Part shown: piece after piece, positions 1 through 37,258 of the stretch
Numbering within the stretch: the first letter of the stretch is position 1
Layout: each line of letters opens with the position of its first letter
Assembly: GCA_002269645.1 (NCBI GenBank)
Contig: NIVC01004714.1
Coordinates: 1-37,258 of the forward strand
Reading direction: 5' to 3'
Origin: Macrostomum lignano
Taxonomy: Eukaryota
Length of the DNA: 37,258 nucleotides
Notes under the pieces: generated by a model
The model's database searches: none
What the model saw: only the letters and a program-made list of their open reading frames with translations
What the model was told of the DNA's origin: nothing
Program-made: the position numbers and the translations under genes

Positions 1-45
1 GTTTCAATGTTGTTCCTATATTTTATACTTCTGATTTTGCAGCAG

Positions 46-2025
46 GTTGCTGAGGAGCTGCTATGCCCGTGTGCTTGGATCCCTACAACGACCCGTATAT
101 GTGTGCATCCATCACCATAGCCTGTGCCGCGAATGCTACAAATGATTGTTTCGACAGCTGGCAGTGACATCCCGCAGTGTCCGCAGTGCCGAGAGAAATT
201 GACCAGACCCGTTGATAATACTCAACTGCGCCGTCTGGTGGAGGCTCACCAACAGCAATCTCAGCAGGCGGTCCAATGCCAGGACTCTTCCTCTGGCGGC
301 ATCTGTGCTCGGCGTAGTGCTGAGCGATGCGGGCACTGCGAGCAGAGCTTCTGCGCGCAGCACTTCATCGCTCATAAAGAGCAGTTTCAAGTGCGTATGA
401 AATTCACTGTTTCTTTATTGTTTTTTAAGGTTCTCGCCTCTGAAGATTAATTTTTAGGTTCTTAAATGCGATCACTGATTTCAGACCGATTGCGTTGAGC
501 TTTTGTCGGCTGCAGATGAAGCAGCTCAGCAGTCAGAGATTCGACAAGAGTGCTAACGAATGGGAAGTCTTTATTCAAAGCTGTGTAGCGCATCTGATTG
601 AGAATTCGAGACTGCAGCGATTAATTCCCGAATCCTGGCTCGACGATGCATCCCGGAGGCACGCCGAAGATTTACGAAGCACCCTCAACGCCGGTGACCT
701 GCGGGCAGCCAGAGTTGCCTATGATGAACTCAGGATGGCCAAAGCGAGATTCGACCAGCAAGGACCGCCTCGCGAGATCGTTGGAGAGCTCAGCCGAGAT
801 GCGTTGTTCTCTCTGTTTCAAGAGAAGCTTTCAGCCCTGCTGAACGAAGCTGAACAGGTGTACCTTGACGGCATCTACGGCTTGGTCGAACGCGTTTGCC
901 ACATTGGAATTTCCACAGTCAAGCTGAAGATTGGGAAAGAGATACAGAAAATTCCGAGCTCAAATGCCGGCTTAGTTTCGTCCTGCCCGGTCGAGGCAGT
1001 CACTTCACTCCCTATGTTGACCTCAAAGCCATTCGTGCCGAGCAATTTGAAAGGGACATTCTGATTCGTTTCGATTTCCAGCAGCAGTTCGACTACAGCA
1101 CCATCAGTATGTCGAACGGTCTGGCCATTTTGGCGCAGTTTCTGCAGAGAGGACCGATTGAACTGCCGTTCTGTCTTCAGATGAAGTTTAAGGAGAGGCT
1201 GGCCTCCGGGGTGGCTGAAAATACCTACTGCAGCAGAATGTATCAACTCGCAGCTTTGCTGCCACTGGCGGAGGCGATCAGTCGTGGGGAGAGCATCGAA
1301 AACGTGGAGTGTCCTTGTGAGCTTCTGAATAATGTACACTTTAAATTACCTTTGTCTACTGAGTCATGACCCTGTTAATTAAACTACAAAAGCTTTTAGT
1401 GTAAAATGCACCAAAAACTCGCGAAACTAACTTTTCTGGTTTCTTAGAAAATATTTGGATTCTGGGCTTGCGCAAAAAATGCAATGCTGTCATGCTGAAA
1501 TAGGAAATAGCTTCTCTTCAACACAAATGATAATAATATTAGTTTTTGTAGAAGCAGATTGATAGTAAACTTTTCTGCTGGTTAGATCAGAGGTATTTGG
1601 AAAGAGTACTTAATTGTTCAAAATCAATAGTTTTTTGCTTTATGAACTAATTAGATAGAAATTGACTTTTACAACTGTAATGCGCATACAAAATCAAGGA
1701 TTTACAGAAGTTGCCCTGTCTGTCTAATGAGTGTCTGACTGGTGGAAATTAACGTTGAAAACGTGAGCTCCTAGCTCGACCGTAAAGACCAGCTGACGCA
1801 GTGCAATTAGCCAGTCGTCGTTGAGCCAGCTCCGGCTTCTTCTGAGATTGAATCTCCAAGAACCAGCCTTAATTGGTCTTTCCCGCAGTGCTGGATGAAA
1901 ATGAGGCACCTCGCGGATGTGTCACGGTGTCCACCAACCTGCCGTGTCTGCTGAACCAAGTCTACCGGGAGCTGCCGGCTGAGGAGCAAAGCGAAGTTGA
2001 ATTGAGGCTTCGAGGAGAAGAGTAA
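46..2025 (+). CDS. TRIM-like protein: RING, B-box, helical region, C-terminal RPGR1_C-type C2 domain. Exons ~46-390, 516-1316, 1889-2025; ~428 aa after repairing four 1-nt deletions. Start not visible in the window.
   Basis: Across frames the RING reads VAEELLC[P]VCLDPYNDPYMC..HHHSLCREC..K MIVSTAGSDIPQCPQCRE. The B-box-like motif is C..CARRSAERCGHCEQSFCAQHFIAH. Splice sites: caa|gtgcgt (390), ctgcag|atg (516), phase-1 cct t|gtgagc (1316), cgcag|tg (1889). The C2 segment KCRLSFVLPG..FDFQQQFDYS..LAEAISRGESIENVECP plus the last exon GCVTVSTNLPCLL aligns with the RPGRIP1L C-terminal C2 in this window. Confidence 0.72.
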
Positions 2026-3222
2026 TTTCGTTTGTCCGAAGTCAAAATATGGTAAAATTGAAAGGTTGATTAGTTCGCTAACGATGAAAACTGGAAACTA
2101 TGGCGTTGTCTGAACAGATTTTAAAAAACTTTTTTGAACAGTAATTGTTTCTTCAAATATTACTCCAGTGGCTGTCTACATGTATATTTAAACAACTTCA
2201 TACAATACTATCGCCGTAGTATTTCTGTTCTGACCTCAGTTGGTGCCTCAAAAGGCGTGACTACGCACTTCTTTCAAGCTCAGGAAGCAGGAAAATATTG
2301 GATTGCTATTAACTTTTCGCAAAAAACTTTTTGTCAATTTTTATAGAAAATATTGGAAGAGATTATTTAGCTAGCCAGGAGTTTTACACATGATTCTTTT
2401 TGTCAAGAGTACGAGCGAATTATTCACTGTGCTCGTATTGTGTTTTAGATATTCTATTTATTCTAGAAAGTTTTTTAGGGTGGTTTGTAGCTCGTAGGTT
2501 TGAACGCACTCATCTTGACGTCGTCCGTTTTTACATTTCATCATCAGCATCTTTCAGAGTCGTGTGGTGAGGAAAACACACGCTTAGTTGCCTATTTAAG
2601 GCATAAAATGATTTCTTTTCGAGTCATTGTATAATTATAACTTTAAACCAACTGGTTAATTAAGCGTCTTTTTCAATTGTTTGTCTCCAATTGTCGCCGT
2701 ATTCACGCTCGTATTTAACTAAATGGAACGTATTACGAGCTAAAAAGCATATATATTTTGAATTATCGAAGTGCGTATTTTTTTAGCCTCAAAACTTATT
2801 AATCATGTGAAGAACAGTTTAGTTTCATAAAACGCTTTTTGGGGTACACGCGATAGTAGAATTATTATACTGTGTAACCTTACAATCAATGATATATACA
2901 CGCTCAAAAAATCGCTTATTTTTAAGCAAAACAAAGAGTTCTTATTAAAAATTATCCATAAAACTTTGTTTAAGTTACTTACGGGGATAAGGCACGTATA
3001 GGCACTTTATCAGATACCTCGTGCAGAATCAAACAGCTTAAAAGTTAAAGGCTGCATTATTCGACTCGAACTCACATGCAAACTAATCACAGACAAATAA
3101 AACAAGAGATATAAAGTGAAAATCGATATGAATCCAGTATAATATGGAATTAAAAGTCAGGTGGTGAGTCACCTTTTGAGAGATGAAAGCATAAAATTAA
3201 GTCTTTCAGACTCAAAAAAATA

Positions 3223-4227
3223 TCACTGCATTCCATACTCACTTTTAACGTGATGAAGCAGCCGTGGCAGGCTGGTTTCAATCGCGATGCTGCCAATCTT
3301 CTTCTCGTTTTGAATGACTGAAATGAAAACGTTGATTGAATCTGGGGTGATTAACAGTAAAATACATTTTTTCTTTGTTGGATTGTGTTTTAAATGGTGT
3401 TTTAGAAATCGAACAAACTCGGAGAAGAAGTATAGCTCGTAGATCTATTTTTACCGTTACAGAAAATATAAAAACTGACACTCTGCGGAACCTTTGTGAG
3501 AATTCTATTCATCGGTTGATTTTTTATAATTCGGCTAAAGTAACTTGGTCACTCATTTAGTTGTCAATATATGATCCACTACACAAAACTTTAATGCCTT
3601 ATAAAAGACCCACGAAACATTTCAAACGTCTGTAGACCCCACGTCGATGTACGTCGCAGGCAATTGGGTATTTTGACGTTAAGCCGAAGGACAATGACAT
3701 CATGCGTAGGTCAGAATTCGATGTAATGTATTAAATGTATCAAATCTGCCCCCAACATAGATGGACGTCGAAAACGTCTGCTGACCTAAATGACTTCAAA
3801 TTGCAGACGGGAGAGAGAAATCTCTAAATCTCACGTGGAAACTCGTTCCAGATGCAGCGGTCCTGTTCGATACTGGGTTGCAGGCCGACACTGGCCTCGC
3901 ACAAGTCGCCGGCTGCCTCAGAAGCCAGCGTGAATCGAAGCTCGACTGGATCAGCCAGTAGCAAGCTGGTTAGCTGCTTCCTCATTCCTTCTTCTGAGTA
4001 ATCGAAGCGCCATATATAGTCGAAGTTTAGGCGATAATCTCCAGGCTGAGACCACCCGGGTCTGGGGATGAGCACGCTGGGCGTGTGCGTATCCTCAGAG
4101 TCGGAATAGCCAGGTAGATTGAAGTAAACATAGCAGTTGTTAAGTTTGGGATTTTTCAAGGCCTCACTGTTCTCCATTAGATGCACAGTTGATATGGCGA
4201 TGTCGCAGTGCCTCGAAACACTTTTCA
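3223..4227 (-). other. C2 module 5 (4227-3835 + terminal exon 3317-3223)
   Basis: RHCDIAISTVHL..FNLPGY..PRPG..FDYS..NEFP | LIQNEKKIGSIAIETSLPRLLHHVKSEYGMQ*. Confidence 0.78.
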
Positions 4228-7200
4228 CTGTGAATGGTTTTTGTGTTTATGCTTTTTCTAGAATTTGAAGCGTTTACAAGCGTTAAAAGTCGAAAATACT
4301 TACTCCTATAATTCAGATGACTTCTGATGCTGATAGGTACAAATCTAAGTAGAGATTTTGGTAGCTCACGGCCGATCTCCAGTAGCAAGCTGGGCAAATC
4401 CGTGCTGATTTTGATGCTGCCCACCTGCTCGGTCCTCGCCATTACTAAAAGTTTTTGATAAAATTCATTACAAAATCCGAAATTCATATTTACCGTATAC
4501 GCTTAACCAAGAAAAAAGCAAGTTTACACGCACCAGGAAATCTCTCGTCTCTAACATCTACATGTACTTCACGTCTTAAGTAATCATCGAGTTTTATGAT
4601 AGTCCTTCCCAATTCAGTCTTAACGAAAGAGCTTGCCAAGTTTGGTGATTTGCAAAATACTTTGAACGCGATCTGCAGGTTTCCCTCGAGAATCGACTTG
4701 GCCAGCATCAGGCGGTTTTGGTAGTTGCCTGTCATGCTGTAGTCGTAAGTCTTTTCAAAATTGAAAGCAAGAAGGAACCCGTTTTTCGGAGATTGCACCG
4801 AATTCAGGACTGGTCTCAAAAGAGACGTCATTGTTTCTTGAAGCTTGAAGCCGACTAGGTCAAATGCTACGTAGCACTTTCCCTTGCCAAGCTGTGAATT
4901 TGTCAAGACTTCAGATGAGCCGTTCAGTTGCACGTCAGCTATTCGCACAGTGCAGTTCTCAACGAAGGCTTCATCGATTTGCGAATAGGCTGATTATTAC
5001 CTGTAATCGAAAGGTACATGTCTGTCGTATCTATGGGAATGCATAGTTGTAAATATGAAGCCTCATTTATTTAATAGTTAAAAATACAAGGATAGTTCGA
5101 CATTGTCTCACCCTCGGCTTCATTTTCCTCAGCAGTAGGTTTTTGGACGTCCTCAAACGAGTCTAACCGTTTCCTGATCGAAATTAGCAGACTCGGCAGG
5201 CTCATGCTGATTTTGATGCTGCCAACTTTATTACCGTTTGACAGTACTAAAGTTACAAAGCGATACATTTTAATGCGACAACAATTCGGACACTATCAGC
5301 ATGTGATGCTAAAAGCCATCTAGCTTTTTACCAGACAGTATACATTTTTTTAAACTCTTGAAACTTGACTGAAACCTGCATTGCTTGCATACGAGTACTA
5401 AGAACTCATATTAATATACGACCAATGCCATCATATCACACTGGGACTACTGAAATAAAGGGTAAACCACCGTTGGACTAACAGGGAAAGCCACCCACTG
5501 TCTATCTACCGATCTAAAAAAACTCACGTGGAAAGCTTTGTTTTCGAATATCCTCGCCTCGAGCAACAAACTCGTCCATTTTGACAGTCGCCTTGCCAAG
5601 ATCCATGTAGAATTCACTCTCTGAGTCGGACGGCTCGCAAGCTACCACGAACGGAATCTCGATGCACTTTCGTCTTAAAAGCAGCATAGTTAATATTTTT
5701 CTCTTGCTTGCGCTGCTGTAGTCGTAGACTCCTTGGAAATTGTAGCTGAGGCAGAACTCCTCAGGTCGCGACCGGCCCGGCCTGGGCGTCGGCACAGATC
5801 CGGGCGTTTCCGTCTCCTCGCTTCGGAAACCGGGTAGCGAGAAGAGCACGGAGCACTTGGTGTTGTCGAGTTCTGGCTTCCTCAAAACATCGCTTGTTTC
5901 ACTGAGCTCCACATTGAATATCTGGACTTTACAGCTTTCCATAGTGAATGAAACTAAACCTAGTAGCTTTTTTAAGTCGTTCTAATTCTGTCTGGCATCA
6001 TTTAAATAGCAAGTTCGCAAACTGCAACTTCAGCTGAACTTTGGAATCTAAGAGGGAAGGTGAAGTTCTTAGGTAAAAATTGTCCACCTTAATGAACTCC
6101 CACTTTCTCTGAGTAATTTGGGCTCTGGAATAATATTAGCAAAAAATGAAGTCAGAGATCTTCTACGTGCTGCAAAAGCCAATCTTCCTTTGTGCGAAAG
6201 AGAGTTAGAAATTGTCAGAAAAGTGGATGCGCTGCACACATCTTTGAGTACGTCATTGTGCATAATAAAATGGCAGCACTAAAATTAGCAGCTTACCCAA
6301 ATGAAGTTCGCTTGATATTTTCTATTTATCTACCAAAATATAAAAATAAAAACGCTGAAACAATATCTAATTCATAATATAATCAGAATATAATTCTGAA
6401 TTAGAAATAAAAACAAAAATTGCAAACTTATTCACTAAGAATCTACGATACACACACCGTAAAACATAACAAACGAGATTCTCTATAGATGTACATGTTA
6501 GTACAGAAAATTTAATTTAGAAATAACCTGATGCATCAGTTACACAACCAATGAGCATATGCTTACATGTAAAGTTGAGCAAAATGTTAGTAGCATGTAC
6601 AGCTGATTCTAACGAGCGCACTGGTTTGATTATAGCTCTCATAACTTTTTTAGCAGAATTTCAAACCACTTGGGCACTTTGAAATTGATAAGCTTTCTAG
6701 CTCTTTAAAAAAGTTATTGACTTTTTTTTACCCTCTGGTATTTCATCGCAGATTTCCCGCAGCAGACTGGGCAAGTTGGTGCTAATCGTGATGCTGCCAA
6801 CAACTTCATCTCCGTTCAGTACTGAAATAATAAAAAACGGCGTGTCTGGTGAACGACGCGTCTACTCGACATGTCCACTCAAAGCCCATTCTACTGAATT
6901 TTAAGCACGCACAAACATGAAAACAATCATAAACTCATCAACTCAATCATGAAATTATCAACTCAATCATGATATCATCAACTCAATCATGATATCATCA
7001 ACTCAATTATGAATCATCAACTCAATTATGAGATCATCAACTCAATTATGAATCATCAATGTAATCATGAGATCATCAACGCAATCAATAAATCATCAAC
7101 TCAATCCATAAAATCAACAACTCATTTTTGAAATATTCAACTCAATCATGAGATCATCAACGCAATCGTGAAATCATCAGCTCAATCAATGAATCATCGA

Positions 7201-8537
7201 CTCGATCATGAACTCCTGAACTCATGAATTTGATTATCATCAAAAGCGTGGATCATTCAAAATTAAGACCACAAAAGAACATCAAAAGTTAGCTAGGATA
7301 AAAAATCAAAGCGAATAAACTAATTAATTAACATGTCTTGAAAAAACCTACACGGAAAGCTCTCGTCTTGAATGTCCTTGCCATCAGACACACGATCTTC
7401 GAGCTTGACGACCGCAGTGCCAAAATCCAAGAAGAACTCGCTGTCCTGATCCTCCGCCTCGCACACCAAGGTGAACGGAAGCTTAACTGGACTCGCCATT
7501 AACAGAGTGGCAAGCTGGATCCGCTTATTGTAATTTGTATCGTAGCTGTAGTCAAATCTCTTCTGGAAGTTAAACCTAAGATGGAAATCTTTTGCCTTGG
7601 TCCAGCCTGGTCTTGGCGTTGGTAGCGAGAGAGAAGTCTCCGTTTCGTCCATATCAAAACCAGGTAGATCAAAGGACACAAAGCTGTTGGTGTTGTCGAG
7701 CTCGGGATTCTGTAGAGCTCGGCAAGATTGCTCTAGCTGGACACTCGATATACAAACTGTACACATCTCGCGCGAGTCTGCTTTAGAAGTCGACTGAGTC
7801 TTCCGACTGAGTGCTGAAGTTTGTTTCAGGTTTCAAACTCTTATTGAGAGTGTCTTTACGAGAAAATGACGAATAAATACAGAGTAAAATGGCAACAATA
7901 AAGCTTAAATTCTCACAGTCTTTAATATGATCATCGGCAGCTGGATTCGTTTCTATGCAAACGGCGAGCAGTAAGCTGGGCATACTTGTGCTCAGCTTTA
8001 TCGTGCCAACTTGCTCTTTGTAGTAGGAAAGCACTAAAATATAAAACATCCGATTGATAGTAGTTAAGGAACTGATTTCAATTGATTACCTACCGGTATT
8101 TTAAAAATATAACATTCTCAACCCGCACCAGGAAAGCTTTCCTTTTGGACGTCGTCCTTTCGAGCAATTCTATTATCGAGTCTGACAACGGCTCGGCCCA
8201 GATTAACTTCACTTTGCGATTCGTCCGGTAGGCAAATCAGGGTAAAATTGACATCAGCATGATACCGGCTGAGCATGTCATCCAGAGCCTGTCGCTTGCC
8301 TCTGCTGGAATAGTCGTATGAACTTTCGTAATCGAATTTCAGGACCAGATCCTGGCGTGTGGACGCTCCTGGTTTTCGGGTCGGCAGGATGGCGGGGGTC
8401 CTGGTGGCCTCCAGCTTATAGCTTGGCAGATCGAAAAGCACGTAGAACTTCGAACTTCTCAGATTCAATCCTGCCAAATCAGGGCAAGTCTGGTCGAGCC
8501 GGACGCTGAATATTTTCACCACGCAGCTTGATTCCAT
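3223..8537 (-). CDS. Predicted ~909-aa protein of five tandem RPGR1_C-type C2 domains. Exons 8537-8129, 8033-7917, ~7813-7352, 6821-6732, ~5959-5528, 5246-5112, 4989-4534, 4444-4304, 4227-3835, 3317-3223.
   Basis: Five homologous ORFs share C.V.I..V.L, LPG, TPRPG, F...YDYS, PF..vCE and FP motifs. Each is followed by a small exon with VGsIkIS..LPSLL. All nine introns are GT-AG and phase 1, and the exon sum (2730 nt) is an open frame. Acceptors at 7813 and 5959 are less certain. Confidence 0.7.
4304..4989 (-). other. C2 module 4 (4989-4534 + 4444-4304)
   Basis: ENCTVRIADVQL..FDLVGF..FNFEKTYDYS..ERFP | VMARTEQVGSIKISTDLPSLL. Confidence 0.78.
5112..5959 (-). other. C2 module 3 (~5959-5528 + 5246-5112)
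   Basis: MESCKVQIFNV..LPGF..TPRPG..EFCLSYNFQGVYDYS..QSFP | LLSNGNKVGSIKISMSLPSLL. Confidence 0.82.
6732..7813 (-). other. C2 module 2 (~7813-7352 + 6821-6732)
   Basis: MCTVCISSVQL..FDLPGF..TPRPG..FDYS..ESFP | LLNGDEVVGSITISTNLPSLL. Confidence 0.8.
6925..7230. repeat. Degenerate ~19-20 bp minisatellite (ATCATCAACTCAATCATGA[G/A/T]), ~15 units, in the intron splitting C2 module 2
   Basis: Tandem units read directly from the sequence. Confidence 0.9.
7917..8537 (-). other. C2 module 1 (large exon 8537-8129 + small exon 8033-7917)
   Basis: MESSCVVKIFSVRL..FDLPSY..YDYS..ESFP | VLSYYKEQVGTIKLSTSMPSLL; gccATGg start context. Confidence 0.8.
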
Positions 8538-10579
8538 GGCTCCGCTGTAAAATCCGCATAAAATCCATGTAAAATTCAGATATTATTAGTTTGATAAGAG
8601 AGTTCTCGCTGTTTCTAGAAAATTAAAGAACCTTTTTTTCCAGAATGTTCTGAATTACTGATTGACTGAATTACTGAATAAATTTGTTTGAATTACTGAA
8701 TAACTTTGTTGTTATACTCGTGAAATCTCAGTTTGTTGAAATGAAGAAAAAACAGCGAGAACTTTCTTATCAACCGAATATAATTATTATCAGTTGCTCT
8801 TTCTGCAAGCTTACCCAAATTGATGGTTCTTTGCTATCAAGACTTGCAGTCAATATAATCGTACTTGCATATATGATTACGAACTTATACACTGCTACAG
8901 AGGTATTCTGAAACTTTTTCTGCATTGTGTTGGCTTTTTAGCGAGAGACAGTTTGCATTTTGAAAGACTCACAATTCGTTCGGATGGATGGACGTATGTA
9001 CGAGTGAGCGCTCAGAAAGACTTACTCATGCATGATATGTGAGAGAACCATTTAATTTCGACAAATCTTACACTATTCATCAGTGGTCTATTGTACGAGT
9101 ACATTAAACTGCCTGCCAACTCTCTCAACTTAGCTCTTATTGTGGAGTATGTGCGTACTCAGCATCCACATCTAGTCTGTCTGAGGTTTGCGTCCACTTT
9201 TTACAAAGCATTCTTTTATTAAAATGCGTCTAAACAGTCTCTAAGCGTAGCTTTCTGTATGCTAGAAAGACTACTGCACTCGTACATCCGTTTTAGTAAG
9301 TTACATGTATTTTTAATTTTTCTCAAAAATAGTGCATCAAACCTCTAAAGGACAGTTAATTGCTCGCTTTCTTATTTGAAAGTACAACAGGCGAAATATT
9401 ATAAATTTTGTCTTATAAGCTTTCCATCTCCCTAATGAGAAATCCTCGAACGAACTTTTAAACTGCATCCTTTAGATATCCATAAAAACTTTCTCAAATT
9501 TGATTCCCACGTACACCGCCTTTCTGACAAAATACTTAGATTGTACTATGGTAAATAATAAATAAAAGTCCATTCGTGCCAATGCTGCAATTCCACTTGC
9601 ATTGTTCAAAAACAGGTCTTTTGAAAGAGATTTTCTTACCATGTTATACTCAGAATCTAAAAGTATTTTTGCATATACTGCATTTAGGACTGTATGGTAT
9701 TGAATGATGGGTCTTTGATCGAACCAAAAAGTCTGAATTTAGAGCAAACCTTATTTCTTAGTTTTTGAATTTGCTCGTATATTTTCTATCCGATATTTCG
9801 TGTCAGCTGATGGAGAATCTTTCATAACTCTAAATAACTTAACCAAATAAGCATTATTAGAAGAGGATATAGTTAAAATTAGATTTAAAATTTTCTCAGA
9901 TCGACAACCGGCACATCTTAGGCGCATAACCCTTAGAAAAGCGTTTATTTCGCTTTTGAGTTACAAAGCAATTTTTAACTTAACTTTATCCCTGCTCGTC
10001 GCAATCGCGCTAAAGTAGTTACGCTCGTAGAAGTAAAAATATCAAATATTCAAGTCGGTAAAGTACGAGACGCAGCATCTGTGATAGAAGATAGACAGGT
10101 TTTTTTCAACATTTTTGTAGAAAATCACAGCGAGAAAGCGAAAGATCAGGCGTCGAAATAATAAATAAAATAGTTCTTAAGAGTACGAGCGTATTCCTTT
10201 ACATAAACGTGGTGCGAGGTTTCTGAGAGTGCATGTTTACTCTTACAGAAATACCGAAAAGAGACAGTTCGTCTAAATTCTACCACAAAGTACCTTAACC
10301 GAAACGGGAACGAACCAGAAACTATTAGCAAGACACTCCAGGTGCCGATATTACCAAGCTACCATAACTAGCCATAAATCTAAAAAACTAGAAAATACGT
10401 AACACCATTTAGCTTCAAAACATGACACGTGCCAGACGTTATTATAACGTACAACAAAATCGCAGTGTACTATGATGAGAATCGCATAAAGGTAATAAAA
10501 TATCTGCAGGTTTTTTACAAAATCCATTATACTAAAATCAAGTCTAAAATGTCTTTAACAGCCAGAAGACAGAGCAGGA

Positions 10580-11560
10580 TTAGTTAACGAATCTGACGGC
10601 AGACTTTTTCGCGTCCGGGAGTTCGTTGTAGACCTCCAGTAGCAGGCTCGGCAGGTTCATGCTGATTTTGATGCTGCCCACTTGTTCATCGTTCAGCATT
10701 ACTAAAATTGTTAGAAGACACATGGCATGATTAATGTGAGGTTTGGATTAGTCAAACTTTTTTATTTACCAAATATTGAAAAAAATATAATTACATATTA
10801 CTACTAATGATAATAATTGATTAAACCTGCCCAAAGGGTATTACGTGGCGCATCTGAAGGCTGCGTACGGCTGTTCAGTCCAAGGACTGGGGGGTCGCCA
10901 GATAGCCTCAATTACCCCAGCTAATGCTGGCACCCATTTTACAGCTGGGTGAACTGAAGCAATGCAGAGTTAAGTGTCTTGCTCAACGACACAAATTGTT
11001 CTGAGAGGGTCCAAAATCAAACAACCGACCTTTCAGTCGCTTGTCCAACGCTCTGTAACCACTAAGGCTACAACAAGTATTTGTGAAAGTGTATTTCAAA
11101 TAATCCTACTCGAGTTTTCACCCGAGTCAACTGGAACTCACGAGGAAAGATCTCTTCTCGAATGTCCTCGCCTTGAGCGATTCGATCGTCCAAATTGACC
11201 ATCGTTTTGCCCAGATCCACGAAAAATTCGCTCTCTGGATCAGACGGCTCGCACACCACAGTAAACGGGATCTCAATACTCTTCTGTCCCAATAGCAGCA
11301 TCGCCAGTACTTTGCGCTTCTCGTAGCTGCCGGCGAAACTGTAGTCGTAGACTCTCTGAAAGTTGTAACTGAGGCAGAACTCATTGGGTCGGGACTGGCC
11401 GGGCCTGGGCGTCCAGAGAGACACTGGCGTCTCCGTCTCCTCCTGCGAGAAGCCAGGCAAGAGGAAGAACACGTAGCACTTGGTGTCATCGAGGTCGGGA
11501 TTTCTTAAAGCCTGGCAGGTCTCGCTAAATTGCACGTTGAATATCTGGACTGTGCAGGCT
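10580..11560 (-). other. RPGRIP1L: Native C-terminal (RPGR1_C-type) C2 domain of RPGRIP1L; likely parent of the six derived copies
   Basis: MEACTVQIFNV..EEIFP | LMLNDEQVGSIKISMNLPSLLLEVYNELPDAKKSAVRFVN*, with the same phase-1 intron as the copies. Confidence 0.85.
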
Positions 11561-14500
11561 TCCATTGAAGCACGACCAGTAGCTGTCAGCATCAGCTGCT
11601 GGCGGAGCTCGTCCCCGTGGCTACTCTCCGTCACCACGCCATCGGATTCCTCCGCCTCCGGTGCCGGACGCTCTGTGTCCTCGTAGTCGTCCTCATACTC
11701 AACCTCCTCCACTTCGTCTTCCGGTTCCGCCTCGGCAACGTCGTAATCGTCGTCTCGCAGACTGACGGACTGCAGATGCGAAGCGACGCCGCTTCTACCA
11801 ACGCTTGGACCTGAAGAATTCGTGGAGTTTAGAATTCGCTTGGAGCTTGGAACTATTGGTTTAGTCTTTATCTTCTGCAACCTGCTTATTCGTTTTTTAG
11901 ACAAGCCCTGGGTCAGGGTCATTGACAATGCCGAACTCACCTAACGATGTATTTCTCACGTCCTGCGTATCCGTGATGCTAGTTACGCTGTCGGTGACGG
12001 ATGCTAAAGTGATGAAACCAGTTAGGAAAATTTTAGCAGCCTTGTTTTAGCCAGAAATAGTACTAACAGTAGGTTGATTAAACATGCATAGGCCTACCAT
12101 CCATGAGGGTGCTGACCCGAGTCTGGCTCGCCTGCGTATCGCCAGCGCCACCGCTGCCGCCGATGCCAAGCCGACGCTCTGCCGCGGCAGCGGCTAAAGC
12201 AGCGGCCGACGGCGCGTGCCGTTTCGGCGGTTGCGGCGTCTGAGACACCTGCGGCTGAATTTGGAGTTGGGATTCAAAAATACAGCTAGCTAAAAAATAA
12301 ACTTCAGTAAATTTTTTATTATCTTATCAACACTACCAACCTGATTGTCCCCAGTCAGAGATCCCGACCGACTGCCAGTTCGTGCACTCGGTCGTGGCGA
12401 CGACGATCCCGACGCTGAATTCGGTGCTACAGCCGACGCTGTTGGCGATGGACCATGGCTGCTTCCGCTGGCACTTCCTGTGCCTCGGCGCGGGGTTCTC
12501 GGCTGCTGAACTGGCTGTGGCTGCGGCTGCTGGGGCTGAGGTCGCTGCTGCGTGCTTCTCGCTGATCCGGTGTCGGATCCCAAGGCCACCGCCGCGCTGC
12601 GATCAAGAGTAGAGTCATACCCAGGTTCCCGACGGTGCTTCAACTGCGGCTTGTCTCTCAGCAGTTCAGCTTCGCCAGTCATCAGTGGCAGAGGCTCGGC
12701 AGGTCCGTCCCAATGACCAGCTGGATTGTACGCAAACTGCCAGCTGAGCTCAAGCTCCAGAGTGCCGTTCGGCTGCTGATCAGCTCCGAGTAGTTGGTAG
12801 ATGCCCTGCACAGCCCGGTTCTGGCTTAAGGACACTAGATCGATCTACATGGGGATACGAGTAGATAGGGGATTAGTAATGGGGTAAATCGGTAAGAATA
12901 AGAATCTTTTGGGTCTTGAATATGCGAGAAATATGAAAAGTTCAGCCATGGCTGTTAAAACGTGTCTAAATCCTTATTGAAAACAATGAATGACATCCAA
13001 GTCACCTTAGCAACGCCTAGGTAGGCGCTTTCAAGAGGATCGTCTTCGTCCAGCACCCAGACGACGAGCTTCTGCGTCTTCAAATAGCGATCCAACTCTG
13101 GGGTCGGCGTCAGAGTCAGCTGCTGGTAGAATTGGAACTCTGGATCGCTCGAGTTTGGGATGGCGGGCGAAACAGTGTCCTCACAGTCGAAGAACTTGTA
13201 GGAGCAGTACGGCGTCGGCTGGAAGTCCGGTCGGCGAGCTTTCAAGCCTCGACAGCGGACGATCTTCACGCCCAGAGTGTTGGCACCGCCGGCTGCGCGA
13301 CGATTCTGCGCCAGGTCGTCGAGAGCTTTCAGGCCCTCCGCGGCCGCTTGGTGATTGGCGGACATGTAGCCAGAGCCTTGGCGCGCTCCCGGTAGAGCCG
13401 CATCGCCTGCTCCATGGGCACCCGCATCCGCATCCAGTAGTCCAGGCAGCCCACCACCGTGCCTCCGTCCACCGACACCAGCTGAGCTCGGCCGGACACC
13501 GGGGCGGTCGGTTTCGAGTCGAGCAGCTCGCGGAAGTAAAGTCGACAAGCGGCCACTTGATGATAAGTGACGCCTACTGAGTGGTAGAGCTCCAGCCGTG
13601 CCTGTTGTGGGGCAGATTACGCTTCCAGTAGAATACGAGCAGAGAGAGTCTAAATGTATTTCCGATGAGTTTTTACTAAACAAGTTTCCGAAAATTAAAG
13701 GGGCTCATCAAGCGGTGGTTCGGCGGTGAAGGTAATTCTGTCCACTTCGCTGACTTCTGAGCACATCAAAGCTACAAGCGCGCCAATACTGTACGCAGGC
13801 ACGCACTCATACACGTACGCTCACACAGGATGTACAGCGGCCTTGACTTTCTAAGGCATGTACACTCTCTGTGCTTTGGGGGGTTGGTTCTCATTGGTGT
13901 GAATTGCACGACAACCCACGGGAAAATTTTCGAGCACACAAGCCCCAAATGGATGTCGCCACGCACGGAAGCAAACCAGGGGTTGAGTCGCAGGAGTCAG
14001 CAGCGTTTCCCTCTGAGCTACTATGCTTCTTAATCCGCTTAGTATCACAAAGAGCTGATCAAATGACCAACAACACGTGTACATTACCTTTTCCTTGTTT
14101 ATGTAGTGCAGGAACGAATCGTCAACCTTCACCACGTACTGCACGGTCTTGTTGAACTCGGCCACTCCGCCAGCTGCGCGCAGCACATCGGTGGTCTGCA
14201 ACTCGCACACATAGAACGGCCAGGTGCAAAACAGGGACGGATTCGAGTCGCCACCGAGCAGCTGGATTCCTTCATCTGTCAGGGTTAGACGGCCAACGTG
14301 CAGCTCGACGAGATTTTCGCCGTTTTGCAGGTGCACAGTTTCGTCGATTTCGTCCACTCCGTCGGCCTCTTCGCTTTGAAGCTGGTTTTGCTGGTCGAGC
14401 AGAGCGAATTGCTTGGTGCCTGCAATGATAGCCCGGGGTGTCAAATAAGCTGTGCTGAACTACAGAAACGTCTTTTTCGATTGAGCATTAACGTCTGTTG

Positions 14501-17500
14501 TGCCAGGCTTCTAAGCAATCCGAAGAAAAGGTAGGGTACACTCAGTACTGAAAGTTCTTGTAAGGGACTAGACAGCACTCTCGATAGCTAGTACGGCTTT
14601 ATAAATCTCGTTTAGATCCAGCACTGAGAGTGAGCATAATTAATTGTTTTATCGTCTTGATCGCGACATGAATCATTTGTCAGATCCCTTAAACCGTTGA
14701 AGGCTAAGAACTCTTCTTAAAAAAACTGCTTTCTCATCGCAACACCGGTAGAGACACTCACCATAGGCAACGTCTCTGAGCTGTCGCTCCAGTTTTCGAA
14801 TTCTTGCAGCTCGAATGTCGAGTAGCTTGGCCGATTCGGCCATCTTGGCGTCGTGATCCGCTTTCATCGCTTCTAGGCGACGCTCCGTCAACGACAGGCT
14901 GGCCTTCAGGTCCTGATTGATGCGATACTGAGCCTCCAGTAGCTGCCGTGTCTTGTCAAGCTCTTGGATCGTGTCCGAGTGGGCGGCTTCGATCTCGCGT
15001 AGGCGTCGCTGGTTGTCCTTTGAAACCTCAGCGTCCACTTGATGTAGGAAGTCTAGCTCAGATGGTTGCTGCTGCTGGCGCCGCTGCTTCACCAGCACGA
15101 TGGCCTCTTCAACTTCGTCCAAGTCCACAGCACCCTCCTGCAGTTTTCGTCAGAAATGTTCGAACCCGTTTGAATTTATAGCGATTTAAAATGCCCTAGC
15201 GCAGTTGTCTCAAAAATGTTTTTCTTTGATTAAAAAAGTCTATTGAGAATTACGAGTGTCAAATCAAAAAAAAAATTCTACAAGCTACAGTGTGTTTTTT
15301 CTAAACTGTTTGCTCTCATCAGAAAAGCTAATCACCGGGATGAGCAGGACTTCCTCACCGCCGGAGATAAGAATAATGTTACCAGTAGGGCTGCGGCTAC
15401 TCTAACGCAAAGCCTCCGTTGACATTGTAACACAAACACGGAATGAATTTGGTCGCGTACGGAAACGAACCAGGGATGGTGACGTGGTCAGAAGCGTCTT
15501 ACCATTGAGCTTCTCTTTTCTCTCACCGCTGATTGTGGGACAACGTCGCCAAATGCGTAGCATCAAGTGGCCTACAACCTTATTGCAAATATGCTTTTAC
15601 GAGCGTAGGTATGTGTCCTAAATATAAAATTGCAAACTTGCAAAACAAATGCATACTTGTATCAGCTTTACAAGCATCGTGGAATTCAATAGAATGATAA
15701 ATAAGTTCTGAAATATCTAACGAAAATCCCAATATGCCTTAAATATCCAGCACTAACCTTGTTAATAAACTTCATTTTTTCTCGCAGGCTCTCATGCTTC
15801 TGCTGCAACTCGTAAAATTTGATTCTCAGATTGCTCAGCTCTTTTTCAACTTCTTCGCCTTTGTTCCGTTCGTCCTCCAATCGGTCGAGGAACTCGCCTT
15901 TCTCGCCGACGTCTCGGTGCATTGTGGCCTCCAGCTGCTGAATCTGCGTCATCAGGGCCAGCTCGCGAGCTTTCCACTGACGCTCGCGCTCGGTGTCGAA
16001 AGCGCTGCAAAGTTCAGTAGAAGTTGCAAGCTGCAAGGGCATCTGATTTGTGAATGATTTGAAAAGCTATCCACCCCTAGTTGTGCAATGGACGACAAAA
16101 GGACTCAAAGACAAGGCTCCTGAGCAAGTCCGTCTCTTTGTCTTTAACTTTATCAAGCTTTATAATTTTGATATGTTTGTTATGCTTGAATCACAAACAA
16201 ACATAACAAAAATAACATTGGGTCTGCATTCTATCATATACAGATTCATATCTTTCTTCTCAAGTAGTCCTTGAAATCAACATCGTTCAAATCGGATAGT
16301 TGCTCAATTTGGAATCGAAAGTGTTATTTTGTCTGTAAAAAACTGGAGAAAGTTCACATCTTTCAAATGCAATTCGTATTTATCAAGCAAAATTTCCCAT
16401 ATTTTAAAGATTTTGCGATTGTGCGGTAGCTGTTTGAAATGCGACTAAAATATAGGCAGCTCTGACCTGTTTGTCAGCTTCTCGTTGGCTTCTCGCAGAA
16501 TATTCGCCTCCTTGTTGGCGTCCTCAAGCGCGTGCTCCAGCTCCATCAGTCGCCGTCTGGTTGCCTGCGCCGATCCGGCGCTCTCCTTCATGCTCTCGGC
16601 CTCGCGCTCTCGAGCTCTCAGCTCACGCTTCATCCGCTCCAACTCCTCTAGGAAGCGCGAGTTCGTCTCCACTGTCTCGCGCATCCGCTCCTCGTGCTGC
16701 TCGCAGCGCGCCTGCAGCTGCTCAATGATGGCGGACTTTTCGCGTAGCTCACGTTGTAGGCGAACCTTGTCGAGATCTTCCTGCATGGCTGAGCGCTTGT
16801 CTGTGCCGGCCTGCATGCGAGCCAAGTCCAACTCCGACTGAAGGTCCTGCGTCAGTTTTTTGACAGTTGAACGAATCGGTAATTGTCCTAATAAAATTTG
16901 AATAGCCTATAGATACAAGTCAAAAGTAATTGCGTAATTGGTTTTTCTTTCCGTGTTAAATAAAATGGCTCGCTATCCTACGTGAAGTACTCAAATGATG
17001 CTGTCACTACAAAATGACTTCAATTCAAATTTTAACAAATCAGTATTGAAAGAGCTAGTATAATAAGAATTATTAGTACTTTCTTGTCTTAATTTTCTGT
17101 CTCACCTGTATCCGCCTCTGGTGCTCCATCTCCTGAGCGTACAACTTGTCCTTGAGTGCATCCAACTCAGATTCCAGGCGCTCGTTAGCCATCTGCAGCT
17201 GGGTTCGCTCGTTGCGCATATCTTCTGAGCGTCCCAGGCTGCGCTGACGCTGATCCCGCTGCATCTGCATCGACTGTTGCTGCTGCTGCGGTGGCTGGTA
17301 AAGGACTCGCGTGTTGGGACCTCCGCGGGGCCGCGCTCGACCGCTGGGCAGTCCGGAGTCTCTCTGACCAGCGTTGCCGCCACCCGGCTTCGCCTGCTGC
17401 AGGAGCGACAGCCGCTGCCGCAGGTTCTCAGTCTGCTTCTCCAGCTCGGCATTGCGCAGCTCAAGTTTCACCACCTGATCGGTGGCGCGCAGCTCCGCGG

Positions 17501-20500
17501 CGCTGGCGCCGTTTTGCACTTTTAGGGCGCGAATCTGGGCGATTGTTTTGGTTTTGGTTCGAGGGCGTTACGCAGAATTTTGTGCTTCTTATGCGACTCT
17601 GGGCGTATGACTCTCGCACTGATCTTTACGAATACGAAAAAATTAAATAGATTACGATTTTTAGCAAGACCTCATCAATAAAATGCATGCGCTTCCCATT
17701 GAATAAATCCATTGAAACCATCGCATGAGGATAAACTGCACTACAGTTTTTTTTCGCACCGCTATTTAAAATCAGAATGTCATTCTGATTTTTTAAAGCT
17801 AGCTGTTTAAAAAGGCTGAGAAAATGTACAACTCTATGACCTTTATCGTTATTTTACTGCACACGGTTGGTCTGCTAGCTATGCTCAGTTTGTTGACCGG
17901 TCACCGAAGACTGGTGTAAGTTAGATGAACATTGTCAAGAACCAGACAGAAGTTTTAAGTCCATAACAATGAGTACAGAACTTAATAGCCTTGGATTAGG
18001 AATCAGAAACTGAACTCGTACCCAAATTAGACTTCAAAATTCGAAACTCACGCGAACGAAGTTTGATGATAAGAAAGACAGCTGTTAGGGCTTTGAATAG
18101 CAAAGATTTATTCGGCAGTTAGCGTTGTCAAAACATTTTAAATCGACGACAAATCCTCGCCGTAGATGTAATTTTGCGCTTTCGCTTTGAGGTTTATAGA
18201 GTACATTGCATTGCGTTTTCATTTCAATATCTTTAATACATTGCAAGATAAAACGGTGACTTTGCGATAAAAAACTTGCAAGTGTTTTACATCGCGGTTT
18301 ACGAGTACTGTAAGTGAAAGTTGCTTCCGAGCAAGAAGCGAAACAGAAGGTTTAGGAATATCAGAGTTGCCAATATATCTCTGCAGTTATTTTCGTACAG
18401 TAAAATTATTTAAATAATGCAAGTTGCTCTTCTTCTGCTACTCCCAGTTTATTCGTTCGATTGCGCTGTTCACCGCTTGCAGCACCAGCTGCATCTGCTG
18501 AGGCGCCACGTCGGAGTTGGTTCGGTCAGGTGTGCTGGAGCCGATCCTCAGAGGTGCAACTGGCTGGGACGTCTCCTCCGAATCAGAGGAGCAACCGGTG
18601 TCAGTGCATGTGCAGGTGCTGCAGATGTCCTCGCTGCCTTCATCGCGCTGATGCTGATGGGCCAGGGTCGATTCGACCACTTCAACAACCGCGGTAGATG
18701 CTGTGGCGAACTGCATGCTACCGCCGAAGCCTCGCGTGGCGGCGCTACCGGTCAGCAGTGCTGGCAGCGGTTCGCTCGAAGGTAAATCGACTTCCTCGCC
18801 GGAGCTCACTGGCTCCGTGTTGTTCTTGTTTGCAAGAGTGTCAGGTGAGCTATGAGCGCTACAGCTGCACGAACTGACACTGCTGCTACCGTTGTTGTCA
18901 TTGCTAGTGCTGTTAGTGCCAGTGGTTGTGGTGCTACCAATCAAAGAAATCTCCACGCCGATTATTGACGACGGCACAGGTCGCACGCGCGGCGGTTGGC
19001 AAATCAAACAGCGAGAGAGCCTTGCCAGATCTGCTGCGTGTGTGGCAGCGTTGCTTCCTGACGGCTCAAGTTTCTCAGCCTCTGGTGGAGTCGGGAAGAA
19101 ACTTAACAAGTGCTCGTATTTATCTTCATCGTCTGAATTCGCGTCGTCGTCTAAAACAGCATCAACAGTTCCAGTGTTGGCGTGAAACTCCGGACGGTCT
19201 TGCAGTTGGATGCGCAGCGCCGGTCGACGCCGATCCGCTTGGCTTGCCGGACCCGCGGAAGTCACCGCCACGCTCGGCGTTTCAGCGGCCACGCCAACTC
19301 CGAATACAATGTCTGTTACGGCATCGTTAGATGAAACATACTGGTCGCAGATGCGGGTGGACGCTGCCATTGCGTTAGTTGGTTCGCAAAGCCGGTACCG
19401 AGACGGGGGGTTATCTTCAGCTTGCTTCAGTGAGCACTCACTTGTCGATAGAATCACTGCATCAACGCGACAGACTTTGGACTCCTCGGACAGAGGCCAA
19501 GACATCATGGCTGGAGAGCCCCCGGCGCCAAGGGAAACGAAGCTGCCATTTAGATCAGCGTAGCTGCTGTCGCTATTCCAGATTTCCACCGACTGTCTGA
19601 TGGTTTGCGTCAAAGTGGCAGTTGACGACGTTGGCGTGGCCCTGGTGCTTGAACTAGAGATAATTCCCATCATTTGTTGGCGCGGATTCGGCGACAGGTT
19701 TGGTTGTTGGAGTGTCTCTAACCGATGCAGTTTCGGCATCGGATAAAGCTTGGCTTGGTGCAGTTCGGGGGCGATATTGTGCGACGTTGTCAATTGCTTT
19801 GGTTGCTCAGGCTCCTCTTCATCGCTTATTTTGTCTTCGTCAGTTGATTTTTGTTCATTGACATGCTCGACTTGAATGTTTTTAATCGATTGCCGCTCCA
19901 TTGACTTGGGTATCGTGGGCGATGTATTTTGCTGTTTCTTGGACTTTTCAGCGTTGGGTTGTTTGTCTGGCATTGTTTTCTGATCGTCGTCACCATTTGG
20001 CGCGTGTTTGTTCTTCCTTTGCATCCATTTCTGCGCGCGGTGGAAGAGCTTGTAGCGGTAGAAGTGCGCCGCTACAAAAAACACAGCAGCTAGAAAGCAT
20101 AGTACAATTGCAACTATAAGAAGAATGGTCGTCACGTTCGACAATGCGCCAGAGTTCGAATCAGACGAATTAACTGAGCTCGACTTCGTCTGTCTTGAAC
20201 TTTTAGGATCGTCGCTTTGCAATCGATTCCAGCCTCTAGATGGAAGCTCGAGCCATGCAGATTCCACAGCTAGCAGGAGCCGGGAGAAGCGATTCTCGCC
20301 CAATGCTGCCCGATAAACTGCAGCCGAGGCTGCACTTTCAGCGACTAATCGTTGTCGACGACCGCTACTGGCATCCTTGTCAAATCTGTTCTCTGAATAG
20401 TAGAACAGCTGAGTGCAACGCAATCGCGCAATTGGTTCTGACGTCACGAGCTGACTGACGCTGCTTAACGTTTGCTGGGGCGGCTCGCCTCCTCTGGGCT

Positions 20501-23201
20501 GCAGTGTGAACAGAAAAGCGACGGAGACGCCCATGCTTGGCAGTCTAGCGGCTAGATTGGTCTCTAACGGGCATCGGAACTGATGGCACTGCACAGTTTC
20601 ATTCAGACAGTCGGCCAGGCAGAACGCGTTGGCTGGTGCTGGTAAAACTTCTACCACTGAGAAAGCCACTAGACCGCGACCGCGAGCGTCCATTGAGTGG
20701 CAGCGTATAAGTATAGAGCCACCGGAAGTGCTGTCATTGTCTAGACGAATCTGAGTAAAACGCAGGCTAAGCTCGATACCCCCGCCAGGAATAGACAAAG
20801 AATGAGTCTCTGTGGACGTTTCCACTCCACCCAGGGAGCCGTGCAGTCTTAGCTGAGTGACTGTTGAAGCAGCTGACGATTCTGACAACAAATCAAGGCC
20901 ACATACCGTGCAGTTAAATGACAATGACTGGCGATCCGACCAAAGTTTCCGACTCCTTGGAGGTGGAACAAAAACTACGCTGCGAGATGGAGGTCGGTTG
21001 CCGCACAAGCTCGGTCTAGCAGCAATGCGCACGCTAAAAGCTTGCGGCGATAGTGTGGGGCTGGCTGTCCCTACAAGTGATGCAGCATTTCGACAAGTCC
21101 AAAGACCAGCTAACGGTGGCGGGCCTGGATTTCCCGGCGGTTTCCATGGCAATAAAAGTAGCCGGTGAGGCTCTACTAGGCTTCCCAAAGCCGGATCTGG
21201 TGGTTTAACCGCCTCAGACCAGGTGCTTGCGTTTTGGCCTTGCAGCCAACTGAACTTACAATTCGGATCGTCTGCCGAGGCAGCCAGACAGAGGAAGGGG
21301 CATGGCAGAGCGTGAGTTATGGGTGGATCATCGTACAAGTCGATACTGAGTACAGCAGGATCATGACTTATTCTTTCGGGAATAAAAGCAGAGGTCGCGA
21401 CATCAGTTCTGTTTTCGATAGTGCTCACTTGAATGCGCCATCGAAGGAAAAGTCTCTGGCCACTCGGCAGTTGAGCGTCAGCGCTAATGCAGATTTTGGC
21501 TGGGCTCCAATCGCCTGTCCAGCCCAAGCGAAGACGACCGGCAAAGTAGACAGCATAGAAGGATGCCGGATCGCTTGAATTCGATTGGAGCCATGGAGAC
21601 GCTACAGCTGGATTGCTGCAGTTGTAAAGCGCGTACACCGCTGTATGCAGAGGCAAAGCGGCCACGGACAGTGTCGGAGACGGCATCAAATCGCAATCCA
21701 GTGCCACAAACTGGAGCAGGTTTTGCTGACGCTGCATGATGCGGCGGCACGGAAGGCTTGAGCTTCCTTGACTGTCAATAAGGGCACTTCTAGCCGGTCG
21801 CTCATCCCACAGTCGAACTCGAGCGGAACTCGCGACAACGGCACCACCCAGGCGAAGGTGGCAAGCGATGACGAGAGCGCTGCGGTCCAGCGTCGGCTTA
21901 GAAAACGCCAGTGTGAGTACGGAGCCTTCTGACTTTCTGAAGACACCTCTGGCCGGCGCAAATCCTGGTCCAAGGTCAAAGCTGAACTTCTGCTGACCGC
22001 TGCCTGAGCCCGCTTGAGCAGTCAACGTGTGCCTTTTCTGCAATCCAGTTGATGCGTCGTCGACACTCCAGCTGAGCTCAAGCTGCGATGCAGACTCGCC
22101 GTCGCCACCATCAAGCAAACACGCCAGCGCCACTGTGGACCCGTTTGCAATGACGAGAAAGGCATCATTGGTCTGGTGGGCGCTCCAAACAATGGCTTGC
22201 TTAGAGGCGGCGGCAGCTGCTAACTCTTTAGAGTTCGGTGGTCGAAACAGCGGTAGCGACGAGTGGCGTAGCTCGTGCGGCGAGTCTGGTGACAATGTCA
22301 AAGTCGTACACGGCAGAAGGATCAGGTTGAGCTGGATGATGAAGCTAAATAGGCTGATAGGCTGGTACTCAATCTTGGACATCGCTTCAAGCTTCACGTT
22401 TGACGTTTGAATCCGGAAAAGTCTGCAGCCGCGATCGTAGCATGTTTGCGCCAGAGGCCGGCGCAACTTAACTTGTTGCTTCTATTTTTGCTAAATACAA
22501 TAACAGGCGGCCGCAGTATTAGCATGTATACTTGTCGTCTTAGAATTGTTTTTGTGATCTATTGTTATAAAACACGAGATCGATCAGGTTCTACCATAGA
22601 AGTTTTTACTTGAAAAGTGACTTAGCTCGGATCTATTCATAAAACTTACAAATCTTACTTACGAGCTACAAAGCAACTTTTATGTGTGCGTGTGAGTTTA
22701 CCTGTTCGATGGGTCAGCGCAACGGACCTTTACAGTAATAATAATTTAATAATTGCATGATTCTGTGCCCCTGGCGAAACGCATTGGGCGAAATCTCCCA
22801 TTGCACTGAATCCTGGGCGCATTCAAGCACGCCAATGCTAGCTCGTAGAAAGTTATGCATGTTAAGTCTCTGTGCTTTGGGAGTCGGTTCGGGGAACTGG
22901 GGCACAAAAAAGTTATCGAATTTTCCATTTCACACCTAACACTGCTCACCTCATCTCGCTTTTTCTTCAGCACCAGCTTAAAATCGCGAATCTTTTCATC
23001 TTGTTCGCGAAATTTCTCCTTCAACTTGACGTGGTCCTGGTACAGGCTGAGGTATTTATCCTCCAGATCTTCGCGCAACCATTTGCCGATCATCGCTTTG
23101 TCCAGCTGGTTGGCGGTGAGCGGCTGCAGCGGCGGGACGCCATTGGCGAATTTTGCAGAGTCAGGTCTGCTGCGTTTCACTGGCAGATGGCCCGAGTCCA
23201 T
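10580..23201 (-). CDS. RPGRIP1L: RPGRIP1-like/Fantom ciliary transition-zone protein, ~1375 aa. Exons 23201-22950, 17534-17106, 16846-16467, 16004-15758, 15137-14762, 14419-14088, 13601-13006, 12844-12341, 12254-12098, 12003-11941, 11810-11142, 10701-10580.
   Basis: Recognisable motifs: N-terminal LPVK and LEDKYLSLYQD, long coiled coils, [61 protein letters not shown], a middle C2 (PYCSYKFFD, YLGVAK) and a C-terminal C2 (ETPVSL.PRPG, FTVVCEP). Intron phases are consistent. One missing G at 13370-13371 breaks the frame. Confidence 0.92.
10800..11071 (-). mobile_element. tRNA-derived SINE with a CORE/Meta-like central domain, in the last RPGRIP1L intron
   Basis: The minus strand starts with A-box-like TAGCCTTAGTGG and has a degenerate B-box (GTTTGATTT). 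The central GTGTCGTTGAGCAAGACACTTAACTCTG..CAGTT..CAGCTGTAAAATGGG (10993-10933) resembles the MIR/CORE consensus. A simple AT-rich tail follows. Confidence 0.65.
15450..15514 (-). mobile_element. tRNA-like head (SINE head or tRNA pseudogene), in an RPGRIP1L intron
   Basis: A-box-like AGCTCAATGGTA and B-box-like GGTTCGTTTCC, ending ..CGCGACCA. There is no matching 5' acceptor-stem arm, so it is not a functional tRNA. Confidence 0.35.
18438..22382 (-). CDS. Intronless ~1314-aa type-I membrane protein: signal-like N-terminus, several divergent Ig-like domains, one TM helix, long Ser-rich disordered tail. Nested in RPGRIP1L intron 1.
   Basis: 3945-nt open frame from the first ATG (MSKIEYQPISLFSFIIQLNLILLPC). 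Ig-like C..W..C patterns (VALAC..LSWSV..VIAC; NCKFSW..GLWTC). About ten N-x-S/T sequons precede the TM ILLIVAIVLCFLAAVFFVAAHF (~20135-20065), which is followed by basic YRYK..RKNK. Confidence 0.8.
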   Translation of the reverse strand: MSKIEYQPISLFSFIIQLNLILLPCTTLTLSPDSPHELRHSSLPLFRPPNSKELAAAAASKQAIVWSAHQTNDAFLVIANGSTVALACLLDGGDGESASQLELSWSVDDASTGLQKRHTLTAQAGSGSGQQKFSFDLGPGFAPARGVFRKSEGSVLTLAFSKPTLDRSALVIACHLRLGGAVVASSARVRLWDERPARSALIDSQGSSSLPCRRIMQRQQNLLQFVALDCDLMPSPTLSVAALPLHTAVYALYNCSNPAVASPWLQSNSSDPASFYAVYFAGRLRLGWTGDWSPAKICISADAQLPSGQRLFLRWRIQVSTIENRTDVATSAFIPERISHDPAVLSIDLYDDPPITHALPCPFLCLAASADDPNCKFSWLQGQNASTWSEAVKPPDPALGSLVEPHRLLLLPWKPPGNPGPPPLAGLWTCRNAASLVGTASPTLSPQAFSVRIAARPSLCGNRPPSRSVVFVPPPRSRKLWSDRQSLSFNCTVCGLDLLSESSAASTVTQLRLHGSLGGVETSTETHSLSIPGGGIELSLRFTQIRLDNDSTSGGSILIRCHSMDARGRGLVAFSVVEVLPAPANAFCLADCLNETVQCHQFRCPLETNLAARLPSMGVSVAFLFTLQPRGGEPPQQTLSSVSQLVTSEPIARLRCTQLFYYSENRFDKDASSGRRQRLVAESAASAAVYRAALGENRFSRLLLAVESAWLELPSRGWNRLQSDDPKSSRQTKSSSVNSSDSNSGALSNVTTILLIVAIVLCFLAAVFFVAAHFYRYKLFHRAQKWMQRKNKHAPNGDDDQKTMPDKQPNAEKSKKQQNTSPTIPKSMERQSIKNIQVEHVNEQKSTDEDKISDEEEPEQPKQLTTSHNIAPELHQAKLYPMPKLHRLETLQQPNLSPNPRQQMMGIISSSSTRATPTSSTATLTQTIRQSVEIWNSDSSYADLNGSFVSLGAGGSPAMMSWPLSEESKVCRVDAVILSTSECSLKQAEDNPPSRYRLCEPTNAMAASTRICDQYVSSNDAVTDIVFGVGVAAETPSVAVTSAGPASQADRRRPALRIQLQDRPEFHANTGTVDAVLDDDANSDDEDKYEHLLSFFPTPPEAEKLEPSGSNAATHAADLARLSRCLICQPPRVRPVPSSIIGVEISLIGSTTTTGTNSTSNDNNGSSSVSSCSCSAHSSPDTLANKNNTEPVSSGEEVDLPSSEPLPALLTGSAATRGFGGSMQFATASTAVVEVVESTLAHQHQRDEGSEDICSTCTCTDTGCSSDSEETSQPVAPLRIGSSTPDRTNSDVAPQQMQLVLQAVNSAIERINWE

Positions 23202-23834
23202 GGCTTTTGCTGCAGCAATCAACGATGCGATACGATTATAATTAAATGCTTTCGTTATGTCTTATGGCCAATATATTGGCACAATTACCTGACAGAGTAT
23301 CTACATGGTATTCAATCTTTAATTGAAAGAACTATTTTTAGTGCAAATTTTCAGAAATTATTCATGTCGGCTGACTATACTAACTGTTCTGTAGCAATAT
23401 GACTCAAAATTAGCAACCATATAATTAAATACATGTTTTTATTTGAAGTAAAAAACATAAATCAAGCTTTTCCACCTCTTAATTTAATCTGTAGGAATAG
23501 CTCTATGATTAAATAAATTAGACTTTTGAAATGTAGAGAAGCCTTTGAATTCTCCCAATTTTCCTTAAATTTGTTTGAAAAAATATGTATAAATTTTGTG
23601 GAGAAAGAACTTCAAAGCATTTAACTTTTTGAATCATATTTCTTTCAAAATGTTTATAATCATATAACCATAATATTGCTATTTTGATAAATTTGATTTT
23701 CTACTATCTATAAATATACTGCACTATAATTGGAGATGAAAGTACTATAAAGAGCCTGCCAAGGAAAAAAGTAAAATTAAAGAGCGATCATAGTGTGGCC
23801 TAATTTTTGGCACATGACCAAGATAGCCACACAC

Positions 23835-24383
23835 CAAGATGGCCACAGCTCTTAGTGTCTAAATAGATAATAATAAGCCTTGGTCTATATATTTAACTTA
23901 TTTACTATTGGTAATAATTCGAGAAATAAATACCAAAAAGATGCTATATTATAATTGTATTATATTAGGCCCCTATATTATAGTCATTCCTTTGGCTTTA
24001 GCTTTTATTTATAGCTTGATCTATAGATATTTATTCAGCTATATCAAGCAAGTAGCCTAGGGCCTAACACAAAATAAATACCTTGACTTGGTGCATATTT
24101 ATCTTAATTTTTGTATAGCATTACTAGTAGCAATATTTGGTTTCTTAATAAACAGATAGTGATAGATTTGATAGACGTAATGATAGGGAATAAATTGGCA
24201 TAAACACTGAAAAAGATGAAAGTTTTTGTATGATAGGTAATTAGTTTCAAATCTATTATTACATTAGTATTTATGAATGTGATTGATTACACATAATATT
24301 TACTATAAAAATAGCTACTATGTTGCTAATTAATAATAAAAAAGAGAGCAGAGCCAAAGATATTCAATGTTGTGGCCATCTTG
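23835..24383. repeat. 13-bp perfect inverted repeat CAAGATGGCCACA (23835-23847) / TGTGGCCATCTTG (24371-24383) flanking ~520 bp of AT-rich DNA
   Basis: Exact reverse complements. An imperfect direct copy (CAAGATAGCCACA) lies just left of the left arm. Confidence 0.5.
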
Positions 24384-25550
24384 TTCTTACACCTAATTTT
24401 AATATAGCGTTTTTTTTGAATTCTCTACATTTCAATCTCTAACCTTCAGAATGGATATATTAAAACCTGTGCAGGAGCATATAAAATAAACAGGAATTGC
24501 AAATTTTACTCTTTTTTAATATTAATTTAATATTAATATTAATTTTTAATAGACTACTCCCTCTACTTCTACTACTTCTTTTAATATTAATAGACTAGTC
24601 AAAAGTTTAAGTAACAATCGACTAAATTCAGTCAAAGAAAGTTGCAGTAAGACACAAAACTTGTAGTGAAGAAGAAAAACTACTCTTTGTTTGGTTGTTG
24701 TACCGCCAAACAGGATCTCCTCCATGGCCCCCAGATTTTTGCAGAAGTTGACGGAAATATTCGAACAAATCTGAAAGAATTATAAAGCTGAACCAGTCAA
24801 TGACAATAAATAATATACCTACCTATAAAGTAGGTAAAGAATTTTCTGTTGATACTTTTATTTCCCTTTTAAATTTTAGAGTCGAAATAAGTAAGCTTTT
24901 GACTACTACATACACAAAATTATGCTTTGTTTATTTTAGCGTTTTTCAAAAGAATAATTCCGAGAAACTGTATTCAGATATTGGTTTTCGAATCTGATAA
25001 TAAAATGTGTTTCAAACTGTATATTCAGTGCTTTAAATTTAACATTTTGCTTGATTTTAATTCGATTTAGCTTGATTTAGCTCGTGGATCCATGTATATA
25101 TGCAAATCAAGGACCACTGTGTATGTATATAACTATTATGTAAAGTGGTCCTTGCAGGAGTTGTTATTGATATTGTGATATTTTTTAACTAGTGGGATCT
25201 AGTGTTTATAATAAACTTTTTATTGTACTTCTAGAGCAACATTCACGTACATATAGTCGTTTCTGACTTTTGCAACTATGGCTAAGCGCCTTTTTTATTT
25301 TTACAAAATTAGCCCGAACTTTTATGGATTTCAAAGCGTCGAAAGGCGCCCACACAAATACAAACCAAATGACGTGGCTGTCTGAAGCAGTTTGGTGCTA
25401 TTTTGTTTTTATTGAAGAAAAAATGTTCTTTCATTAAAATAAACGGCTCGTTTTGAAGCAAAGCAGCGAGTTATAGAAGCAAAATAAATTGTTGTTGTTT
25501 CATTATTAATCGATTTCAGCAGAGTGGACGGGCAAGGACCGTAACTACTC

Positions 25551-28500
25551 TCAGTAGTAAGTCTCCCGTTCAACAACATTCCCGGGAGACAGTCGACGAA
25601 GCAGAAGTTTCCTAATCTCGTCGAAGATAAAGATTAGGCTGCTGTGGCCGAGCGGCAGGAAGCACCAGACGAATTTCAGCGGCATCATTTTGAGCACCAT
25701 GTAGGAGTAGGGCACGTAACTCAGCAACATAGCTAAGATGGTCTCGAAGAACAAGCTGCCGGTCATGGGATGATTTCGCATGCCTGGAATTGAAAACATG
25801 TGCTTCTCTAGATGTACAGTACAGTTGGTTGCGTGACTCAGGTTTAACTTCATTTTCTATTCATTTCCGGAACCTGATGTGGCCTTAATTATTAATTTAG
25901 CAATGAAATTAGAAGCAATTTTGATGGTTAAAATTAGGAGAGGGAGAATCTGACTGGAAAAGTCAAGCTCTGCATCAGCTTATGAATGTACATGTGTAGG
26001 CATTGTAGGCGATAATTTCTGCGTTACAGGTGGACAGACTCAGTGTTACAGGTGACAGACTCAGTGTTACAGGTGACAGACTCAGTGTTACAGGTGACAG
26101 ACTCAGTGTTACAGGTGACAGACTCAGTGTTACAGGTGACAGACCCAGTGTTACTGGGGACTGTCTCCCTGATTACCTTATCTACATGTGCTTATACTGT
26201 ATCAGTGTTACAATTATTTGCTTCGTTGGTAGATTGGGATGATATACAATTAATTATTCTTGTTACAGATGGTTGGTTGCCTTTGTGATGTTGTCAGCGT
26301 CTCGGTAGAATCTTTCTACGAGCTATAAGAAGATAACAACACACTGGAAGCATATAAAATGACTTTCCCGTTGGCTGAGAAAGTGATTAAGGTGCATATT
26401 CATAGGCCCCAGTTTCCCATAATGATACGAAACTCATTGAAGCGATAAACACGTTAATGGATTTTCGGTTGCTTTGGCAATAATCTTCTTTGGGCGCGCT
26501 GGTTTGATGCTTCTCTGATCTTTCCGGCTGCTCATGGCATAGCAGATGATCGCATGATGCGTGTATATCGCACTTTGCTCAGCTGATCATGTATGATTGA
26601 TTGGATTGACGGGAAATTCTGCCTCAATGGCACTGACGCTATAGCATGTTTTACAAATTCTATAGTAGGAATTCTCTTGTGTACTCGTATTATTAATCTA
26701 TTTTGCAGACTTTATGTGTATTTGGATTTGTAGTTATTAATTCTGCAGTTAATATTTGAGTTTGCAGTCATCACTGAGGATTCTGTGCAGTCATCATGCA
26801 CTGAGGATTCTGTGCAGTCATCACTGAGGATTCTGTGCAGTCATCATGCACTGAGGATTCTGTGCAGTCATCACTGAGGATTCTGTGCAGTCATCACTGA
26901 GGATTCTGTGCAGTCATTCTCGTGCTCAATATTCTGAAAACTTACCCTGCTGGAAGACGGACAATCGCCTGGTCTTGCAGATGACTAAATCCGCCCATTG
27001 CACAATCACGATGGCAATAAAGAAGCCGGTCTGACAGGACATTTCCAGTTTTTTACGCTCGTTGTAGGTCCATTCCTGACCGAATGAGTCCTCCAGACTG
27101 TCCTCCGTACGGTTGTCCCAAGGCTCGCGCAAGAAGAACAGCCTCCTGGGTAGGAAGCCATTGTGAGCCATGATGCAGAAGTACACCAGCCAGCCTGCGG
27201 CAGCCTGCAGCATCCCAATCTGCCCGTAGGCCATGCCGATCAACCGACCATTGACCAGCCGGTCCCGACTGGGGTTCCTCGGCGCCCGGCTCATGATGTC
27301 GTTCTCGGCCGATTCGTAAGCGAAGCTGATCGCAGGGAACATGTCTGTGCCGAGGTCGATGCACAGGATGTGCACCGTGCCCAGGGCCAGCGGCAGGCCC
27401 AGCACAATGAAGAATATGAATGGCACCATCTCTGGCACCTTCGAGGTGAGCGTGTACGCGATCGACTTCTTCAGATTGTCGAATATGAGACGGCCTGGGA
27501 ATTTTTTGCGGATAGCAGTTGGAAGCGAAATTGAAGTTTTTGACATCCAAAAATGGGGGCTTCTAATTCTAGAATGAATTCTTTGATGCCATTTTTGACA
27601 ACCAAATATCCTTGATTTGGAAGTTTCTGACACCCAGACTGAGGCTTGCATTCATTGCATTCCCAACCAAGCAACGCAGCGTGATCTACTCTCCCAAAAA
27701 AACGTCTCGATTTCGGTTCATCGAGCTGGCCTCTCATCCAGTTAAGCCAGTCAACTCAACTGAGCAGCTTTCGTGCCCCACCCCCCAAGAATTCAATCTC
27801 TCTGGATTGGATAAAGACAAGCGCCTCCCCAAGCTGAGTTGAGACCGACCGACCATAGGAAAGTCCGACGGCGAGGCTGTTTTATGCAATCGAATTGCGA
27901 GAGCCGTCGCTAGAGAGGGGGACTTTTTCAATCGGGAAAACTCTCATTTCTTCCCGGCGACCACTGCCTCTGCCCCGAGCTGCGTAAATCTTACTAAATA
28001 ACCGTCAGATGCAAATTTTTACTTTTGAGATTAAATTGACTGGCTGGGCTCGGTTGGGAGCTGGGAAATATGAGCTATTCGAGAGCTCGAATATGACCGT
28101 GCCTTGATGATTTTGTGGACGTTAAATAAGATGAAATTACCCGAAGGATGTGGCAATTTAAGGTTCATCTGAAATCCTAACCGGAGCTAAATGACTGCAC
28201 TAACTCTAGTCTCATAAACTCCATCTCTAATCTTCCCGGAATTCTCTTAGAATATCTCACTTACGACCTCACCTTCTTCAACTCCAACAACAATGGAAGC
28301 GAAATTGTCATCCAGCAGTATCATGTCCGCCGCCTGCTTGCTCACGTCGCTCCCAGTGATGCCCATAGCAACGCCAATGTCCGCCTTCTTCAAAGCCGGC
28401 GAATCGTTCACTCCGTCCCCAGTCACCGCCACAATATTGCCCAGCTTTTGAAATGCTTCAACAATGATGAGCTTCTGCTGCGGACTGGTCCTGGCGAACA

Positions 28501-31500
28501 CTATCTCCCGGTGTTGGCGAATGATTTCAACCAGCTCGTCCGCTGACATGTCCTTGAGCTGGCCGCCGTTCACTACTCGGGCCTCGGCTTCGGCCGGGTT
28601 CACCGATTCTACGGGAACTCCGCGCTCTTTGGCCAGCGACTCGGGCGTCCGGCTGTTCGGCGAGATGATACCGACACCTCGGGCGATGGCCGCCGCCGTG
28701 ATTGGATGGTCGCCGGTAACCATGACTACCTGTTTTTAGTAACAGTGGACAGTTAGGCTTTGCTTGCAAGCGTTAGGTTAAAAACAGCCCAGCAACAGCC
28801 TAGCAACAGCCTAGCAAAAAACTAACAACAGTCTAGCAACAGCCTAGCAACAACCTGACAACAGCCTAGCAACAACCTAAAAACAGCCTAGCAGCAAACT
28901 AACAACAGCCTAGCAACAGCCTAGCAAAAAACTAACAACAGGCTAGCAGCAACCTAACAACAGTCTAGCAACAGCCTAGCAACAACCTAACAACAGCCTA
29001 GCAACAATCTAACAACAGCCTAGAAACAGCCTAGCAAACCTAACAACCTCCTAGCAACAGCCTAGCAACAGCCCAGCAGCAGCCTAGCAACAGCCTAGCA
29101 ACAACCTGACAACAGCCTAGCAACAACCTAAAAACAGCCTAGCAGCAAACTAACAACAGCCTAGCAACATCCTAGCAAAAAACTAACAACAGGCTAGCAG
29201 CAACCTAACAACAGTCTAGCAACAGCCTAGCAACAACAACAGCCTAGCAACAACCTAACAACAGCCTAGAAACAGCCTAGCAAACCTAACAACCTCCTAG
29301 CAACAGCCTAGCAACAGCCCAGCAGCAGCCTAGCAACAGCCTAGCAACAAACTAACAACAGGCTAGCAGAAACCTAACAACAGTCTAGCAACAGCCTAGC
29401 AACAACCTAACAATAGCCTAACAACAACCTAACAACAGCCTAGCAACAGCCCAGCAACAGCCTAGCAACAAACTAATAGTATCCCTGGATTTTACACATT
29501 TTTCTCCTTGGCATTATCTCACCTTATTGATCTCCAAAAGTTAGCAAGGAATTTTGAAAAGCTAAAGCTACCTGTGCCTGAAATTAGCTTAAACAATTAA
29601 CAAACCCTCCAAAACCAAATGTGATTTAAAAAATGAGGAAGAAGCGCAGCGCACCCGGATCCCGGCGCTCCGGCATTTCTCCACCGCGTACGGCACGGCA
29701 GCTCGTGGCGGATCGATCATGCTCATCAGGCCGACAAAGCGATAGCCGGTGAGTGGAAAGTTCACCGTCTCAGTATTGTACTTGTAGTTGTCGGGATAAT
29801 CCTTGGCAGGTAGTCGAAAGTCGCAGAAGCCGAGCACTCGCTCCCCGAGGCTGCCCAAGTTTTCGTAGGCGTCCTGAAATTTTTTCTTCCACTTGGCGTC
29901 CAGAGCGACCTCGGCGCCGTCAACGAGAATGCTCGAGCAGCGGTCCAGAATCCGCTCCGGAGCGCCCTTCATCACGCACAGGTGGCGAGCTTCGCCGTCC
30001 ATTTGAACAGTTCTGTGCACAGAAACCTGCATGTGCGTACGACGAGTTTTGAATGTTTAAATCACTCGGCACGGGGTAAAATGGAAAACTTTTGTATTGG
30101 TCAGACTGGAAATCTCAGTTGGAACAATTGAATGTTACTGGGGTCATTGGAATGTAACTGGGGTCAATGAAATGTTACTGGGGTTATTGGACTGGTACAG
30201 GGGGTCATTTAAATGGTAAAGGGGTCATTGGAATGGTAAAGGGGTCATTGGAATGGTACAGGGATCATTGGAATGGCAAAAGGGTCATTGGAATGGTACA
30301 GGGGTCATTGGAATGGTTCAGGGTCATTGGAATGGTACAGGGGGTCATTAGAATGGTACAGGGGTCATTGGAATGGTACAGGGGTCATTGGAATGGTACA
30401 GGGGGTCATTGGAATGTTACTGGGGTCATTGGAATAGTACAGGGGGTCATTGGAATGGTAAAGGGGTCATTGGAATGGTAAAGGGGTCATTGGAATGGTA
30501 AAGGGGTCATTGGAATGGTAAAGGGTCATTGGAATGGTACAGGGGGTCATTGGAATGGTAAAGGGGTCATTGGAATGGTAAAGGGTCATTGGAATGGTAC
30601 AGGGGTCATTGGAATGGTTCAGGGGTCATTGGAATGGTACAGGGGGTCATTGGAATGGTACAGGGGTCATTGGAATGGTACAGGGGTCATTGGAATGGTA
30701 CAGGGGGTCATTGGAATGTTACTGGGGTCATTGGAATAGTACAGGGGGTCATTGGAATGGTAAAGGGGTCGTTGGAATGTTACTGGGGTCATTGGAATGG
30801 TAAAGGGTCATTGGAATGGTACAGGGGTCATTGGAATGGTACAGGGGTCATTGGAATGGTAAAGGGGTCATTGGAATGGTACAGGGGTCATTGGAATGGT
30901 ACAGGGGGTCATTGGAATGGTACAGGGGGTCATTGGAATGGTAAAGGGTCATTGGCATGGTACAGGGGTCATAGGAATGGTACAGGGGGTCATTGGAATG
31001 GTACAGGGGGTCATTTGAATGTTACTAGGGTCATTGGAATGGTACAGGGGGTCATTGGAATGTTACTGGGTTATTGGAATGGTAAAGGGGTCATTGGAAT
31101 GGTAAAGGTCATTGGCATGGTACAGGGGTCATTAGAATGGTACAGGGGTCATTGAAATGGTACAGGGGGTCATTTGAATGTTATTGGGGTCATTCGAATG
31201 GTACAGGGGTCGTTGGAATGTTACTGGGGTCATTGGAATGGTAAAGGGTCATTGGAATGGTACAGGGGTCATTGTAATGGTACAGGGGGTCATTGGAATG
31301 GTACAGGGGTCATTGGAATAGTACAGGGGGTCATTGGAATGGTAAAGGGGTCATTGGAATGGTAAAGGGTCATTGGCATGGTACAGGGGTCATTGGAATG
31401 ATACAGGGGGTCATTGGAATGTTACTGGGGTCATTGGAATGGTACAGGGGTCATTGGAATGGTGTCGGGTCAGAAAAATAGCAACATGGTCATTCCATAG

Positions 31501-34500
31501 TTATCATGTACTTAGGAGGGTCAACGGAGTCACGGAATTTAACTTTACTGGGGTCATTGGAATGGTACAGGGGGTCCTTGGAACGTTACTGGGGTCATTG
31601 GAATCGTAAAGGGGTCATTGGAATGGTACAGGGATCATTGGAATGGTAAAGGGTCATTGGAATGATACAGGGGGTCATTGGAATGGTACAGGAGGGTCAT
31701 TGGAATGTTACTGGGGTCATTGGAGTATTACTGGGGTCATTGGAATGGTACAGGGGGGTCATTGGAATGTTAATGGGGTCTTTGGAGTATTACTGGGGTC
31801 ATTGGAATCGTAAAGGGGTCATTGGAATGGTGCAGGGATCATTGGAATGGTACAGGGGGGTCATTGGAATGGTACAGGGGGTCATTGGAATGGTACAGGG
31901 GGTCATTGGAATGGTACAGGGGGTCATTGGAATGGTACAGGGGGGTCATTGGAATGTTACTGGGGTCATTGGAGTGTTACTGGGGTCATTGGAATGTTAC
32001 TGGGGTCATTGGAGTGTTACTGGGGTCATTGAAGTGGTACAGGGGGGTCATTGGAATGTTACTGGGGTCATTGGAGTGTTACTGGGGTCATTGGAACGTT
32101 ACTGGGGTCATTGGAATGGTACAGGGGTCATTGAAATGGTGGCGGGTCAGTAAAATAGCAACATGGTCATTCCAAAGGTATCATGTGTGACAGGAGGGTC
32201 AACGGAGTCACTGAAGTTTTACCCTCACCTGAAACTTGTTCTGCGAATTGAAGGGTATCTCAGCCAGTTTCGGGCATTTCAGTCTAGCGGCGGCCACCGA
32301 CTTGACTTCGCTGGGCAGGTTCAGCTCCGAGCACTTCAGCAGGGCCGTCTCGGAGGCGTCGCCGTTAACTTTACGGCGAAGCACCGGATGTGACTCCTGG
32401 TTGGCCTCAAATTTAGCCCGGCTGCAGAGCATAGCAACTCGAACTGAGAAGTTGGTTAGTTCACAAAGACTCAACTGTTTGACACAAAGACTCGGACTGT
32501 TAGACACAAAGACTCTACTGTTAGACACAAAGACTTGGACTGTTAGACACAAATATTCTACTGTTAGACACAAAGAATCTACTGTTAGACACAAAGACTC
32601 GGACTGTTAGACACAAAGACTCTACTGTTAGACACAAAGACTTGGACTGTTAGACACAAATATTCTACTGTTAGACACAAATATTCTACTGTTAGATACA
32701 AATAATCTACTTTTAGACACAAAGACTTGGACTGTTAGACACAAAGACTCGGAGTGTTAGACACAAAGACTTGGACTGTTAGACACAAAGACTCGGAGTG
32801 TTAGACACAAAGACTTGGACTGTTAGACACAAAGACTCAGAGTGTTAGACACAAAGACTCTACTGTTAGACACAAAGACTCAGAGTGTTAGACACAAAGA
32901 ATCTACTGTTAGACACAAAGAATCTACTGTTAGACACAAAGAATCTACTGTTAGACACAAGTATTCGGACTGTTAGACACAAAGAATCTACTGTTAGACA
33001 CAAGAATCTACTGTTAGACACAAGGATTCGGACTGTTAGACACAAAGAATCTACTGTTAGACACAAAGAATCTACTGTTAGACACAAGGATTCGGACTGT
33101 TAGACACAAAGACTCGGAGTGTTAGACACAAAGACTTGGACTGTTAGACACAAAGACTCAGAGTGTTAGACACAAAGACTTGAACTGTTAGACACAAAGA
33201 CTCAGAGTGTTAGACACAAAGACTCGGACTGTTAGACACAAAGACTCGGACTGTTAGACACAAAGACTCGGACTGTTAGACACAAAGACTTAGGCCCAGA
33301 AACTCATCTGCAATACATAACCTACTGTTAGAGACACAATGGACTGGTAGTCACAAATGCGACCTTTATGATCTGAGCTAATAGAACTGAAAATAAATAA
33401 ATTTGGCCGCAAATCTAGCTTACACAACGCTGAGCAAGTAACATCGCTAACATCGAATTTCTGACTTCCGCTCTGATTCTCAGTGGTGTCAACGTTGTAC
33501 ACTTTGCCGGAATACCACAGATGGGCAACCGTCATGCGATTCTGAGTCAGCGTACCTGCAATTAATCGGATTTAAGCGCCATCCACGTAGGTGTTTTTAA
33601 ATTAAAGTGTGTACCAGTAACTAAAAGTACTCTATCTCAAGTTTCACCGGTTTTGTCGGAGCAGATAACAGAGGTTGAGCCGAGCGTTTCGACAGCTTCC
33701 AGATTCTTAACCAGACAGTTTTTCACCGCCATCTGCTTAGCGGTCAGAGTGAGACAGAGCGTCACAGTTACCAACAAACCTTCGGGCACGTTGGCAACAA
33801 TGATACCAATGAGGAACAGCACCGACTGGATCCACTTGTAGCCAAAGGCGAATGAGATGCCAAAGAACACCAGGCCGGTGATAACTGCGACCGCCGTGAT
33901 GATGCGGACAAAGTAGTCGATTTCTCTGGCAATGGGAGTCTTGCCCGTGTCCAGACCGCTGGTGAGGTTAGCGATTCGCCCCATCACTGTGTTGTCGCCG
34001 GTGAAAGTCACAACACCGATGGCCTCTCCTTCGAGTACGTTGGTGGAAAAGAAAGCCAAATTCTTGGTCTCAAGAGGATTTTCGTGTGTAAACTCGGGCG
34101 ACCTGGGCTGCGGCTCGCTCTCCCCTGTGAGGCACGAGTTGTCCACCTTGAAGCTCTTGCAGCTCAGAACCCGGACGTCTGCTGGCATTCGATCGCCAGC
34201 CTGAACCCGGATGACATCGCCAACTACCAAATCTGTGGCGGAAACATCCTGCTCGACGCCGCTTCTGATGACACGAGCGTGCTGCGGCACCATCTTCTTG
34301 AAGCTGTCCATTATGGCTTCGGATTTGGACTCCTGGTAGAATGAGAAACAGCCGGTGAGCAGGTTGACAACTGCAAGCACGATGCCTAAGATGAGCTGCT
34401 CAATTTGAGCATACTGCCCGTTTTGAGCTCGGTCGATGCCGTAGGCCACAATGCACAGAATGGAGGCGATCCACAGCAGGTTGGCAAACATGTTGGTCAT

Positions 34501-35637
34501 GCAGCGCAGCAACCGCAGCCACTGAGGCGTTGTCGGCGGCGGCGTGAGCTCGTTGCTACCGTACAGTTCGAGCCTACGTTCGGCTTCGGATTCCTCTAAG
34601 CCCGATTCGGCGTCCGTGCCGAGTCGCTGGAGGGCAGAGAGAGAGTGAAGATGAGAGTTGCTTTTGTAGATAAGTTTAATAGTGAATCAAGGTTATTTGT
34701 CCAAAGCAAAAAATTCAAAATCCCCAAGCTCTATGGTCAGGTAAAAGCTGTGTTCATTAACCAGAAACGGAGCCAATAATGTAATCATGGCCAACGAACA
34801 TTGTGCATGCACATTGTTACAGCAGTTCATCAGGAAACGCAAACGCTAGCTGGAACTGCAACTCCTCTTCTCCTTTAACAAATGGAGGCCGATATATATC
34901 AAGAGGTGAATAAAAATTGCAGTAAATATTCGTGTTCAATAAACATAAAAATCAGGGGGGGGGGCAAAGATGCTTAATGATTAGCATAATTTTTTCAATA
35001 ACAGGAGCTCTAAGCTGTAAATCCTCCCCCTAAGGTGAGGTCTTTCACCGCGTTGCTTTTGTGACGTTCTAATGCGTCTGGCAAACGGTAAGTCTACAGC
35101 TGTAGTTCCAGGAAAAAAGCACAGAAAATCAAAAGACGGCAGCGGTTCAGGCAGGTTTTAGCTAATTAAGGAATTGGAACTGGTGTACAGTACAGCTGGT
35201 CAGGCCAGTTATTTTGGGAAAAATCTTTTTTCGGAAAGATGCTTTCTCGGGTTTGACATGCACAACACTTTTTTTAAATAAAGGCTCGCAGATATATTAG
35301 CACTGAAAATTACCTGCATCAACTCCGCAACGGGAACTTTGTGATCGTCAATTTCAATTTCTTTCTTCAAGTCGTTCAGTTCGCGATCTTTCCGCATCAC
35401 ATCCGTGTTGTTGATGTTGTAAGGCACATCGGCGCTGCTGTCTGCAGGAGGCCTCGGCGCCGGCCAGAGGAGTCGCATCCACCAGCTGCGAATGTTTCGA
35501 AAATCGATGATTGACGTCAGTGACGGCCGGCTGTCGTTGACCCTGACCGGCGGTCTTCGTTGGCGAGCGTAGCGATACTCGCGAAGAATTACACTGCGCG
35601 CAGCCAAAGGCGCTCGAAAACCCTGATGGTCTGGCAT
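25551..35637 (-). CDS. ATP1A: Na+/K+-ATPase alpha subunit (P2C), ~1086 aa. Exons 35637-35314, 34626-33648, 33555-33424, 32443-32229, 30026-29655, 28729-28273, 27494-26946, 25783-25551.
   Basis: Motifs present: [73 protein letters not shown]-terminal ETYY*. All splice phases fit, and the exon sum (3261 nt) is open. Confidence 0.95.
26023..26155. repeat. 21-bp minisatellite (GTGTTACAGGTGACAGACTCA), ~6 units, ATPase intron 7
   Basis: Near-perfect tandem units. Confidence 0.95.
26763..26916. repeat. 23/27-bp minisatellite (TGCAGTCATC[ATGC]ACTGAGGATTCTG) in the order A-B-A-B-A-A, ATPase intron 7
   Basis: Tandem units read directly from the sequence. Confidence 0.92.
28782..29476. repeat. 11-bp minisatellite (AGCAACAGCCT variants) with a ~250-bp higher-order duplication, ATPase intron 5
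   Basis: The same variant order recurs at 28841 and 29092, and at 29023 and 29269. Confidence 0.92.
30130..32220. repeat. ~2-kb G-rich 19-22 bp minisatellite (GGGGTCATTGGAATGGTACA / ..GTTACT), ATPase intron 4
   Basis: About 90-100 units. A diverged ~85-bp block occurs twice (31461-31548 and 32138-32220). Confidence 0.95.
32462..33290. repeat. 21-22 bp minisatellite (TGTTAGACACAAAGACTCGGAC variants), ~38 units, ATPase intron 3
   Basis: A nearly invariant TGTTAGACACAA core with a small set of recurring variant linkers. Confidence 0.95.
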
Positions 35638-36239
35638 ATTCTTTTAAATATTCAGGAGATTTGATGTGTCGCAATTTCAGAGCTGAGTCTGGAGTCTGGC
35701 TTGTTGAATTGAAACCCGGGTAAGTTGACGACTTGCTTCATAAATGCCTCAATGCCATAGACTAAAGCTCACGAGATAATTAAAGAATGTACTAATGTTC
35801 CATTCGGTTTTGAAGAATTGAATGATTTTTAAAAGTACATATTGGCTTTGACTTCGCAGTACTTACTTTTAAATACACGCAAACCCCAGCCTTAGCACAC
35901 TAATTCGTGTAATTATTACTTGCGACGAACTGCATCGATTCGTTGGTTCGTTACTAAATTGAGTTGATTCAATACTCTCAGCATTCCTCTCCCTCCAACT
36001 GCTCTGCTTCAGTCTGTTCTCAGATTAAGTGAGGCCGAGATCGGTAAATCAGTCCATTTCGATTAGTTTTAGCAGCCATGAAGAAGCGAAAAGAATCCAG
36101 TTGCGGCGTCTGCATGAAAATCCATAGTTATTGAGTACCAAGGCATGTTTCATGGTTTAAAATAGGAAATGTTTTGACTGCAATTTTTAATGCGCTTGTA
36201 GATTGCGCTTCTATCTCAGCGTGTTCTGCTGCAATTGTG

Positions 36240-36785
36240 AGGCAGGGAGTGAGGGAGAGGGTAAGCTAGATAGGGTTAGAGATGGTGAGGGAAAGGGTGA
36301 AAGATCGAGGGTGAGAAGGCTGAGGGAGAGGGTGAGATAGGGTGAGAAAGGGTGAGAGATAGAGTGAGCGATAGAGAGGTGATGGGAAGGTGAGGGAGAG
36401 TTGAAGAAGAGGGTGAGAGGGTAAGAGAGAGGGAAAGAAAAAGTGAGGGAGAGGGTGAGGGAGAGAGTGAGGGAGATGGTGGGGGAGAGGGTGACGGAGA
36501 GGGTGACGGAGAGGGTGACGGAGAGGGTGAGGGAGAGAGTGAGGGAGATGGTGGGGGAGAGGGTGACGGAGAGGGTGACGGAGAGGGTGACGGAGAGGGT
36601 GAGGGAGAGGGTGACGGAGAGGGTGACGGAGAGGGTGACGGAGAGGGTGAGGAGAGAGAGGTGAGGGAGAGGGTGAGGGAGAGGGTGAGGGAGAGGGTGA
36701 GGGAGAGGGTGAGGGAGAGGGTGAGGGAGAGGGTGAGGGAGAGAGTGAGGGAGGGTGAGGGAGAGGGTGAGTTAGAGGCTAGTGA
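36240..36785. repeat. Polypurine 12-bp repeat (GAGGGAGAGGGT / GACGGAGAGGGT) upstream of the ATPase
   Basis: Tandem units, almost purely purine on the + strand. Confidence 0.92.
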
Positions 36786-37258
36786 GAGGGTTTATGGAGA
36801 GAGCTCAAGAGAGGTAGGGGCGATGGTAAGGACAAGGTCGAAGGCGAAGTCGCAGGCACATACGCGTGAGTACCGCATTGCATTCAACCCAGTTTGACAT
36901 TTAACAACAATGAGCAGCTCAGATTCAACCGGCTCAAAGGTTAACAGCATTCGTGAAAATGGACTGAAATGCCATGTATACTTGCAAAGTTTTTTTGGAA
37001 CATCATTGCACTTTAACGGCGGGACTTTCCCTCGATTTTTTTTCAATTATGAATGCTTCATCTATCATTTCTGATTTTGATTTACAATGCAGCCCGGTTC
37101 CTAACAAAACTGATAATCAAATTCATGGCAGACTCGCCATGGGGGGCTACCAGGCAGGCAGACGGAGAAATTAAAATTGCAAAAAGCATGACAGACTGAA
37201 GCGAAAAAATTGGTAGCCATGCACGCATGAAGAACGGATGAGCGATTCGTAACTCTCG

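What the first reader, a model, noticed from the sequence alone, without database searches (positions are those of the whole stretch)
46..2025. Chimeric TRIM-like E3 ligase whose C-terminal domain is the RPGRIP1L C2 domain
Seen: a RING, a B-box and a helical region run in one frame (after 1-nt repairs) into a C2 domain homologous to the RPGRIP1L C-terminal C2 ~9 kb away. It keeps the same phase-1 intron before the last beta-strand exon (CP|LLDENEAPRGCVTVSTNLPCLL vs FP|LMLNDEQVGSIKISMNLPSLL), which points to a DNA-level inverted local duplication. Known: TRIM C-termini are usually PRY-SPRY, NHL, FN3, PHD-BROMO, MATH, ARF or filamin, and I know of no TRIM with an RPGR1_C domain. Inference: a lineage-specific ligase that may ubiquitinate ciliary transition-zone partners (RPGR-like or NPHP4-type) or be targeted there.
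Basis: partly seen in the sequence, partly recalled or inferred. Interest (0 to 1): 0.78.

Follow-up and report, generated by a model that had tools for sequence, protein, structure and literature searches.

The report
Flatworm RING ligase with ciliary C2 domain
This is a real, apparently intact gene of the flatworm Macrostomum lignano that joins a TRIM-type RING ubiquitin-ligase module to a copy of the RPGR-binding C2 domain of the neighbouring cilia gene RPGRIP1L; the frameshifts in this window are almost certainly assembly errors, and the combination is unusual but limited to this lineage.

Summary
Window 46-2025 (+) carries three exons (46-390, 485-1316, 1889-2025). After six 1-nt repairs they encode residues 8-446 of UniProt A0A1I8GNY8 (Macrostomum lignano, "RING-type domain-containing protein") with no amino-acid difference.

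All six lesions are single bases missing from short homopolymers in the first 957 nt. A 97.5%-identical copy, present on two contigs of the Mlig_3_7 assembly, is intact and annotated (dN/dS 0.29). So this is not a pseudogene.

- **N-terminus:** a TRIM-type RING (family profile vs TRIM21, E 2e-10; Foldseek TRIM21/TRIM25 RING, TM 0.8), then a conserved Cys/His finger that looks like B-box1 but fails Pfam and PDB profile tests. There is no B-box2. About 145 helical residues follow.
- **C-terminus:** an RPGR-interacting (RPGR1_C) type C2 domain. hhalign against the local copies gives E 9e-18, and the top Foldseek hit is 4QAM_B. Pfam itself misses it.
- **Intron:** the phase-1 intron is shared with all local copies.

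New context:
- Five further RID units lie between this gene and RPGRIP1L.
- RING-family paralogues lie just upstream.
- A second, about 26%-identical RING-RID paralogue sits on another contig.

The fusion is therefore old and maintained. Ligase activity and ciliary targets remain inference.

The parts
1..45 (+). 3' end of the intron that precedes the RING exon. The first coding exon (MNDFGSE) lies outside the window.
   Evidence: P0001/P0158 start with MNDFGSE, which is absent from the window. The window start aligns to L002 position 10516, inside the first intron.
46..390 (+). Exon with the RING (nt 64-189) and the conserved Cys/His B-box1-like finger (nt 277-375). It carries three 1-nt assembly deletions near 70, 96 and 140.
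391..484 (+). Intron (phase 0, after ...KEQFQ). The position is shared with paralogue P0155 (...LLFQ|AEFES).
485..890 (+). First part of the large exon, encoding the helical (coiled-coil-like) region, residues about 124-258. It carries two 1-nt deletions near 548 and 559.
   Evidence: helices 112-170, 178-193, 196-216, 228-255.
891..1316 (+). Rest of the same exon, encoding the main body of the RID/RPGR1_C-type C2 domain (residues about 260-401). It has one 1-nt deletion near 957 and ends one base after the Pro codon (phase 1).
1317..1888 (+). Phase-1 intron at the position conserved in all RID units.
1889..2025 (+). Last exon, encoding the final beta-strand and helix of the RID domain (LLDENEAPRGCVTVSTNLPCLL...) plus the stop codon.
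3225..5981 (-). Context: RID units U3, U2 and U1. Large exons are 5517-5981, 4493-4993 and 3827-4246. Small exons start at 5246, 4444 and 3317. The array runs tail to tail with the candidate.
   Evidence: The units are conserved in L002/L003.
6699..8582 (-). Context: RID units U5 and U4, which together form a two-RID gene (UniProt A0A1I8J8Y7/A0A1I8GPY1; a 370-aa gene is called at the same place in L002/L003).
10582..11559 (-). Context: terminal RID domain of the RPGRIP1L-like gene. The large exon ends at about 11142 and the small exon is 10582-10701.

Best explanation
The region is most of a functional, transcribed Macrostomum lignano gene (UniProt A0A1I8GNY8; near-identical GenBank PAA67346.1/PAA87951.1). 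The six frameshifts in this window are base-calling or assembly deletions and not decay.

The protein is a TRIM-like RING E3 ligase with four parts:
- An N-terminal TRIM21/TRIM25-type RING with flanking helices. It keeps all eight zinc ligands, the CPxC hydrophobic and proline E2-contact positions, and the Arg 'linchpin' after the last Cys. Inferred role: it binds and activates a ubiquitin-charged E2.
- A B-box1-like zinc finger.
- A helical region of about 145 residues. Inferred role: it dimerises the protein as in TRIMs.
- In place of the usual PRY-SPRY or similar module, a divergent RPGR-interacting-domain (RID) type II C2 domain.

The RID domain was captured, with its phase-1 intron, from the adjacent RPGRIP1L/RID tandem array. 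It was joined to the last gene of an adjacent RING-family cluster.

In RPGRIP1 and RPGRIP1L the RID is a protein-binding module that holds the RCC1-like propeller of RPGR and binds neither Ca2+ nor lipid. By analogy, the RID here is most likely the substrate- or partner-recognition domain. It would direct ubiquitination to an RPGR-like or other RID ligand.

**Shown:** architecture, homology, gene structure, conservation, intactness in other assemblies.

**Inferred:** ligase activity, dimerisation, identity of the ligand.
For: **Intactness**
- P0001 matches all 439 window codons once six 1-nt gaps are filled.
- Against the intact copy in L002/L003, the CDS differs by exactly those six gaps plus 14 substitutions (7 synonymous, 7 non-synonymous). 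dN/dS is 0.29, Fisher p 0.023.
- The RPGRIP1L-like gene in the same window has a similar GGG>GG lesion near 13368.
- The GenBank gene models of Mlig_3_7 come from a genome-guided transcriptome assembly (PMC5730564). A transcript-based model therefore joins the RING exon to the C2 exons.

**RING**
- The family profile hits the TRIM21 RING at E 2.3e-10, then TRIM34/31/5/30/32.
- The AF2 model has pLDDT 83-98 for residues 10-160.
- Foldseek top hits are the TRIM21, TRIM25 and TRIM69 RINGs, TM 0.74-0.84, rmsd 1.5-3.1.
- The zinc ligands are invariant in six paralogues.
- The best hits outside Macrostomum are amphibian RING-B-box-CC-PRY/SPRY TRIMs, E 1e-21 to 1e-11, covering residues 7-233.

**RID**
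- hhalign E 9e-18.
- phmmer hit to an RPGR1_C protein at E 1.2e-10.
- AF2 C-terminal domain pLDDT 75-93.
- Foldseek top hit 4QAM_B, the RPGRIP1 RID, at E 1.6e-6.
- The local RID profile against 4QAM_B gives E 3.7e-11.
- The phase-1 intron is shared.

**Maintenance**
- A second RING-RID paralogue (P0004/P0155/P0156) has the same exon structure on another contig.

**RID function**
- PMC4519163 and PMC4466403.
Against: - Pfam gives only sub-threshold RING hits for this protein (22.4 bits against a cut-off of 27). It gives no zf-B_box, TRIM_CC or PF18111 hit.
- The finger-only profile finds nothing in the PDB.
- Foldseek did not return any B-box or TRIM coiled-coil structure.
- The RID is only 21-33% identical to the neighbouring copies. 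Its RPGR-contact residues could not be checked, so its ligand may have changed.
- No expression data, reads or biochemical data were available here.
- About 925 codons of the Na/K-ATPase gene in the same window show no frameshift. The errors are therefore local to some stretches and not general.
Confidence: 0.72

Rival explanations
1. The window copy is a genuine, recently inactivated pseudogene of a multi-copy gene. The six frameshifts are real mutations in this homeologue or allele, while other copies stay intact.
For: - The window is a distinct copy, about 2.5% diverged from the two annotated Mlig_3_7 copies.
- M. lignano carries large duplicated blocks (PMC5730564).
- The Na/K-ATPase coding sequence in the same window has no frameshift, so the assembly is not uniformly poor.
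Against: - UniProt A0A1I8GNY8 carries all seven residues that distinguish the window copy from the other copy, and it is intact. The same allele therefore exists without the deletions.
- All six lesions are 1-nt deletions in short homopolymers, four of them CGG>CG. That is an error signature.
- There are no stop codons or larger indels, and dN/dS is 0.29.
- The RPGRIP1L-like gene shows the same kind of lesion.
Confidence: 0.08
2. The protein is real, but the RID domain serves to localise it and not to select its substrate. It would dock onto the RPGRIP1L partner at the ciliary transition zone, or compete with RPGRIP1L for it. The RING-finger-helix part would then act on other nearby proteins or only as a scaffold.
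For: - RID domains are docking modules in transition-zone complexes.
- The locus also encodes RID-only proteins with two RIDs and perhaps three. These can only bind or compete.
- Several close RING-family paralogues lack any RID, so the N-terminal module works without it.
Against: - Nothing here separates localisation from substrate selection.
- In characterised TRIMs the C-terminal domain usually does both (established knowledge of TRIM21/TRIM5/TRIM25).
- The catalytic features of the RING are retained.
Confidence: 0.15
3. The architecture is an annotation artefact: two neighbouring genes (a RING gene and a RID gene) merged by gene prediction.
For: Some M. lignano models are obviously fused or garbled. 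Examples are the 806-aa P0002 and the EIRLRN stretch in P0157.
Against: - The helical region and the body of the RID domain lie in one uninterrupted exon (485-1316), with no intron or stop between them.
- The same holds for the paralogue, in one exon of L001 (10912-11682).
- The same holds for the intact copies in L002/L003.
Confidence: 0.03

Closest known systems
TRIM (tripartite motif) E3 ligases with dimeric RINGs, e.g. TRIM21, TRIM25, TRIM69, and fish/amphibian RING-B-box1-B-box2-CC-PRY/SPRY TRIMs
   Same: - N-terminal C3HC4 RING with flanking helices, giving the best sequence and structure matches.
- A following Cys/His finger that aligns to their B-box1-type finger.
- A long helical region, then a C-terminal beta-sandwich binding domain.
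- The same order of modules.
   Different: - No B-box2, which canonical TRIMs keep when only one B-box is present.
- The finger has C-x8-C in place of the first C-x2-C and fails Pfam and PDB profile tests.
- No TRIM_CC profile match.
- The C-terminal domain is an RPGR1_C/RID C2 domain, which is not among the described TRIM C-terminal domains.
RPGRIP1 / RPGRIP1L C-terminal RPGR-interacting domain (Pfam PF18111; PDB 4QAM chain B)
   Same: - Type II C2 beta-sandwich.
- Full-length profile homology to the neighbouring bona fide copies.
- The same phase-1 intron before the last strand.
- The motifs FDYS and G-S/C-I/V-x-[IV]-S-T-x-LP-x-LL are retained.
   Different: - It stands at the end of a RING protein, not of the CC+C2+C2+RID scaffold.
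- It is too divergent for the Pfam model.
- It carries an insertion of about 10 residues (ERLASGVAENTYC...).
- Its ligand is unknown.
TRIM32 (BBS11) and C2-bearing HECT ligases (NEDD4/ITCH)
   Same: These are functional analogies only: an E3 ligase linked to cilia biology (TRIM32, listed in PMC3495828), and E3 ligases that use a C2 domain for targeting (ITCH C2 appears among the fold hits).
   Different: TRIM32 has NHL repeats and no C2 domain. NEDD4-family ligases are HECT enzymes with lipid/Ca2+-type C2 domains at the N-terminus. There is no homology of architecture.

Membership tests
TRIM / RBCC family | N-terminal RING finger with the full set of zinc ligands | tested here: met
   - Eight ligands are present and invariant in paralogues.
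- Family profile vs TRIM21 RING, E 2.3e-10.
- Foldseek TRIM21/TRIM25/TRIM69 RING, TM 0.74-0.84.
- Caveat: Pfam RING models are sub-threshold for this member but above threshold for paralogue P0003.
TRIM / RBCC family | B-box type 2 zinc finger after the RING | tested here: not met
   - No second finger exists between the first finger (residues 86-118) and the long helix that starts at 112-120.
- In alignments with vertebrate TRIMs, their B-box2 (Pfam hit 137-176 of P0010) faces the helical region of the candidate.
TRIM / RBCC family | Any B-box (type 1) recognisable by profile | tested here: inconclusive
   - The pattern C-x8-C-x7-C-x2-C-x4-C-x2-H-x3-H aligns to the B-box1-like finger of vertebrate TRIMs.
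- AF2 pLDDT for this stretch is 83-95.
- But there is no Pfam zf-B_box or ANCHR-like_BBOX hit, and no PDB hit for the finger-only profile.
TRIM / RBCC family | Coiled coil following the B-box (antiparallel dimer) | tested here: inconclusive
   Helices 112-170, 178-193, 196-216 and 228-255 are predicted. There is no TRIM_CC Pfam hit. Dimerisation could not be modelled with these tools.
RPGR1_C / RID domain (PF18111) | Match to the Pfam model above its gathering score | tested here: not met
   The candidate gets no PF18111 hit even at E<=10. Among the neighbouring units, R, U2, U3, U4 and U5 score above the 22.9-bit cut-off. U1 does not (16.4 bits, E 0.0086).
RPGR1_C / RID domain (PF18111) | Full-length homology to bona fide members | tested here: met
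   - hhalign against the six local RID copies: probability 99%, E 9.1e-18, 170 columns.
- phmmer hit to A0A1I8J8Y7 (an RPGR1_C protein), E 1.2e-10.
- The local profile hits 4QAM_B at E 3.7e-11.
RPGR1_C / RID domain (PF18111) | Type II C2 beta-sandwich fold closest to the RPGRIP1 RID | tested here: met
   In the AF2 model, residues 260-440 have pLDDT about 75-93. Foldseek rank 1 is 4QAM_B (E 1.6e-6, 183 columns of a 180-residue chain), ahead of dysferlin and ITCH C2 domains.
RPGR1_C / RID domain (PF18111) | Binds the RCC1-like domain of RPGR, not Ca2+ or lipid | not testable with these tools
   This is known for RPGRIP1 and RPGRIP1L (PMC4519163). The interface residues were not available, and no protein search was left to look for an M. 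lignano RPGR.

The most novel reading that the evidence does not exclude
In Macrostomum the RPGR-interacting C2 domain has become a free, shuffling binding module bounded by phase-1 introns. One locus holds RPGRIP1L, a two-RID gene, a likely three-RID gene and a RING-RID ligase, and a second RING-RID ligase lies elsewhere. Together they would form a lineage-specific system. RID-only proteins would compete for the RPGRIP1L partner (RPGR-like), and RID-bearing E3 ligases would degrade it. This would tune transition-zone composition in the heavily multiciliated epidermis or in sperm.
Probability: 0.12. Interest if true: 0.7.

Novelty: new variant of a known kind. Interest (0 to 1): 0.45.

Why it matters
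The finding adds a C-terminal recognition domain to the TRIM-like ligase repertoire that has not been described there before: a cilia-type, protein-binding C2 domain. It is also a clean, datable example of exon and domain capture. A RING-family gene cluster abuts a tandem array of RID units, and the fusion gene sits exactly at the boundary.

If the RID still binds an RPGR-like propeller, it gives an experimentally tractable model animal a natural 'degrader' of a ciliary transition-zone partner. M. lignano has transgenesis and RNAi.

There are two practical points.
- Pfam and InterPro miss the domain, so the databases describe the protein only as a RING protein.
- Frameshifts in this assembly should not be read as pseudogenes without checking other copies.

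Tried and rejected
1. **Alternative acceptor at 516.** It would avoid two repairs (KEQFQ|MKQLSS...). I rejected it because P0001, P0158 and all paralogues read ...FQ|T[DE]C..LL... from the acceptor at 485.
2. **Pfam on the repaired protein and on P0001.** Only sub-threshold RING hits appeared, with no B-box, TRIM_CC or PF18111.
3. **Finger-only profile against PDB sequences.** Nothing significant, only a TRAF-type finger at E 9.6.
4. **Candidate RID alone against PDB sequences.** Nothing.
5. **The look-up of encoding contigs for P0001 and P0013.** Neither is on record. The route through cluster member P0158 worked.
6. **Word-indexed homologue searches.** They returned very few proteins, so the spread outside M. 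lignano rests on the one exhaustive HMMER scan.
7. **First AF2 run with a shallow alignment.** The N-terminus was poor. The second run, with 65 sequences, fixed the N-terminus but lost the C-terminus, so the two models were used for different halves.
8. **Foldseek on the second model.** It returned only RING structures, so the B-box and coiled-coil folds remain untested.
9. **Crude acceptor scan for a U3-U2-U1 transcript.** It was not informative.
10. **The Remans et al. 2014 paper** with the RID-RPGR interface residues is not held.
Full report
**Organism and gene**

The window is eukaryotic. A search with the repaired conceptual protein found one protein: UniProt A0A1I8GNY8 of the flatworm Macrostomum lignano (P0001, 446 aa, 'RING-type domain-containing protein').

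A codon-by-codon walk of P0001 along the window gives exons 46-390, 485-1316 and 1889-2025. All 439 codons present in the window match. The only discrepancies are six positions where the window lacks one base: near 70, 96, 140, 548, 559 and 957. The first seven residues (MNDFGSE) are encoded upstream of the window.

An alternative acceptor at 516 would have avoided two repairs. It is contradicted by P0001 and by all paralogues.

**Are the frameshifts real?**

All six are single-base deletions in short homopolymers: CCGG>CCG three times, ACGG>ACG, CC>C and AAA>AA. All lie in the first 957 nt of the window.

A cluster look-up found a second 446-aa protein, P0158 (GenBank PAA67346.1/PAA87951.1), which differs from P0001 at 7 residues. 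Its two loci in assembly GCA_002269645.1 (L002, L003) are about 97.5% identical to the window and show the same gene order.

Within the coding sequence the window differs from L002 by exactly the six gaps plus 14 substitutions. Seven are synonymous and seven are non-synonymous. dN/dS is 0.29, Fisher p 0.023. The window encodes the P0001 residues at all seven diagnostic positions. So the very same allele exists intact in another data set.

The RPGRIP1L-like gene in the window has the same kind of lesion. GGG>GG near 13368 splits ...RERAKAL|GYMS... between the C2-C2_1 and C2 domains.

The Na/K-ATPase gene aligns to pig alpha-1 over about 925 codons without any frameshift. The errors are therefore patchy and not general.

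The M. lignano assemblies are PacBio-based. REAPR rated only 32-64% of their bases as error-free, and ORF intactness of mapped transcripts was used as a quality measure (PMC5730564). The GenBank gene models of that assembly derive from a genome-guided transcriptome assembly (same paper). The P0158 models are therefore indirect evidence for a transcript that joins the RING exon to the C2 exons.

I conclude, with about 0.9 confidence, that the frameshifts are assembly errors.

**N-terminal half**

The exhaustive HMMER scan of 1.84e9 representative proteins found a family of M. lignano proteins. They share residues about 3-250 (P0002-P0007, E 1e-34 to 1e-26). Next came amphibian RING-B-box-CC-PRY/SPRY TRIMs, at E 1e-21 to 1e-11 over residues 7-233.

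In the family alignment, the eight RING ligands and the ligands of a second finger are invariant. The second finger has the pattern C86-x8-C95-x7-C103-x-H105-C106-x4-C111-x2-H114. An Arg or Lys follows the last RING cysteine in every member.

Pfam RING models are sub-threshold for this protein but above threshold for paralogue P0003. A profile of the family hits the TRIM21 RING at E 2.3e-10, followed by TRIM34, TRIM31, TRIM5, TRIM30 and TRIM32. TRIM72 is aligned over 15-190.

With a 65-sequence alignment, AlphaFold2 models residues 10-160 at pLDDT 83-98. The model includes helices on both sides of the RING. Foldseek puts the dimeric RINGs of TRIM21, TRIM25 and TRIM69 on top, at TM 0.74-0.84 and rmsd 1.5-3.1 Å.

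The second finger aligns with the B-box1-like finger that precedes B-box2 in vertebrate TRIMs. It has no Pfam B-box hit, and its own profile finds nothing in the PDB. There is no B-box2. Helices span 112-255.

The protein therefore works like, and probably descends from, a TRIM. It does not pass the B-box2 criterion for membership.

**C-terminal half**

Pfam PF18111 does not detect it. The other evidence is strong:
- The domain aligns over its full length with the six RID copies on the other strand: hhalign probability 99%, E 9.1e-18, tblastn E 4e-7 and 4e-5.
- It hits the RPGR1_C protein A0A1I8J8Y7 at E 1.2e-10 in the exhaustive scan.
- Its AF2 model (pLDDT about 75-93) has the RPGR-interacting domain of human RPGRIP1 (4QAM_B) as best PDB match, E 1.6e-6, ahead of ordinary C2 domains.
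- The local RID profile itself matches 4QAM_B at E 3.7e-11.

Every copy has a phase-1 intron one base after the [F/C]-P codon, before the ...VGSIKIS..LPSLL strand. This holds for the candidate, for the RPGRIP1L terminal domain and for the five extra units. It also holds for the distant paralogue P0155 in L001 (TFK|LEQDKQTFGSIKLS).

**Genomic context and origin**

On the minus strand the window carries an RPGRIP1L-like gene with C2-C2_1, C2 and RPGR1_C domains. Downstream of it lie five extra two-exon RID units, U5 to U1.

U5 and U4 form an annotated two-RID gene: A0A1I8J8Y7/A0A1I8GPY1, and a 370-aa gene called at the same place in L002/L003. The small exons of U5, U3 and U2 carry phase-1 GTGAG donors. 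Those of R, U4 and U1 run into stop codons. This suggests a two-RID gene and a three-RID gene built from symmetric phase-1 modules.

The candidate lies tail to tail with U1, about 1.2 kb away. In L002/L003 two RING-family paralogues lie about 2-8 kb upstream of it on the other strand. One of them is P0007. The fusion gene therefore sits at the boundary between a RING-family cluster and the RID array. That fits capture of an inverted RID unit at DNA level.

The fusion is not recent. The candidate RID is the most divergent local copy, at 21-33% identity. A second RING-RID gene (P0004/P0155/P0156) has the same exon plan. It lies on another contig, and its GenBank accession (PAA54387.1) directly precedes that of RING paralogue P0005 (PAA54388.1), which is on a contig of the same length. 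No RID array lies within 10 kb of it. The two RING-RID C-termini group together in a simple NJ tree, although on long branches.

**Function**

The RID of RPGRIP1 is a type II C2 domain that binds the RCC1-like domain of RPGR and binds neither Ca2+ nor lipid. RPGRIP1L binds RPGR in a similar way (PMC4519163; PMC4466403).

By analogy with TRIMs, the most likely mechanism is as follows:
- The RING recruits the E2.
- The helices dimerise the protein.
- The RID selects the partner.

These three steps are inference.

**Novelty**

The canonical architecture in the literature is CC+C2+C2+RID (PMC3495828). No paper found combines RPGR1_C with a RING or TRIM. In the exhaustive scan, only M. lignano proteins combine the two halves.

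The gene itself is already in UniProt and GenBank as an uncharacterised RING protein. What is new is the recognition of its C-terminal domain and of the local RID expansion.

Noticed in passing
window 3225-8582 (-): Five extra two-exon RPGR1_C (RID) units sit in tandem downstream of RPGRIP1L. U5+U4 form an annotated two-RID gene. The small exons of U5, U3 and U2 have phase-1 GTGAG donors (7916, 5111, 4369/4303), while those of R, U4 and U1 end in stops. This suggests a two-RID and a three-RID gene built from symmetric phase-1 modules.
   Followed up: partly
window ~13360-13375 (-): The RPGRIP1L-like gene has an apparent 1-nt deletion (GGG>GG). It shifts the frame between the end of the C2-C2_1 domain (...RERAKAL) and GYMSANH..., which leads into the central C2 domain. 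It is the same error type as in the candidate.
   Followed up: partly
window 26929-35643 (-): A Na/K-ATPase alpha-subunit gene aligns to pig alpha-1 residues 19-942 with no frameshift. Its introns are filled with tandem repeats: a 20-mer x99 at 30130-32140 with strong GC skew, a 22-mer x38 at 32462-33290, and an 11-mer x63 at 28783-29470.
   Followed up: partly
window 36279-36791: A purine-rich 12-bp tandem repeat (GAGAGGGTGAGG, about 44 copies) gives long spurious ORFs on both strands.
   Followed up: no
window 6924-7224: A 20-bp tandem repeat (15 copies) lies inside the intron between the two exons of RID unit U4. The copies in L002 and L003 differ in length here.
   Followed up: no
L002 2111-7731 and L003 3312-8391 (-): Two RING-finger-helix family paralogues lie head to head just upstream of the RING-RID gene in the Mlig_3_7 copies. 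One is P0007, and the other is an unannotated-looking one 42-48% identical in the RING exon. This region is outside the window.
   Followed up: partly
P0157 (A0A1I8GPY1) vs window 8127-8537: The ML2-based model of the two-RID gene has a garbled stretch (LVLEIRLRNRGKRQ) where the window reads LVLKFDYESSYDYSSRGKRQ. The other assembly therefore has its own indel errors. P0002 (806 aa) looks like a fused model of two family members.
   Followed up: no
window vs L002/L003: L002 and L003 (two contigs of one assembly) differ from the window at exactly the same positions across the part aligned base by base (window 1-2100). The window is a third copy, about 2.5% diverged. This is consistent with the known hidden polyploidy and redundancy of M. 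lignano assemblies.
   Followed up: partly

Follow-up and report, generated by a model that had tools for sequence, protein, structure and literature searches.

Tandem RID Cassettes Downstream of RPGRIP1L in Macrostomum lignano

Introduction

The RID (RPGR1_C; PF18111) of human RPGRIP1 and RPGRIP1L (PDB 4QAM chain B) is a type-II C2 sandwich that serves protein-protein binding (PMC4519163). In RPGRIP1 and RPGRIP1L, it occurs once, at the C terminus, after a coiled coil, a C2-C2_1 domain, and a PKC-type C2 domain. This single occurrence, which the initial annotation of the locus described here took as the rule, is not universal: a Prymnesium parvum protein (KAL1530447.1; 2984 aa) carries ten tandem PF18111 domains (10 stretches; E = 1e-127), and two protist proteins in ENA (P0015 and P0064) contain 3 to 5 RPGR1_C stretches in tandem.

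Here we describe a Macrostomum lignano locus with five cassettes that each encode one RID. The cassettes belong to the same family as the human RIDs (by profile and Pfam) and have the same predicted fold, but here the RID stands alone, with two to five copies per predicted protein, and shares only about 20% identity with its human counterpart. The P. parvum protein is similar to this array in holding tandem RPGR1_C domains within one polypeptide, whereas its repeats are added to a full RPGRIP1L-like protein (i.e., coiled coil, C2-C2_1, and C2). The P. parvum repeats are nearly identical and therefore recent, and the protist array is independent in origin from that of M. lignano.

Results

The analyzed window (37,258 nt) is the entire contig C4714 of the M. 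lignano assembly. Five two-exon cassettes (U1 to U5), each encoding one RPGR1_C domain, were rebuilt from the minus strand (Table 1). The cilium gene RPGRIP1L (BOX15_Mlig004133; P0001) has the same orientation and terminates 2 kb upstream of them, in agreement with the initial annotation. The same array is present in C2920 (same haplotype) and in C1491 and C210 (95-98% identical). Since three independent allelic or homeologous contigs bear it, misassembly, already considered unlikely, is excluded. Genome-wide, the array is confined to this one locus, and the two other RPGRIP1L paralogs have a single RID each. The RID of the parent gene comprises a penultimate-exon portion (11571-11142) and the last exon (10701-10583; TAA stop at 10582-10580), interrupted after "FP" by the same phase-1 intron as in the cassettes. 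The start Met of U1 aligns to the internal Met region of the parent (ASMEAC versus GAMESSC), as previously proposed.

Table 1. Features of the RID locus in the window (a slash marks a splice junction)
Feature	Position	Strand	Remarks
RID (RPGR1_C) portion of RPGRIP1L	10580..11571	-	P0001 (BOX15_Mlig004133g2) aligned to the window by tblastn, and sequence; PF18111 E = 5.6e-16
Candidate trans-splice acceptor TTACAG	8545..8550	-	7 nt upstream of U1 ATG; fits [T/C]TNCAG; putative use
U1 exon A	8129..8537	-	ATG 8537-8535 in GCCATGG; donor GTGCGG, phase 1; P0003 residues 1-136
U1 exon B	7917..8033	-	Donor GTGAGA, phase 1
U2 exon A	7352..7813	-	Annotated acceptor aacttcag/CA at 7813; alternative AG gives start 7780; P0003 reads ...HIKD/SLSRKTQSTSKADSREMCTV
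20-bp satellite in U2 intron	6924..7224	-	About 15 copies; length varies among alleles
U2 exon B	6697..6821	-	Terminal coding exon of annotated mRNA; stop TAG 6699-6697
Candidate poly(A) signal ATTAAA	6511..6516	-	181 nt past U1-U2 stop; pattern match only
U3 exon A	5528..5959	-	In-frame ATG at 5942 in ACTATGG; possible phase-1 TAG acceptors give starts 5959 and 5953
U3 exon B	5112..5246	-	Donor GTGAGA, phase 1; ancestral stop gone; read-through tail varies by allele
U4 exon A	4534..4989	-	In-frame acceptor aatcag/CC at 4989 (window, C2920)
U4 exon B	4304..4444	-	Tail KSLLRFV homologous to parent tail, stop gone; donor AGGA/GTAAGT, phase 1
U5 exon A	3835..4227	-	Acceptor cattcacag/TG
U5 exon B	3223..3317	-	Stop TGA 3225-3223; six codons ahead of it, donor-like GTGAGT (phase 1)
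TRIM-like gene (RING, B-box, coiled coil, very diverged C-terminal RID)	25..2025	+	Convergent; P0012/P0110 = BOX15_Mlig013276g1/g2; 446 aa

Four of the five cassettes exceeded the Pfam cut-off for PF18111 (22.9 bits), with 33 bits for U1, 43.3 for U2, 46.5 for U3, and 32.3 for U4; U5 fell below it (17.1 bits). AlphaFold predicted the two most divergent cassettes with confidence (pLDDT of 89 for U4 and 93 for U5), and the best Foldseek match of both in the PDB was the RPGRIP1 RID, 4QAM_B (E = 4e-12 and 9e-12; TM = 0.68-0.81), which also matched the RID profile (E = 1e-12). In line with the initial annotation, the RID was the only domain seen in the cassettes.

Contrary to the earlier claim of a new gene, the array is not wholly new: cassettes 1 and 2 correspond to a 370-aa GenBank protein (BOX15_Mlig026271g1-g4; PAA67347.1, PAA87952.1, PAA46747.1, and PAA54392.1) annotated in all four contigs (ATG 8537 and TAG 6697 in the window) from RNA-seq transcripts (PMC5730564). 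The window product is identical to P0003. A second annotation provides three UniProt models of 325-331 aa (A0A1I8J8Y7, A0A1I8H1D6, and A0A1I8GPY1), all of which skip U1 exon B. These uncharacterized "RPGRIP1 C-terminal domain-containing" proteins, on which a literature search found no publication, are products of cassettes 1 and 2; unlike the five-unit array, they end after cassette 2, at its own stop (...PEGKKKSITFLKS*). Cassettes 3 to 5 are unannotated. The TRIM-like and U1-U2 genes have consecutive GenBank accessions (PAA67346/PAA67347 and PAA87951/PAA87952), and thus no CDS is annotated between them; a U3-U5 protein in any form was not found in the databases searched.

The cassettes might instead be alternative 3' ends of RPGRIP1L, in which the phase-1 donor at 11941 is joined to any phase-1 cassette acceptor and the RID is swapped. 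The RPGRIP1L intron after ...RNTSL and the U2-U5 acceptors are indeed all phase 1. However, the candidate U1 acceptor (TTACAG) is phase 2 and hence frame-incompatible with the RPGRIP1L donors, U1 has a strong ATG of its own, the U1-U2 gene is annotated apart from RPGRIP1L, which terminates at its own stop, and the databases hold no RPGRIP1L-cassette chimeric protein. We therefore regard this arrangement as highly improbable.

The initial annotation assigned all five cassettes to a single gene encoding mainly a 909-aa five-RID protein. The corresponding ten-exon reconstruction uses the cassette exons of Table 1, except that U2 exon B is spliced after 6732 via a GTAAAA donor. Every cassette intron is GT-AG and every junction is phase 1; the frame comprises 898 aa when U2 exon A starts at 7780 and exactly 909 aa with the GenBank acceptor at 7813. 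An open frame through all five units can be assembled from each of the four genomic copies (909, 913, and 915 aa), and the open frames and splice sites are kept, as had been reported. This part of the earlier reading stands, whereas the annotated mRNA ends at the U2 stop. M. lignano donors follow the consensus GT[GA]AG, acceptors CAG, and spliced leader (SL) trans-splice acceptors [T/C]TNCAG (PMC8629364). The inter-unit donors of U1 exon B, U3 exon B, and U4 exon B match GT[GA]AG; the GTAAAA of U2 exon B is the sole mismatch. The RNA-based GenBank and UniProt models read past GTAAAA, and the tail beyond it (GKKKSITFLKS*) still resembles that of the parent (AKKSAVRFVN*). The databases hold no RID-only protein of 500-1570 aa, and selection differs between U1-2 and U3-5. 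On the other side, this locus and RPGRIP1L itself make frequent use of TAG acceptors and non-consensus donors, U3-U5 are constrained with no annotated start of their own, and U2 exon B could be a composite exon, serving as a terminal or an internal one. A single five-RID gene therefore appears unlikely, although it is the foremost of the alternatives.

All junctions past U2 exon B are predictions from genomic sequence. At the U3-U4 junction, a 1-nt indel makes the two allele classes use acceptors 11 nt apart: in C1491 and C210, an insertion puts the upstream acceptor ttacag/GT (equivalent to 5000) in frame, and in the window allele the deletion leaves this better acceptor out of frame.

Among three alleles, U1-2 showed 18 synonymous and 10 nonsynonymous changes (omega = 0.16; p = 2e-6) and no indels in 1045 nt of exons; these cassettes are under strong purifying selection. 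U3-5 showed 10 synonymous and 17 nonsynonymous changes, and their omega of 0.48 was not significantly below 1 (p = 0.055). Between units, pN (0.22-0.51) was lower than pS (0.73-0.83), which is saturated; the cassettes are old and have been retained as coding sequence. The saturation, the lack of stop codons in three alleles over 1.65 kb, and the depletion of indels indicate that U3-5 have long been kept as coding sequence: 3 indels occur in 1652 nt of their exons and 13 in 1085 nt of their introns, i.e., a six-fold depletion (Poisson p = 4e-6). The purifying selection proposed earlier thus holds for U1-2 and, as long-term coding constraint, for U3-5, whose recent omega is weaker.

These data also bear on whether a block duplication left U3-U5 behind as silent relics, long coding and now unexpressed and starting to decay, with only U1-U2 functional. 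Neither of the two independent annotations has a gene at U3-U5, possibly because expression is absent there. Besides the omega of U3-5, decay is suggested by a pattern match that found no poly(A) signal near the U5 stop, by clusters of nonsynonymous changes, one in the C1491 copy of U4 and one in the window copy of U5 (5 nonsynonymous versus 2 synonymous window-specific changes in U5), and by the 1-nt indel at the 5' edge of U4, itself uncertain since the assembly bears single-base indel errors. Against decay, every allele has intact splice sites, the two internal exon indels are both of 6 nt, the introns have diverged three times as much (0.041) as the nonsynonymous sites of U3-5 (0.013), and U4 and U5 have confident predicted RID folds. 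Relics are, accordingly, an improbable explanation.

SL trans-splicing and operons are widespread in M. lignano (PMC5730564, PMC8629364), and the cassettes could be several one-domain genes on a polycistronic transcript resolved in this way. An acceptor lies close upstream of each cassette, the Met at the domain start is kept in U1, U2, and U3, and a read-through stop within ATTAAATAAA could make U3 a one-domain gene. Conversely, the annotated mRNA links U1 to U2, U4 and U5 lack an in-frame ATG where the domain begins, none of the phase-1 acceptors would place the SL-terminal ATG in frame, the strong phase-1 donors ending U1, U3, and U4 are left unexplained, and a 1-nt indel shifts the U3 read-through tail in C1491. 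This makes separate one-domain genes very unlikely.

The domain tree grouped the parent RID with U3 (support, 96-99/86-89), U1 with U4 (83-94/35-58; weakly supported), and U2 with U5 and the RID of the TRIM-like gene (85-87/90-92). A U1-U5 clade without the parent RID was rejected (AU p = 0.0098). The topology is consistent with a block duplication of [RPGRIP1L-RID, U1, U2] that would have produced [U3, U4, U5]. Long branches (1.05-2.7 substitutions per site) lead to the RIDs of U1, U4, U5, and the TRIM-like protein, perhaps a sign that these RIDs bind new ligands.

Discussion

Our preferred reading, held with about even confidence, is that the array is a lineage-specific expansion of the RPGRIP1L RID and consists of an annotated two-RID gene and a probable three-RID product (544 aa), either separate or a 3' extension of that gene. 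The expansion would have generated RID-only proteins, with the second trio of cassettes arising through the putative block duplication. U4 appears to have lost the start Met of its paralog U1; U4-U5 would therefore be translated by cis-splicing from U3 via the GT[GA]AG donors, giving a protein with three RIDs (about 544 aa) from the ATG at 5942. Alternatively, if the weak GTAAAA donor in U2 exon B were used in preference to the stop and poly(A) site of that exon, a 909-aa five-RID isoform would result.

RPGRIP1L is anchored at the transition zone by its coiled coil and its two upstream C2 domains; RID-only proteins would have neither and should therefore be soluble and multivalent. Their predicted target is the RCC1-like domain of RPGR or a diverged ligand, and possible roles are the buffering or cross-linking of RPGR and competition for it. 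Such a scaffold or competitor function is plausible; the M. lignano genome encodes a clear RPGR ortholog (best PDB match, human RPGR; E = 3e-58).

The RID of the convergent TRIM-like gene BOX15_Mlig013276 (about 890-1315 and 1888-2022), noted earlier as a seventh copy, is real by profile (E = 4.7e-16) and by the tree, in which U5 is its sister. It derives from the same local expansion as the array and has the phase-1 intron position in common with it. Unlike the cassettes, it is fused to an E3-ligase scaffold, where it replaces the usual C-terminal substrate-binding domain, and the fusion would employ the RID for substrate recognition by the ligase. A Pfam scan of the protein returned only RING families, this RID being too diverged for detection; it is the most diverged copy of all (branch, 2.5-2.7 substitutions per site).

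Five RPGR-interacting domain cassettes downstream of RPGRIP1L

The window is one complete 37,258-bp contig (C4714) of the 764-Mb, 5,269-contig Macrostomum lignano assembly, and its minus strand carries five cassettes (U1 to U5 in reading order; two exons, a and b, in each) that encode copies of the RPGR-interacting domain (RID; Pfam PF18111, RPGR1_C), the last domain of RPGRIP1L. The parent RPGRIP1L gene (BOX15_Mlig004133g2; protein P0001; coiled coil, C2-C2_1, C2, and RPGR1_C) ends at a TAA stop (10582-10580) located 2 kb upstream of the array on the same strand, and a phase-1 intron shared with the cassettes interrupts its RID after "FP". The ten exons were rebuilt by script, with all introns being GT-AG and all junctions in phase 1, and gave one open frame of 898 aa; with exon U2a starting at 7813, as in the GenBank model, the 909-aa single-gene frame of the initial annotation was reproduced exactly. 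Pfam detected PF18111 in the whole array (E = 2.5e-44) and no other family; coiled coil, C2-C2_1 (PF11618), and PKC-type C2 (PF00168) matches were absent from the 898/909-aa frame. Thus, the array is not an RPGRIP1L gene and merely carries the last RPGRIP1L domain. Splicing of the last RPGRIP1L exon to U1 was judged unlikely (the only GT in phase 2 ahead of the stop belongs to a poor site, GTCTGC).

Taken singly, U1, U2, U3, and U4 scored 33.0, 43.3, 46.5, and 32.3 bits, respectively (PF18111 gathering score, 22.9 bits), while U5 alone fell under this threshold (17.1 bits; E = 0.005). A profile of the units and the parent matched one PDB sequence, the RPGRIP1 RID in 4QAM_B (E = 1e-12). The same structure was the top Foldseek PDB match of the AlphaFold models of U4 (pLDDT, 89.4) and U5 (pLDDT, 93.2; modeled with V in place of L as the junction residue), with E values of 3.9e-12 and 8.8e-12 and TM scores of 0.68 to 0.81; ordinary C2 domains ranked next, five orders of magnitude weaker. 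U4 and U5 are therefore predicted to adopt a type II C2 beta-sandwich fold like that of the RPGRIP1 RID, which binds RPGR and not lipid (PMC4519163).

Genomic copies of the array

The array was also found in three further contigs (C2920, C1491, and C210). C1491 and C210 are 95 to 98% identical to the window and serve as two additional alleles or homeologs in this species, for which hidden polyploidy is indicated (PMC10468722). C2920 differs from the window (2900-13043) by single-base indels only (at approximately 11936, 11898, 11645, 11509, 11388, 10894, 10308, and 3754 in window coordinates), which indicates that the same haplotype was assembled twice and that the assembly contains indel errors. 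These indels, probably unpolished errors near a contig end, give the RPGRIP1L RID of C2920 a frameshifted look. A misassembled array is ruled out because three distinct alleles carry it. In a genome-wide search with a protein query, RID exons were confined to this locus and to the two other RPGRIP1L paralogues (P0002 and P0008), each of which has a single copy.

All nine junctions of the five-cassette frame have frame-compatible canonical splice sites in every genomic copy, with the U3-to-U4 junction requiring different acceptors in two allele classes. In C1491 and C210, this junction is in frame from ttacag followed by GT, while a 1-nt deletion in the window and C2920 leaves aatcag followed by CC, 11 nt downstream, as the only in-frame acceptor. 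With the better U4 acceptor, the window allele would terminate after U3.

Annotated and unannotated cassettes

The initial annotation presented the array as a new gene, but U1 and U2 are already annotated as BOX15_Mlig026271; no database protein was found to contain U3 to U5. A protein query centered on U2 retrieved this 370-aa protein (P0003) and three UniProt models (325 to 331 aa). The 370-aa protein consists of cassettes 1 and 2: translation starts at ATG 8537, U1b is spliced to U2a through the acceptor aacttcag, and the frame runs through the GTAAAA previously read as a donor in U2b to a stop, ending in PEGKKKSITFLKS, a tail similar to the terminal PDAKKSAVRFVN of the parent. Copies g1 to g4 of BOX15_Mlig026271 are annotated on all four contigs, and all of the annotated products terminate in U2b, none spanning U2-U3. 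The GenBank annotation was derived from RNA-seq assemblies, with spliced-leader (SL) and poly(A) reads setting the gene ends (PMC5730564).

The accessions of the U1-U2 gene and of the convergent TRIM-like gene that ends in a RID (TRIM-RID) are consecutive on C1491 and C210, which implies that cassettes 3 to 5 carry no annotated CDS. No protein covering these cassettes was found in a search with a length window of 215 to 684 aa or in a profile search of 1.84 billion representatives with no length limit. The products predicted for U3 alone and for the three RIDs, from all three alleles, had no exact match in the protein collection, and exact look-ups for transcript contigs encoding P0001 and P0003 returned nothing on record. 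A search of literature full text and supplements of M. lignano papers yielded no publication for Mlig026271, Mlig004133, or Mlig013276.

In the three UniProt models (A0A1I8J8Y7, A0A1I8H1D6, and A0A1I8GPY1; P0004 to P0006), U1a is spliced straight to U2a and exon U1b is omitted. Such skipping is possible because both donors are in phase 1, and it would delete the last strands of the first RID. These models reflect either a genuine isoform lacking the exon or an erroneous prediction from the older assembly.

One gene or two

In M. lignano, donors follow the motif GT[GA]AG, acceptors CAG, and SL acceptors [T/C]TNCAG (PMC8629364). Consensus donors are present at U1-U2, U3-U4, and U4-U5, while U2-U3 combines a GTAAAA donor with a TAG acceptor. 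Such acceptors, like unusual donors, are frequent in this locus and in RPGRIP1L, so that the weak U2-U3 sites are a hint of a gene boundary and not proof. In the approximately nine usable RPGRIP1L introns, real acceptors lack pyrimidine tracts and donors are variable; site strength therefore cannot decide the U2-U3 junction. Well-placed start codons occur in U1 (GCCATGG, with TTACAG 7 nt upstream) and in U3 (ACTATGG), and a scan for poly(A) hexamers fits several models and is not decisive. A start supplied by the SL was also considered and rejected: the SL ends in ATG, but neither the U1 acceptor nor any phase-1 acceptor would place this ATG in frame. On the basis of these sequence features, we provisionally favor an annotated two-RID gene and a predicted product with three RIDs (544 aa; 548 or 550 aa from the other alleles). 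If U2b is a composite terminal/internal exon, the 909-aa form may be made as a minor isoform.

The spacer between U2 and U3 (5960-6731; 772 bp) contains no indels and only 0.6 to 1.3% substitutions between alleles, while some neighboring introns differ by up to 10%. It may contain the 3' UTR of the first gene together with 5' or regulatory sequence of the second, or may reflect gene conversion.

Selection on the cassettes

Purifying selection, proposed in the initial annotation for the entire array, was clear among the three alleles for U1-2 (omega = 0.16; P = 2e-6; 18 synonymous and 10 nonsynonymous changes); for U3-5, omega was 0.48 (P = 0.055; 10 synonymous and 17 nonsynonymous changes). 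In the flanking introns, 4.1% of the sites differ. No indels were present in the U1-2 exons (1,045 nt). The U3-5 exons contain three in 1,652 nt (two of 6 nt and one of 1 nt), compared with 13 in 1,085 nt of U3-5 introns, and this exonic depletion is significant (Poisson P = 4e-6; P of approximately 0.004 when the indel-free U2-U3 spacer is also counted). Stop codons and lost splice dinucleotides were absent from all three alleles, the single candidate disabling mutation (stop, frameshift, or lost splice site) being the 1-nt indel, which sits within the first 13 nt of the modeled exon U4a. Between units, pS is saturated (0.73 to 0.83) and pN is 0.22 to 0.51; pS between the parent and U3 is 0.61. 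The saturated pS with low pN, together with the allele data, indicates that all five cassettes were coding for most of their long history. At present, U1-2 are certainly constrained and U3-5 probably so.

History of the array and other multi-RID proteins

The nine M. lignano RIDs form one clade (support, 100/100), in which the parent pairs with U3 (96-99/86-89), U1 with U4 (83-94/35-58), and U2 with the pair of U5 and the TRIM RID (85-87/90-92). Grouping of the five units to the exclusion of the parent was rejected (AU test, P = 0.0098). This topology is the pattern expected if a block of the RPGRIP1L RID, U1, and U2 had been duplicated to give U3, U4, and U5. U4 lacks the Met that begins its paralogue U1, and the ancestral stop has been lost in U3b and U4b, both of which end in consensus donors (GTGAGA and GTAAGT, respectively). 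The TRIM-RID gene, in which Pfam detects RING only and not PF18111, appears to have arisen later; the grouping of its RID with U5 suggests that an E3 ligase gene captured an inverted copy of U5.

The view that the RID occurs once per protein holds for the animal proteins among the best 100 profile matches, the exceptions being the M. lignano gene and two matches in two stretches (P0039 and P0087). Some protist proteins have tandem RIDs. The RPGRIP1L-like protein KAL1530447.1 of Prymnesium parvum has ten near-identical tandem RPGR1_C domains, and unnamed protist proteins in ENA have three to five RIDs (2,000 to 2,800 aa, largely repeated RID-like domains; P0009, P0015, and P0064 make up the protist set, including Prymnesium). 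Multi-RID proteins arose independently in protists. Two fish NLR-like proteins (P0011 and P0080) matched only the last 60 profile positions via a repeated "SLLLEVLKLQ" motif and were treated as spurious. The array gives a known domain family a new architecture; it is partly annotated, with an unannotated but constrained extension.

Possible function

In its known form, the RID occurs singly at the C terminus and docks RPGR onto RPGRIP1 or RPGRIP1L at the ciliary transition zone. The annotated and predicted U1 to U5 products consist of this docking module only, in two to five copies, without anything that places RPGRIP1L at the transition zone. The simplest mechanism would be a soluble multivalent RPGR binder or competitor. 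The branches of U1, U4, U5, and the TRIM RID are long, so that these units may bind new ligands. The fusion suggests that the TRIM RID would serve as the substrate recognition module of an E3 ligase. RPGR-type RCC1 genes are present on at least nine contigs in approximately three sequence groups (C758/C108; C23/C2848/C1475; C1403/C4448/C4426/C2155), and for one of them (L023), an RPGR orthologue, the best PDB match is human RPGR (E = 3e-58), colinear from the N terminus. The presumed ligand may have several paralogues, parallel to the three RPGRIP1L paralogues.

A broader scenario, which we regard as speculative and rather improbable, is that the phase-1, frame-symmetric array yields RID-only proteins with two, three, or five RIDs that, together with the TRIM-RID E3 ligase and the RPGR paralogues, constitute a flatworm-specific system that acts outside the transition zone to titrate, cross-link, or degrade either RPGR or a new ligand, and that would be a natural set of dominant competitors of RPGRIP1L.

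Stand-alone proteins with at least two RIDs and a TRIM-RID fusion would show that this ciliary C2 module can be put to new use as an independent binding unit. Transgenesis and RNAi both work in M. lignano, so that these proteins would supply natural reagents for studying the effects of RPGR bound off its anchor. Both M. lignano annotations lack approximately 2.7 kb of constrained coding sequence (cassettes 3 to 5). The significance is reduced by the existing annotation of the first gene, by the narrow lineage, and by a function that is only inferred.

Other features of the locus

Features of the window outside the cassette exons and RPGRIP1L paralogues elsewhere in the assembly
Feature	Location	Strand	Remarks
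TRIM-like gene (RING, B-box, coiled coil) ending in a highly diverged RID	25-2025	+	BOX15_Mlig013276, 446 aa
20-bp satellite CAATCATGAAATCATCAACT, ~15 copies	6924-7224		Inside the cassette 2 intron
Uninterrupted ORF, 1,347 aa	18438-22481	-	No Pfam match
Exon similar to the N terminus of RPGRIP1L proteins	22746-23261	-	Contains EDKYLSLYQDHVKLKEKFREQDEKI
P-type (E1-E2, cation-transporting) ATPase gene	26900-35000	-	Satellite-filled introns
11-mer satellite, 63 copies	28783-29470		ATPase intron
20-mer satellite, 99 copies	30130-32140		ATPase intron; strong G skew
22-mer satellite, 38 copies	32462-33290		ATPase intron
12-mer GA-rich array	36279-36791
RPGRIP1L paralogue P0002	C3397, C4801, C139		Single RID
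RPGRIP1L paralogue P0008	C309, C1170, C884		Single RID

Length differences of 39 to 179 bp between alleles in the cassette 2 satellite account for most of the divergence of that intron. The GenBank RPGRIP1L model is marked as 5' partial. The 1,347-aa ORF sits between the N-terminus-like exon and the rest of RPGRIP1L (17567 downwards) on the same strand and may represent a nested gene within an intron of RPGRIP1L.

Follow-up and report, generated by a model that had tools for sequence, protein, structure and literature searches.

A Macrostomum lignano Na,K-ATPase alpha subunit with a lysine in place of the TM5 ion-site asparagine

Pumps that move fewer ions per ATP can sustain steeper gradients, and reduced stoichiometry has so far been documented functionally only in the double-lysine pump of brine shrimp and proposed for freshwater isoforms of fishes. 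A Na,K-ATPase alpha gene of the flatworm Macrostomum lignano, on contig NIVC01004714.1 (positions 1–37,258, the whole 37,258-nucleotide stretch that was analysed, here called the window), encodes a lysine at the TM5 position of Asn776. The locus raises the questions of whether this residue is real, whether it would change the number of ions transported and whether it arose on its own. We consider it somewhat probable that the gene is expressed and encodes a divergent, functional Na,K-ATPase alpha subunit whose TM5 lysine lies in the cation pocket, which would transport about 2Na:1K and whose lysine arose independently of those in crustaceans and fishes.

An intact, constrained gene with three genomic copies

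The gene lies on the minus strand and is intact, its spliced model comprising eight exons with an uninterrupted frame and canonical GT–AG borders throughout. Exon 1 (35314–35637) opens with the annotated start ATG at 35637, and its pump-like part starts at an in-frame ATG at 35397; the 80 residues between these two start codons have no pump similarity. Exon 2 (33648–34626) encodes TM1–TM4, the A domain (TGES) and the phosphorylation motif to DKTG, and holds Asn324 and Glu327. Exon 3 (33424–33555) is flanked on both sides by canonical AG/GT splice sites, exons 4 (32229–32443, with GDASE) and 5 (29655–30026, with KGAPE and DPPR) encode the N domain, and exon 6 (28273–28729) encodes the P domain. 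Exon 7 (26946–27494) spans TM5–TM8 and supplies ion-site residues Tyr771, Ser775, Lys776, Glu779, Asp804, Asp808, Gln923 and Asp926, and exon 8 (25551–25783) encodes TM9–TM10 with Glu954, the C-terminal RETYY and the stop codon TGA at 25553–25551.

Spliced from the upstream ATG, the product matches GenBank PAA46749.1 of M. lignano exactly, in keeping with the initial annotation, which had tentatively placed the gene in a non-crustacean animal; the product begun at the second ATG has no entry in the protein collection that holds the longer version. Five Pfam domains (Cation_ATPase_N, E1-E2_ATPase, Cation_ATPase, Hydrolase and Cation_ATPase_C) are recognized with E-values of 2e-41 to 1.5e-12, and the hallmarks of P2C P-type ATPases, DKTGT, TGES and the TGDGVND hinge, are all present in the spliced product. 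Across the window, a search for an alternative, Asn-type TM5 exon of the kind used in mutually exclusive splicing found none, and an Rfam scan returned no RNA family. A look-up of the neighbouring 1314-aa open reading frame gave no match, and a literature search on the gene identifier found nothing.

Three lines of evidence together establish the variant as real and the gene as constrained. First, the gene has three near-identical genomic copies, the two others (g1 and g2) lying on other contigs, and the codons ACC TCG AAG GTG are common to all three. The presence of the same AAG in separately assembled copies makes a random consensus error very unlikely. AAG is one third-position change away from the Asn codons AAC and AAT, and the assembly is PacBio-based, but the copies that agree on AAG differ at other synonymous sites, the codon lies outside a homopolymer, and nearby Val777, Met780 and Ala794 are residues enriched in other lysine-bearing pumps; we give virtually no credence to a sequencing or assembly error here. 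Second, the copies differ almost only synonymously (8 synonymous and 1 non-synonymous differences for g1, 4 and 1 for g2), the sole amino-acid difference from g1 falling in the 80-residue N-terminal extension. The corresponding dN/dS values of 0.04 (g1) and 0.08 (g2) reflect purifying selection (P = 7e-5 and 0.013, respectively, under neutrality). Third, the GenBank annotation of the assembly was built from a genome-guided RNA-seq transcriptome (PMC5730564).

The same observations bear on whether the gene is a redundant duplicate drifting towards loss of function, its lysine a tolerated defect. Part of the genome of the sequenced line is duplicated (PMC5730564), TM5–TM8 are about twice as divergent as in typical pumps, and copy g2 is frameshifted in the assembly by two 1-bp deletions in exon 7. 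These deletions, however, fall in homopolymer runs (CCCC and GGG) and may be artefacts of the PacBio-based assembly, and the frame of 1086 codons is intact in the two other copies. With dN/dS as low as 0.04–0.08 among the copies, a transcript-derived gene model and every catalytic and ion-site residue other than 776 kept, we regard decay as very improbable.

A lysine among retained ion-site residues

Residues are given in the mature numbering of pig alpha1, assigned by phmmer alignment to PDB 3WGU chain A. The minus strand at 27456–27427, in TM5, reads TAC ACG CTC ACC TCG AAG GTG CCA GAG ATG, and its AAG codon (27439–27441) places a lysine at the position of pig Asn776, residue 845 of PAA46749.1 and residue 765 from the second ATG. 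In TM4, the codon AAC at 33790–33792 keeps Asn324, within IVANVPEG, where the Artemia alpha2KK pump has Lys308. Both assignments agree with the initial annotation, as does its claim that the other ligands, the C-terminal end and the catalytic motifs are retained: in the spliced product and the alignment, Glu327, Tyr771, Thr772, Thr774, Ser775, Glu779, Asp804, Thr807, Asp808, Gln923, Asp926 and Glu954 are kept, together with the C-terminal ETYY and the motifs TGES, DKTGT, KGAPE, DPPR and MVTGD.

These residues identify the pump as of Na,K type. Tyr771, Gln923, Asp926 and Glu954 of site III, Ser at 775 and the ETYY end are all present, and the lysine at Ser775 that marks H,K-ATPases (YTLTKN) is not, the flatworm pump reading YTLTSK. 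Among solved structures, the match is strongest to Na,K-ATPase alpha1 (1393 bits), followed by Artemia alpha2KK (1347 bits) and the H,K-ATPases (~1200 bits); the scores range over 1310–1394 bits for Na,K-ATPases and about 1170–1200 bits for H,K-ATPases.

Around these sites, the pump is divergent. Relative to pig alpha1, TM5 and the M5–M6 loop carry I777V, I780M, T781V, P794A and T799H, TM6 carries V810F and L815F, and the beta-binding loop reads DSFGQEWTY in place of the canonical DSYGQQWTY. Rare residues make up 19% of TM5–TM8, compared with a median of 9% in canonical pumps; given this proportion and the long branch on which the pump lies, a functional change beyond stoichiometry is possible. 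His799, Phe810, Phe815 and Phe953 are unusual residues close to the pathway.

Predicted consequences for transport

The TM5 lysine of alpha2KK lies in the ion cavity, where the authors conclude that it occupies a site, and double-lysine pumps carry 2Na:1K (PMC10756188). By homology with the alpha2KK structure, the amino group of the flatworm lysine most likely lies within the pocket that TM4, TM5 and TM6 form for cations. It would then replace one of the transported cations during both half-cycles, leaving about 2 Na+ exported and 1 K+ imported for each ATP. Carrying fewer ions per ATP, the pump could operate where the gradient is steeper or the membrane voltage larger. The initial annotation likewise proposed a pump that gains a steeper gradient at the cost of ions per ATP, but overstated the case; because 2Na:1K has been measured for the double-lysine form only (PMC10756188), we infer the trade, and consider a reduced 2Na:1K stoichiometry of the flatworm pump plausible.

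The single N785K frog pump, with lysine at the same TM5 position, is active but was characterized for affinities only (PMC10756188). Its K0.5 for external K+ rises from 0.21 to 2.66, which the authors give as ~20-fold; overall, its apparent K+ affinity is ~13- to 20-fold lower, and its Hill coefficients are ~1.1 for K+ and ~1.3 for Na+ (PMC10756188). The chiefly affinity-related phenotype would fit a flatworm pump that keeps 3Na:2K, with a lysine that swings out or is neutral and only tunes Na+ and K+ affinities, as a low-affinity isoform for particular cells, and site III and the two shared sites do keep every other ligand. Against this, the alpha2KK lysine is within the cavity and is taken by its authors to occupy a site, the Hill coefficients of the single mutant are down to about 1.1–1.3, and a lysine buried amid four carboxylates would probably be neither neutral nor displaced. 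We therefore hold normal stoichiometry to be unlikely.

A further alternative is that the lysine alters which ions are transported, besides how many. In P1B-2, P3A and P4A pumps, a lysine in TM5 is believed to serve as a built-in counter-ion (PMC10654040), H,K-ATPases employ the neighbouring lysine, and His799, Phe810, Phe815 and Phe953 are unusual near the pathway. Yet a lysine at the position seen here keeps cytosolic Na+ selectivity, whereas one at 775 gives proton selectivity (PMC10756188), and the flatworm pump retains Ser775 and all site III residues and matches Na,K-ATPases with higher scores than H,K-ATPases. A changed substrate thus seems to us distinctly unlikely.

In alpha2KK, the TM4 lysine is energetically coupled to the TM5 lysine and restores K+ affinity, and the authors regard it as required for physiological affinities (PMC10756188). 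Since this partner is absent from the flatworm pump, its K+ affinity may be lower than that of alpha2KK, unless Val777, Met780, Ala794 and His799 compensate. That a spiralian independently evolved a working 2Na:1K pump by the TM5 lysine alone, with Met780, Ala794 and His799 rescuing K+ affinity, is an idea we advance tentatively and rate as somewhat doubtful. The flatworm pump provides a naturally occurring test of the need for the TM4 lysine, and the recurring Met780 and Ala794 are concrete mutations for testing. Should its stoichiometry turn out to be normal, that would be informative too, as lysine alone would then be insufficient.

The salinity range that M. lignano tolerates extends from fresh water to 80 ppt, and at 5 ppt the animal regulates its volume (PMC5043416); the pump could have a role in this tolerance. 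The animal is a euryhaline intertidal flatworm in which RNAi, transgenesis and salinity challenge are routine. If the reading of an independent 2Na:1K pump is true, M. lignano offers a system for testing what such pumps serve.

Origin of the lysine and relation to known pumps

Lysine at the pig-776 position is uncommon among homologues. Of 208 sequences in a mixed alignment from representative and word searches, 13 have it, as do 6 of 120 word-search matches and 1 of 80 metagenome loci, and it is found in rotifer, crab, spider, teleost and environmental pumps as well as in the flatworm. Queried against the PDB, the crab lysine-bearing protein did not have alpha2KK as its best match. The closest homologue among the matches listed has 72% identity, these matches being short fragments only, and a metagenome scan found no close relative, the best match having 73% identity.

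In a neighbour-joining tree built from 261 C-terminal columns, with alpha2KK left out, the flatworm pump stands alone on a long branch beside very divergent sequences. We rejected this position as a sign of kinship and treat it as long-branch attraction, and for this reason counted shared rare residues instead. The flatworm pump has 2–3 of 35 rare residues in common with arthropod-like lysine-bearing sequences, all adjoining the lysine, and 1 of 35 in common with a teleost lysine-bearing fragment; its overlap with lysine-bearing pumps is not above that with canonical pumps. Met780 and Ala794 are the lysine-adjacent residues that recur in other lysine-bearing pumps. Sharing limited to residues beside the lysine points to convergence, with no sign of common descent, so that independent evolution, as the initial annotation proposed, is supported but not proven. 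If the pump is indeed an independent 2Na:1K case, Met780 and Ala794 in unrelated lysine pumps would suggest a general convergent recipe for lower stoichiometry. With its TM5 lysine alone, the flatworm pump adds a third major animal lineage to those showing the phenomenon.

Among known pumps, pig alpha1 (3WGU) is the best structural match, alignable from residue 2 to the C terminus, with identical catalytic motifs and, except at 776, identical ion ligands; the annotated flatworm product differs from it by the 80-residue N-terminal extension. The H,K-ATPases (ATP4A and ATP12A) belong to the same P2C subfamily and similarly have a TM5 lysine, which fills a cation site and reduces the number of ions carried. 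Their lysine, however, lies one residue earlier, at Ser775 (YTLTKNIPE), which the flatworm pump keeps as serine, and they are without parts of Na+ site III and score ~200 bits below Na,K-ATPases against the flatworm pump.

The alpha2KK pump of Artemia and Daphnia (PDB 8K1L; PMC10756188) is likewise a P2C Na,K-ATPase alpha subunit with lysine at TM5 Asn776/Asn785. The two pumps are alignable over their full length, and both keep the other ligands, site III and the C-terminal tyrosines. By contrast, alpha2KK has a second lysine at TM4 Asn324/Asn333, where the flatworm pump keeps asparagine, and it is for the alpha2KK type only, in a different phylum, that salinity regulation and 2Na:1K transport have been shown.

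The nearest parallel in pattern is found in fishes. Salmonid alpha1a reportedly also alters site III residues, as described by Jorgensen in 2008, residues that are kept in the flatworm pump. Artigas et al. 2023 (PMC10756188) noted K785-containing alpha1 isoforms in cichlids, salmonids and zebrafish, along with ‘other K785 containing NKAs’, and these single-lysine teleost isoforms show the same combination of TM5 lysine and TM4 asparagine. They share SK(I/V)PEM with the flatworm pump, a partial alpha1 of Ilyodon furcidens reading YTLTSKIPEMSPF, and both come from animals facing dilute water. The teleost isoforms arose by lineage-specific duplication within vertebrate ATP1A1; the flatworm gene, an M. 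lignano gene with eight exons, its own long branch and 1 of 35 rare residues shared, lies outside the ATP1A1 lineage. The initial annotation was thus right that this is a natural single-lysine variant but overstated its novelty: because single TM5-lysine alpha1 isoforms are known in freshwater-acclimating fishes, a TM5-only lysine pump is not new in kind, and the flatworm pump adds a new example to a kind already known.

A TM5 lysine in a flatworm sodium pump

On the minus strand, positions 27456-27427 read TAC ACG CTC ACC TCG AAG GTG CCA GAG ATG, which translates as [10 protein letters not shown] and places the lysine codon AAG at 27441-27439. In a phmmer search of solved structures, the pump scored highest against the pig, bovine, human and shark α1 subunits (1374-1394 bits), with Artemia α2KK, which has lysine in both TM4 and TM5 (8K1L), at 1347 bits and the H,K-ATPases at about 1170-1200 bits. 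The lysine aligns with Asn776 of 3WGU chain A (mature pig numbering, used below), and a residue-by-residue check over 720-820 agrees, revealing further local changes at I777V, I780M, T781V, P794A, T799H, V810F and L815F. In this alignment Glu327, Tyr771, Thr772, Thr774, Ser775, Glu779, Asp804, Thr807 and Asp808 are all kept, as are Gln923, Asp926, Glu954, Arg933 and the terminal Tyr-Tyr; Asn324 is also kept (AAC, 33792-33790). The spliced product carries intact catalytic motifs (TGES, DKTGT, KGAPE, DPPR, MVTGD and [17 protein letters not shown]). The initial annotation, which reported a TM5 lysine with the other ligands, Asn324 and the catalytic motifs retained in what looked like a non-crustacean animal, was therefore accurate on each of these points, the product being PAA46749.1 of the flatworm Macrostomum lignano.

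An ORF listing and three-frame translation locate the Na,K-ATPase α pieces on the minus strand from 25551 to 35637. Joining these pieces gave eight exons (35637/35397-35314, 34626-33648, 33555-33424, 32443-32229, 30026-29655, 28729-28273, 27494-26946 and 25783-25551), with all introns GT...AG and a reading frame open until a TGA stop directly after ...RETYY. The product contains the five Pfam domains typical of P-type cation pumps. By exact-sequence look-up, the 1086-aa product from the upstream ATG is GenBank PAA46749.1, ‘hypothetical protein BOX15_Mlig006173g3 [Macrostomum lignano]’, encoded on the 37,258-bp contig that forms the window and named sodium/potassium-transporting ATPase subunit alpha in UniRef, so that our independently spliced model and the GenBank gene model agree exactly. 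Because the annotation of GCA_002269645.1 derives from a genome-guided RNA-seq transcriptome (PMC5730564), the gene model reflects transcripts. Neither a second copy of any pump exon nor an alternative, Asn-encoding TM5 exon was found within the window. The annotated N-terminal extension (35398-35637, minus strand) places 80 codons without similarity to pump N-termini ahead of the first pump-like residue, and the ATG at 35397 may be the true start.

Three of the pump introns hold minisatellites, with units of 20 bp (×99, 30130-32140), 22 bp (×38, 32462-33290) and 11 bp (×63, 28783-29470), and a 12-bp-unit array lies upstream of the gene (36279-36791); such repeat-rich introns fit the M. lignano genome. 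The arrays give long spurious ORFs in a plus frame. Elsewhere on the minus strand, 3824-17519 holds a ciliary gene similar to RPGRIP1/RPGRIP1L. Besides coiled-coil exons, it encodes the ‘first C2 domain of RPGR-interacting protein 1’ at 13854-14444, a C2 domain at 12958-13683 and, at 11071-11940, RPGR1_C. Further downstream are at least five more ORFs of about 140 aa each (3824-4228, 4490-4948, 5514-5942, 7320-7766 and 8118-8537) that by eye resemble an RPGR1_C-type exon, as if this domain had been tandemly multiplied. Between this gene and the pump gene, an uninterrupted 1342-codon ORF (18438-22466, minus strand) has one hydrophobic segment and Ser/Thr-rich tails; it had no match in a Pfam search, and look-up of its exact product from the first ATG returned no recorded gene.

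Three genomic copies and the reality of the codon

The sequenced line has additional copies of chromosomes and a large amount of duplicated sequence (PMC5730564), and two more copies of the pump, g1 (PAA67335.1) and g2 (PAA87915.1), fall in the same 90% cluster on other contigs. Their unequal intron lengths indicate that the three are separate loci or haplotypes. All three proteins share the TM5 motif, and their coding DNA is identical across ACC TCG AAG GTG. The possibility that the lysine codon is a sequencing error, raised initially, is hence very unlikely for a random consensus error, and we regard the chance of any sequence error there as negligible.

Constraint on the copies bears on a second alternative, that the window copy is a decaying duplicate. 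Relative to it, g1 has nine coding differences, eight of them synonymous and the ninth, its only amino-acid change, within the N-terminal extension, and g2 has five, four of them synonymous (dN/dS of 0.04 and 0.08; binomial P under neutrality, 7e-5 and 0.013, respectively). Purifying selection has thus acted on the gene ever since the copies split. On the other side, exon 7 of g2 lacks one base in a CCCC run and another, 8 bp away, in a GGG run (locus L002, 11194-11740, compared with window 27494-26946), and PAA87915.1 (972 aa) is in the wrong frame after ...APRNP. These deletions are either assembly errors or a real inactivation, and given a PacBio-based assembly they may be errors; at the same spot g1 has three clustered synonymous differences. 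Decay is an improbable explanation overall. The pump gene is real, constrained and, according to the transcript-derived annotation, expressed.

Recurrence and origin of the lysine

Lysine at the 776 column is, among the sequences compared, uncommon but recurrent: 3 of 150 representatives in an exhaustive search, 6 of 120 word-search matches, 1 of 80 metagenome loci and, in a mixed and non-random set of aligned homologues, 13 of 208. Two of the three representatives are from the rotifer Didymodactylos carnosus (YTLSSKIPEL) and the crab Scylla (YTLTSKVSEV); the word-based search added a partial α1 from the teleost Ilyodon furcidens together with several arthropod-like sequences (YTLTSKIPEM, YTMTSKVPET). 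More divergent bearers are a gene of the spider Larinioides sclopetarius and intronless metagenome proteins. Artigas et al. 2023, who established the brine-shrimp pump, also report α2KK in Daphnia, note that cichlids, salmonids and zebrafish ‘frequently have one K785 containing alpha1 subisoform’ whose expression low salinity induces in gills, and say that ‘Other K785 containing NKAs’ await study (PMC10756188; K785 is the 776 position).

One L. sclopetarius contig holds a run of adjoining, very divergent pump-like gene models (P0087, P0138 and cluster members), with lysine at 776 in P0087 and histidine in P0138. An intron-bearing metagenomic gene (Ga0068883_1049965, 1-2277) combines Lys776 (YTMTSKVPEV) with tyrosine at 324 (IIVAYVPEGLL), the residue of gastric H,K-ATPase there; on this sequence tyrosine joins Lys and Asn as a third TM4 partner for lysine in TM5.

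Among the sequence sets searched, the closest relatives of the flatworm protein over TM5-TM8 reach at most 72-73% identity, and a coral pump 59-67%. When a neighbour-joining tree was built from the C-terminal region after dropping the Lys column, the protein fell on a long branch of its own (length 0.30) adjoining no Lys-bearer, a topology that we consider unreliable. We judged a rare-residue test more robust, using the 35 TM5-TM8 positions at which the flatworm residue occurs in fewer than 10% of 180 Asn-bearing sequences. Lys-bearers share 1-4 of the 35 with the flatworm (rotifer, crab, teleost and arthropod-like groups, 1-3), inside the range of Asn-bearers (mean 1.3, maximum 6). In the arthropod-like groups and fragment P0025, the shared residues lie nearly all beside the lysine (Val777, Met780, Ala794). 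Met780 (codon 27430-27428, minus strand) occurs in 6 of 14 Lys-bearers versus 5 of 180 Asn-bearers, and Ala794 (27388-27386, minus strand) in 6 of 14 versus 13 of 179, although these sequences are not phylogenetically independent and each count represents about four lineages. The two residues possibly reflect convergent structural accommodation of the lysine, and sharing limited to its neighbours is the pattern expected of such accommodation rather than of common descent. Because of this pattern and the phylum-level separation, an independent origin of the flatworm lysine is likely.

The Met780/Ala794 set comprises P0167, P0189, P0190, P0208, P0025 and P0233, which otherwise have nothing special in common with the flatworm protein. 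Four pump relatives from metagenome and Logan data (P0270, P0272, P0273, P0274) have serine at 776 (YTLTSSVPEM) and share 6-7 of the 35 rare residues, more than any Lys-bearer; P0270 and P0274 also have an altered TM6 (VLCVDxGTD).

Predicted stoichiometry and comparison with known pumps

The cryo-EM structure of α2KK places the TM5 lysine within the ion cavity, and for each net charge exported the double-lysine pumps take up one Rb+, that is, 2Na:1K; the authors conclude that this lysine stands in for one K+ in E2 and for one Na+ in E1, the TM4 lysine helping to maintain K+ affinity (PMC10756188). By homology, Lys845 of PAA46749.1 (Lys776) would occupy one shared ion site, so that the pump would move 2Na:1K and still export net charge, and this is the account towards which we lean. 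A lysine in this cavity could instead alter ion specificity or act as a built-in counter-ion, which we consider doubtful. Closer to hand is the frog single mutant N785K, which pumps, with the K0.5 for external K+ rising from 0.21 to 2.66 (~20-fold in the authors' wording), apparent Na+ affinity ~8-fold lower externally and ~3-fold lower internally, and Hill coefficients of 1.14 (K+) and 1.3 (Na+) (PMC10756188). Such values would also suit a pump of normal stoichiometry with altered affinities, a reading that we find credible though unlikely. We continue to favour occupation of one shared site by the lysine.

The flatworm M. lignano lives freely in the intertidal zone. For limited periods it tolerates salinities from fresh water up to 80 ppt; at 5 ppt it regains its volume within 1 h, but at 55 ppt it does not (PMC5043416). 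If the pump has a role in salinity, a fish-like part in gaining or keeping Na+ when the water is dilute would be no less plausible than a brine-shrimp-like one.

Of the initial interpretation, a natural TM5-only lysine pump outside crustaceans, probably of independent origin, stands, and its reduced stoichiometry is a prediction by homology; its novelty does not stand, because K785 α1 subunits in fishes make this a kind already described, and it recurs widely. The window adds a flatworm example to the TM5-only lysine pumps of fishes. With respect to α2KK, 2Na:1K was measured on pumps with two lysines, whereas the flatworm pump, known from its sequence, has the TM5 lysine only.
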